NCBI GenBank assembly: GCA_030704615.1
Contig: CM060734.1
Location: forward strand, 35,278,001 to 35,342,000
From: Takakia lepidozioides
Lineage: Eukaryota; Plantae; Bryophyta
DNA: 64,000 nt
Reading direction: 5' to 3'
Below are positions 1-64,000 of the stretch, piece by piece. A program made the translations under genes and the position numbers. Under the pieces are notes generated by a model. It ran no database searches and was not told where the DNA came from. It worked only from the letters and a program-made list of their open reading frames with translations. How positions within the stretch are numbered: position 1 is the first letter of the stretch; each line of letters begins with the position of its first letter.

Positions 1-1832
1 ATGTGGGTTATTCTGTAGTGCCCTATTTGGTGTGCGGTGCCGCACAACATTTGTCTGTTCCTCTGAAATTAGACGAGTCCATTAGAAGACTCTGTAGTGG
101 AAGAGGCTTACCTGACCTTCCTATCCAAAACAACCCTATTTGTGATCCTCAGTTTGAACCAACTCAACAAACAACAAATAGAAAATTCATTTATAAGAGA
201 AGTCAATCCAAGAACAAACACAAAAGGGTCAATGGAGTACTGATGATACTCTCGAAGAAGCAATGGATGTAGTGGAATTTGACGGCATCAGCATGAGAAC
301 ACTCATCATGGACACATTTCAGTAAATTCAGCCTCTACCTAAAAACTCTAACGGACAATATCCCCCATTATGCATCTGCCTATACCACATTATACAAATT
401 AAATGCACATCGCACAACCTCTTTCAATTAACCTATGGTTGCACTGCTCGAGCAAAAGGCCAATCTGACAACCTATTTCAGTAGATGTGGAAGGGGGAAA
501 TCTATATTTATAAAGTTTATACCAGTCCAACACTCATTCAGACATCCCTAACTACATGATCCCATTGAAAATCCTATCCACCATCTTGTATCCTCGTTAT
601 CTGCGTCAGTCACAGTAGTTCTTGGTCGATTCAATATCATGTCCACGAAATAAAAAATTGGGCTTATATGTTCCAAGAGGTGGAGAGAACCAGCCAAATG
701 GCTATTACTCATAACTGCGTTAGCTTTTGTCATTTCGACGGTAGTTGTAATATTTTAGAATCTTAAAATATTAATGGAGAATAAGTAGGAATTTCACATC
801 AACTACTTGTGCACATTGAGAAGAGAAACTGGTTTGCATTTAGACACAACCAACCCATATCTTAGTGTTTTTTCAGAAAACTATAATCTATAATTAGTTG
901 GAAGCGCAAGAGCTTAGAGTAGAATAAATTGGATCTTTCCATCCACATCACCTACATGCCAAGGCAAAAAATACTAGGGGAAAGGCATGGAGCAGCATTG
1001 TACACAACAAAATCAAATATGGTATCCAGAGTGACTTATCAGATTACAATCCTTTTGAATGCACCTTAAGAAGATGATTGATTGATGAGTCCTCTTTGTC
1101 ATGAAAAGGACATCAATGAGCTCAATATCTTAAACTTTGAAATGAAAAGACACTGAGGCACATGTAGTGCATGGAATGTGGTGGTTGTTCTCGAACACCC
1201 AAGACCCAAGACCATTCACGCGTGAAGTTTGAAGTTTGTAACCCTACTGACAGGTGCCCATGTGTCCACACCTATTGTGGCAAGAAGTGGTTGCTTATTT
1301 TCCCTAAAATAAGCTTTACATATGTGCAAGACCACTCTGGACACTATTTGCAGCAAGTTTTTGAACGGTCTAGAATTGAAATCATGTTGTGACTTATCAC
1401 ACCCAGCATTAGCCTACTGTATATCAAGTAGAAATAATAAGATTATGTGGGTTATTGGTGGTGGTTACATTATGGACCTTATTGGCACTTGTTTGGACCC
1501 CCTCTCGTTTAGATAGATATAACATAACCTAAACTTGTCTAAATGTGATTTTTTACAGTCGTTTTAAAACCTAATTTGCCAACTTTAAAATAAAATTTGA
1601 ACGAATGAAATCCATTAAGAACTTCATCCTATAGGGATGAAAACTTCCATAAGTGTATGGTCATAGGCCAACCTACCCTAGTGTCAAATGAAGATTGAAT
1701 GAATAATTCATAGTCATTGAATGGTTTACAAAATTGTTCAAACGATTTAACATGCTTTGGAAGTCTTTTGACACTACTAGGTTAGACACAACACTTCTTT
1801 CTGCCTAGGTTATTTTTTCCTCGTATGCTTTC

Positions 1833-2555
1833 TGTCGCGCACCTCACTTCGGTAAGCACCCCTTCAAGTCATAGTTACTCGCTTTGATGCGCGCGCCTGA
1901 CTCCCAACCTGGCCGCCGGGCCAACTCGGAGCTTCGACTGCTCACCGGGACATAACGGTCCACCTTCGCTCTCCCGAAAGACCCTCCACCTATTTGGGCC
2001 TAGTGGAATTCCCTTTGGTAGATGGCAGTCCGGAACAGTTCCCCACTCTTTGGTCGCTTTCCGGTTCGCTCGGTTACTCACTAGTTTTTGGTCACCAACG
2101 GGCTTGCACCGTTCTCGGGGTTACTACTCCCCTTATATATACTTCTGTAGCTGTCCGCGGGGGTTTCACAACCAGCCATGCCATTTTATGGTGAACCACC
2201 ACGAAGACCCTCGACTCCCGGTGGTGAGTCGTGGGGAGTCTTGGGACTCATCACGGCCCCATTGGGCCGTGATGAGTCCCAAGACTCCCCACGACTCCCA
2301 CCACGAGGTCTCCACCCCATGGTGAGTCCTATGCCACCCCCACTAAGTCCCGCTAAGCTACCACCACCCCTTGTGGAGCCACCCCCACCGCAACCCGGTG
2401 TGCGGGCTCCACCTAGTGAGCGCCTCCGCTTCCCTGAGTGCCTTGGGCACTCAAGGGTGCTTCAGCCCCCATACCTATCGCTGCCGCTGCCCCCACCACA
2501 GGGGCAGCCCCTCATGTGTCCCGACCCCCTGCCCTTAAGGCAAAGGGCCGCGACA
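1833..2555 (-). repeat. 3' LTR of element 1833-6084
   Basis: Near-identical to 5358-6084; preceded on the minus strand by a purine-rich tract (GGTAGGGGTGTG). Confidence 0.95.
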
Positions 2556-3232
2556 CACACCCCTACCAACAGGGAGTTGATGTCCTCATCGACTTGTCCA
2601 TTTTGTAGAAACGAACATCCAAGTTGTGGCGTCCCACATCAAGGAGTTTGTTTCCGCACCATGGCGTCCCATGGCAAAGAACCAAACCCCACACTTGACT
2701 CTACTCTCCACTAGCTAGTTCGACCGACTTCCTCCAAGTCCCGGCCAAGGGTGGAGCCTCTCCAACTCCTCCCAGTGCATCTTCTTGGCCTACTTCAAGG
2801 CCAAGGAACGATCCTCCCCGATGATCGAATCGCCTTACTGCAACAAGATTGCTCGCGACCGCTCGTGATGCCGCTTTGGGCATCACCTTGAGCAAGGGTT
2901 CACCTTGAACCCTCTTTGACTAGGAAGATAACCTTGAACCAACCGTGCGCCCCAATCACTACAATTGGGTCCGCCTTGGAATGTTGGCCTGAGGTACGGG
3001 AACACGTCGAAGCCGCACTACGACTTCGTCCCGAGGCTACACGATTATAGTACGTGAACGGAAGCACGTAGCTTCCGCGTTAGCCCGCACTACAAGGCAA
3101 CCACCTCGGTAGCGCAGTTATAGTACGCGCACGCGCCAGGTGCGCACTAGCACGTGAACTCCCAAAGAAGGCGCATGTTTCCTTGCCCCTTGGATGGGAG
3201 TCACCCGATTTCGGCACTGCGCAAACACACGA

Positions 3233-5302
3233 TTAACCCAATTTACCTCTCCCACTTTTGTACCGGTTTTTAATAGTCACCTTATTCAGAGCCCTGTAAT
3301 CGACACACATCCGCAACGTCCCATCCTTCTTGTCTGCGAATAGCACCGGGGCTCCGTAAGGTGACTTACTCGGTCGGATGTACCCCTTTGACATTAGATC
3401 CTTGAGTTGAGTCTTCAGCTTGACCAACTTTCTGTGGCTCAACCGGTAGGGCGCCTTGGCAGGCAGTTCCGATCCCGGTATCACCTCAATCTTGTGGTCA
3501 ACTCCTCTTCGCGGTGGCAAGCTACTTGGTAAATCCTCCGGCATCACATCCTGGTATTTCTCCAAAATCCCCTTGATCCAATCTGGGCTCGGCTCCCCAT
3601 CGCCTTCTCCCTTCAGTTCTCTAATGTAAAGCAAAAACTGGGGCTCGTGTGCCTCCTCCATGGCCCACTCCCTTGCTGACAGAAGGTTTATTCGCCCTCC
3701 CACGGATTTGGGCGTTTCCGACACTCGTAAGACCTCGCCACCATTCCAACATGGCAGCGTGACTACTCTCTTGCGGCCATCTATGACCGCCCCGGATTTG
3801 CTCAAAAAGGTCATCCCCAAAATGAGATCCACTCCATCGATCTCGCAGATGGTGAAGTTCTCACGTTCCTGCCAACTCCCCAGTTGAAGAGGAACATCGA
3901 ACACCAACCTTGTCGCCAGCTGTGGTTCTCCTTTGGCAGAACGCACCTCAATAGAGGCTCCTACGTCACTTGTCGGGAGTCCCAGCTTTTGTGCTGTTGC
4001 TGGTGTCATGAAGGAGTGCGACGCTCCTATGTCCACCAACAATGATATGTTAGTTCCGGATATTATCCCATCCACGAACAGTAACTGACTCCCTTTACGT
4101 AAGGCGCCAGTTTCCTGATACAACTCACAAGAAAATTTGCCTACCTTGCAAGTCCTGGCGACCACCGCTTCCACCAAGCGACTGATGGTATCTTCCGACA
4201 GCTCTGTGGTCGCCCGAGTCATATTCAATTGCCGGGGCTTCGTGCACTTCTTGGCCATGTGCCCGGACTCCCCGCAATTGAAACACACTCCATCAAAGGT
4301 CGTCTTCTGTCCGCCATAGGCCGCTCCACCCGCTTTTCCTTTCGAAGCGCCGGGTGCCGCCTTGACTTGTGAAGGTCCTCCCTTCGATTTCCACGTGCCA
4401 TTGTCGCCGCGTGGCCTATCCCACTTCTTTTCCGGTCGGAAGGAGTCACCTTCCCGCCGGATCTTCTTGTGGTTCAGCTCCGTACGGCCTTGTCTTTCAC
4501 CCCTAGGGACATCTGAGAAACATTCAGCCTCAATAGCCTCGTTCAAAGTCTTGGGTGGCTTCTCCTCCAACTTCCGCCTGGCCCATAGGGCCAGTCCCGC
4601 CACAAAGTTGAAGACCATTTCTGGTTCTGCCATGTCCGCGACTTCGAGCAACAGCACATTGAAAGCCTGGACATATCCCCGAATGTCATTTGTTTGCTTC
4701 AAATTCCTCATCTTGTCCCGGGCGAGCCAGGACGCGTTGAGGGGCACAAACTGTCTCTTCATCAATTCCTTGAACCCACTCCAGCTCAAGGTTTCCGGGC
4801 TTGGACCTCGGTCGTGAAGACGTTTCTGCCACCATTGTTGAGCATAGCCCCTCAAATAGGTGGGAGCCACTTCCACCCGATCCTCGTCACTCAACTTGGC
4901 CGCCCGGAAGTACTGCTCTAGCTCCAGGAGCCAGGTGTTGAGTGCCTTCCGATTTCGGACGCCCTCGAAGGTGCCGGGTTCCTTAGGCTTCACCTTAAAC
5001 TTCGCCTTAGTGGAAGTGGCATTAGCCGCCTACAACACGTCTTTCAACGTCCCGCCAAACTGCGCCAACAACCCTTCCCAAAAGGCTGCCGGCATGGGAG
5101 GCATCTGTTGGTTTGTCGGAGCTCTCAAGGATTCCTCAGGCTCCGACTCCTCAGATTCCTCCCGCTCTTGGGCGGCCTCGTTTTCAGAAACCTGCATCGC
5201 TTCCTCAAACGGCCGCCTCGGTGACACGTCGCCCCCATCGGGCTCACCCGAATCATCATCTTTTGGGCCGTTCCGCTTTCGCTTTGGCTTACCCGACCCC
5301 AT
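3233..5302 (-). pseudogene. gag-protease-partial RT polyprotein, disrupted
   Basis: Gag with CCHC knuckle ([14 protein letters not shown]), protease [10 protein letters not shown] start (SPYGAPVLF...[17 protein letters not shown]) then abrupt end; in-frame TAG at 5030-5032 between two same-frame ORFs. Confidence 0.9.
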
Positions 5303-5343
5303 GATGAGGCCAATCCCGAGGACGATCGCGTACTTAACTCTAA

Positions 5344-5355
5344 GCTCTGATACCA
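5344..5355 (-). other. Primer binding site complementary to initiator tRNA-Met
   Basis: TGGTATCAGAGC on the minus strand, 2 nt after the 5' LTR. Confidence 0.92.
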
Positions 5356-5357
5356 AA

Positions 5358-6084
5358 TGTCGCGCACCTCACTTCGGTAAGCACCCCTTCAAGTCATAGT
5401 TACTCGCTTTTATGCGCGCGCCTGACTCCCAACCTGGCCGCCGGGCCAACTCGGAGCTTCGACTGCTCACCGGGACATAACGGTCCCTCTTCGCTCTCCC
5501 GAAAGACCCTCCACCTTTTTGGGCCTAGTGGAATTCCCTTTGGTAGATGGCAGTCCGGAACAGTTCCCCACTCTTTGGTCGCTTTCCGGCTCGCTCGCTT
5601 ACTCACTAGTTTTTGGTCACCAACGGGCTTGCACCGTTCTCGGGGTTACTACTCCCCTTATATATACTTCTGTAGCTGTCCGCGGGGGTTTCACAACCAG
5701 CCATGCCATTTGATGGTGAACCACCACGAAGACCCTCGACTCCTGGTGGTGAGTCACGGTGAGTCTTGGCCCACTCACCACGGCCCCATTGGGCCGTGAT
5801 GAGTCCCAAGACTCCCCACGACTCCCACCACGAGGTCTCCACCCCATGGTGAGTCCTATGCCACCCCCACTAAGTCCCGCTAAGCTACCACCACCCCTTG
5901 TGGAGCCACCCCCACCGCAACCCGGTGTGCGGGGCTCCACCTAGTGAGCGTCTCCGCTTCCCTGAGTGCCTTGGGCACTCAAGGGTGCTTCAGCCCCCCA
6001 TACCTATCGCTGCCGCTGCCCCCACCACAGGGGCAACCCCTCATGTGTCCCGACCCCCTGCCCTCAAGGCAAAGGGCCGCGACA
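5358..6084 (-). repeat. 5' LTR of element 1833-6084
   Basis: TG...CA termini, adjacent PBS, direct repeat of 1833-2555. Confidence 0.95.
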
Positions 6085-6465
6085 CTTTCTCTCTTTTTAA
6101 TGTGAATTATGGGTTCAGTCCCTTTTCCCAATCTCGTGCTTTCTTGCTACTTTGTTTCCATTCGAAGTACACATATTTGCCGAAATGCCTAGAGACTAAA
6201 ACGTCAACTGGATTGTCCCCTCGTATCTATCTGGATGCTAGCATTTGAGTTGGAGCCTGTAGCCATGACCTTTCAAGAAAATGTGCAAGAGAAAGAATAA
6301 CCAAGACGTGTAGAATGAAGAAGTGGGAAAAAATGAATGATCGTATTAGTTCAAACATATTATTGTCATGTATACTACCTATTGTCAATTAAACATGCAC
6401 TTTATCATAAACATGTTTGATTTCAACAGCGAACAGAAAAAGGTGGAAGGCTGGAAGGAAGACAC

Positions 6466-6851
6466 CAGTGTGGTCTGGTATCAGGTTTAGGACATACGAG
6501 ACCTCCTGGTACCAGCCCCATCACAAAACTTTCATACCAGTCCGGTCTATATAATGGTGTATGTATGAGTATCATGACCACAATACCAGCTGGTATGAGA
6601 TATCAATTCTGGTGTCATGCCAAAGCCATTTGAATTACAAGTTTGTGAAATATCAAGTGAAAACAAATACAATAAAAATAAAGTAAATATAAATGAGTAC
6701 ATAAATGAGTAAGACGCGGGGTATTGTGGCTGGTATGAGAAAACGGATACCAGCCTGTGTAGAACTTAAGACCAGGCTGGTCTGGTCCCTGGTACCAGGG
6801 TTGATACCAACGTTGATACTAGGGTCTGATACCCATACCAGACCAACACTG
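6466..6851. mobile_element. hAT-family MITE
   Basis: TIRs CAGTGT(T)GGTCTGGTAT; 8-bp TSD GAAGACAC (6458-6465 and 6852-6859); many ATACC/GGTAT subterminal motifs. Confidence 0.85.
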
Positions 6852-7112
6852 GAAGACACTACTACCATTCAATTCAGTGGCAAAATGCGGTCATAGGTTG
6901 TAAGTAAGCCATACATATAATGTTTTTTCATCAATTGACCACCAAACTGTTCGGGTGTGCGGTAATAGGTCTATGTTCCGTGATAGGCCAACATACCCTA
7001 CTAGTTCCCGGGTCAGGCATAGGCACATCATATACATCAGAAGAAGTCATTGCTGGAATCACCCATTTCAACATTTTGACTCCAAACAGATTTTTCTCCA
7101 TTTCTCGCACTT

Positions 7113-7292
7113 GAGCAGGTAGCCCAGTGGTTGGGTGTTTGTGCCTTGCCTGTGCATAACCTAGGTGATCCTGGGTTCAATCCTTCAAGATGTGCCTTCA
7201 GACCGTCCATTGGGCCCTTGATGGCCTGTGTGTTGAGCAGTAGGCTCTGTAAATTCACTGGACGTTAAAGTAACTTTATCTTTATCTTTATC
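7113..7292 (+). mobile_element. Putative tRNA-derived SINE
   Basis: Pol III A box TAGCCCAGTGG (7120-7130), B box GGTTCAATCC (7174-7183), (TTTATC)3 tail; no TSD found. Confidence 0.55.
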
Positions 7293-9020
7293 CATGTGTG
7301 ATTTGGCCTCTTTCATCCATGACACCAGGCTGATTTCTCAAAGTTATGTTTCCTGTGTGATGATCCACTGCCGTCAAAGTCAAAGATGCAGATTATGGCA
7401 GGCTAAACCGCAGGGAGTTACAGAACTCAAAGAGTACTTGATCCATCCCTGCTGCCATGGAAGCTCTGGAGTGGAGGTATCCCATGTGTGCCACACACAA
7501 ATACCAACACAGTGAAACACACAAGACCATAACGGTCACAGTCTGCGTTATACAAAGTAAGCATCATACTTAGACAACGGTCACTGCACCGCCTCTGTAC
7601 CTCAACCAACACCCATGCTTTGGACCTGTGCTCCTTGCCTTGTTTGGGGAATCTCCAGCCATATGACGGTGACGCTAGGGGTCATAGTGGAATGCGGATT
7701 AGATGGGTTTCTGGTAAGAGGACTGACCGCAGACATGTGACGGCAGCGCAGGTTGCTCTAAAAAAGGGCCTGCCGTTGATCATTCCCTCCAGAATTCAAG
7801 CTGGCACAGTGCACACTGCAATCAATGGCGATGTTAATCTTCAAGAGCCCTTTCCCTCCCATTTCCAGAAAAGTCGGGGAACAATCTGTATTGGCCGAAT
7901 CCTTTCCCTCCCATTTCTAGAAAAGGCCGGGAACAATCTGTATTGGCCGAATCAAAACCCTATTCAGAGAAAGTTTGGCTCCCAGGTAATTTTAGCGAAT
8001 CAAAGTTCGGCATGTCGATGTTGAGGTTGATAGGCTATGGTGTTTTTTTGGAACCAGTTGAAGGTAACTGTTGTGGCTGAACTCAACGTGCCCCACGTTG
8101 TGTGCAGTGAAGCTCTTTATGTCCTCACATTCAGTTGCTGACAAACAAACAAACAAAATTCAGGTCCTGACAAACATTCCTCTGTCCCGGTTCTCTCCAC
8201 ATTCTCGTTAGGCCCAGTTAGGCGTGCCTGCAAGCGCTGTGCGATGCTCCCACGATGCGAAGTACGTGTGCCTCCACTTTACTAGTTACGCTCCCCCACT
8301 TCCAAGATGTGCCGACACAGTTCTCTTCATGTGTGCATGTGAAGTGGGAGAAATATGCGTACTGGAAAGTTACTTTCCCGCCACGTAGTTCAACATTTTT
8401 TTAATGAAATAGTAACAGAGCTGGCAACAGCGCACAAAGCTCAAGCCTAATGGAAAATTGCAGCACAAAGTGTCTGATTATTTTCTGCACGAAACCCATC
8501 TCCTAAACATTGGGATGAGATTTCTCAAGTGTACAAGTGGGCGTCCGGATGGATTGCAATCTTGTCTAAAATTATGACAGGAGAAATGAGGGTAGGTGTA
8601 GCCAAGTGTTGGATACTGTTGAGGTGCAAAGTGCAAAGACAAACTTTGTTCCAGACGATCTCCCGACGCTCAAGTTCATAGGTCGCCATCTGCCGCCTAG
8701 AGCACTTCCCAAGCGTGCGCTTTTGGGAGTGAGATTGTCTGGGCACCTCTGGGAGCTGCAATGTTCACTAGAAACGCTGAGTGATAGTGTTAAGAACTGC
8801 AACAGTCTGGCAACGAGTTTTTCATCGTTAGACTCTGATATACACTTTGGCCGGGAGCTGAGTCTATGGGTTTGTAGGGAGGCTAGCTCAGCAGGAAAGT
8901 ATTGAGAAGAGAGAGCAGACTCGGCTGTGATGGAGGTGTGAGATATTGGATTGCCACAGAGGCGTAAGCCAGGCTAGCTAGTTTCATTCTTACAGTATAA
9001 GGGTCGAGGGTGGGGCTCTA

Positions 9021-10887
9021 ATGGATCGTCGGCAAAGATTCGGTGCGTTAGTGGTTTTGGGGTTATCTGTTCTCTGGGCAATCGCCTGTTCTGCCCAGGT
9101 CGTGAAACCAGAGGAGCTTCCTGATGCATCCTTGCAGACACAACTTTCTTCTTCAGGGATGCACCATTACAGAGTAGAGACTCCTCTTGATGAGCTGAAG
9201 GGACATTCTGGGACCTCGGGCCTATGGGCTGCTCCAGGTCATGGTCATCACCACCAGGGCGGCTACCCATTTTCTGGAAGGAGGTTAGGTGGGAATTACA
9301 TAACGGTGTCTAAAAGGGGCAATGCCAATTTCAACTCGATTCAAAAGGCTGTGGACTCCATTCCTGTGAACAATAACCGCTGGGTTGAAATCTCTATTTC
9401 AGCAGGAGTGTACCGGTGAGCTCACTCATACCTGCTCTGTCTCCTGACTCTCTTCAGCAGACTCGACCATTTTTCTAATGTTAGTGATGAAGAATTCCTC
9501 AAGACTACAGTCACTTTCGAATAATTATTTCCTTCGTCTGTGCAGAGAGAAAGTGACTATCCCGTACAACAAGCCATTTATCGTGTTACAAGGGGCAGGG
9601 AGGTCAGCAACTCTGATCACATGGGATGAGACGGCCAGCCAGGGCGGAACTGCAAACAGTGCCACAGTTGCAGTCTGGGCGCCCAATTTCATTGCCAGAG
9701 GCATTGGCTTCGAGGTAATCTACTGAGACCTTCATCGTTTCTTCAGAGTGGATATTGACGGGATACTTGCTTGAAAGACCTTTGGAACAATCCTTGAAGA
9801 AGTAGAGATTTCTCGTGTGCAAGCAGGGGCTGGGGCTGCACGGCCAATGAAGACTGCCGTTAGGTTTGGAAGAACCCCGGATCTGTTGTACTTTAAAATG
9901 CCTTTAGGGCTTGAGGACAATTTCAATTTGATGTCAGAAGGTGAGGTCATTCTGTTAGCCCACGAACAACAATCTTAATCCTTGTATTTGCGTGCAGAAT
10001 TCAGCACCACCAGCACAACCAGGGGCAGTCAATGGACAGGCAGTGGCAGTGCTGCTTGCTGCCGACAAGGCTGCCATGTATGGATGCGGCCTCTACGGAG
10101 GACAGGATGTTCTATTCGACTATACAGGGCGCCACTATTTCAAAGATTGCTTTCTTCAAGGAACCATAGATATCATTTTTGGGGACGCACAGTCCGTGTT
10201 CAAAGTAAGACAACTATCTTTGGCACCTAAGTAAGAAATTTAATCTGGGGCGTTGTTCCGTCGTGCACACCTACTTTCTTTTGTCAATTACGAATGGATC
10301 TTCAATTGTCGAAGCTCATCTCTGGTGTGCAGAACTGCGAGTTGCATGAGATGGCGGAGGCTTCCTACATTTCCGGATCCCTTACAGCACAGAAGCGATC
10401 GGGCCCGAAAGATAATACTGGGTTTGTGTTTATCAACTGCGTTATCACTGGCACCGGACAGGTCTTCCTGGGACGTGCGTGGGGCCAATATTCGCGCGTG
10501 ATCTACTTGTACACATACATGAACGACATTATCATTCCTGGCGGTTGGCAGGACTGGTCGAACCCCAAAAGAGAAAGGTATTTCTTCTTCCCATAATTTT
10601 TTTGAGTTGCAATTCAGGACTCCTACAGATTTGGGGGAGGGGGAGACGCTACATTTGCGTGCAAATCTGCTACAGTTTGGTGCTTTGAGATTACACGAAT
10701 ACGAGCTTGCAGGCTTATTTTAGGGTGTATATGCAGGACCGTCTACTATGGACAATACAAATGCTCAGGGCCAGGATCTAATCAAGCCAACCGCGTGGCT
10801 TGGTCGCACGAACTGAGCGATCAAGAAGCCCAACAATTCTTACAGCTCAGCTGGATCGACGGACAGTCTTGGCTTCAAGAAGTGTGA
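9021..10887 (+). CDS. Pectin methylesterase without PMEI pro-domain; exons 9021-9415, 9546-9714, 9998-10204, 10333-10577, 10737-10887
   Basis: Signal peptide; motifs SIQKAVD, GVYREKV, QAVAV, QDVLF, GTIDIIFG, LGRAW, YKCSGPG; in-phase GT-AG introns; TATA-like box ~25 nt upstream. Confidence 0.93.
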
Positions 10888-12447
10888 TAGAATCTATGAC
10901 TTCCATTCCTTTCCAAGTTTGTAGCTCTTGCTCATTCCATAGAAGTTTTTAGCATGTAATTTTGATTGATCTGGAGGTAGAGTCAGTAGAGGGGAATCAG
11001 GTGCTCCCGAAAATGCAAAAAAGTGCTCCGGGTTTGCATATCTGTATTCCAAAAGTGCGACCGATTGTTCTTTCAACAGGATCAAAACTGGGTGTTGTAT
11101 CATACAAGGCAGCGTAACCACCATTCCTTGACGTATACCAAAGTGGATATCTTGTCTTTGCAATGAAAGAGAAATACACACCTTCCAAAGCCCACTGCTT
11201 CCTGCATCTTTAGTTCCTGTTACTTTTAAGTGCCATTACAGACAGAGAACGACTTTGATTGAGCTCGCAATTGAGTTCAATCAACAATTGAGACCAACAC
11301 TTGCACAGCAAAGGTACTCCGCACGGCCGATGGAGGTCTTCAATACCCATATTCGAAATTCTCCTCTTCCACTCATGTTTGTCTATTCTTTTCCTTCTTT
11401 TCCACAGAAACGTCATTTTGAGTTGAAGCATGGGAGTTCGTAAAAGAAAGGCAGGAAAACTTTCCGAATCTTATGAGCCTATGGCAAACGGTCATGGTAG
11501 CTAGCCCGCAAAGGAGGTTAAAGTGAGCAAGTTTTATTGTTACACTCGTAGATCCATGCATGTCTATCTCTGGGTATGAGCCAGGCCACTACGAATGCAG
11601 AATGGTGAGTGACAACAAAGCAAAGATGGTCCTCCTCATACAAACCGTGACGAACGGCCCAGTGTAATGGCAGGTGCAGGCCTCTTCAAAGCAGAGTGGA
11701 TTGCGCTTGCCAGCTTCTGTAGAAAACAGTCTGCCCTAGATAAACGTTGAACTACCATACATGTCAAGAAAATTTTACACCCTTGCACACTAGCAAATGT
11801 TAAGTGTTATTTGTTAACAATTGCTTACTCCCCTCTTCATTAGTTCTCCCTCAATAAATGTTAAGTGCACCATAAAGGCTTCACCTAATGAGAGAGATGC
11901 TCCATGATTATAAGTCCAACTACATTATGATAAGATTACATCCTAAAACATAACCAATCAGAAGACCATATAGTCAGCGGGAGGAAATACTAAAGCGAAT
12001 ACATTGATACAACGAGTGTATGTTCAGAATTTCAAGACTTGACATGGAGGTTGTTTTAGAGATACAACCAGTGTGTGTTCAGCATTTCGAGACTTGACAT
12101 GGAGGTTGTTTTTGAGAGACAAGATCACATATGTGGTAGTTGTACCTGTGTCAGATGTTGTGCAAGTAGATTGTGTCTGGATTGTGCCTCCAAGTGCTCC
12201 TATAAGTTAAAGTGCACCATAAATTTAGGGCGATCTAGTCAAACTCTCACAAGTTTAAAGCATCCAATCGTCTTTTAGTGAGAGTAGTTAAAATATTCTT
12301 GAAGTATGCAGTTATAGGTAGGCCCACCCACATATGATTATAGAGATTATGTTGTACTAACGAGTTAGATGCCAGGTGATTAATCAAGTTGGGAAGACAA
12401 TTCAGAGAATAGAATATATTACACTGTATTTCATAGGTGTTAAGTGT

Positions 12448-12638
12448 TATGGGGGCGAGGCGGTGTATCAACATGGGTAAGGCTATCCCAGCAGGGTACC
12501 AGACTCGGGAATTCCAAAAAGGCCTTGATGTGAAATGCATCGCAATTTACTTGATCACCCCCTAAAAGTGCGCAATTCAATTGAATTGCTGACTACAATT
12601 CAATTGAATTGTAATCTATAATTTTTAATTTATTTCTG

Positions 12639-12677
<39 letters not shown>

Positions 12678-13606
12678 AATTATACATATATACATACACA
12701 GGTATAAGCTAAAAATACATGTTGCCCGTCTATTCTTGCTGTCCGTCTGTCAGTCCTTTGCCCGTGGTAAGGCTTGAGCCCAAGATAAGCCTAAGGGAGA
12801 GCGAGAGAGGGAGAGAGAGAGAGGGGAAGTCACGAAGCGCTTGTAAAAGCGGGATTGTCTCTCTTTGTGGATGTTGGTGCCAATATATGGCTATGTACAT
12901 ATACCAAACATGATACCAATGTAAGAGTATCAACGTGTAAGAGTTTGATATATTAAACTATATAGAACACACATCCCAACTTCAACATGATACCTTTGTA
13001 AGGGTATCAAATTTTTTGATAATTCTCAAGATGAACATATTTTTTGTTTTCTTTGTCATGGGCCAGATACTAGTGTTAGGGGACTACATGGTGATGCAGG
13101 GGAAGCCTTTCATCAATTGTCAGGTTTGATTTTGTCTGTTTTTTTTGGAGCCAGCCATGTTTCTTTTGCCAGTGAATCACAGGAAGCTGCTGATCTCTCT
13201 CCGTCTCTGGCTCTCCCTTTCTCGCTGAGGCTAAGGGTGGTTTCACAACTCCACAATTTCCTCAAGGGCACAAGAAAGAGGGCCAGCAAGAATAGACGGG
13301 CAACATGTATTTTTAGCTTATACTATTATATGTGTATAAATATAATTTGAATATATACATGTACATATATATTATATATTATATACAAAAATAAGTTAAA
13401 AATTATAGATTACAATTCAATTGAATTGCAAATTAGGGTTAGTTCAATTGAATTGCCCTTGCAATTCAATTGAATTGCGCACTTTTAGGGGGGTGATCAA
13501 GTGAATTGCGATGCATTTCACGTCAAGGCCTTTTTGGAATTCCCTACCAGACCAGGCGGGTATAAGCAACTGGCAATACCCCGGGCAGAACATATTGGGG
13601 GCAATA
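12448..13606 (-). mobile_element. Fragment of the hAT MITE family of 52646-53403, interrupted by a Mutator-like element
   Basis: 12448-12506 plus 13545-13606 match the reverse complement of ~53277-53388. Confidence 0.8.
12507..13544. mobile_element. Mutator-like (MULE) non-autonomous element with ~230-bp TIRs
   Basis: Long inverted repeats starting GGGAATTCCAAAAAGGCCTTGA; ~9-bp TSD TACCAGAC(T)C / TACCAGACC. Confidence 0.85.
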
Positions 13607-14553
13607 GAAAATTCAGAGTGACCCGCTTCAGGTCGTTTGGGAAATTAAGGGTTAATTTCGAACTTTTATATTTGATAAATGTTACATTTTTTTAATTTTT
13701 GTTTTGCAAAGGGATGAAGGCCTTAACTTTATTTGAATGGGGAAAAATTAAACCCCATAGGGGCCATAAAGCATGCACACCTGTTGGCGCGGGACGAACC
13801 CAGAGATCCATGATGAGAGAAAACCATCCTGCCGGATGAAAGTTATAGCTATTGCTCTAGACTAACACCTAGGAACGAGCTATGACTGAATCAGAGACCA
13901 CGAACTGTGAGCTCTCGATTTGAGGGCGAAATTTGGTAAAGAGGATAGTTGAGCAGACCAGCCACAATGCTACCTCTGATCTTAAAAACAAATGACAGAG
14001 CTTATGAAACCCTGCTGAGAGAAAACCAGATAGAGAGACCTACAGAAATGAGAATCTATCATGAGAGACTGAATTTGCAAAGATGCTGAGAGACGACGAG
14101 GTCGAGAGGAAGCCGACGAGAGCCTTGCATTCCAGCAAGGGAGGGGCAGCCTGGACCGACTGAGAAGGAGGTAACTCCTTGGGGATCGATTGTGACGGTA
14201 TGATTGGCTCAAGTGGTGAGGGAGGCTTGGGAGAAGACGAGGGGCAGCCGAGGAGAGGCAGTGGAGGGGAGCCCTGCAAGCGACAATCAACAACTAGATA
14301 AATGGAAGAAGGCAGGTGAGTGGAATGAGTTAGTGTAGTTTATCGATGATCGAAGCTGAGCCTGGTGGAGTGTCTGCCGTTGACATGTTTCCAATTTATT
14401 TCTCTGTCAAACTTAGGTGAGTTCTGGAAGCGGCGTTGATGATCTCTGCCAGCTGATTGGAGGGTTCTTGGTCCTTACCCCATGAATATTGGAATTTGCG
14501 GAAGATCCCAAGTTCAGCATCCGGATCCCTGCTGATGTCTACAATCATTTCAC

Positions 14554-14810
14554 CCAAGCCTTCTTTGCCTCAATTTGAACTTCATAAAAGATGGTGGCTA
14601 ACAGCACAGAGATACATGTCATCTCTTTACTCAGGGTCCAATTGCATCTGACCTTCCAGATGTTCCATAGTGTTATTGATCGGAACACTTCAAAGACAAG
14701 ACAATGACTGTAGATCTTGTGAGACAGAATGTCAAATGCTGCAGCCTAGGTATAGTGGAATCGTTGGAGCATTGTCTCCTTCACTACAACATACCTTCAA
14801 AAACCTGGCC
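14554..14810 (-). pseudogene. LINE ORF2 C-terminal remnant
   Basis: Minus frame ...FEVFRSITLWNIWKVRCNW... resembles the W-x-I-W-x-x-R motif downstream of the plant L1 zf-RVT; stops present. Confidence 0.45.
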
Positions 14811-16128
14811 TCGACTCATCCCCATAATGAACACTTGGAAACCAGGGTCACCATCCCCAATTCAAAAGCCAGGGCAACCTGTAAACAATATGAAAATAAG
14901 TCTACTCGCCCATTACGCCATGGTTGAATCATAGCCTGGCCACATAGATGCGGGCCCGTTGGGTGGACACATAGTTGCTCCACGCAGGCCCGCGACGTTG
15001 CTTGTTGTGGCCACACAGGCTGCAGTCCCACAATGCGTTGAATAAGTGACAAGCTGTTAGATGCCAGGAACGAAGGTCGACCTGTCAACCAGTTCGGAAC
15101 AACAGACCGCTAGAATATCGTCGAACTGACAGTTGCAGGTTAAATGGAGCAGGCTCGCGTGCATGAAGATAATCCAGGATTAGGGATTTAGCACAGGGGC
15201 GTGGACAAGGCAAGATGGTTGGAGTGGAGATGATGGTGTACAGGCGCCTGGAGCAGATCTGCATGGGCATGAAATCTGATCGTAGCACGGCGTGGTGGCT
15301 GGGTGGACCGGATGCTGTAACCGGTGCTGTGCTTATATAGCTGTAGGTTGATGTTGGAATAGACGTCACTGGCCTTTGGTGGCTTGCAGCAGCAGGGGAC
15401 TGTGATTTCTCTTTTGTATAGAGTGATGGTGTAAATCCTGTGACTAAGGTTTCATCAAGAGTTGATTTGAAGAGGGATAGTTTAGATCTGATTCCAGTCA
15501 CTGTTTGGAACAAGAAAGGTTCGTTTGAAGATTTGTGAATACGCTTCCGTGAAGAACTAGGCTGAACGATCGTTGATTGGAGTGATCTCTGTTACGATTA
15601 TAGAATTGTGACTGGAATAAGAGAAGCTGGTTACATGAGGTCCATACTGTTGTGGATTCAAGCAAGGAGTCTTATTGGGATTATTATAAATTCCCTGTGA
15701 ATAGCAATATAAACAAAGCGCCTGAAATCGGTCATAGTTGGACTGAAGAAAAGGAGTTAGAACCTTTTCACAAGCCATGAGTGATTGAGATGGTGTGTAA
15801 TCCAACGGCCCACAATATTTCACTATCTCACTCTTCCTCGCGCATAGTTACACAGCTGTGCAGCACGTTATCTCTTTGAACGTTGTGATGGTGTCGATTA
15901 GTATTGTGTTCCTCTCTGTGTCTTTGAACAATGGACCCTATAGAATTTTCAAGGTTGTCGCCTCTTTTTGCAACAGATGCAGATTATATTTTATTATGTA
16001 CGGTAGTAATGAGTGATTATATGCAGAAGAGACGTAGGTGAGAGTGGTGGAAACTTCCCCGTTCTAATCACAATTAGAGAACAATTCACAATGATGTTTG
16101 GCATTTTAGTCCTTAGGTTAGAAATGCC

Positions 16129-17128
16129 ATGTGGTTGGAAACATACAGGATGAAATATGCAGCATTTGGAAGGCTCTGCAATTTATTAACACATTTCATT
16201 CAAAGGCAATCAACAAATTGGACAAAGCCAATCGAAATTGATAAAGCAGTTGATATGGTTTTGCACAAGCTGACATTAGGGTACTCCACTAGGATCGTGA
16301 CCAATCTGTTCTGTGTTGGCCGCAATACTATGTACTTGTATACCAAGCTTATCACCGAGTGTCTATCTAATAAATATATCTTGTACTCACAATTTGTTAG
16401 CATACCTGAAGGAGAACGATTAGAATTTGTTACACATGGATTCTTGGAGGTTACAAGTTTGCCTAATCTATGTGGAGCTATGTTAGACGGCATCCGCATT
16501 AAGTTGGCTGAAAAACCAAACCTGATTTACGTGCCACCGGACTATTGGAATAGACATGATCACCATAGTGTACAGCCACAACTACATGTTCTGGGATGCA
16601 TGTGTTAGTGCATCTGGAGGCACTCATGATGCAACACATTTTCGAACATCTTCATTGTATCGCAAATTAATGAGTAGATAAATACTCCAACATCATATGT
16701 TGACAATTTCAGGAGTTCGAATTCATCCTTATATTGTTGGAGATTATGCCTATCTTCTACTCATCAATTTGACAAAAGCTTACGAGTTAGCTAGGGTGTG
16801 TAGCCCAGACAAGGACGCATATGATAGAAATTTGCGCAAAGCTAGAGTAAGAATAGAAAATTCTTTTGGACAACTGAAGAACAGATGGAGGTTGTTGAAG
16901 CGCTTGAATTTCATAAATCCATATGCCGCTCAAATTATCTTGGCATGTGTTGCTTTACACAATTTCTACAAGATGTGTGGAGAAGAACCATTGGATAACT
17001 TCAATACCTGTGATTTGCATTGCGAGAGTAGTTTTAAGCCCAATGTAAGGATCATGAATTGGGTAGGAGCACGGGGGTCGCAAATCAGCTGCAACAAGTC
17101 CAAAGACTTCATTGTGACTTGTTCCTGA
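16129..17128 (+). pseudogene. PIF/Harbinger (HARBI1-like DDE) transposase, frameshifted
   Basis: CGAMLDG, YWNRH..HS, GGTHD, YIVGDYAY, ARVRIENSFGQLKNRWRLL motifs across two broken ORFs. Confidence 0.88.
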
Positions 17129-17659
17129 GTGGCAGCAACTTGATGTAGATGCTTGATTATAAGACGCTCATAAACCTTCAACTCCTTTGTATTCGATTGG
17201 TTGGCCTTCAAGGGTTCACATGCTTGCTGGAGCTCCCTGAGTTTCTGCTGGTGAATCTTCTCCAGCTTTACTGCAGACGGTGCAACAAGTGGCATTGCTC
17301 ATGTGCGGCAGCGGCCGCTTGAGCTTCAGTTTCTGCCTTCTCTTTTTCAGCATCAGCCCTCTGCTTTGCCTCTGCCTCAGCCCTAGCTTTGATGTGCCTC
17401 TCCTTTTCTTCACGGGCAACAGTTTCCTGGCGACTAGCCTCCTCCTCAGGACCCCACGCAAGGTAGAAATGACTACCCTAATTTGAATGACAATATTCCT
17501 CCTAGAAGACCTAACAGTGAAAGAGTCTCTAGCAGGGAGCAAAACTGATTCAAAATACACTCTAGAGTATTGAATAGAACATAGACATGATGATTAGCAT
17601 GAACATTTAGATCTTTATTATACTTTGTCACTAATACCACAAAGCATGTTGCCCATGCT

Positions 17660-18420
17660 TGTAGATTATTCGAAGTCTCTTTACATTAGAGGCTCTAACT
17701 AATGGCCAACTCACTCAGTTTGAGTGAGGATTGGTGCCTTGGCATCCTTACACAAGCCTTAATACACTTATAGTGTGATAAGATGCAAAAACATATGGTG
17801 TGATACCATTCCACACACGCTGAGGTATATTCCCATTACAATGTCTATGTTGCAATTCAAATGTCTCTTCACATTAGAGGCTCTAATTAATGGCCAACTC
17901 GCTCAATTTAAGTGAGGTTTGGTGTAATGGCTTCTTTACATAGACCTGAACATTCTTATAGTGTGATGGGATACAAGAAAACATGGTGTGATGCCATTCC
18001 ACACACCTAAAATGTCAGCCCTAAACCTTATGTGTTGCAATTAAAGCCTTATTCACATTAAAGGCTCTAACTATTTGAGTGAGGGTTGGTGCAATGGGAT
18101 CCTTACAAAAGCCTTCACAGATTTATATTGTTACATATGATGCCAAAACAAATGGTGTGATATCATTCCACATACCTAAGATACCCCCTATATGCCTAAT
18201 ATATTGCAATTCAAAGTTATCTTCAAATTAGAGGCTATATCTAATGACCAACTCACTTAGTTTGAGTGGGGGTTGATGCAATGGCATCCTCACACAAGCC
18301 TTGCATAAATGTAATATGATGAAAGACAAGAAATTTTAATGTCATACCATGTCTAAACCCCTAATATGTGAAGGAATGTAATTGAAATAATAGTTCACTT
18401 AATTTGAGTGAGTGATGGTG
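17660..18420. repeat. Degenerate tandem array, ~170-188-bp unit, ~4 copies
   Basis: CATTAGAGGCTCTAA...GAGTGAGG recurs at ~17684, 17872, 18056 and 18226. Confidence 0.85.
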
Positions 18421-20624
18421 CTAATGAATCATCGTTGTGGCATAACAATACCTTTCACATGAAAGACTGAAAGAAAACTTAAGACATGTGCATTATACGC
18501 TTTTAGGTAATACTTTCATACAAAGAGTTTCTCATTTGCATCACATCTTGCTCCATGTGTTTAGTCTTGCACCGTATTTCAAAGTTTCATATAGTCATCT
18601 TAGATTCCTACAAGCACTAAGAAAAATCATCATGTCCAAATAAAAAGCAAACTAAATCTATTACACCTGCTGCCTGCAAGGTCGACGCCTCCTCCTGCTT
18701 CCGTAACGAACGTACTCTACCCGTTGGTGGATTTTTTTCAAGAATTACTTGGTGACTTTCTAGTACTCTCACAAAGACGTAAATGAAAATGACGCATGAC
18801 ACGTGGAAGTCTATGATATGATACGAGCTTCCCAGAACGTACGTTAGGCAGCATAACAAAGTTCTCTTTGCGATGGAGAATTGGGTTGTGCGGATGCGGG
18901 GGCTGCAGTGTAGAGATGCTTTGACAACGCTGCGCGCCGAGGCCCCACGTTATGGGAGCTGCGTTTCACGAACGTGTATGGCCTATGTGGCCTTGACATC
19001 AGCTCAAATTGAATGGAATCAACAAACAAAATTCACTATGATATGGGAGCAAAAGATGCAATGGGGAGCATTCAATGAGTGGAGATTTAGAGGATATCAT
19101 GAGATATGTGAGTGTCAGATACAAACAGTTTTAAGCACGTGAGTTAGTCTGTGTTATACCACCACATTTATTACCCCAAAGTGGACAAATCCCTACAACT
19201 TATAGGTCATCTTTGAAGATGAAATTTCTCACTCATAAATATGTATAGCGGCCCCAGCTCCCACGGGCCAGCTTCTACTCTCGAATGTTTGAGGTTCTAT
19301 TTCTAATTTTTCCTATTCACTATCCGCCTACAGTCACTAGGTACCTACCTCTCTGTGTTGTTCTTGTGCTATGGTTTAGCTATGTACATTTTTGCTTGTT
19401 CGTTTCTACCTCGTAGCCTCTCGTTTGCTTGTACATTGTTTCTCGGTATTAAAGCCTCTTATTGAGGTTCCAAGTTTACATTTTTAAGGGGGCTCTTAGC
19501 CCACGGACTCTCTCTTCCCTTACCATCTTATGCGTTTAATATTCTTCTCATCCTCTTAGTTTTGGTCACGAAGTAGTGTAAGGTGGAGGCCCAAGGAACC
19601 CTCTAGAGTTTTATTGGCTCATCTTTATTCTGAAGAAGAGACTATGCATCAGTGTCAAAATTTGCTAACCCCCCGTTATGCCTTCCCAAGGTGTAACATC
19701 TTTTCCTCTATTGAAAACTACTTTGATGTGTAACATGACCTCTCTCATGTAACATCTCATTACTGGAAATAAATGGATGAATTTCTAAGTTTACTATGGA
19801 TGAAAATAGGTTCCACATTTCACAAGGAATGACTAGCCGCTTGCATAGAAAATATTAAAATAAATATCAATATCTTGGTAGTAAAGCCTTCAAGATGGCT
19901 TTTAGAGGCTTCTAGAAGCTGCTTTTCATCTTTATCAATCTGTTTGGGCACAACTTTTCATTTATACAAACACATGTCGTCATTTTCGTCCGGCCTTAGA
20001 CTACTTGTGTTTAGGAGGGTTGTTAGGTTGTGTTTCAGTTTTTTCCGTCTTTTCTTGGACCATATATGATTAACTTACAACCTTTGCCAGGTTAAGTTTT
20101 TCTTATTAAGAAAAATTTGATTCGAGAGCCAATGTTTGTATAGGTTAGGACATATCATTGTGACTCTATTATGTCATCATACTTTATAATAATATAATTT
20201 ATACAAATCCAGGGTCATTCCCTAAATATTGACTATCTTCTATTGTATTGTATCTATAAATAATCTATATACAGTCGACCCTGCTTTAATGTTAGGCCTC
20301 TAGAGTATGAATTTTCTAACAAATACCCAGGTATCACATATAATCAATTTACAAGAGACAGAGTAAACGAGGTCATGCCAATGAAATATAACATTTATTC
20401 ATTGAGTAGGTTGAAAATATGAAAGAATGTCGGTTTGTTGACAAGTAGAATGCCTAGCTAAAATCGCTTCCTTATGGATTGCTAAGAACTTCATAAGACA
20501 AGCACTAGTATCGTTGTTTTGCTACAAGATATAAATGTAAAGTGTCAATGAACCTCATGAATGGATGAATGGATGCTCTATTTTGGGGATGTCTCTTTCT
20601 AGAATCTAACTACTACGGAGGTGC

Positions 20625-20711
20625 TGTCGTGCGCATACATATCGCTACACAACTACATCGCTGTCCAAACCACACCACACATATATGCACAATAAAGTAG
20701 TCTGCCACAAT
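20625..20711 (-). repeat. Repeat B, terminal copy (U3-start segment of the LTR)
   Basis: Identical to 21056-21142. Confidence 0.95.
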
Positions 20712-21053
20712 AAACCCACGAACACACTGTTTACACAAAACATGAAAACCAAACCATCACTCTTAGAAATAGTAGTCGAGCCAGGGGCACCCCAAGCTAT
20801 GGGGACTCCACCCCACAACAACCTACACTCCCATCATGAGTACACTCAGAACTAAACGCATGCAGGAGCTCGGTCGCGCAGGCTCAACTCGAGAAAGATG
20901 AGCCGCGCGACTGCCGCTCTCGTGAAGATAAGACGGACCAGGTGTCAAACTAAACTTGATACCTGATTAAACACTTGACCTAAATCCAAGTGTTAAATAC
21001 AAATAATTAGTTTTATTCTAGCTGTTTTCACACTGTGCTTATTTAACTTGACA
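20712..21053 (-). repeat. Repeat A, 3' copy (rest of U3 plus R-U5)
   Basis: 342 bp with 4 mismatches versus 32272-32613. Confidence 0.95.
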
Positions 21054-21055
21054 GC

Positions 21056-21142
21056 TGTCGTGCGCATACATATCGCTACACAACTACATCGCTGTCCAAA
21101 CCACACCACACATATATGCACAATAAAGTAGTCTGCCACAAT
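21056..21142 (-). repeat. Repeat B, internal copy, following the PPT
   Basis: Identical to 20625-20711; joined to A through palindrome GACAGCTGTC (21050-21059). Confidence 0.95.
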
Positions 21143-21152
21143 CGCCCCCCTA
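21143..21152 (-). other. Polypurine tract
   Basis: Minus strand TAGGGGGGCG immediately before AT-TGTGG, the start of B. Confidence 0.7.
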
Positions 21153-21400
21153 GCTGGTGGATAGGTCCCTCTACCTCCAGATAGCTACAAGATGTAATAG
21201 CCACAGCCGTACTAAGTCCTCTATCACTGTCCATATTGTACTCAAACTCTATAGACCAAGAGGCCGGGTACAAGAGTAGCCCCATCGTTAGTCGCCATCT
21301 TGCAATCTGTGAACTTGAGCCAGGACCTCGTGTGTTCAAGGTCTCCTAGTAGCTGGGCTTTGCGTTTCTTGTTAGCCTTCCATGGTTGTATCCACTCCCA

Positions 21401-21715
21401 CTATCCAATGCAATGTGGACATAACCAATCCCCATCCGGAACCATCTCAAGAGGTGGAGTCAAGCATCCCATATGCCAACCTCTAGAGCATCGATCGCAC
21501 ACCAGCATGGTGGCTGCCCCTTTAGCAGACCCACACAACATGCACCTCAAACCTGCAGATACCACTACCAGGTTTGGGTCAATCCTGCCATCAACATTCG
21601 GAAGGTGACATGGCGCACAATTACGCACATGGTCCTTCCAAGTTATGCCATCCCGACCCTCCAAGACCAAGACGCCTGAGGCAAGACCTCTCGAACCCTC
21701 AAAATAACACGTCAT
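21401..21715 (-). CDS. Integrase C-terminal PHD finger (frameshifted segment of pol)
   Basis: CMLC...MLVCDRCSRGWHMGCLTPPL..VPDGDWLCPHC, a C4HC3 PHD. Confidence 0.92.
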   Translation of the reverse strand: MTCYFEGSRGLASGVLVLEGRDGITWKDHVRNCAPCHLPNVDGRIDPNLVVVSAGLRCMLCGSAKGAATMLVCDRCSRGWHMGCLTPPLEMVPDGDWLCPHCIG

Positions 21716-21900
21716 GCAGTCACATCCAAGGTCGTAGGAGCAGTCTGCTGCAGATAGACATAGTCACCAGGGTTGAATCTCCGAACCCCAGGACGATAGC
21801 CCCCACCACGTATGGTAGCATACCTCAACGTATCACGGTGTTGTGCAATGGCAAGGTTCTCGAAAGCCATGGGCATGACTCTCTTGAACAACTCTGCACG

Positions 21901-23051
21901 CTACTCACATGCACGTGCCCACACGTCCGGATCGTCAAGGTTAAGAACTGTAGCAGCTTCTCTGCGAATGGATGTAGGCAAATCCGGCTCTCGGCCAAAG
22001 AGAAGAAAGTATGGTGAGAAGGAGGCAAGTGATGCTTGCTTGCTGAACCTGTAGCCCATGGCTAACCAGGGTAACTGAAGGTCCCAATCTCCTAGGTGTC
22101 CGTTCTGCAAGCCATACTTGCGCAAACCCCTCTTTACTGTCTGAACAACTCTCTCTGCCAAGCCATCGGCTTCAGGATGATCCCGAGAAGTGGTGCGGTG
22201 GTCTATCAAGGCCTTGTCACACAAAGCCTGAAACTCCCCCAAGAACTCTCTCCCTTGGTCCGTGAGTACCTCAGCTGGAGCACCGAATCGGCTAAGCACA
22301 CAATCCAGGAATGCATACGCAGCTCCCTCACTAGCCTTATCAGGCAATGGAACCAATTCAATCCACTTGGAGAAGTGCTCCACCATCACCAACACGTACT
22401 TGTTGTGGCGCATGGTCAGTGGCAACGGCCCTGCGAAGTCAAGACTCCACCTGTAGCCCAATCCATGATCGGAAGAGGGTGCAATTGTGGAGTAGGGGCG
22501 TTGAATGAAGCACACACCCTGTCACACACCATGCACCTAGCCACAAATTGTTGCACCTCTGTGTGCATACCACGCCACCAATACTGCCCCTGCAGTAGAC
22601 TATGAGTGCGTCGCACCCCAAAATGCCCCAACTCCTCATGGGCATGCCGCACTAACCGTGCCCGCTGTGTTGGGTGAGGCACAATCCTCACTCGACCATC
22701 CTCCCACACTCGGAGCAGGTGTGTCCCCTCCCACCTGAACCTCTTGGCTCGTTGTAGGATCCGATCCCTCTCCTTGGCAGTCATAGTGGCTGCCGTGTCT
22801 CCACTGCGGAGGTAGTCCAACACAACTGAATCCTCATGTATATCTTTGGCGCCACCCTGCTCATTGCTGGCCTCAGGGTCCTCAGACACTTGATCTACAG
22901 TCATCCCTGTTGTAGGTCCAACCTGGCCTTCCGCTGCCAAGATACACAGAAATGCAGATGCATGCCATCCAGGCACCATCTCCTCGTCCGTCTCACCATG
23001 CCACCGAGCTCCAGTGTCATCCTGCTGGCTCGTGCATGGATTGCGACTCAA
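21901..23051 (-). CDS. Integrase: HHCC zinc-binding domain plus rve DDE core (frameshifted)
   Basis: HEELGHFG...YWWRGM...CMVC; WSLDFAGPLP, VLTDQGREF, HPEADGLAER. Confidence 0.93.
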
Positions 23052-24373
23052 CCCATCTGCATTTGATTGACCAAACCCGGTCGATGCACCACCTGAAAGT
23101 CATACTCTTGAAGGATGAGTGCCCACCGTGCAAGCTTCCCCGTAAGCTTGTCTGACTCCATCAACCACTTGAGTGGTTGGTGATCCGTGACAAGGGTGAA
23201 GAGATTGCCGTATAGATAGCACCTGAAGTGTGCCACGGCCCACACTGCAGCTAAGCATTCTCCCTCATATGAGCTATACTTAGACTCTGCAGCATTGTTC
23301 GAGCGGCTAGCATAAGCCACTACAAACTCTCTTCCCTCATCATCCACCTGTGTGAGCACCGCTCCAAGCCCCAACATGCTCCAATCTGTATGCAGCTGAA
23401 AAGGACGCCCCCTGATAGGTCGTCTCAAGATGGGCGCCGAGGTCAACCTCGCCTTGAGCTCTTGAAAAGCTTGTTCTTGCTCATCTTCCCACTGCCACTC
23501 CTGGTCCACCTTGGTCAGCTTGGTTAGAGCCTTTGCAATGGCACTAAATCCCTTAACAAACCGTCTGTAATAGTTTGCTAACCCCATGAAAGCTCGAACT
23601 CGGCTCACATCCGTGGGGCGTGGAACCTGTGCAATGGACTCTACCTTAGTCTGCTGTACCCCCAATCCTCCAGGATATATCATGTGACCCAGATACTCAA
23701 TCTGGTTGTGGAAAAACTTGCACTTGCCCGGATGTAACTTCAATCCGTGCGTCCTCAAGCGCTCAAATACCCCCTGAAGGTGTCTCTCATGCTCCTCCAC
23801 CGTAGCACTAAAGATGATGATGTCATCTATGTAGCACCGAGCAAACTCCACCCCTGCTAGAATCCTGTCCATGACTCTTTGAAACTCAGCGGGAGCGTTT
23901 TTAAGCCCAAATGGTAAGAACCGCCACTGGTATAGGCAATCCTTCCCGTGCTCATTGATCCCCCAGAATGCCGTCTTTTGCTTATCCGCCTCCTTGATCG
24001 GCAACTGGTGATATCCGGATCGTAAATCCAACGTGCTAAAGACCTTGGAATGCCCAATGGCATCAAAGATCTCCTCTGGTGTTGGCATGGCATACCTATC
24101 GGACTTGGTCTGACGATTTACAGGCCGGTAATCACCGCACATACGTCTCTCCGTCCAATTGCCATAGACATCCTTCTTAGCTGGCATCACTGTGGCTGAA
24201 GCATACTCTCCACCAGAGAGCTCCACCAAACCTGCCTCCCAGAGATCTTGAGTCCTCATCTGAATCAAAGACCTCTCCATGTCACTGTATCTATAGGGTC
24301 TCCGAAAGATTGGCGTGTCAGTGGCCAACTCAATACGGATCTCTTGACCCTTCAGTGCTCCCAAGTCCTTCAA
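23048..24373 (-). CDS. Reverse transcriptase and RNase H (gypsy type)
   Basis: RMCGDYR, LDLRSGYHQ, LPFGLKNAP, YIDD, TDWS, YSSYEGECLA, TDHQPL. Confidence 0.97.
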   Translation of the reverse strand: MKDLGALKGQEIRIELATDTPIFRRPYRYSDMERSLIQMRTQDLWEAGLVELSGGEYASATVMPAKKDVYGNWTERRMCGDYRPVNRQTKSDRYAMPTPEEIFDAIGHSKVFSTLDLRSGYHQLPIKEADKQKTAFWGINEHGKDCLYQWRFLPFGLKNAPAEFQRVMDRILAGVEFARCYIDDIIIFSATVEEHERHLQGVFERLRTHGLKLHPGKCKFFHNQIEYLGHMIYPGGLGVQQTKVESIAQVPRPTDVSRVRAFMGLANYYRRFVKGFSAIAKALTKLTKVDQEWQWEDEQEQAFQELKARLTSAPILRRPIRGRPFQLHTDWSMLGLGAVLTQVDDEGREFVVAYASRSNNAAESKYSSYEGECLAAVWAVAHFRCYLYGNLFTLVTDHQPLKWLMESDKLTGKLARWALILQEYDFQVVHRPGLVNQMQMG

Positions 24374-24402
24374 ACTGAAGGCAAAGCAATTCCTGTAAGC
24401 CC

Positions 24403-26181
24403 TCAGGAACCGCCGTATACGTCGTCTCTCTCCTCCGGTGACAATGGGTCCAATGTCAGGCTCCCAATTGTCCTCCGTAACTGCAACCTTAAGTCCAGTG
24501 GGCTTAGAGGTAGAGGACGCGTCCCGTGGTTGCTATGCTGCAACCTCTTGAGCAGTACCCCTTCCTGCTCAGTCAATGACAAGGCCTCATCCTGCCCCAT
24601 CATCTCATCATTGAGAACCTCCTCATCCCGAGAAGAATCCCCAACCTCATCCATCACAGCTGCCTTCGCTGCCAACTCCCTCTGAACCTCGAGCACCTCC
24701 CACGTGTGCCATGGATGTCTACACCTCGTGGTCCTCACCGGCTCGCCCCCACTCGCTGCCTGTACCGTCTCGGTAGGCAGAGAGACCGTCAAGGGAAGTG
24801 CACTCCGCACTCTACGTTGCTCAGCCATAGCCAAGCTGACAATCCAGGTCAAGCAATTGAGATCCATTGCTTGCCCCAACACCTGACGACGTGATGCCTC
24901 AGAAAGAGAAGGCACCGCCGTGGTCCCAGTGGAAAACCCCATAGCCCGCTCTCGCTCGTCGGCATTAGGCTCCACTAACTGCTGCAACTGAGCATCCCAC
25001 AGGAGGCCAGGTCCACCATCCCGAAAAGCATGGGATCCTGGGAAGCTGAGCAGTGTAGGTAATGCTGCTCGTGGTTGACCCACCCTGTTGACCACTGCCA
25101 AAGGCGAACGGTCATCGTGTCTCACACGTTGAGACTGCCTTCCTGTGTCCAAAATGCCATCCACGGTGAGGTGTGCTGGCCGCTGCACCCCATCAAATGC
25201 ACGCTTGAGCAGTGCGGGTGGCATCAAGTTAGTCCACCATAGTCGTGGACGATGAGCCCGTGACCCCACTGCAGCTGCATCCAGCAATACTGCTGACCCA
25301 AGCCACGACCGGACTTGATGCACACTGGCCATCACCCTGGCCCGAGAATCACCCATCAGTGGTACATTCTCCAAGATGTATGCTGGAGATACAGCTTGAT
25401 GAAGCTGCAAGCAGCGCAAAATCCGCACCATCTCCCAAAACAGACCCGTCCTCGAGTCTCGCAATCCATTGCCATGCCCGGCTGATGAATGCCCTTGGCA
25501 GGGCCAACCTGCCACTATCAGATCAATGGAGCCAACCTGCTCCAAATCTTGCGCCCCCAACAAGAAAATGTCTGCTGGCAAGGCTTGTTGGTATCCACGA
25601 ACTGCAGACACAGGCAACAAGTCAGGGTACTGCTGTACCAACTGAGCCACATGGCGCAGTGAGACGCGTCGTGCAGTCTCATCCCTCTCCACATACAGGT
25701 AACGCCTTACCCGCACACCTGCCTGTAGCACAGCAGCCAATCCGGTGCTGATCCCGCCAAACAAGTCCAGAAGGCAAATGCCTTCATCCGGCCGCTGCCA
25801 CACAAGAGGTGTGGTGTCCAATGGCGACAACTGAGGTGGCCCTGGTGCAATCACCGCACTCTCCTCCTCTCCTGACGGTACAAAAGCTTCTACCCAAGCT
25901 TGTTGCACCCGTCCATCAGCAGCTTGCTGCAAATCCTTGCTCGTACCCCACAACGGAGTGTGAGCAACCATGGCAGGCAACTCCGCCGTACCATGCATGT
26001 CATCCTGCTCTGCTGGAGGTGGCACATCCTCTGCATGGGCATTGCCTTCCAGCAACTCTCCAGGCCAACTAACTGCAGCTGTGAAGGCGGCTAGTGTTGG
26101 CATTTGCCCCGCTGGGCAGCTGCAATACCCCCAATGAATGTCACAGGGAGCTGTGCACGGCGACCATCCCCTGACTGCCAT
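24403..26181 (-). CDS. DNMT3-like C5 cytosine DNA methyltransferase domain within pol (domain ~24832-25779)
   Basis: Motif I LDLFGGI, II YVE, IV AGWPCQ (catalytic Cys), VI ENV, VIII AHRPRLWWTNL, IX ERERAMGF, X RRQVLGQAM, in canonical order in one open frame. Confidence 0.93.
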   Translation of the reverse strand: MAVRGWSPCTAPCDIHWGYCSCPAGQMPTLAAFTAAVSWPGELLEGNAHAEDVPPPAEQDDMHGTAELPAMVAHTPLWGTSKDLQQAADGRVQQAWVEAFVPSGEEESAVIAPGPPQLSPLDTTPLVWQRPDEGICLLDLFGGISTGLAAVLQAGVRVRRYLYVERDETARRVSLRHVAQLVQQYPDLLPVSAVRGYQQALPADIFLLGAQDLEQVGSIDLIVAGWPCQGHSSAGHGNGLRDSRTGLFWEMVRILRCLQLHQAVSPAYILENVPLMGDSRARVMASVHQVRSWLGSAVLLDAAAVGSRAHRPRLWWTNLMPPALLKRAFDGVQRPAHLTVDGILDTGRQSQRVRHDDRSPLAVVNRVGQPRAALPTLLSFPGSHAFRDGGPGLLWDAQLQQLVEPNADERERAMGFSTGTTAVPSLSEASRRQVLGQAMDLNCLTWIVSLAMAEQRRVRSALPLTVSLPTETVQAASGGEPVRTTRCRHPWHTWEVLEVQRELAAKAAVMDEVGDSSRDEEVLNDEMMGQDEALSLTEQEGVLLKRLQHSNHGTRPLPLSPLDLRLQLRRTIGSLTLDPLSPEERDDVYGGS

Positions 26182-26837
26182 CCAGGCCTGTAGGATGCTG
26201 ACTCCTCCCAGAAATCCAGGGTGAAGCCCATGGGGTATAACACTGCCCCACCAACGAGGACATCGTAAGAGACCGCGTCTGTCACAATGGCCTTGGCTCG
26301 CATCACTGAGCCATCTACAGGATGATCCGGCTGCAGTCTAATAGCCAACTGATGCCGTGTCATGCCGCGAGCCTGCTCTGATCCTCCCAGAGATGTCTGT
26401 ATCTGGAAAGGACAAGGCTCCATATCCGCCTCCATGAGGCCCAAACCTGCAATAGCAGCTCTGCCCAACATCAGTGGCTGAGCTCCTGAGTCCAACAAGA
26501 CCCGCAGTGGCCGGTACTTCTTGCCTGCCGGTCCACTCAAAGTGAAAATGCCTCCCTGGTTGTCTAACAAGACAACTCCAGGTGTCACCATGGCGCGCTC
26601 AATGGCTGGCCTAGCTGGCAGCTCCGTCAACCTGGCAGCTGCAACTTGCCATGGCGCAGCCGTGGCAGTCTTGACCCTCAAATCCGAGGATCCCTCTGCC
26701 ACTATACCTTCCACTAACTCCGCAGAAGATGAAGTGACCTCCCCACTCTCACAGAGAGTTGCTGCTAGTCTGAACACTGCAGCTGGTCTCACCCCCGCGT
26801 CGCAATCATGGTTGCCGAGAACAGTGGGGCTTGACAC
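26091..26837 (-). CDS. Retropepsin aspartic protease segment of pol
   Basis: RVLLDSGAQ active site and YDVLVG motif. Confidence 0.88.
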   Translation of the reverse strand: MSSPTVLGNHDCDAGVRPAAVFRLAATLCESGEVTSSSAELVEGIVAEGSSDLRVKTATAAPWQVAAARLTELPARPAIERAMVTPGVVLLDNQGGIFTLSGPAGKKYRPLRVLLDSGAQPLMLGRAAIAGLGLMEADMEPCPFQIQTSLGGSEQARGMTRHQLAIRLQPDHPVDGSVMRAKAIVTDAVSYDVLVGGAVLYPMGFTLDFWEESASYRPGWQSGDGRRAQLPVTFIGGIAAAQRGKCQH

Positions 26838-27231
26838 ACAGAGGTGGCTGCCCCCAATAACACACCGGCTGCACTAGCCTTGGTAGCAGGTGTCAGTGCT
26901 GCACGTGTAGCTCTCCCCAATGGCATAGTAACCTCCGCCTCGGTAACAGTCGGGCGAGAACTAGGTGCCATGGATGGCGTTGACACTGTCTCCGCCAAGG
27001 TGAATGACTGAGGCAGCCTCGCCTGACGGCTTGCCTCCCCACGTTGTGGATCCAACTCCACCTCTGCACCTCGTGGCTCAGGAACTCGTGCTGCTCCTCG
27101 AGTCACGGCTGCAGCAGACTCCACCTGCTCTAGTGGTAGTGCTGCTCCGCACATGAATCCCATGCCTCCCATATCTCCTCCCTCAGGAGCAGGAGGTGGA
27201 CCATCCCGCCTGGGAGCCGGTACCGCCTGAG

Positions 27232-28710
27232 CTATACCATGGCAGCGAGCCTCTGCTCTAGCTGCTGAAGCCGATTGGCCATGCCTTGGTCAACACCCTG
27301 ACCTCCGCGTCCTTGGCCATGTGGAGCTTGCCCTTGGCCTGCACCTCGTGCCCGACCACCTCGTCCTCTTTGGGCTGGTCCACCTCGCCCCCGGCCACCA
27401 TTGTTCCCTTGGAACTGGCCTGGGCGCAACTCAGGATGCAAGTCATAACACTGGGCATCTACATGCCCATACTTGCCACAATGCCCACACTGCAACTGTG
27501 CAGGCTGTGCTTGTGCCGGCCTTCTGCCATTCTCTGGGCAATCTCTTTGTCCAACATATCACCCCTGGTTGCTGTTGGCCTGCAAAAGATGCCACGGGCC
27601 TCTGCACCTGAGGTCCCCTGTAAGCTCCATGGAACTTGGGCTGGGCAACCTTGCCCCCCTGACCACGCTGTTGGGCAGTCCCTTGTGCCTGTGGGCTGAC
27701 AGCTGTGCCCCGTACAGGCATGTCCTTGCCAAATCCAATTGTAACAACTCGCTCCTCCACCATGTTGAGCTCAATCCGCTCAGCCAGCAGAAACACATCT
27801 GCTAATGTGGGTTGGGCTGCTTGTAACAGGGTTGCATCTCGCACCCTTCTCTTGAGCTCCTTGTCCAGAATTCCATACCAAAACTGGATTGCCTGAGCTT
27901 CAGTAACCCCTTGGGTCACACTTATCAAGCGCCTCATACGAGTGTACGCCTCTCGCAGGCTCTCACTGGGTTTGCGCTGGAAGTCTTGCAAACTTCGCAG
28001 CTTCTCTGTCCGTACACCTTGGTAGTTCCTCCGCAACTCCTGGAAGAACTCCACCACCGGGTTGAATCTAGGCACATGTGTTGTAGTTGTGGCAGGAGGA
28101 GTAGTAGCACCTTTTGAACTGGTACCACCTGCAGAAGTACCAGCACTACCTGCTCCACTACTAGTGCTGGCAGTGGGAGCTATTGGTACTGATGCAGCTA
28201 CTGGTCGCGTCGTGCCTCGAGTAATGGAGACGTAGTCAGGTGACCAATACATCCTCCACTCCTCAATCTCTGCTTCATGTCCTCGCCTGAACTCGTGGTA
28301 ATCGTCCATAGGCGGGCCTTCCAAATGCTGGAACAGTCCCTTCCACGCCATGAATGGGGTGAATAGCTGTGGATTGCGCATCTGCTGCAAATCACACCAG
28401 CTGTCGAACTCCTGGATAAAGTCATCCAACTCGATTGTGCCCACAGCTCCAGAGTACCTACGAGGCCCCTTGGTAGCTCCATACATCTCCTCCATGTCGT
28501 CCCACAACAATGGCGAATGAAAGTGCACACCTGTTGATGAAGCCTCCGAGTTGTGTCTGACTCTACAGTAATTGAGGGTGGCGGTGAAGGTGGTCTGAAC
28601 CGAATACCTCGTCTTGTGAACCCACTCTCACTGTTACTGCCTGTAGCCGTACTCCCCTCAACACCCTTGGGTAACTCCGTAATGACACTCACAATGTGCA
28701 CCTCCTCCAC
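27232..28710 (-). CDS. Gag with CCHC zinc knuckle (several frameshifts)
   Basis: Capsid-like FQRKPSESLREAYTRMRRL; CGHCGKYGHVDAQC followed by an RG-rich tract. Confidence 0.8.
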
Positions 28711-30487
28711 GTGACACTATAAGGCTCTAGTACTAATCTAATAGTGACACGGGTGGGCACCTGTTGCAGTTTAAGGGTCATATCCCAATGGCTCAGGGCA
28801 CCTGCACCTGCATCCACCGCAAGAACTCCTATGGTTGGCTGGTCATCAACCCAGCCTCACCATAGAAGAAACACTGGTGGTCTTGCTGGTCATCACTCCA
28901 GCCTCACCACCGACAGCATACTCTAGGATTGACCGGTGATCAAATCCGGCCTAATCCCTATGAAAGCAAGCGCCCACACAAAACCAACATGGCGCACAGT
29001 CAAGCATGCAGGTGTTGGGGGGGATCCAAACACAAGAAATCAAAACATCAACACCCCCACACCAAAATCCAGCTGCAATGCTGATCCTGCAGAATATCCC
29101 AGCCCAAAACCCCGGACTGACTGGCCTCCACCAAGAGAGGCTTTGGCAACTACAAGTACAAGGTAATGAAAATAGTACAGAGATGGAGGGGAAGAATAGA
29201 AGCCCGACCAAGCAAGATCTAATCCTGATCTATGCTATCAACTGCCAGACTTCTCTCAAAGTGCCTCGCTCTGCATGATGGTAAGGTGTAGGAGGTATAT
29301 CTATGTCCAGAAACCTGCCACTAACCTTGTCCCAAGCTACAGTAGCTCGCTCTAACCAACCCTCCTCCTCTTTCTGCCAGGTAGAGACAAAGCAATACTC
29401 CCCTATCTCCCGCTCACTGAACACTAAAGAAAACAAAGGTAGGGTCTGATAGTCTCTCCACTCGAAAGCTTTGAGACGGTTGCGGGTGTCCTCATTGCGA
29501 ATGATTGCATCCCCTTCAGATAGAACAAACTTGTTCTCGGTAATGAACCCCCGCTCGTGGTTGCCTTGTGCAGAGCGTGTCCGGCTGCAACGCTGTCTGA
29601 TTGCACAAACTTGTGTAGCTCCTGCTCCTCTACTCCAGTACACCACGGCCTTGTGGCTGAACACCTTGGTCCCCGGGGCTGTCTTTGGCTGTGTTCCAAG
29701 CCTAGCTTTCACCCACTTTGGTATTCACCTACAGCTGCAGAACTGCTGGCTCCAACAGAGTTCTGACTGTCCAAGGCGATATTGAGGCCCTCAATGCCAA
29801 CTACAACAGTCTGTTGTCTACTGCTAATGCCTGACTCCCAGTATGCAATCAACTCGTCCAACTGTTCTCCACTCAAATCAGTCTGAGTTCCTTGGGAAAC
29901 ATAAATCCTGTCCCCTTGTGTGCACAGACTAAGAGAAGAGACCTGCCCTTCAATTACGTCCTCATTTCCCCCAGCCATGCAAGGAGTACATCCACCAATT
30001 TGTCTCTCATATAGACCAGAACAGGTTCTAGAAACAGGATTGTGGATCTTTCATGGCACACTCACACTCTAAAAATTCCATAGATTTTTAGCAGAGTCCC
30101 AAAAACAAAAACCAGGTCTAGGTAGGTAGATTCCCCCTTTCTGCAGCTATCCCCTCAAAAATTGTGTCAAACGGAGTTCATTTGCCAAAGATATGACCAA
30201 TTAGGCTCTAAATCCTTTAACTTAGATCAAAAGGGTTTTTTTCTTTTCTTTTCTTTTCTTTTTCTTTTTCTTTTTCTTTTCAAATTTAAAAATTCAAATG
30301 AAGGTGAGAAGCTCTTTGGAAACTTCCCCTATCCTTACATGCTTTTCCACCTGGGTCATGCTTTCTCCCTGCAGGGGTGGAATTTGCATATGCTTATCAG
30401 CGTTGGAGAGGGCGGCAAGAGCGGACGTACTGATTGCGGGCGTACAGAGCTGAAGGATGGGCTTTAGGGGCTATGGCGGCTGTCTCA

Positions 30488-30761
<274 letters not shown>

Positions 30762-32046
30762 AGGATCTGGACTGATCAAGGAGTCGTTTCTCCAGAATGT
30801 GACCCAGTCGAAACTATGTGGTTTGCTGTTGCAATGATGGAAGTGAGAGAGCTCGGAAGAAGCTTCACGAATTCGGCTTCAGGGACGAAATCGCTGACAA
30901 CTCGAGCATTTCTGTCTCTCTTGTGTTTGTGACTGCAAACTCTACATCTTGCCAGGATGATCCGAAACGGAGTGATCTTACCACCCGGCTCTGCTCAGCT
31001 CTCCGAAAGCCTGTTAGATAATAGAAGCCAGGAAACCTAGAACCTTCACTCCAAAACTTCTTGACTGAATATCGGTGGAACTAGGTAGAGTGCACGCTGC
31101 GTGTGGAAAGGGGCGGGAAGGTTGGTAACAGTAGCAACTCGGAATAGAAAGGGCAGCACGTCGCGCGCCATAGATTTCTAGACGGGCCACCTTCTCTTCC
31201 ACTTTCACCGCACATAATCTCCAGCCTGGCGATTCAATTCGAGATCTTGGCTGCAAGACTTGCCGGTACCGAGCTTAACGCTTCTCAAGTGATGTCACCC
31301 GTTGAGTGAGCTCGGCAACTTCCATGGCCTGAACGTTGCCACTGTGCAAGTTAGCTGGGGAGGTGGCGTGCAAGTCAATGACGAACAACCCGGTGAGGAC
31401 ATTTTCCTGCCTTTTCCTCCCCCTTCCCTCCTCGCTTCGGCGTCCTTTCAATGTACTAAGCTAGTGAGCCATGGCCAGAACTAACACCTCCAGTTTGATC
31501 ACCCTTTGCACCTCTGCTCCCCGCATTTCTCTCCACTACTTTGAAGAGTCCACACCCGCATCTTTATACCGGAAGCTGGCCTTTCAACAAACACACAACC
31601 CAACTAAGGCATCTGAAAGCAAGATCGGGAAGAGCACATCGAAACTCTCCACGTACAAGCCGGGGTCCTCCAGATTCCATGCCCGTACCACCTACTTCCC
31701 CAGCAACGAAACCAGACCCTCTTCAAGCTCTACATCATCGTCTTCAAAGTACCGCAGGCCTGGCCGTCACCTGCTCCAAAACTTGTAGACAGCTTTTCCC
31801 AAGCACTGGCCTCCTTTCCTAGAAAACTCAGATGCCCACACTCTTCTCCACATTGGCGAATTGGGCCTTCAACATACAAATGTGACTTTTAACTCCCAAA
31901 ATGTATGGGCCTGAGCAGCTCTCCAGCTATCCCTTTCACTCCAGGCACTTTGTATTCATCCTAGGGACGTTGTGGTAGTGCAGATATCAGCGTTCACAGC
32001 TTGCCAGTGCTGCTCCATGCTGCATTTTTAAGTCTCTCCTTGTGTA

Positions 32047-32175
32047 CTCCAAAGCCTCTGGTGACTTGGTAGCTTCAGCAACTGTAATAACAGTGGCGGC
32101 TCCGGCATCGTCATCCTCCAGGCGTTTCAGGGCACGCTGAATCTTGTGGTCACATTCAATGATATGCTTCTCAAA
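32047..32175 (-). pseudogene. LUC7: Captured fragment of a LUC7-like splicing factor
   Basis: HIIECDHKIQRALKRLEDDDAGAATVITVAEATKSPEALE resembles plant LUC7-like LIVECDRKIGRALKRLQEEDAKAAIAISVSEVTQSPEILE (from memory). Confidence 0.75.
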
Positions 32176-32250
32176 CTAAGCACTACTTACACATAGGTAA
32201 TCTTGCAAGTGCTAACCCTCAACTCCTACCTTGCACTCACAGGTAAGAGA

Positions 32251-32265
32251 TCATCTTTCTCGAGT
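32251..32265 (-). other. Putative self-priming PBS, complementary to 32447-32461 inside repeat A
   Basis: 15-bp perfect inverted repeat ACTCGAGAAAGATGA; no tRNA-type TGG PBS at this position. Confidence 0.7.
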
Positions 32266-32271
32266 GATAGA

Positions 32272-32613
32272 AAACCCACGAACACACTGTTTACACAAAA
32301 CATGAAAACCAAACCATCACTCTTAGAAATAGTAGTCGAGCCAGGGGCACCCCAAGCTATGGGGACTCCACCCCACAACAACCTACACTCCCATCATGAG
32401 TACACTAAGATCTAAACGCATGCAGGAGCTCGGTCGCGCAGGCTCAACTCGAGAAAGATGAGCCGCGCGACTGCCGCTCTCGTGAAGATAAGACGGACCA
32501 GGTGTCAAACTAAACTTGACACCTGATTTAACACTTGACCTAAATCCAAGTGTTAAATACAAATAATTAGTTTTATTCTAGCTGTTTTCACACTGTGCTT
32601 ATTTAACTTGACA
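32272..32613 (-). repeat. Repeat A, 5' terminal copy
   Basis: Direct repeat of 20712-21053; begins TGTCAAG on the minus strand and continues ...TTTTCTATCA to 32265. Confidence 0.95.
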
Positions 32614-32759
32614 GTGCGTTAACACCATGAAGAGTAGGATAAAATAACAATTAACCACTTAATACTCTTCACATGGTTTCTAGTATTATTTGTGCAGAGT
32701 ATAAAAATAACATTTAGAGTGAAATAACACATAAGTAGGTAACAGTAAAACAAGGTTGA

Positions 32760-32763
<4 letters not shown>

Positions 32764-32811
<48 letters not shown>
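32764..32811. repeat. (TA)n microsatellite
   Basis: Pure AT dinucleotide run. Confidence 0.95.
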
Positions 32812-32816
<5 letters not shown>

Positions 32817-34542
32817 TTGAATTAAAATAAACTCGCCCACATAGCCAAACTATGTGTAAGTATGATCTACATCAGGCAATAGGAATTGATGCTATAATAC
32901 AAAATAGGAGACCAATATGTAGCGCGTCTAGGGAATTAGGTTGGTGTTGTTGAGTATTGTGGTATTGTGGCCTTGCCCATGACAATGTCTCGATTGGCCC
33001 AGGGGGCTTACTTGTACAACGTTGTCTTACAAAAGTGAATAGTGTTCTTTTACAAAAAAGAAGATGAGTGTTTGGTTGTTCGTGGTTGTGAGGCTTGGGC
33101 ATATGTAGCTTGTAATTTCGCAAGAAAAAATTAATATGCTTGAAGTAAAACACATCGAAAAGATTGTCCAAGTACACCTTTATTCAATGTAGAGAACACT
33201 TTTGTTTTTGGACATTTTTGATTGGTCCAAATTTTTGGGGGGAGTAGCAGTGGGATGCTTGAAGGAGTTATGGACTCTATAGTGATGAAGGTGCGTAAAG
33301 TGGGGAGAATGATGTCTAGGCGCAAGATGGAGAGATGAAATGTGGCTATGGTGGCGGTTGTGACTAAGGCCGTTGGTAGGAGCTAAATAGGGAATCCCTA
33401 TATTGATAAGGAACAGATAAATGTGAGAAAGGTGAGGTGGAAGTAGCAGGGCACTAAAGTAGTGGATAGTAGAGGTTTTAGCAGTGAGGTGCATTAGGAG
33501 GCACGGAAGAGGAGTGCTCTGCCCCCCAACATCGACGCTTTAGTTGGCGTAATATGGCTCAAAGGGATATGATTTCATGGAATGCTATGGTAACAAGATG
33601 TGCTCAATATGGATGTGGGAGGAAGGTCCCACAACTTTTTGAACAAATGGAACATGAGGGCTTGAAGTGCTTCAAGCCAATGATGCTACATTGTGAGCCC
33701 AGGCCGTGAGCCTGCTAGCCTAGGTTCACGCTTTCCACATGGCAAGCGTACGAGGATATCTATACCTATGGGAAAAAAATACCCAACCCCCCCCCCACCC
33801 CTGCAGATGATTGTAGAACAATCAAGAATAGGAGCTCTAGTGGGAATAGGACTAGCTCTAGTGTTAGGAGCTTCAAGAACGTGAAGGGTTGAAAGTTGAA
33901 GGCCCCAACTTGGCCTTGTAATACAGTTGTTACAAGGGAAGCGCCTGGCAGGCCCACAGTGATCCTTGGAAACTGTTTGCTCTTTGAGTCACGCTCCATT
34001 CATGCCTGCCATGGAACCCAGTTCGTCACACGGCACTGCTTTTGTCGTCCTGCTGCCAAGTGCACGGAAGCTCCTCTCCATCTTTCCTTCCTTCATACTC
34101 GTGTGGTCGCACTGCGATTCTGCGCAGCATTAAACCAGAAAGAGATCATGTTACTTGTGCTTACTATATCATGCATACGTGGATAAACCTTCTAAAATTG
34201 CTCTCTCCAGTATGTAAATCAAATGATCACCTCATCGGCTCAGAAGTATCGTCTTCGGCAATCTTTCGTGGTGACCAGTACAGTTGGAGGTGGAGGTCTT
34301 GGGGCAGCGGACAACGTGACATCCATGCCCCGAGTCTCTTTAAGAGATACAGCTTCCCTACGGCAGTTTCCCACTTCCACTGGTCAGTTTCCTCATTGTG
34401 GGTCTTTCAAATTTTCGAGACACTAGGCACTCATGACCAAGTAAAGCTTCTTCCATATAACGATGGTCTTAAGAAAGTCTGCAATGAGCCAGTCCCCTTG
34501 TAATCAACAGTTGCTAGTATTTTTTCTGACCGAGGATTCAGA

Positions 34543-37259
34543 ATGATATTCAAAGCAAGTGTAGGCGCACAGTTTACTATCACTGTTCTCATTTGCTCAC
34601 TGACACACCTCCTGATCACGTTCCCTCTAATCGCAGCAGAGGTAGTGAGCAGTACACTAGGAAGCATCGTACAGCTCAGAATTGAGACAGACGTAAATTC
34701 AATTCATTGTGGTGCTAATATGGGATATGATGCACAATTCACTGATCAATGTAGTGTTGGGAAAGGAGCAGGTTCTGAAAAAGAGACTAGAGATACCAGT
34801 ATAATACTAGTTGACCAGGACGGATATGGAGACTACACCACTGTCCAGGCCGCAGTAGATGCTGTGCCCGACAACAATTCTGCACGAATAACTATCCGAA
34901 TTAACGAGGGCACTTTCTTGTGAGTTCGTGCATGCATTGAATATTTTCGTGCCTTTGCTCATGTCGATCTACTGCAAAGCGTCATAAATTGCCATATTTT
35001 CGTGCCGCTGTTTCAAAACCTTTTCTTTCTTCCAGCAGCTAGACACTGTCTATAGAAATCCTGTAGCGTGAAATTCAATTTTCCTTGAATCTATGAACAC
35101 AGGGAGAAAGTCCGTGTTACAGAAAGAAAACGCTACGTAACGCTCCTGGGAGCAGGGAGGGAGGCGACGACAATTTCCTGGCACGACAACGTCAACTCAA
35201 CTGGCCACCTAGAAGAGAGTGCATCTGTGGCTGTCTATGCTGATAACTTTATAGCAAACTTCATAACCTTCAAGGTACTCTCAGGGGAGGATAGAAACAC
35301 GAAGATAAACATTTATATGTACAGTAATCTGAGACCACTTCGCAGCTTCAGTGCAGTATATTAATTAAAAAAACACAGTGTCCCACCCATTGCTGGAGCA
35401 TATGTACATAGAGATGTACGTGTGACAGTTGAAAGAAGTGAAGGACTTAGTTAATTCGTGCTCAATGATCTAGTCACCTCCCTGGTTTTCATTATTTGCT
35501 CAGTGGAGCGCACTCTCAGCGCACTAGAATTGTCTGTGCATTGTGAATGTTTGAACAAGCGGAGGTTCGGTTTTAATTTTATGCAGCTGTCTAATTGCCA
35601 GTTCATTGAGACGTAATTGAATGAAATGTCGAGGGCTATGTAACCATGTCATTGCTCAAGAAGTTGGAATGTTTCATGCAGAATACGGCCCCACGACCTT
35701 CCCCAGAGATAGTAGGAGCTCAAGCAGTCGCCTTTCTGATATCTGGGGATATGGCCGCTTTTTATGGCTGTGGCTTCTATGGCGCACAAGATACTCTGTA
35801 TGATAAAAGTGGACGTCACTACTTCCAGGACTGCTACATCGAAGGAGAAATCGACTTTATTTTCGGGAATGGACGGTCTTTGTATGAGGTAATCTGAGTG
35901 TTTCCGTGAACTAGAAGATGTACATATCGAATCAGTCCACGTTTAACTTCTATCTTGAAGAAGAACGCTGCGCATGCATCCCTCATGCATCCAATCGATA
36001 AGTATAAAATGTTCTCTGGACATTATCACATGAGCGTACAGTACTTGGACGGCTCCAAGCAAAACATAATCTCGAATTGATCTGAATGCGTAAATAGAAG
36101 AACCTACAACGATCCTCTTTTAACTTCCGTCCCTGTCCACTGGATGAGACTGGATGTTGGAAACCAGATTACATAGAAGCACAGGGTCTAAATCATGCTC
36201 AAGTTGCGTTCAGAGAGGTTCCTGTGAAACTATGTACACGCACAGACTTGCATTCTACAGTACTGGAAGCATCCTCCAGTCAGCCCATCCACCACAGCGT
36301 GCATCAATTTGCTCTGTCTTCCTATTCATCATAACACAGGAAATCTCTGTAACTCATTTGCAGCCGACGTAGCTCTATATCCCGAGAGATGTTCCTGTAG
36401 TTGCTAGCCACCTCAGGGATTATCACGTTCCCTCTTTTATTCCTAGAACGTTCACCATATGAGAGAACCTGTTTTAATGTACTCAAGGAAGAACTTCACA
36501 CGTCCGCGCAAGGCCCAGACGACCCAAAGGGCGAAGCTCGTAACAATAAAAACCCCAATAAAGCAGTTTCGTAACTCACACTGGTCTCGGATCAGCACTA
36601 GATTGAAAACGCTATAAGTGGCCTTAAATCTTCGCATCGAGGAGGAACCCCCAATGATACAACCCTTTAACGGACCTTCTCAGGTTGGTTTGTGATCTCG
36701 GTTCTTGGAGTTTTGCAGCAATGCCTGATAAATTCAACTGCCCTAACAACCGGATACATCACAGCTCAAAAACGCGAATATGAGAGTGAAAATACCGGTT
36801 ACTCCTTTGTGGAGTGCACGATAGAGGGAACGGGATCAAACGTGCTACTTGGGCGGGCATGGGGCCCTTCAGCGCGCGTGGTGTACTCCAGCAGCTATCT
36901 GCCTGACATAATTGCCCCCCGGGGATGGAGTGACTGGGACAACTCCAGTGCAGATTTGTACGTACATTTCTAGCAGCTCTTCATGTTGTTGTCGACAGAA
37001 TCTTCTTTGTGTGCACACCTTAAATTGTAGAACTGAGGTGGGTTTTTCTAAGTAACAATACATTTCGATACCAACATATCTTGTGTGATGCAATTGCTTA
37101 TACATGCACAGGACTATATTCTATGCGGAGTACAATAACAGGGGCCCAGGTGCCGATATGAGACAGCGGGTCACCTACGCTAAGGCCCTCACAGAAGCCG
37201 AGGCCCAACCCTTCGTGGAACTAAGCTTCATCGATGGCAAGGACTGGCTCACGACATGA
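34543..37259 (+). CDS. Pectin methylesterase; exons 34543-34919, 35103-35274, 35682-35888, 36719-36957, 37112-37259
   Basis: [42 protein letters not shown]; same intron positions as the PME at 9021. Confidence 0.93.
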
Positions 37260-38765
37260 CTGAACGAGATTCAGAGCCACAACATTGTGGTCACGTTTGT
37301 GCCGCTAAACTCCCTTCGCTAAACTCGCTTGTGTCACTGTTCTCTATATTATGTTGTCGAGATGCACTCAGAGAGGAGCAGAGATGTTGAACAAGGTGGA
37401 GGAACGGGGGGGTTCACAGATTGCAGACAGTTTGATTTCCTGTAAATGAACAACGATACATTGTACACTTCTACAAAAACACTCGTAGAAGATGCAATTC
37501 TGTGCATATCTTACATGTTCTTGCCTTCCTCTCTACAAGGAGGTCAGCCATCGACCATGCGTCCAGGCACTTCCTATGCATATTTGCCGTATTGCCAGCT
37601 GAGTAGATTTCGAATTACCTGTACATCGCCAATAGGAATTTACTGACTTCTGATGAGCACACTTTCTCTTTGGGAATGCTTGTGGTCTAGGATCTGAGTA
37701 GGTGCGGCCCAGTTTAAGTTTTATCCCAGGTGGAAGTCTTTTAGCCCGTCTTGAAGCTTCTGTCACTGACCTTCTAGTTTGACATATTGTCTCCGGAACA
37801 CCTTATAATCTTCGTTTCAATGCTAGACCTAGGGACTTCATAAATATTCTTGTAGAGCCGCTCGCTCCTGCAACAGTAGAATCATCAGTACCTACTGATA
37901 GAGCAAGTAAAAAATCAAAGCTCAATCATACTAAACCTTGTACTTTGAGCCTCCTACAAGATGTATATGGAATGTTGTTTCGCTTACAATTGCAGTGACC
38001 ATATAGAATACTTAGGAATGTGGAAAGTCTATCTGCAAGCTCGTCAGATGTTATCAACCTGACATGATCTGTCCACAGTATGTGAGACCACAAAGAATTT
38101 CTGCTACATCCACCTTTCTGCTATTTCCACCTCTTTGCTCGATTTGGCCAGGACTCAAGTAATCTCGAATCTACCAACCACAATATGTGTATCACCGTGT
38201 GCTCGACCTAAATGAGAAAAATCAAAGGGGCCAAGACTATAAAAGCACTCTTCGAGCAAACAGATACACAAAATATCAAACAAGATAGTGGCAGTTTGAG
38301 GGAGGATGTACTGCTGGAGAAGCATGAGAACAAGTGAGAGGGCTTTCAAGCGTGGTGATATCAGATGATATCAATTGAGCAGATAAATGTGAGGGTCAGT
38401 TGTGTTCATCTCTGCAGTCAATTTCAAGAAATCATTAATGCCACTTATTCCCTCCCTCCGGTATTTCCAGAGTTTGGGATGCAGGAATGATGCAACAGAG
38501 CAAATGTTCTGTCAGATCCTCTGCAATGCACAGCTTGATATGCCACGCATAGAATCCTGAGGTGGACATGCTAGTGTTTTGCAAAGGCTCACCATCATGG
38601 AACAGTTTGGATGACAAATAGTCTACAAGTTGATTTCGGCATGCAGTGATGAAAATGCTTAACCCATTTAAAAGGAGAAGCACCATTATTCTAGAGCAAT
38701 CATAGATATTTGACAAGCATGCCAAACTCTGAAATGAATAGAGAAGAGGAAAAGGATGAGGAACG

Positions 38766-41409
38766 CTAAGTCTCAGTGAGCCACTCGTTGCCATTGATGA
38801 AGGTAAGCTCATAAAAGGGCTGCACATCAGCCTGTGCAAACTCATGTGACCATGGCACACGTGCAGTCTGGTTGGCACCTGGTCCCCAGCACTGAAACTG
38901 CCCAAATGTCACGGTCCTGTGGCCCACCCAATTTCCCCCAAATTAGAATCCACACACTGAACTAACAGAGGAACTGTGATACTGTGCAGAAAGCAGTGAT
39001 TGGGGTGTGGTTTTAATTTTCACAACTACGATTTATAGCACCAGAATAGCTGTAGAGCTATGGAGCTTCCACAAGCAGATGGTTGCACCATTGACGATGA
39101 TTATATCAACCTGCCATTAGAGCCCTGAATGACGTCCCATAGATCTGCATGGCATGCTCCCATTTTTATTGGCAACCTGACTACATATTACATGATTGAC
39201 TTGTGATCTGCAGCGCTCTCAATATGAGACTCAGACCTGAAAATCCGATCCATTTAAAATGGATAAGTAGCAATTGCCCAGGAGAATTACAAAACAGTTA
39301 TATGGGAACAACAGCCTGTTCTTTCCTCTCACAAACACCCCCTTGGTATTGTAATTTGGCTACCTTAGAATTCCAGTTCAATATGATGCTATCCTAGATA
39401 AAAATAAGTACACAGAACAAAGGAGTACCAGTCTTTGGAGTTGTCCCCGCTCCAGTTGTCCCAGCCTGGTGGATCAATTATGTTATCAAAGGATGAGTAT
39501 GAGTAGATGATGCGCGAATATGGCCCCATCGCTCGTCCTAGATAGATGCTGCCTGTCCCAGTAACTTGGCAGTTGACAAATGAGAACCCACTCGGATCAT
39601 TGGGACTCTGCCGGTCCTGAGCAGCCACTGCACCGTAGTCTTGGGCAATGGAGTGCAGTGTTGAGTACTGTTCCAAAAAGATCATACAAGTTAATGTTCT
39701 TCTTTCTTTTACTGTGTGTGTCACTGTAGGTAAATAAGAATGAGAGTTAATTTTAACATATAGCAAAGGCTCTACTGGATGCTGACACTGCCAATTTTTA
39801 ACGGTTTGCTGAAGCAGAAATCGAGGTTAGATGAGTGTTTCTCAAAGGTATAAAATCTTTGATAGTACCAGCTGAAAGTATTTGAGAGCTTCCCATGAGC
39901 ACTTTGCAAAAATCATTAGAACCCCAAATTATTATATCACACATGTTCAATCAAAGCACCTTATACAGTTACGAGGCCCAAGGTCGCACTATAACTTCAC
40001 ATTTTGGCAGACACGAGAAGATGATTAGTGGATCCATGTGAAGGGTAGGTTGGTGTCTACCATGTACAGCGATTGGCCATTCCCAAAGACGAAGTCAATG
40101 GAACCTTCAATGTAGCAGTTTTTGAAGTAGTGACGGCCTATGTCGTCACACAGTGTATCCTGAGCACCATAGAATCCACAACCATAGAAGGCTGCCATGT
40201 CACCCGATATGCGGAGAGCAGCACCTTGTTTGCCATCGACGCCAGGTGGTGGAGGGGGTGCTGTGTTCTGCATTCACAAGGTCTGTTAGGATCCCACTTT
40301 TCCATCTTACTTGGTTCGATTGCCCATCAGGATTCCATCGAGCATTGATACATTTTAAGACCCCGAGGTCAGATTGCAGGTACTACCGGACCTGACTCTA
40401 GTTTCATCAAAGGAAAATAAGGATGGAGAAAGAGGCTGAGTGAACAACCGTAATCATCAGTCTACTTGCCTTCAGTCGTCGTTAACAGAAATGTCAATTC
40501 TAAAGACTACACAATCAGAGAGACAGACGTGGTACCTTGAAACTGATGCCTTTGGCAATGAAATTGGAAGCTAAGACTATTACAGAGGCACTGTTGTAGG
40601 CCGTAAGCGCCTGCCCATTTGGCCCAAGATCGCTTGCTATATCTTGCCATGTGATGAAAGTTGCACCAGCCCCAGCTCCTTGAAGTGTCAGGTATGGCAG
40701 GTAGTCTGGCACAGTCACCTTTTCCCTGTCCAATTTGAAGGCGGTTTATGTTAGGCGTGCATTGGATTGGCCCAGTGGTGCATTGGCTTTCAAAAGACAA
40801 GAGCGTCTTTGCATGCTCACCAACACACAGTTACTCTAGAGTGTATGTTGTGGGTCCATGATACGCACACACGCGTCTTTTCCCCGATCGTCGAATATTA
40901 TCATCCTATGGAGCTAGATGGCAGTTACTTGGATTCACAAAACCACTTCGTTATCATGGTTTTAGCACTGGGTATGTGCTTCAATTCATTCTCCACAGGT
41001 CTAAGCAATGTCCATACCCGCAGAGGGAGATGCACTCATCAGACCTGTTCACCACAGGCTCAACTGTGGTCACAAACTCAGCAGTGAAACCTGGGGGAAG
41101 AGGGGCAGCAAGGGGTAGCGCAAGGAGAGAAAAGAGAAAGTGTCCCACTTACACGTATGTGCCTGCTCCAATTTGTACGGTGACACGCTGTGGATTGCCC
41201 ACAGCGATTGAATTTATGGCTGCCTGCACTGAGCTGAAATGGCCATCGTTAGATTGGTCCACATACAAAGTGGAAGGTCCGGTGGGGGTCTGCAGCAACC
41301 TTCTTGTTGCAGATGTGGCTGTTACAGTTCTGCAACGCAAGACGGTGAGCAGGACGACAATGGTGACTATCGGGTGCACTGCCCACCCGCAATGGCGAAT
41401 CCGTCCCAT
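38766..41409 (-). CDS. Pectin methylesterase; exons 41409-41153, 40725-40536, 40267-40061, 39667-39429, 38916-38766
   Basis: [40 protein letters not shown]; in-phase GT-AG introns. Confidence 0.93.
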
Positions 41410-41447
41410 CTGGTCGTAGGTGGGGTCGTCGTTACTATACGGTCCTT

Positions 41448-41483
<36 letters not shown>

Positions 41484-43202
41484 TTCTTCTCTTTCAATGT
41501 TCCCGTACTATCTTCTTCAAACCGTTTCTCCCACTGAGCTAATCCCTGAAACCTCGGGGACCTGGCAGCGCTCGCTGATATATTTGTCGCTCTTCAGACA
41601 AAAACTACTACGTATTGCTCACTTGAGTCTATACTTCCGTGACTCTCTCTTCCCTAGTCACACGCTCTCAACGATCCTCTGTCTTCATGGTGTCCATCTC
41701 ACTTCCTCCCCTCCTACGCAGAATGTGAGCGCAGTCACTCGCTAGTTCAATGGAAAAACTCATTTACTGCAATGTGCTACAAATACTGACTCTTCTATCT
41801 CCCGCACAGACAGCGCGACCCGACTTTGTCCTCCGCTCCTCTGATGTAAGGTGCCCTTCGTCCAGGCTCTCTCTTGCTTCCCGCCTCGTGTGTACAAGGG
41901 AGGGGGAAACAGCACGAAGATAGTAATAACGATGACTTCGTCAACGGAAACTGCAAAACGGTCACAAGACACTAGTTATTATTCTAAACTCATTGCAGTC
42001 CCGCTTCCTGCGGACTACATTTTACTGTATCCAGCCCTGTCGACTGTCGACCTGGGCCCTTTCCCACTCCGGAGTGCTTAGAGCTCTGCAGAGTTTGGGA
42101 TGTTGTTAAGCTTCTTTCAGTTTCCAAACCTCGCTCATTTGGGCTTCTACACTGACTACCTCGGACTTTCTCTACATATTTAAGAATCGCTCGTCCTAGA
42201 TGCATGCGTCCCAGAAACTTGGCAACATTTGACAAAAGAGAATACAGCAGGATCTGTAATTGGCAGTACAAGTGAATGCCCACATGCAGTTCAATCGGAA
42301 CAGTCTCAAAGTAAACCCACTACCCAAATGAGAAGACACCCCATGGATTTGCAATGGCGTTTCAAATGGCTTGAGTAACTATCCGGGGCATGAGCATGAG
42401 GGGAACAATGGCCAATGGCCCAGACAACCATGGTCCCTGCTCGAATCAACAAACTGCTCTGAATTGGTCGTGCCTTAATTGGAACTTCTAACACACAAGA
42501 AAAAAATCGCGCGTCTGCGAATTGGGCTGTCGCAGATCTTGAGCATCTCCTACTACGTTTCAAGTGGAGGTGGTTCGCGGGTTTCCAACTATTTCGATAC
42601 CTCCTTAAGTTATAGCATGCGCTATGTATCGAGCACTTTGTTTCTCTCCATCTCCCGTGTTTACTTACAAGGTGTTGTTTCTTGATTTCTTCATACTCTA
42701 ATCCATAGCTCTATGGGCATGCCTTCCTTTCCTTCTGTTTGTCTCTGGTCTTTGTATACGAAAAAGTGAGATCCTTACTTTGAAAGAACAAGCAGAAAGC
42801 AAAGGAAAAATCTAGACCAGAAGAGCATGTACAAAGAGGTACAACTTCATCCACCTCATTTGTCTAAAGCCTGGCAGACTATTGAACAACGTTGGGCCAA
42901 TCCTCGCAGGGTTCCTGAAGCAGAAGCAGAGGTTACATGGGCGTTTCGCGTTTCGCGTAAGTTGCTAGAACCACCTTTGAGTATTCCTTTCAGCTTCTCC
43001 TTTGATTGACCCTTTTCATCGCAGCCACGAACTGAACATTCTTCACAAAGAATCAATCAAATGAGCAATATGCATATACAGTATGAGGCCCAAGTGCATC
43101 CCCAGATCGCACTTCGGTTGGGCATTCACGTTTGTTAGTTTGGTGTTGTCGCATTTGTGGTCTTCTTACAGCTTTACATTTAGCAGAAGGGGGAAAATGA
43201 CT

Positions 43203-43760
43203 ACCCTATAGAGCGACTGTTCATGAATTGCCAAAACAAAGTCGATGGAACCTTCAATACAGCGAATCTTGAAGTAATGGCGGCCACCTATGTCGGCACA
43301 CCGAGTCTTCTGGGAAGCATAGAATCCATAACTGCAGAAGGCTACCTGTCAACCGATAAGCAGCCTGATGCTGCAGTTTTGTTGTTGGTGGAGCGGGCAC
43401 TCGCTCCTCCGATTTCCTAGGATCCCAAGCTATTGGTCTTACGTAGATCTATGTACAATCAAGCAGGACTCCATTGAGCACTGAAACATTATGCAACCGG
43501 GCTTCTGAAGGAGAAGAGGGATGGAGAAAGGGGGCTGAGAGATAGCTAGTCCAAGAGCACCTAGGGAATTGTGCACTCATATGCAGTTGTATTCTATCTT
43601 ATATTATTCTGGTGGGGCAGGCGGCCACTGCAGTAAGACAACACAACCGTAGATAGAAACATTATCTTGAACGTGACATCTCCCTGGCAAGAAAGCTGGA
43701 AAACCCAGATTACTATGGAAGAGTCTCGCTCGTCGACAGTGAGAGTGACCAGTTGGAGCT
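43203..43760 (-). pseudogene. Pectin methylesterase pseudogene (exon 2-3 duplicate of the 38766-41409 gene)
   Basis: Degenerate [13 protein letters not shown] motif, plus intron sequence shared with ~40290-40440; indels and stops. Confidence 0.8.
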
Positions 43761-44803
43761 ACAGCTACAGCTGCTGACAACGAAGGTGGTGAAGGTCACC
43801 AGCACCAGAAGTCTGGTCTCAAGTCTCAACTGTCAACCAACCCACCTACGGCCCCCAAAAGAAAACACGATGTTACCGTATCTACAAGGTAGATGTTCCA
43901 TCTTCAATCTTCTTTGATCCAATTCCATGCAATGAGCTGCTTACAAGCAAGACACGGACCCCAAACAGTAATCACAGGCTGCTAAGGACAGCCATTAAGG
44001 CCATGACCGCGTCTGGCAATTATGGCAAGCCTGCTTGTTAGTTGACTACGCCATCAGACTGCCCTATCATCCAGTATCTGCAAACCCAAACCCTACCTAT
44101 TTCCTAATTGTCGTTAGTGGAATCTGGCAGTCCAGTCTGGTGAGTATCTGCTGCTCGATCTTACCTCACGCGACTCTCGTGCTTTTAGTACTCGGAAGGG
44201 CAAAGTGCACTTATGACTGGCAATGCCTACCTCTTCTGCCTCTCTTCCAGCAACCCAACTAGGCTAAATCTGGTACTAGTTCAGCAAACCTTCGGCTGAT
44301 TCTGGAATGATTAGTACGAGTGTGGTCCTGACTCCTGACACCAACCAGTTCACGAGCACAACTTACCTATTCTTGCTTAATGCACATTTTGTGCTCATTA
44401 TTGTACAGCCATGATAGATCACCATTCAACCCTGCATCATGTATTCTACTTTGTAGAGTTAGTGATCCATATCTTTTCTTATCAACAACCCAGCAAGGCA
44501 TTCGAGACATTGAGTGTTTATTAGTTCACTTGTCGATCAGCTCATATCTTGTGGTCTACCGGGTTTGGAGCAGCAGTGGTGGACCTAGTCACCATCCAAA
44601 GGTGCCTGAACACACTTGGAGTGATGTGATTGGGGAAAACAAGGTGGCCTCCAAAGGTACGGGGTTACACACCTACCCAATTGCTTTCTATGCTTCAACC
44701 GAGGGCCACTGTATATCACAATAAACAATTTGAGTTGAACCAGCCGGTGGTCCCTCATTCCCAGGACAAACGCTAGTAAGTGGGTTGGGGAGTCGGTTGC
44801 TTC

Positions 44804-45000
44804 CAGTGTTGGACAGGTATACTTCTAGGTCAAACCCCCCATATCAATACTGATATCAACCGGGGTAGGTAAGACCATACCCGGCCCGTAGGTAGGGTGG
44901 CCAATACCTCGGTCAATACATATCTCGGTACTGTGGTGTATGCCATACATGTCTGGCATTGCAATGGACGAGATTGCTGTTGATACCGGTATTGCTCCAA
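44804..45000. mobile_element. Solitary hAT MITE end
   Basis: CAGTGTTGGACAGGTAT matches the TIR of 52646-53403; ATACC-rich; partner end not found. Confidence 0.55.
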
Positions 45001-46285
45001 TGTGAGCCTCCAAGAGAGACCGCAGGTGTATGTGTGGAGTTAGGGCAAGGGAATTCATGGGTGGCTGCTTCAATGACGGGTGTAGTGGCCAGGGATTTCT
45101 ATTTCCAACTCGCATGAATCCAATGTTTGAGTTGTAGTAGAAGGATGGTATGGTCCAGCCGCTAGCCATAAGAATTGAAAAATAAAAATAAAAAATAAAA
45201 AATTTGTTATTAGAAAAAGGAGTAAAGTCCATAATTTTCAATTTATCTCTTGGACACTTGCCAAAGTTTATTTTGGCCTAACAACCAAGTTGTAGCCCAC
45301 TGGCACATGTAACCACCTCGGATGTGGTTATGGGTTTCATCCACCGATTAACAGCAGACCTTCAGGGTCAAGAGACACCATAATTTACGCTTTCTTCAGA
45401 TACGTATATATTTATTTATTTATTTCTATTTATATATATTGTCTTCCACCTCATCATCACAACAAAGAGCCGGCAAATGGCAAATGGAGTTTCGAAGACG
45501 CTCTACATATGGTGGTGGGAGCAAGGCATGGGACTTCACATCTCTTGCTCATCTACTACGATTCACTCATGTCATGTCCATCTGAGTTGCTTCATTCTCC
45601 CTTCATCCCTATGATTCATCATTGAATCACTCACATACAACTAAAACGTTGCATGAAGTTTACGGCGGGAGCACTCATGTCATTGAATGATTATATATGT
45701 AGAATATTCAAGTGCAATTGTATCTCTTTGATGTCCATATCTCATTGCAATCTCTCACCTCCTCTCAACGACATTGTTTAATATGTATCGATCATTATGC
45801 ATCTTGGTGATGGCAGTTATTTTAATGAGATAGTGGTGACACCAATCCACACAAAACTTCATTATTGTGAACATTGATTTTTGTTTGATTTGGGCTTCGG
45901 TTTCAAGTGTCAGATCCGATCCTCGAGCTTTGATCCTTCTTTTGATTTGGGGCAAGTTCATTATTTGGAGACACTAGGGATTAATGACACTAGCTTCGCA
46001 TAGACATCATACATGTCTTGAGGTGCAAATGTCTATCAAATAGAGAATGATTTCAGTTATTTCCCTTAGATAAATCAGTTAATGACAATCTTGCAATTGT
46101 TTTGCTCAGCAAATGTGGTGTGTTTACATTGACAGTTGCTAACTCCTCGTCTTTCAGCTTTATTCTCTTGCTACATTTTTTTTCATGTTTTTCTATGTTT
46201 TTTGCCTTGCTCTTTTTTCTATGGCTTATATAGGGGATTTTATTAAACATGGTAAAATAAGTTGGTATGTGGCCGAAGCTGAGCA

Positions 46286-47593
46286 ATGGAGCTTTCTGAA
46301 AATTTCGATGAGGTGACCAAAGTGCGCAAGCCTGTACTACGACGTGATCTCAAATACTTCAAGGAAGTCCAAGGCTTGCGCGCAACTGGTTTGGTCCTCG
46401 TCAAAGAGCTGAATGATACCCATGCCAATGCTGCAGAGTTGTAAGACATCTTTGGGCCAAAAGATGGGAAACAAGCGTATTGGTTCAAACGTAAACATGA
46501 TACTAAATTTGTTCAAAAAATAGCGAATATGTACCGCAAAGTGACAAGTTACAGGAAGGTAACCAACAACAAACTCACTCTTCAATTTGCGAGGGTTTTG
46601 GTTGCTAAGACAAAAGGGGTGGAGCTGAATTGGGCCAAGTTCGCTGTGGCAATCAACAAAGAACAGGTGAATCGTTATGAATGGCACTTAGCAGTCGTAC
46701 AGCCGGGGGAGCCAGTAGGGATGATGATAATGGTGAAGTCAGCGATGTGAAGTTTATCATGGATGTCAAACCAAAGAGGTTTTACCCCATAAACCCACAT
46801 TTTGGCTCGAAGGTTGGAGTTGCAAGTTGATACATTTACATTGGATGGTACCCCATCTAGCAGACCATGTGGGGTTCTCAATTTCGGAGATCGAAAGAGT
46901 TGAAGGGATGATCAATGTTTTCTTGGGTTCCACAAAGACGTTATAGAGCTGACTGGTCGATAGAGAGCCACGTATGGAGAGAAATTGAGGATTTAAAAGC
47001 CCTAATGGATGACCGCCTCATAGGGCTATCTGAAACCTTTGATGAACAACAACAAGTGGAAACTACTCTTGTCGAGGTGCGACAGGACCTTAGAGAACCA
47101 AGGAAGCAGTGTCAAAGCATGAGAAAGATGGCTTGGACTCGTCCATCGAAGGTAGAGAAGGAATTTACAGAGCTAGATGAGAAAATGCAGCTTCATGAGG
47201 GTAACAAAATTGAGCATGCAAAATAGGCAAGGGGTGGAGAGGGGGATTTGGCAAGATACGCAAGTATTTTTGAACGTCTCCAGAAAGAACTCCATGTCAT
47301 CCAAGCCAAGATAGAGGAGGTTGAAATGAGAAGTCGACCATGGAAAAACAAGCAAAGCCATGCGAGTCAGGCATGGAGTCTGTACGTGGCCACAACCAGT
47401 AGTCAACCCCCTTGAACCTCCAACCAAAGCATACATGGTCATCAAGATCTACCATGTGTGTAATGAATGGTTTGATTCAAATATTTTTTTCAGTTGCGGG
47501 AATATATATCACCCATTTTGTATGGCAATTCATATTAATGAATCTACTGTTTGCAAAGCTAAACACTGTGAAAAACCCTTTCACCTCGATTGA
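46286..47593 (+). pseudogene. Decayed ORF with coiled coil and C-terminal RING-like Cys/His cluster, probably TE-associated
   Basis: Broken reading frames; HVC..W...SCGNIYHPFC...VCKAKHC. Confidence 0.4.
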
Positions 47594-48179
47594 TAGACTT
47601 CATTTGGCTTCCGTCCAATTCTTAAGGAATTGCAGTATAATATCAAGTAATTACATCAAAATACAAGGATGGTTGGAGATGAAGAAAGAAAATGCCCGCA
47701 AGTTGGGGTAAATTGATCTACAATGTTTCTTTATGCACAGTTTTCTTATTGTCGTGTATATGAATATTGTATGACCGTCTGTCGTGAGGAGTTACGTATA
47801 GTCATTTGAACAATTATAGATTTATTTGCACGATACACTGTCATGGACCAATAACTAGAGGTATGGGCAACAACATAATGTGCGTATTCATGATAGAAAA
47901 TTGTCCCTACCGACACACCTATGTGGATTCATGATGCGTGTTACGAAGCATGGTTATGAGGAATTGATCGATGATCATGACCCAAATTAATGTCATAGGG
48001 GCATGAAACTTGACCTCTTGTGCTGAAAACTGTAAAACATGACCTCGTGTCCTGAAAAATGATGAAGCATAATCTCGTATGTTGAAAGATCAAATAAAGC
48101 ACAACGGTGGAATATTTAAAGAGTTTGATCCTAATAAAAGTATCGGGTGTATACCATGCAACACACAAATAGTTGCTAG

Positions 48180-50550
48180 TGTAATAAAAGTCTATCATAA
48201 TCATTCCCCTAGTTGGTGGGTTAGGTTCTTTTAACGTGAGATAGCTACAAGATGCGATTAAAGTTGTAGCCTCATTAGATCCTCTACCACCATCTTATGT
48301 TACTCAAACTCAATTGTTAACCTTCTACAATCGTATCCATTATCACTATCCAATGCAACGTGGATATAACCAATCCCCATCATGAACCAGCTTTTCAAGA
48401 GGTGGTGTCAGATACCCCAAGAGCCAATCTTTTGCTCTCACACCACATGGGGTTGTCCCTTCGGTAGACCTACATAATATGCACCGGCACAAAAGCTGCA
48501 GATACCACTGCTAGATTTGAATCAATCTTACCATCGACATTGTGAGGTAACATGACGCGCAATTACACACAAGGTCATTCCAAGTTATGTGCCTATCTCG
48601 ACCCGTCAAGATCATAACTCATAATGACAATACCTCTCTATAAACCCTCAGAATAATACGTCCTTCATCGACATCCGCTAGGATCGTAGGAACTATCTGC
48701 TGTAAATAAACATAGTGATTATGGTGAAACCTCTGAACCTCGAGACGACAGTCTCCAACACGTATAATGACATACCTCTACATAGTACAGTGCTATATGT
48801 TGGCAAAGTTTTCGAAAACCATAGAAACATACAATTTTCTTGATTACGCGTATGTACCCATATGTCCAGATTGTTAAGGTTGAGGACTGTAACAATGTTT
48901 CTACGAATGGCTACAGACAAATCAGGCTCTTGACTGAATAGAAATAAATATGGTGAGAATAAGGTAAGAAACGTTTGCTGAACCTATAAGCCATAGCCAA
49001 CGTCAGCTAAAGGTCCCAAGGTCTCAAATGTCCCTTCTCCAAGCCATACTTCCGCAAATCCATCTTAACTGTTTGCACGAGCCATCTGTGTCAAGCCATC
49101 GATCTTATGATAATCTTGCGAAGTGGCTCTTACGTGCTCTTATAAGAACATCAACATGCTTGAGCTCGAAAGGCTCCGGTAACGCCAAAGATAAAGTAAT
49201 ATATTCATGCCCTGTTTGGATCCTGTGGCGGGGCAGCCCAATGTGCGCATGCTCCTAATTTGCCTATGCTATCCCCCTCTATGTTATTCCCAACCCCGTC
49301 CCTCGTTGGTGTTCCCATACTGGACGTCGTCTCGCGGTCGTTGCTAAGCTGCTGGCGGGAAGCACCGATGCGTTCTCTGACGCAGCCTTGGTCACGTTGG
49401 TTCGATTTCAGGAGCATGTTTAGATCAGTGTACACTACGCTTAGGTTAAAGGTTCCAAATGACATAAAGTGCCCACCTTTTACGTGATATAAAATTCAGA
49501 GGCAAAGATGTGGACGTTTCCCCCCCAGTTCAAATCTGTATCTCACCCAATTTCATTGACGGGTTGGATTCAGTCTAGTCTAACAACCTTAATGTCCCAA
49601 TTATTGCCATACACAAGTGCCTCAAAAAATTCCATCTCACCGCCATCGTATCATTTATAGTTCTTTTCATCAACAAATGAAAAGTAGAAAAATTTGCTCC
49701 TCAGTTGCCTAAATAGGCGTTGCTGCGTATGTCTTGTATGTAGGATCCAGTATTGGTCAAGAGTGTAGCTCGCACAAGAAGGGCCCCACAATTCATACCC
49801 GCGGCCATATGACTTGGACATCTCGTTCTTCAGCAAGGTTCAATGGCAGAGCGTACCATTATTGTTTTTTCAAGTGCCTTAATTATCTATAAATTGCCTA
49901 AATATCCGGACTCTGGGAAACTCAAGAAGACGCAAGATGTCACAAAACAAGATTATATGAATATTCAAAAAGATTAATTTTCTAGTGTATGTAGGATCCA
50001 TTGGTCAAGAGTGTAGCTCACACAAAAAGGGCTCCACAATACATACCCATGGCCATATGACTTGGGGATCTCATTCTTTAGCAAGATCCAATGGCATAAC
50101 ATACCCTCACTGTTTTTTCAAGTGCCTCAACTTCCTACAAATTGCTTAAATGTCACACTTTGGGGAAACTCCAGATGAGGCACACCCTCGAAAGATAGCC
50201 GTAGCTGTAAGACAAAATGGCCCTTAATTACGCCGGCTTTGGTCAACGTCTTTTATTTCTTTCTCTCTTCAATGAAGTGGTGCGGTGGTCTATATTCAAA
50301 GCTTAATCACACAACGCCCAACCCATTAACTCTTGCGTCTGGTCTTGAGTACCTCAGTTGGACCGCCGAATTGACTCAATACATGATCTAGAACTGCGTA
50401 TGCAGCTTCTTCATTAGTCTCATCATACAGTAGAAGAAGCTCAATCCACTTGGAGAAATGTTCCATCGTCAACAACATTTGCTTGTTGTGGAAGATTGTC
50501 AGCGGCAATGACCTTTCAAAATCAAAGCTCTATTGGTTGCCCAATCCCAT
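48180..50550 (-). mobile_element. Old degenerate relative of element 20625-32613 (integrase, PHD and PPT region), interrupted
   Basis: Colinear nucleotide similarity to ~21120-22465; MEHFSKWIEL...AAYA.LD.VLS.FG.P.EVL at 50326-50508. Confidence 0.85.
49127..50273 (+). mobile_element. Insertion, likely a 5'-truncated non-LTR retroelement with a pyrimidine-rich tail
   Basis: 7-bp duplication GAAGTGG (49120-49126 and 50274-50280) inside the old integrase; internal ~250-bp duplication; 3' end related to 51760-51838. Confidence 0.6.
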
Positions 50551-50964
50551 GTTTCTGTCCTTACTTTGAGCGATGTTTGAAAGGGGGGATATTAGCATTT
50601 ATACTTCAATCCTTAAATACTTGACTAAACTTCAAACAGCGAAGACATTTTGCTAAGATCTTTCAAATGTACTTATTGTGGACGCCTTGACAAATGAGAA
50701 TTGTTTTTCCTAAAATGTCTACATATTTGTCAAATGGAATTGGGAAGATCCCAAATGTTAATAATTTCCTATAAATTTTCAAAAACAAATGTGGCCTCTT
50801 GATTCACTCCAAGCATTGAGCTTGATTCAAGCTGAAGGTGGGAGTTAATTGGTCTTTAGAAGGGAAAAAATGACCAAATAGTTCTTATGAATGCTAGCGA
50901 ATAAGGCTTATCAATGTTGTCTTGGCCCTCTGCAAAAATATGGAGAAATTATCTTCCTCAAATC

Positions 50965-52205
50965 TAAATAAGGGGCCAGGTTTGAAAGGGGGTGTGGGGA
51001 TTAGAGAGTGGTCCATGAATTATGAAGCAGAAGTTATAGTAAGCTACAACAAGAGTTCAATTAATCACTGTCATGTAAGGGGAGGAGAAAAAAAAAGGCA
51101 GGCAGGTATGATCTGTTAAATAGGGGATGGTCCATGGTTAGATTGGGGTAAGGAGGCGTGGTGGTTTCTAGGAGTGACGTGTGTTAGGGCAGCCTTCTAG
51201 AAGGTCCCACGGCTTGAGGGGTCTGCGGCCTTCTAGAAAGGTCCCACCGCCCCCCCAGGGTATATAAAGAGAGTCGGGCTGTCTTCCCCTGCATCTTACT
51301 ATCTATTCTTATTACTTATTACTTACTAGTACCTAGGGGGCTCTGCACACGCAAGGCCCCAAAGAAAAATACAAACCATGACATAATAAATTAATAGAAG
51401 TAGAGGTAATGATGAATAAGGGGGCCAGGTTTGAAAGGGGGTGTGGGGATTAAAGATTGGTCTAGGAGTTATGAAGCGGGAGTTATAGTAAGCTACAGCA
51501 GGAGTTCAATTAATAACTATCATGTAAGGGGGGGAAGAAAAGGCATGAAGGTAAGACCTATTAAATAGGGGATGGTTCAGTTAGATTGGGGTAAGCAAAC
51601 ATGGTGGTTTCTAGGAGTGACGTGTGTTAGGGCAGCCTTCTAGAAGGTCCCACCCCTTGAGGGGTGTGCGGCTTTGTAGAAGGGTCCCACCGCCCCCTAG
51701 GGTATATAAGAGAGCGGGGCTCTCTTCCCCTACATTTTAATATCTATTCTTACTACTTAGAGAGAGAGAGAAGACTCCAGCCGAAGCCGGCGTAACTAAG
51801 AGCCACTTCACCTTTCGGCTACTGCCCCCTTTGGAGGGTTCTTACTACTTACTAGTACCTAGGGGGCTCTGCACAGGCAGGGCCCCAAAAACAAATGCAC
51901 ACCATGACATAATAAATTAATAGACGTAAGGTATGATGAATATGTAGAGCAGTTTCATTCGGGCCTGATTCTAGAGTGGTCCATGAATTACTGTGGCCGA
52001 GGAATTAGAGTGGGGCGCCTATGTAGGAAGGCCACGTGTATTAAGGAATGAGATGAGGGGGTCCAAAAAAAGAAGGGAAGAATTGGCTAAATTTAGAATA
52101 GGGAGTCTTGTAGGGTTGACATGTGTCCAGGGCCTTCTAGAAGGGTCCAGGTCGGTGGGCTTCTAGAAGTGTCCCACCGCCCCGAGAGGCTATATAAGGG
52201 CCCTG
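50965..52205 (-). mobile_element. Tandem array of ~450-bp Helitron-like units
   Basis: Units carry a GC-rich 10-bp-stem hairpin ~7 nt before CTAG|T on the minus strand (CTAG at 51326 and 51852) and TC..TATATA-like starts. Confidence 0.6.
51760..51838 (-). mobile_element. 79-bp retroposed fragment with (TC)n tail
   Basis: 13-bp TSD TTCTTACTACTTA; absent from the neighbouring tandem unit. Confidence 0.7.
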
Positions 52206-52645
52206 AATAAAATTGTTATAAGCATCGCTTGCTTGCTCTCAGTGGATGAGAAACTTTTTCTCTAGCTTCCCCTTTATAAATGGAAGAGTTGGGCCAGGCC
52301 GCATGTGGAAACCTTGGCGCCTTCGAAAACTCACACTTAGTATGTTGAGTTTTTTAAAGCTCTTTGGCTTAAGATCATCTTGTCCGAAATTGACATGTAT
52401 TTTTGACTTGGTCATTGCCTACCGTTTCTCGAGTCTCCCTACTACTCCTTCCTCTTTGGTTTCCTTTCTGTCATCTTCGGACATTATAAAGGACCTTTTC
52501 GTTTCATCTCTTATTGGACGTATTGTTTCTTCTCTCTAGGCTTTGCTGTCTGCTTGTGCCTTGGGGCTGTTTTCTTTTGCCGTCTCTTGGAGATGGGCTT
52601 TGGCTATCCTCTTTATCAGCCTCACGGCCTTATGGTGGTTATTTC

Positions 52646-53403
52646 CAGTGTTGGACCGGTATCATCAACATTTCATACCAGCCAGGGTATGGTATTGTCA
52701 GTGAAGATGCCTCCTTCATACCTGGCAGATAATGGTATCAAAGTAGGTATTAAGCTTTTAATGTACCAGTCTGGTATGTATATTGTTTTTGTTTGGTCTG
52801 GTATGGTATGGTATCAATATTTCAAATTTCAAATCTTATACTGGGGGTATATCATTACTGGTATCAATACTATTATTTATTTATTTTTATTTATTTTTAA
52901 ACTGAAAAATAAAAATCTGTCCAAATTATACCGCTGAAGTGATCACCTCATGGGCTGAAGCGCTCACCTCAGCGGCTGAGTGTCGCAATTCATAATACCT
53001 TAGATAATTTGAGGTCACCTTACAAGACCCATATTACAGGCTGATAAATGAGACAATGCTCCAAGCCTAAGCAGATTTTCGCCAAAAGCGCCATTCAGAT
53101 CGTCTCAATCAAAGAGCCGCAACACTCCATGCTTGCACCCTAAAACCCTAACGCTCCACATATTGATACCTAGGGTGCAAGCGATGGCGGTAGACATAGT
53201 AACTGGTATCGACAAAGCTGCATTCCTTGCGATACCAGGCTGGTCCGGTAGGAGCCCAGGTATTAGCGTTTCACTATATTGCCCCCAATATGTTCTGCCC
53301 GGGGTATTGTCAGTTGCTTATACCTGCCTGGTCTGGTACCCTGCCGCGATACCCTTACCCGTGCCCATACCCCGCCTCACCCCCATATACCGGTCCAACA
53401 CTG
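52646..53403. mobile_element. hAT-family MITE
   Basis: Perfect 17-bp TIR CAGTGTTGGACCGGTAT; 8-bp TSD GTTATTTC / GTTATTTG. Confidence 0.88.
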
Positions 53404-55588
53404 GTTATTTGGAGTACCATTTGTCCCCTCAAAGAAAAAAGAGTAGCAGCTAAAATGATTTTGACTGCTGGTTTCAGGTCTCAGTCTCTCTGTGTCTAAA
53501 GTGGGCCCTTAAGACAGGTGGGCACTGCCAACGGCCATTTTTGAGCCAGGTTGAAAGTGAAAGCCACAGAGGGGGTCCATCTCCTGATCTGTTCATGGGC
53601 AGGAGTAATGGCAGGGACTGCACTGTTATTCATGTGGCGGTACACTTTGTGGGCCTTTCGGAGTGACTGCCGTCTTCTCACTGTAGCTTGAGGATCAGTT
53701 TTATAGTTTTTTTTTTCCCAGTGGTACATGCAGTGCTGTTTTCTTGTGTGGAGATGACGGGCACTGACGTTGGAGGTTTGGTTGGCCAGCGAAAAAGGTG
53801 CCTGGCTTGGTGCCTGTTCTCCCAGCAGAGTTTTTGCAAGCTTGACTCGACAGAGGGCCACTTTCAAGCTCTTTTAGGACCTTAGATCCTCCCTGGGTCC
53901 TGCTTGGTTGCATGTTCCCTGTATCATTTGTGTACAGGTCACGATGAAGTCTTGTTGCACACTGAAAGAGGTGGTCCTTATGTCCATTTGAAGCCATAGC
54001 CCGTGCGCTAGTGCGTGGTATCTTCCCTTCAGCTTTGTGTAGTAGGCTCAGTGCTTCAATGGCAGCTGGTAGCTGCAGGGTTCAAAGAAAGTTGCAATGG
54101 AAAGCCTGTTAAACTTAAATTGCAGGTCTGCTGCATTGCAAGGGTTGGCAGCGATTCACTGCTAACAACTTCGCGCTTTACATAATTTTCATTGCAAAGA
54201 AATATTTAGATGACCGAGACTTCGAGGCAACGAGATGCAGTAGATACTCTATAACCTAAAGTATAAGATGCACGCTGGGAAGAGAAAGTTTTCGTAGTTT
54301 TCATGTTCATGGAAGAGTGATTTCTGGTGAGCTAGTTGCGCAAGGAGGTTGGCTTCTAGGATCGTGCCAGGGAAGGGGCAGGGAACATGGAGGAGGTCCA
54401 GAGGGTTAGTGTACAGGCCACTTCCTTCAAAAGTGAAAGTAGTGGCTGAAGAGAAGGAATGGAAGTTTACGACGTCCAGGAGAAGCTCAAAGTGCTTTTC
54501 GGACAAAAGAAAGCACGATAGAAGAAATAAAGTAGAGAAGAAGAAGAAACGAGAACCCACCCAGTGCTTTGCGGAATTGCTTTGAAGCAACCAAGGAGAG
54601 GTGAATGTCGTGCTATGGTTCATCCTTGCCCTCTTCCCCTACTTATACTTTCACCGATTGTGCGTCTCAGATGCTCAAGTGATGATGCCTGCTCGGATGC
54701 ATTCAAACCAGCTTCTATAAATCACAGAGAAAAATGTGCCAATTTCCTTTGTACCCCAAATTGGCGGTCACTATACTTGATGCTAGATCTAAGCATTTCA
54801 TACTCTTTTTCTTGCAAGAGACCTGGAAGAGATTGGGAAGATATGGAGCATCCTCAAGTCACTTAAGTAATAACTCATGCCTACCGAGCACTCCAAACAG
54901 CCAATGTGAGATGCTAAAATACTTGGAACTTACTGGGCCATAAGATTTGGGAGTGCACTTTGCATTCGTTTACTCAAATGGTTGATCGTTCAGGTTGAAT
55001 ACCCAAAAGAGCAAAAATAGGTTTCAAAGATGTTCTCTAATCATACTTGGACTTCAAGGAGTGCAATCTTGTTATCGTCTCCCCCTTGCAGATTGCAAGC
55101 ATCGCCTTGTGCTGCAGGTCCCACTTGGTGCGCACCTATCAAAAAAGTATGAGTACTCTGCTACAACCTGTATAGAACAATGCGATGAGCGCACAGCGCA
55201 ATCAAGCAACCGCTTCGAAGATTAACTTCGAATTCCAGCATTGATCTTCATTTGAGCGCTTTGACTCTTGTATTCGGTAGAGGACTCAGGAGTGTCAAAA
55301 CTCACCAGACTCAAAAGAGTGGCCAACTCCCAGAAAAGAGTCGGAGTCCTGCAGCACCGAACTGGATGAAAAAGTGAACACCTACACAGGGATTTGGGTA
55401 GTCAGGTAAGGGCCTGATGCTGCCCCCAATCTGCGATTGCACTTGCACTCACACAGCGCTTGAGAGAGATATAGCTTATTTTACGGCAAGGGTAGATTAG
55501 CCATCCCGAATAAGTGTTGCGAAAGATCTGTGTTTCACAACCAGCGCTTCTCCACTGAAGTTGGGAGTTAGAAGCTACAAAAGGTCGC

Positions 55589-56184
55589 ATGCTGCTGTAC
55601 GCAAGTCAAGTTATGAGCCAAGAACGATTCTGGCAGGAGTACTTCACAGCCCCTCTCGAGTGGTTGGACAACAGGCCGTTTGATGAGGTGAGGCTATTGT
55701 CACTTAGTATTTGAAAGAATTAGTCAACGATGGCTCGTGACTGAAGCTGGCAAGTCCTGTCTATTAGCCCCTTATATTCATGAGTACAATCTTGCTCTTT
55801 GTGGTGAAGGAAAACCCAATTTGGCTGTAATGATTGCCATCAGGAAGTTGGTCTCTAGTTGGTTGTTCAAGATTGTTCCACGCTATTTTGTTAACAGCTT
55901 TGGGGGTTGTAGGTTGGTCTGTGCGAGAGAGTGTTTTGAAGTTAAGGCTGCCTCATTACCGACTGGTGGTTTGCACAGAGAAGTCCAAGATCATCAGCCT
56001 TCAAACACATGGGCTCAGAGAGGGTCCTCTGGATGGAGGATTATTTGAATGCTCCTCAAATTAAAGGAAAGCTAGCTACTATGACCCAAGCTCAAGTGCA
56101 GGCTGGTGATGGTTTTAATGTTGTTGATGTACAGCATGGGTCTCCAGGCCGATTCAGAAGTTCCAATTCAAAGATAACAAAGTG
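55589..56184 (+). CDS. Predicted upstream exons (55589-55687, 55979-56184) of the PPR gene, encoding an OSB-type PDF-like motif
   Basis: FWQEYFTAPLEWLDNR|RSPRSSAFKHMGSERVLWM; both introns are GT-AG and in phase; splices TG|G into the PPR frame at 56335. Confidence 0.65.
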
Positions 56185-56335
56185 GTACTGTTTTGCTCTC
56201 AAAGTTGATGCCTGCAGTGCTCTACAACCCTGTTAATCCGCGCTGACATGCCTGTCCTCTTGGAGAGACCTTTCTCGACTTTCAGATATGTATCTTAATG
56301 TATCTGGAATTGCTGGTAACTAGAAGTCATGCAGG

Positions 56336-59059
56336 ATGGCAGCGTTAAATCAGACAATTTTTTTTGAGTCAGGCACTTCCACAATGACTGCTTCCGGAAA
56401 AAGAGCAAGAGAGGGATTCAACAAGAGCTCTTCTGTCACTTGTGGGGATGTGATGGGACTATGTAAGCCAGGGAAACTGAAAGAGGCGCTGCATATTTTG
56501 AACCGACGAGGTATTTTGGCAGACTCCAATGCTTATGTTGGTCTCTTGCAGGAGTGCAGCAAAATTAAGAACCTGCAAATGGGAAAGCAGGTGCATGCCC
56601 ACATCATCCAAAGTGGATTCCAGCCAAACCTCTTTCTCCTGAACACCCTTGTCAACATGTATGCCAAGTGTGGGAGTGTGGTGGATGCACGCCAAGTATT
56701 TGACAAAATGCCTGTGCGGGGTGTGTTTACATACACAATAATGATAGCAGGATATGTGAAGCATGGGTGTGGCAGGGAGGCTTTAGAAATCTATCAGCAA
56801 ATGATACGGGAAGGGGTGACGCCCAACAATGTCACATTCATTTGCGTACTCAAGGCGTGCTCCAGCCTAGGAGCCTTGGAGAAGGGCAAGGAGGTCCATG
56901 GTTACCTCATCAAAGCTGGAATTGCCTCAGATGTCATTCTCGAGACTGTCCTTGTTGACCTATATGCAAAATGCGGGAGTGTGAAGTATGCACGGGAAGT
57001 GTTTGACAATATGGCTAAACGAGACACGGTCTCATGGAATGCCATGATTGCAGGATATGTGCAGCATAAAAGTGGTAGGGAGGCTGTCAAGCTGTATGAG
57101 CAAATGCAAGGGGAAGGTGTGATGCCCAACAGGGTCACATTCATTTCTGTTCTTCAAGCATGTGCCAACCTAGGATCTCTGGAAAAGGGCAAAAAGGTCC
57201 ATACTGACATAGTGAAAGCTGGAATTCCACAAGATATCATTATGGAGACTGCCCTTGCTGACATGTATGCCAAATGCGGGAGCGTAAAGGATGCACGTCA
57301 AGTGTTTAACAATATAACTAAACAAGATGTTGTCTCGTGGAGTACGATGATCACCGGGTATGCTCAGCATGGGTTTGGTAGGGAGGCTTTGGAGATGTAC
57401 AGGCAGATGATACAGGAAGGGTTGACGCCTGACAAGGTCACGTACATATGCATTCTCAATGCGTGTGCCCGTATAGGAGACCTGGAAAAGGGCAAAGAGG
57501 TCCATGCTGACATTGTCAAAGCTCTAGTTCCATCATATACAAATTTGGACAATACCCTTGTAGACATGTATGCCAAATGCGGGAGCATGAAGGATGCACA
57601 TGGAGTGTTCGACAATATGGCTCAATGTGATGTGGTCTCATGGAACGCCATGATAGCAGGATATGCTCAGCATGGATTTGGTAAGGAGGCTTTCGAGATG
57701 TATGAACAAATGATACAGGAAGGACTGACACCTGACAAGGTTACATTCATATCCATTCTCACTGCCTGTGCCAGCTTAGGAGCACTGGAAAAGGGTAAAG
57801 AGGTCCACACAGACATCATCAAAGCTGGAATTGCATCATACGTAAATTTGGAGAATACCCTTGTCGATATGTATGCAAAATGCGGGAGCATGAAGGATGC
57901 ATGCCAAGTATTTGACAATATGGCTGAACGGAATGTGGTCTCATGGAATGCCATGATCACAGGATATACTCAGCATGGGTGTGGTAAGGAGGCTCTTGAC
58001 ACCTATGAGAAAATGCAATTGGAAAGGGTGATACCTGACAGGATCACGTTTATTTCTGTTCTCAATGCGTGTGCAAGTCTAGGATCCTTGGAAAAGGGCA
58101 AAGAGGCCCATGCTGACATGATCAAAGCTGAAATTGAGCCAGATATCATTCTGCAGACATCCCTTGCTGACATGTATGCCAAAGCTGGGAGCATGAAGGA
58201 TGCGTGTCGAGTGTTTGACAATATGGCTCAACGAAATGTGGTCTCATGGAATGCAATGATCGCAGGATATGCTCAGCATGGCTATGGTGGGGAGGCTTTC
58301 GAGATGTACGAGCAAATGATAAGGGAAGGAGTGACGCCAAATGAGGTCACTTTCACTAGCTCTATCAATGCGTGTGCCATTCTAGGATCCCTGGAAAAGG
58401 GCATGGCAGTCCATTCTGAGATCATCAAAGCTGGAATTGCTCCAGATGTCATCCTGAAGAATACCCTTGTTGACATGTATGCCAAATGTGGAAGTGTGAA
58501 GGAAGCACGGCATGTGTTTGACAAAATGACTAAACGAAATGTTGTCTCATGGAGCGCAATGATTGCAGGATATGCGCAGCATGGTTGTGGTCGGGAGGCC
58601 CTGCAAATCTTTGAACAAATGCAACAGAAAGCCTTGAAACCAGACAGTGTCACCTTTATGGGGCTACTCTCTGCCTGTAGCCATGCTGGCCTTGTGGATG
58701 AAGGCTGTCACTTCTTTGATTCTATGAGACGAGATCATGGCATCACTCCTACAGTGGAGCATTTTGGCTGCATAGTGGACCTTCTTGGCCGTGCAGGGCG
58801 ATTGGATGAGGCACATTACCTCATTAACAAAATGACAATCAAACCAGGTGTTGCAGTGTGGGGGGCCTTGCTTAGTGCCAGCAGTATTCATGGCAATGTG
58901 GATGTAGCAGAACTTGCAGCAAAACGCCTTCTCAAGCTGGATCCACAGGATGCTGCAACTTATGTGCTGCTATCGAACGTCTATGCTGCTGCTGGCAGGT
59001 GGGAGGATACAGCAAAGGTAAGGAAAATGATGCAGGGTAGAGCTATGAGGAAGGAGTAA
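56336..59059 (+). CDS. PLS-class pentatricopeptide repeat protein with E domain (organellar RNA editing factor type)
   Basis: Repeated LVDMYAKCGS/VVSWNAMIAGY/PDKVTF triplets; EHFGCIVDLLGRAG, WGALLSA, YVLLSNVYAAAGRW. Confidence 0.97.
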   Translation: MAALNQTIFFESGTSTMTASGKRAREGFNKSSSVTCGDVMGLCKPGKLKEALHILNRRGILADSNAYVGLLQECSKIKNLQMGKQVHAHIIQSGFQPNLFLLNTLVNMYAKCGSVVDARQVFDKMPVRGVFTYTIMIAGYVKHGCGREALEIYQQMIREGVTPNNVTFICVLKACSSLGALEKGKEVHGYLIKAGIASDVILETVLVDLYAKCGSVKYAREVFDNMAKRDTVSWNAMIAGYVQHKSGREAVKLYEQMQGEGVMPNRVTFISVLQACANLGSLEKGKKVHTDIVKAGIPQDIIMETALADMYAKCGSVKDARQVFNNITKQDVVSWSTMITGYAQHGFGREALEMYRQMIQEGLTPDKVTYICILNACARIGDLEKGKEVHADIVKALVPSYTNLDNTLVDMYAKCGSMKDAHGVFDNMAQCDVVSWNAMIAGYAQHGFGKEAFEMYEQMIQEGLTPDKVTFISILTACASLGALEKGKEVHTDIIKAGIASYVNLENTLVDMYAKCGSMKDACQVFDNMAERNVVSWNAMITGYTQHGCGKEALDTYEKMQLERVIPDRITFISVLNACASLGSLEKGKEAHADMIKAEIEPDIILQTSLADMYAKAGSMKDACRVFDNMAQRNVVSWNAMIAGYAQHGYGGEAFEMYEQMIREGVTPNEVTFTSSINACAILGSLEKGMAVHSEIIKAGIAPDVILKNTLVDMYAKCGSVKEARHVFDKMTKRNVVSWSAMIAGYAQHGCGREALQIFEQMQQKALKPDSVTFMGLLSACSHAGLVDEGCHFFDSMRRDHGITPTVEHFGCIVDLLGRAGRLDEAHYLINKMTIKPGVAVWGALLSASSIHGNVDVAELAAKRLLKLDPQDAATYVLLSNVYAAAGRWEDTAKVRKMMQGRAMRKE

Positions 59060-59280
59060 GGGTGCAGCTGCATTGCGGACAACCATGTGCATACATTGGA
59101 TTTACAAGACCAATTGCATCCACAAAGTGAGGGAATCAATGCTGAGCTAAAAAGATGGGCGAACAGATGAAGGAGGCCAGGTATGTGCCTAATAGTCCTT
59201 TGTATTGCATGGTGGAGAAGGAACAAAAGAGATTTGAATGCAGTCCTACTCTGAAGACTATGCCAGGCATTTGCACCCCC
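59060..59280 (+). pseudogene. Decayed E+/DYW-start tail of the PPR gene
   Basis: KE*GCSCIADNHVHT...HPQSEGINAELKR, frameshift, QMKEARYVP. Confidence 0.8.
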
Positions 59281-59619
59281 ACCGGTGACTGTTTGCTTCC
59301 TTCCAAAGCGGAGTTGTGTGAAAACATTTGAATGTCATATTCCTCTCCTTCAATATCAAAGAAACACGTCGACAGCTCGGCAATTTGGCTTTGTACATGG
59401 AGCCTAGGGCAGTGGTAATTGTATGAGTGCTTTCCTTGCCTTACTTTGTGACTCCCTTCTTGCTTGCTTGCTCGCAAGTGCATGGCTTGCAGCACCCTTC
59501 TGTGTTTGAAGGGGAATCTCATCTGTCTTATGTGGGGGTGTTGCTTGCTGTCTGCAGAATTCATAGTGATCTGAAGCTATAATGCCTTCTCAAGTTGGAT
59601 CTATGGCATGCTCCCACTT

Positions 59620-59900
59620 AGGTGCTGCTGTTAAATATCTATCCTGCGCTTGGAAGGCTAGACAGTCAAGCAGAAAAGTCAGAAAGGAGCCAGGGTGCAG
59701 CTGGAGAATCGGTGCATACTTTTGTTGTAGAAGATAAATTGCATCTGCACATTAATGAAATCCATGCTGATCTGAAAGAAGGCTGGATTAGTGATGTCAT
59801 GCACTTGGATGCCCATCCTCGGCATCACTAAGTATTGTTTGTGTGGTCACTGGCACACACTGCCACCAAGTTGGCAATGGATGCCAATGGATTCCATCAC
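59620..59900 (+). pseudogene. Second decayed PPR E+/DYW remnant
   Basis: VRKEPGCSW, VHTFVVEDK.H...EIHADL, CGHWHT/ATK, DANGFHH. Confidence 0.7.
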
Positions 59901-61806
59901 ATAAGATTGAATCGTCCTCGTGGGGATCTGGTGAAACAAGCAAACATGCATGAGAAGATGAAATGGTACATCATAAAGTCCGCAGAAAGCTCAAAGAGCT
60001 TATGGGACAAATGGGAAACAAGAATGAAGAATGAGACAAAACCAGTTAAAGAGAGAGCCAAAAGCAGCCCAAAAGCAGCCACTGTTCAAGGGATTGCCCA
60101 AGGGTTGAGGCCTCATGCAGATAAGCTGCCAAGCATTTCTGATCCTCATGATGGAAGACTCTGAGAGATTGGGTTCCATGGAATAGACAGTCGAACCTCC
60201 AACGGATCTCATTGTAGATAGGGCAATGAAAGGAAGAAGTGTTCTTCAGTTTCGATTTTCTGGTTGCTCCGGATGCATGTTGGGCATAAGTGGTCCTCCC
60301 GTTGCAGGTTTCCCCCTCCACCCCTAGATTGTGAGAGAAAGTTGTCGCTGCAAACAGGCACAAGGATGGTAAGATACAATCTGATACAATCACCACTGTA
60401 AGACGAGATGTCTGCAGGTTATGAGGTTAGGTATCTTACTCATGGTTACCAGATTATAAGATTGTAACATAAGTATCAGCCTCAGCTTACAGTGGTGATT
60501 GCATCGAATTATGAGATGGTGTTTGCAAACATCAGATGTAAGATCATAAGACAATCACCAATGTAAGCGAAGACCTTAACTACTGTGGAAAAAGCGCTTC
60601 ATGACAATGAACGAATCTCAAGCTTCCCATAAGCTGTAGGATAACCTGATAGTACTTGCTTCAAGTCTCTGATATGTGCAAGACTTGTCCCATCATTAGG
60701 GAGTTCTTGTGTCTGCGTGCATTCCAGAGTTGCATTGCTGTTGTCCGTGTAGCTTGATGGCGAGGTTGGTTTTGAATGGGGTTATGATTCTTCCCCACTT
60801 TTGATCTTGCAATGAGCAAGTCTTTTCTAGGAAATCAAGGGTGATGCAAAAGTATACTTTTGCCTTCTCAAAGGTACTGTTGTAGTAGCTCCTCATCAGC
60901 TCTTAGGAGCCGAGGAGCTGCGTGTATTGTCCGTTCCCTTCAAATGGAAACATCACAGTGGGCTTTCCACATGAAGCTGGCCAACAAGGATGAAACTTGA
61001 AGAGTGAGTGTTGACGAAAGAGATGAAATGAAACGATACTTTATTTGGCGCCATGTTTTCAAAAGCGCGGGAGCCATGGTCCCGCCACCTCGGTCTCTCC
61101 CCTCTGTCTTCACAACGTCACACTGGCAGTCGCTGCATCTGCACCTTCGTTGTTTGCCGAGTATTGCATGTCACATGTTAACTTGCAGACTCCTAAGACA
61201 GGGATTGTTGGTGTGTGTGACAAGGCATGTGCGAATGTAGGAAGAGCAAGAATTCACATTCCTGTAGCCCATAGTAAGGGCCCCCACGAAAAACCAAATC
61301 AAAACAGGAGTAGTGTGTCTCGGAATAGTGCAGTCGGTTAAATGGTTCCTTCTTGTGTATAGCTCTACTGCCTGCAGCATACGCACTGCTCACCGCATGT
61401 TGCCTCGCATCAGCCAAGGACCTTTAATCGCTACTATTCTTGCACTGCGTGATCTGTGCTGAGTGAAAATTGAGAATGCTAGGTGACAATCTTGCCATGG
61501 AACTCTTGTCTCAATTGTGTGATCTTGTCACTGATGGAGAGCTCTGGAGTGGTCGGCTTGTAACTCCTTCCCTTATGATGCAATTTCTCTCCCCCACTCC
61601 CCAAGCAGTTCATCGTCGCATATGACAAGATATCCCCAAAGAACAACATGGAGATTACTTCTGCGCTATAGAATGCAAGCAAGTGCACGTTTTGGGCGAT
61701 GCTCCCCCTAGCCCCTGCCATCGGCATTCAAGATTCGTCCTCCTTGCTGGCCCTCATGTTCCATCTTGTGCGCTCAAGTTGAGCAGGATACGAAGGGAGA
61801 GATAAC

Positions 61807-64000
61807 ATGGAAGCTAAGCAATTGAAGTGGGACTATGTGTGTGAGGAGCTGGAGAGGATTAGTAGGGCGACAAACAAACAACGGCGCCCCCTTCTATGCA
61901 GGCTGCTTGACGCAGCGCGCATAGCAGGGGATGTGTATGCCGTAGTGCGCATCCTACTGCCGAAGGTATGTTCGCCCCCTTCTCTTTGCTTGTCGGCTTT
62001 GTGAGTTGGTAGCAGCTTCCACATTCCAAAAGGGTCATGTTTCACGTGTTTGGAAGATAATTGCTCACTTGGCCACCTCGTGGTCGACTAGCATGGGTGG
62101 CTGACGCAGTAGGGCGATGGACTTCATGACGAATTCCACAAATTGGAAACACAAATATCCAAATATTGTCCAACAGGGTGAAAGCCATCTTCATGGAGGC
62201 AGCTGCTGCTGTCGAGCAGCTAGCACAGTGTATTTATAGATGAAGACGTAACTTTCATGGTATTTAGAAGCATACTAGTGTAGATCGAAGCGGAAACGAT
62301 GTACACATGAAATTAGCTGCATTAGCTCTGTGTGCGAATGCTGGGCTCCTGCTTCGTGAAGGGTGTGTGCTTCATGTGGCTGACAATGTGGGTGGCAGAG
62401 GGACAGGGGTCGGCAGTACCAGCTGAAGGAAGTGGCGTTGGCACTGTGCCTGGTGAACGCACTGGCTCTGGCTCCCACGTCTAATGACGGGAGGCGCCTA
62501 CTGGCCTGGAAAACTAGCGCAGGTTCTGCCTGTGGTGATCTCTCACTTCTGGCCTACGAGGTGTTCTCGCCTGTCACCTACCCTGCGTTGATCTTTGGCT
62601 CCGTACAGCTATTAGTTTGCCGTGTCTCTAGTGCTATCTTCATGTTCATCCTCATTTACCACTGAATGTGGCCAAACTTTCAAGCAGGAAAGTTGATAAT
62701 GGAAATCCTGGATTAATGAATGCAACAACCAAGCTTTAAGAAGTAAATGAAACTGTCACTGTTCAATTGGTATGGAATGCATAAGAAATGTCTCTTGACC
62801 TATAAGAAGCACCTTCTCTCTCTCTCTGAGCTTTCCGCGGACGGTATAAAGCACCATTTCACTATGAGGATAAAAAATGCTTGGCAGCCTACCTACACGA
62901 GGCCTTCACCCTTAGACAATCGCTAGAACATTAATTGTGGTTTCTGGATTTGTTCCTCTCTCATGTTTTCTTCCATTTTGTCCCATAAGCTCTACGAGCT
63001 TTCCGCGGACGTTATAAAGCACCATTTCCATTTCCATTTCTCTACCAGAGATCCTAGTATGCTATTCTTCTCTCTCATGGGCCAGGCCTCCAGTGAACCC
63101 CATGGATGTCTCTTTCTTTCATTTCATTTCATTTCCTTATAAAGTACCATTTCATTTCATTTCTTTCCTTCGGGCTGCTTCCGGCTCCACTCTTTCTATC
63201 CTTTCTGTTTCTTGCTTTCCTTTTGTCCCATAAGCTCTTTGAGCTTTCTGCGGACATTATAAAGTTCCATTTCATTTCATTTCATCCTTCCTCCATCCCA
63301 CATTTGGTCTCTGTACTTCTGTTGTTGAATTGTCCTTCTTTGAACATTAACATGTGGATAATATCAATTGTTCAATTGTTCAGTCAATTGTTAATCTTCT
63401 TTTTTTGTGTGCATATGTGGGTAATGTTGCCTGTATGTGTGAAGCAAGGTTGGGGCTGAAGTCAGGGTCGGATGGGAGCAGGTTGTAAGTGCAAGGCAGC
63501 AACTGCAAACAGGGGAATTAAGCGTTCCTCAGCTCCATGTCCTTCTTGACCGTCTTTCGGCCTCCACTACCAGGTATGTTCTTTACTCTCTTCTCCATCG
63601 TTCCTGGGTAAGCCTTCTTGTCTTTAGCCGGTTCAGCTCATGTGTCCTCAATTGAAATGCAGGGGGAAACTGAGGTCCTAACCTAACGTTTGTGGGTGAT
63701 GGTGGCCAGAGAAGGGAAGGCAATGGTGCTTAGGGAACTGATTAAGCAGACCACTGCCCAAGAAATAAAGTGGATTGTGCGCATCATCTTACAAGGTTTC
63801 CAGTCTACTCTATTGTTGGTCGTTTGCCTGGAACTGCTTCTCTCCTATTCCTCATTGAGTTTTTGTTCATTTTGATGGGCAGACCTTCCTACTAGGAGTA
63901 GACTATGGCAATGTAAAGATGGAGAGAGAACATTGACTGTACTGATGGATGTCTGATTCACAGACATGAGGATAGGCGTAGGAGAGAAGACCATGTTGGA
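61807..64000 (+). CDS. LIG4: DNA ligase IV-like, N-terminal DNA-binding domain, 5' part; exons 61807-61965, 62399-62560, 63482-63573, 63710-63795, 63964->64000
   Basis: VRILLP.RDR.R.Y.LKE..LA.CL..AL, RLLAWK, GDLSL.A.EV, LLDRL, LIKQTTAQEIKWIVRIIL.DMRIG. Confidence 0.8.
62795..63290. repeat. Three copies of a short dispersed repeat in an intron; inverted copy at ~59960-60030
   Basis: CCCATAAGCTC...GAGCTTTC(C/T)GCGGAC...ATAAAG recurs. Confidence 0.7.

Follow-up and report, generated by a model that had tools for sequence, protein, structure and literature searches.

A land-plant Ty3/gypsy retrotransposon with split repeats and a DNMT3-like cytosine methyltransferase

The element and its surroundings

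The window, meaning the whole 64-kb stretch of DNA analyzed here, contains a retrotransposon on its minus strand (Table 1). Gag, protease, reverse transcriptase (RT), RNase H, and DDE integrase were found in Ty3/gypsy order, and the TG...CA ends and 4-bp target-site duplication are likewise those of Ty3/gypsy elements. However, the ends are not two complete direct LTRs; the repeats are split in an A-coding-B-A-B layout. A Pfam scan of nine frames detected no tyrosine recombinase, with rve and H2C2 domains present instead, and a PHD finger occupies the place after the integrase where chromoviruses have a chromodomain. The element is therefore gypsy by its proteins and atypical in its end structure. 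Window Gag was 58-61% identical to that of Marchantia relatives, and its knuckle was seen in the translation. No tRNA gene was found within the 64-kb window.

Table 1. Positions of the element, its repeats, and its predicted domains in the window.
Feature	Position	Strand	Basis
Whole retrotransposon, 11,989 bp, TGTC...GACA, A1-coding-B1-GC-A2-B2	20625..32613	-	repeats, ends, empty-site joint
4-bp target-site duplication, 5' copy (3' copy at 20621-20624)	32614..32617	.	4 letters fit both joint sides
Repeat A1, 342 bp, 4 differences from A2	32272..32613	-	repeat comparison
15-nt stretch in A1 complementary to primer-site-like stretch; predicted self-primer	32447..32461	-	pairing
Primer-binding-site-like stretch immediately following A1, pairing with A1 and covarying among relatives	32251..32265	-	pairing
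Copy-specific low-depth leader segment with uL2/L8 C-terminal pieces	30500..32190	-	depth, Pfam
Gag with CCHC-like knuckle, frame broken in this assembly	27230..28495	-	Retrotrans_gag E 7e-4, below cut-off
Aspartic protease region, LDSG at 26498	26110..26830	-	Pfam, relatives
DNMT3-like C5-cytosine methyltransferase domain, final domain of ORF1	24790..25815 (approx.)	-	Pfam, solved-structure matches, model
Motif I	25773-25747	-	frame translation
Motif II	25701-25681	-	frame translation
Motif IV (WPCQ)	25533-25492	-	frame translation
Motif VI (ENV)	25380-25363	-	frame translation
Motif VIII (HRPRLWWTNL)	25254-25225	-	frame translation
Motif IX	24957-24934	-	frame translation
Motif X (RRQVLG)	24891-24859	-	frame translation
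Predicted readthrough stop TAG + CAA CCA, between ORF1 and ORF2	24527..24535	-	locus comparison
Reverse transcriptase and RNase H, YIDD at 23833	23066..24532	-	RVT_1 E 9e-33, RT_RNaseH E 2e-36
Integrase, H2C2 zinc domain and DDE core	21904..23000	-	E 7e-16 and 1e-14
PHD finger, end of ORF2	21404..21545	-	PF00628 E 2e-11
G-rich polypurine-tract-like stretch directly before B1	21143..21152	-	locus comparison
Repeat B1, 87 bp, identical to B2	21056..21142	-	repeat comparison
Palindromic B1/A2 junction GACA-GC-TGTC, predicted integrase cleavage site	21050..21059	.	locus comparison
Repeat A2	20712..21053	-	repeat comparison
Repeat B2, CA at end	20625..20711	-	repeat comparison

Contigs of runs X1, X2, and X4, all from one sample, join across the element and skip 11,993 bases, which reveals an empty allele in that sample. 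With 4 differences across the 342 bases of A1 and A2 and none between B1 and B2, the window copy is a young insertion. Summed contig depth in run X1 was about 1e4 on the element compared to about 10 in the unique leader, which shows that there are many copies, though depth is not usable as a copy number. The entire coding part, with the methyltransferase (DNMT), had high depth, which fell to background level only at 30500-32190. The DNMT was covered as deeply as RT across the family in two samples, and single contigs of two other organisms span the DNMT domain at approximately 93% identity. About eight frame breaks interrupt the window copy in this assembly. The runs involved, 2-4 long, do not bear out homopolymer error as the cause of these breaks, although all 12 of the length differences listed go in the same direction, one of them in the unique leader.

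The leader at 30500-32190 contains intronless uL2/L8 pieces (Pfam E 1e-9 at 30488-30661 and 6e-5 at 30627-30878). The piece at 31990-32175 is presumably LUC7-like, for which Pfam gave no match. These scraps are an apparent transduction of host mRNA pieces. Two multi-copy leader frames of 164 and 113 aa at 29230-30050 (-) had neither a Pfam match nor a match to the relatives fetched, and are possibly a family-specific extra ORF.

The first-pass annotation had assigned the element to a land plant, and genes elsewhere in the window agree. A PLS/E-class PPR gene lies at 56324-59059 (+; 911 aa, 303-bp triplet periodicity) with best identities of at most 54%, to lycophyte, gymnosperm, and fern proteins. 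Pectinesterase exons at 34504-39826 lie on both strands, as two genes head to tail or inverted, with repeats at 35739-43361. Other mobile sequences were also present: a related-element relic at 48314-50547 (-), with the integrase end and PHD finger at approximately 70% DNA identity and in which the DNMT part was not found; a truncated conventional Ty3/gypsy element at 1833-6085, whose 728-bp direct repeats are 97% alike and which has a 598-aa frame covering Gag, protease, and the start of RT; and Harbinger-like DDE fragments at 16117-17128.

The methyltransferase domain and its relatives

The C5-cytosine methyltransferase is carried by a minus-strand frame at 24403-26337 (644 aa), in which PF00145 was the sole Pfam domain. 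This profile, which the first-pass annotation had proposed as a check, matched above the cut-off (E 1.1e-12). The same annotation had described an unpermuted enzyme in a single open frame, and motifs I, II, IV, VI, VIII, IX, and X do run in canonical order in one frame from 25773 to 24859, without the rearranged order of DRM. Its placement between protease and RT also stood, but not its placement inside a continuous Pol, since an in-frame stop at 24535-24533 (-), conserved among relatives, parts the DNMT from RT. As gene ends, 26181 and 24403 were incorrect: relatives align in frame only from about 26103 and leave near 24557, and the interval overhangs because it takes in out-of-frame reads of the protease tail and RT start. 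The split repeats, the in-frame stop, and the PHD finger had been missed.

DNMT3A was the best sequence match among solved structures (E 1e-10), followed by DNMT3B, DRM-type enzymes (8e-6 to 7e-4), and HhaI (4e-4). The predicted structure of the domain, based on a 29-sequence alignment, had a pLDDT of 77.9 and a pTM of 0.82, with no structure for residues 232-268, and its top structural match was again DNMT3A (E 5e-16, TM 0.67). By similarity of sequence and modeled fold, the enzyme is of the DNMT3 type rather than DRM, as originally annotated. The DUF3444 domain and stand-alone gene layout of host plant DNMT3 were not found in the window frame. Ala and Glu occupy the positions that we take to be D876 and R882 of DNMT3A; oligomer and DNA contacts would therefore differ from those of DNMT3A.

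The motif I Phe was kept in 68 of 68 sequences and the motif VI Glu in 76 of 82. Pro-Cys was kept in 78 of 78, a count that is biased because one of the two search patterns contained Pro-Cys. Judged from these alignments, the SAM-binding and catalytic motifs are preserved across relatives, so that the enzyme does not appear catalytically dead, an outcome that the first-pass annotation had named as fatal to its proposal. In dead copies, the catalytic residues had decayed by CpG-type changes. No element-specific CpG depletion was seen (0.44-0.57 for the element, compared to 0.55 for the window and 0.38 for the PPR gene).

Homology searches found 179 near-length and 73 longer homologues. Those with names came from Marchantia polymorpha, M. 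paleacea, Riccia, Calypogeia, three Sphagnum species, Closterium, and Chromochloris; no vascular plant name was among the homologues listed. Marchantia, Riccia, Calypogeia, and Sphagnum provided the close relatives, and Closterium and chlorophytes the more distant ones. A profile search gave 559 clusters with E below 1e-30, the best 150 of which were inspected. Among 331 proteins, the DNMT preceded RT in 14, including Closterium, and followed RNase H or RT in 66, including Scenedesmus. The DNMT tree, a quick version, and the RT tree, which took 42 of 70 rows, each parted the two architectures with an SH-aLRT of 99. The window DNMT grouped with liverwort and moss proteins, also with an SH-aLRT of 99. 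The domain thus sits in the same place in liverworts and mosses and was not confined to one copy, contrary to a second outcome that had been named as refuting.

The second architecture, RT-RNaseH-DNMT-integrase-PHD in one frame, was seen in proteins P0364, P0165, and P0169 and in locus L082 (122-9916). It includes Scenedesmus and groups with a Chromochloris protein, so DNMT-bearing Gypsy elements occur in chlorophytes. L082 also has an extra 713-aa frame behind pol (10033-12171). Three of 42 genome contigs were relatives (L081, L082, and L083, the last weak). L081 and L082, which are in cyanobacterial bins, are most likely eukaryotic strays. Viral contigs gave no relative among 23 pattern matches.

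The dN/dS of the DNMT between L043 and three relatives was 0.14 (L043-L046), 0.12, and 0.08. Between the window and other families dS was saturated, with a dN of 0.22-0.28. Median identity across families was 63% for the DNMT, compared to 53% for protease and 56% for Gag. Within the window family, 21 of the 33 variants listed were synonymous, with 110 further variants beyond these. The decayed large family had a dN/dS of 0.52-0.81 for the DNMT and 0.45-0.58 for RT, which we read as post-insertion decay. Taken together, these sequence comparisons indicate that the DNMT domain is under purifying selection, which speaks against the neutral evolution raised earlier as a third ground for rejection.

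The stop codon and the split repeats

ORF1 encodes Gag, protease, and DNMT, and RT-RNaseH-integrase-PHD follows in frame past the conserved stop. We surveyed this stop in the best 80 of 134 metagenome loci plus 3 genome loci, 53 of which contain both sides. TAR-CAR-YY in the RT frame was present in 48 of the 53; several loci re-assemble one genomic copy, though the motif is still common to at least 4 divergent families. The DNMT and RT shared one frame in 36 loci, none of which lacked a stop, and CAR-YY stood behind the stop in all 22 single-stop loci. Shuffled linkers gave the motif in 5%, in any frame. Strict CAR-YYA was found in the window and in L003, L043, L046, L048, and L081, with an unbroken 1047-aa ORF2 behind it in L043, L048, and L081. 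In L043, 1369 aa precede TAG CAG TTA. The motif was missing in L052 and L064. The large family has an imperfect CAA CCC and then an ATG two codons past the stop. The first ORF2 Met is at 85, 117, and 117 in the window, L043, and L081, respectively, inside the RT homology; L003 and L048 have an early Met. In most unbroken-looking relatives, ORF1 ended 60-130 residues past the DNMT, with ORF1 lengths of 1248-1281 aa in Marchantia and 1330-1451 aa in other relatives. For the named species, protein ends and loci that group with a Sphagnum protein are our basis for inferring the stop context and the repeats.

ORF2 is likely made by readthrough of this conserved TAG-CAR-YY stop. UAG-CAR-YYA is the readthrough consensus of the tobacco mosaic virus (TMV) type, for which 6-10% readthrough has been reported in stable plants (PMC2754532). 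If readthrough occurs, there would be far more methyltransferase than RT, with the DNMT at Gag level. Such dosage is not needed throughout the clade, because the basal relatives P0475, P0477, and P0482 have protease, DNMT, and RT without a stop, and in 66 of the 80 proteins that contain both domains the DNMT comes after RT, within Pol.

The A-coding-B-A-B layout was also found in L059, L073, and L076, and partly in L005 and L018. Four complete loci (L016, L028, L033, and L039) stop at the first B. An exact 4-bp duplication was present in 6 of 7 complete loci. The middle of A pairs with the stretch after A1 over 15 nt in the window, 17 nt in L059 and L053, and 13 nt in L081; shuffles reached at most 12 nt. 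The letters of this stem differ between loci and covary, and a primer site that is complementary to the LTR and covaries is what self-priming predicts. The palindrome GACA-GC-TGTC was kept in L005, L018, L059, L048, L081, and the distant L082 of the second architecture, and an intact site lies inside every full copy. In all 4 copies of the large family, the A2/B2 join coincides precisely with the predicted DNA ends; the window join falls short of the predicted end by 6 nt. The mirror product, A-B-A-coding-B, was absent from 22 5' ends. A terminal overlap in L081 was considered as a real circle and rejected as an assembly loop. The tract, covarying stem, and palindrome together suggest that the element integrates from a 2-LTR circle cut open within one of its LTRs. 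Foamy virus integrase is reported to cleave palindromic LTR junctions (PMC1180852).

Interpretation and comparison with known systems

We consider it somewhat probable that the window holds a young copy of a land-plant Ty3/gypsy element in which stop readthrough keeps a particle-borne DNMT at Gag level, and that this enzyme is likely to methylate the element's own new DNA before integration. Ribosomes would read through TAG-CAR-YY at a few percent, as with the TMV signal, to give RT-RNaseH-integrase-PHD, and the protease would release the DNMT, which, being made at Gag level, would be packed into the particle. Self-primed reverse transcription would then produce linear DNA with two LTRs, each B+GC+A, whose ends would be joined into a 2-LTR circle. 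Integrase would open the circle at the GACA-GC-TGTC of the left LTR, giving A-coding-B-A-B with TG...CA ends and the 4-bp duplication. The DNMT would methylate this extrachromosomal DNA, and the most likely purpose is to camouflage it or to establish the chromatin state of the new copy; we favor action in cis because it most simply explains why a copy would retain a catalytic DNMT3. A more far-reaching version is tentative, and we doubt it more than we believe it: an ancient green-lineage Gypsy clade, still alive in land plants such as Marchantia, whose 2-LTR circle is opened by integrase within one LTR, with a Gag-level particle DNMT3 methylating the circle, possibly choosing which palindrome is cut and shielding resident ones, so that a self-methylated circular intermediate would be obligatory.

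An active enzyme could instead work once the element has integrated, or in trans, with the insertion site, resident copies, or host chromatin as its target, for example to hold down the activity of its own family or to protect the palindromes inside resident copies from integrase. Every full copy does retain the intact internal palindrome, Gag-level synthesis would yield surplus enzyme, and slowing of transposition and insertion-site chromatin are among the roles discussed in the parts of PMC5890265 available. We nevertheless regard this as unlikely, since selection on a copy-encoded enzyme would act most easily through cis action in the particle, and the ORF1 DNMT has no joined targeting domain, the PHD finger being in ORF2. 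Somewhat less probable again is that the domain is kept for binding and not for DNA methylation, as a nucleic-acid clamp or an RNA methylase in the particle. The altered interface residues and the absence of element-specific CpG loss are consistent with this, as is the finding that the Klebsormidium nitens domain did not methylate yeast DNA, a result that its authors call inconclusive (PMC5890265). However, the motif I Phe, Pro-Cys (with the search bias noted above), and motif VI Glu are kept, and de novo CG methylation is reported for the related SymbioDIRS-Dnmt3 domains (PMC5890265).

With the role of the methyltransferase unchanged, ORF2 could arise by reinitiation or splicing and the split repeats by DIRS/PAT-like copying without a ligated 2-LTR circle. 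The ATG past the stop in the large family and the early Met in L003 and L048 point toward reinitiation, and the missing mirror products and the four loci that end at the first B toward such copying. We find this about as improbable as the binding explanation, since strict CAR-YYA recurs in five loci from divergent families as well as in the window, with exact frame conservation, and the window, L043, and L081 lack an early Met. Moreover, in 4 of 4 copies the A2/B2 join is placed exactly where primer and tract would set the ends, and copies ending at the first B can arise by recombination, one-LTR circles, or assembly collapse. Finally, the host gene scraps in the leader and the broken frames of the window copy might suggest that a host DNMT3 was captured only once or without selection to keep it, or that the assembly is chimeric. 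This can practically be dismissed: DNMT coverage equals that of RT in two samples and single contigs span the domain in two other organisms, the domain has the same position in liverworts and mosses and is apparently under purifying selection, and the DNMT and RT trees both part the two architectures cleanly. Coverage, spread, selection, and trees together refute it. The particle-borne, cis-acting enzyme therefore remains our preferred reading.

Why retrotransposons keep a silencing enzyme has been a standing question since 2018, with the known cases in poorly tractable algae. The annotation of Marchantia polymorpha lists several 1280-aa Gag-protease-DNMT frames as hypothetical host genes, and these copies, together with existing methylation mutants, open the role of the enzyme to testing. 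From the conserved stop one can predict the enzyme dosage, and from the anatomy of the repeats a circular substrate for integration, which would be unusual among DDE-integrase retroelements. Split-repeat elements of this type will escape LTR finders, and counts of DNMT genes in seed-free plants may be wrong because of them.

Earlier descriptions of such elements are confined to algae; they are now found in land plants, including Marchantia. The first-pass annotation knew of no characterized land-plant case; likewise, neither such a case nor the readthrough was found in the open-access literature, where the supplements of PMC5890265, PMC12344493, and a 2026 preprint may include bryophytes. The accessible portions of 10.1101/363937, 10.1101/2021.11.30.470311, PMC11982613, PMC9516144, PMC12344493, PMC6673714, and PMC6317226 contained nothing on either. 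Later papers, in the text available, mention streptophyte retrotransposon DNMT3 without naming land plants. In one of these, streptophyte Gypsy-DNMT3 is a separate, earlier-described acquisition, with no land plant named in the available text (bioRxiv 10.64898/2026.05.21.726589).

The split repeats tie the window element to the Klebsormidium kind, which makes the capture itself less novel. KnitGypsy-Dnmt3 of K. nitens (de Mendoza et al. 2018) was described with Gypsy domains, DIRS-like repeats, and a DNMT in the Pol ORF (PMC5890265). As far as that description goes, it shares with the window Gypsy domains, an unrearranged, intronless Dnmt3-like domain with key residues, A-coding-B-A-B repeats, and purifying selection on the DNMT. 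However, its DNMT shares the Pol ORF with RT and RNase H, whereas a conserved stop lies between them in the window, and the window host is a land plant. Readthrough, self-priming, the junction palindrome, and the PHD finger are window features unmentioned for KnitGypsy-Dnmt3 in the accessible text (PMC5890265). No Klebsormidium name was among the relatives retrieved, and the likeness is by description, not by tree.

Methyltransferases are reported to recur in elements with circular intermediates (PMC3266345, PMC5890265). SymbioDIRS-Dnmt3 and DIRS/PAT elements, as outlined there, also combine a methyltransferase with split repeats or a circular intermediate, but use a tyrosine recombinase and, in the DIRS1-like case, make no target duplication, in contrast to the DDE integrase, TG...CA ends, and 4-bp duplication of the window. 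DAM-LTRs and EpiLTRs are also Ty3/gypsy elements with a methyltransferase and a chromatin reader, but are described with adenine or DNMT4-like enzymes and a chromodomain (10.64898/2026.05.21.726589). Among host enzymes, plant DNMT3 is of the same catalytic type but is reported with a C-terminal DUF3444, and DRM is rearranged, whereas the window domain is not (Yaari et al. 2019, PMC6453930). PHD fingers like that of the window are reported in green-lineage Gypsy elements, in REM1 and in the algal Gypsy-7a_cRei, for which the available text lists no methyltransferase (PMC9940879). Tf1/Sushi and Tcn1 are cited as self-priming precedents (PMC6317226). TMV provides the readthrough precedent, with the window stop coming after Gag-protease-DNMT (PMC2754532), and foamy virus integrase is described as cleaving at the LTR-LTR join, whereas the window palindrome lies inside the LTR (PMC1180852).
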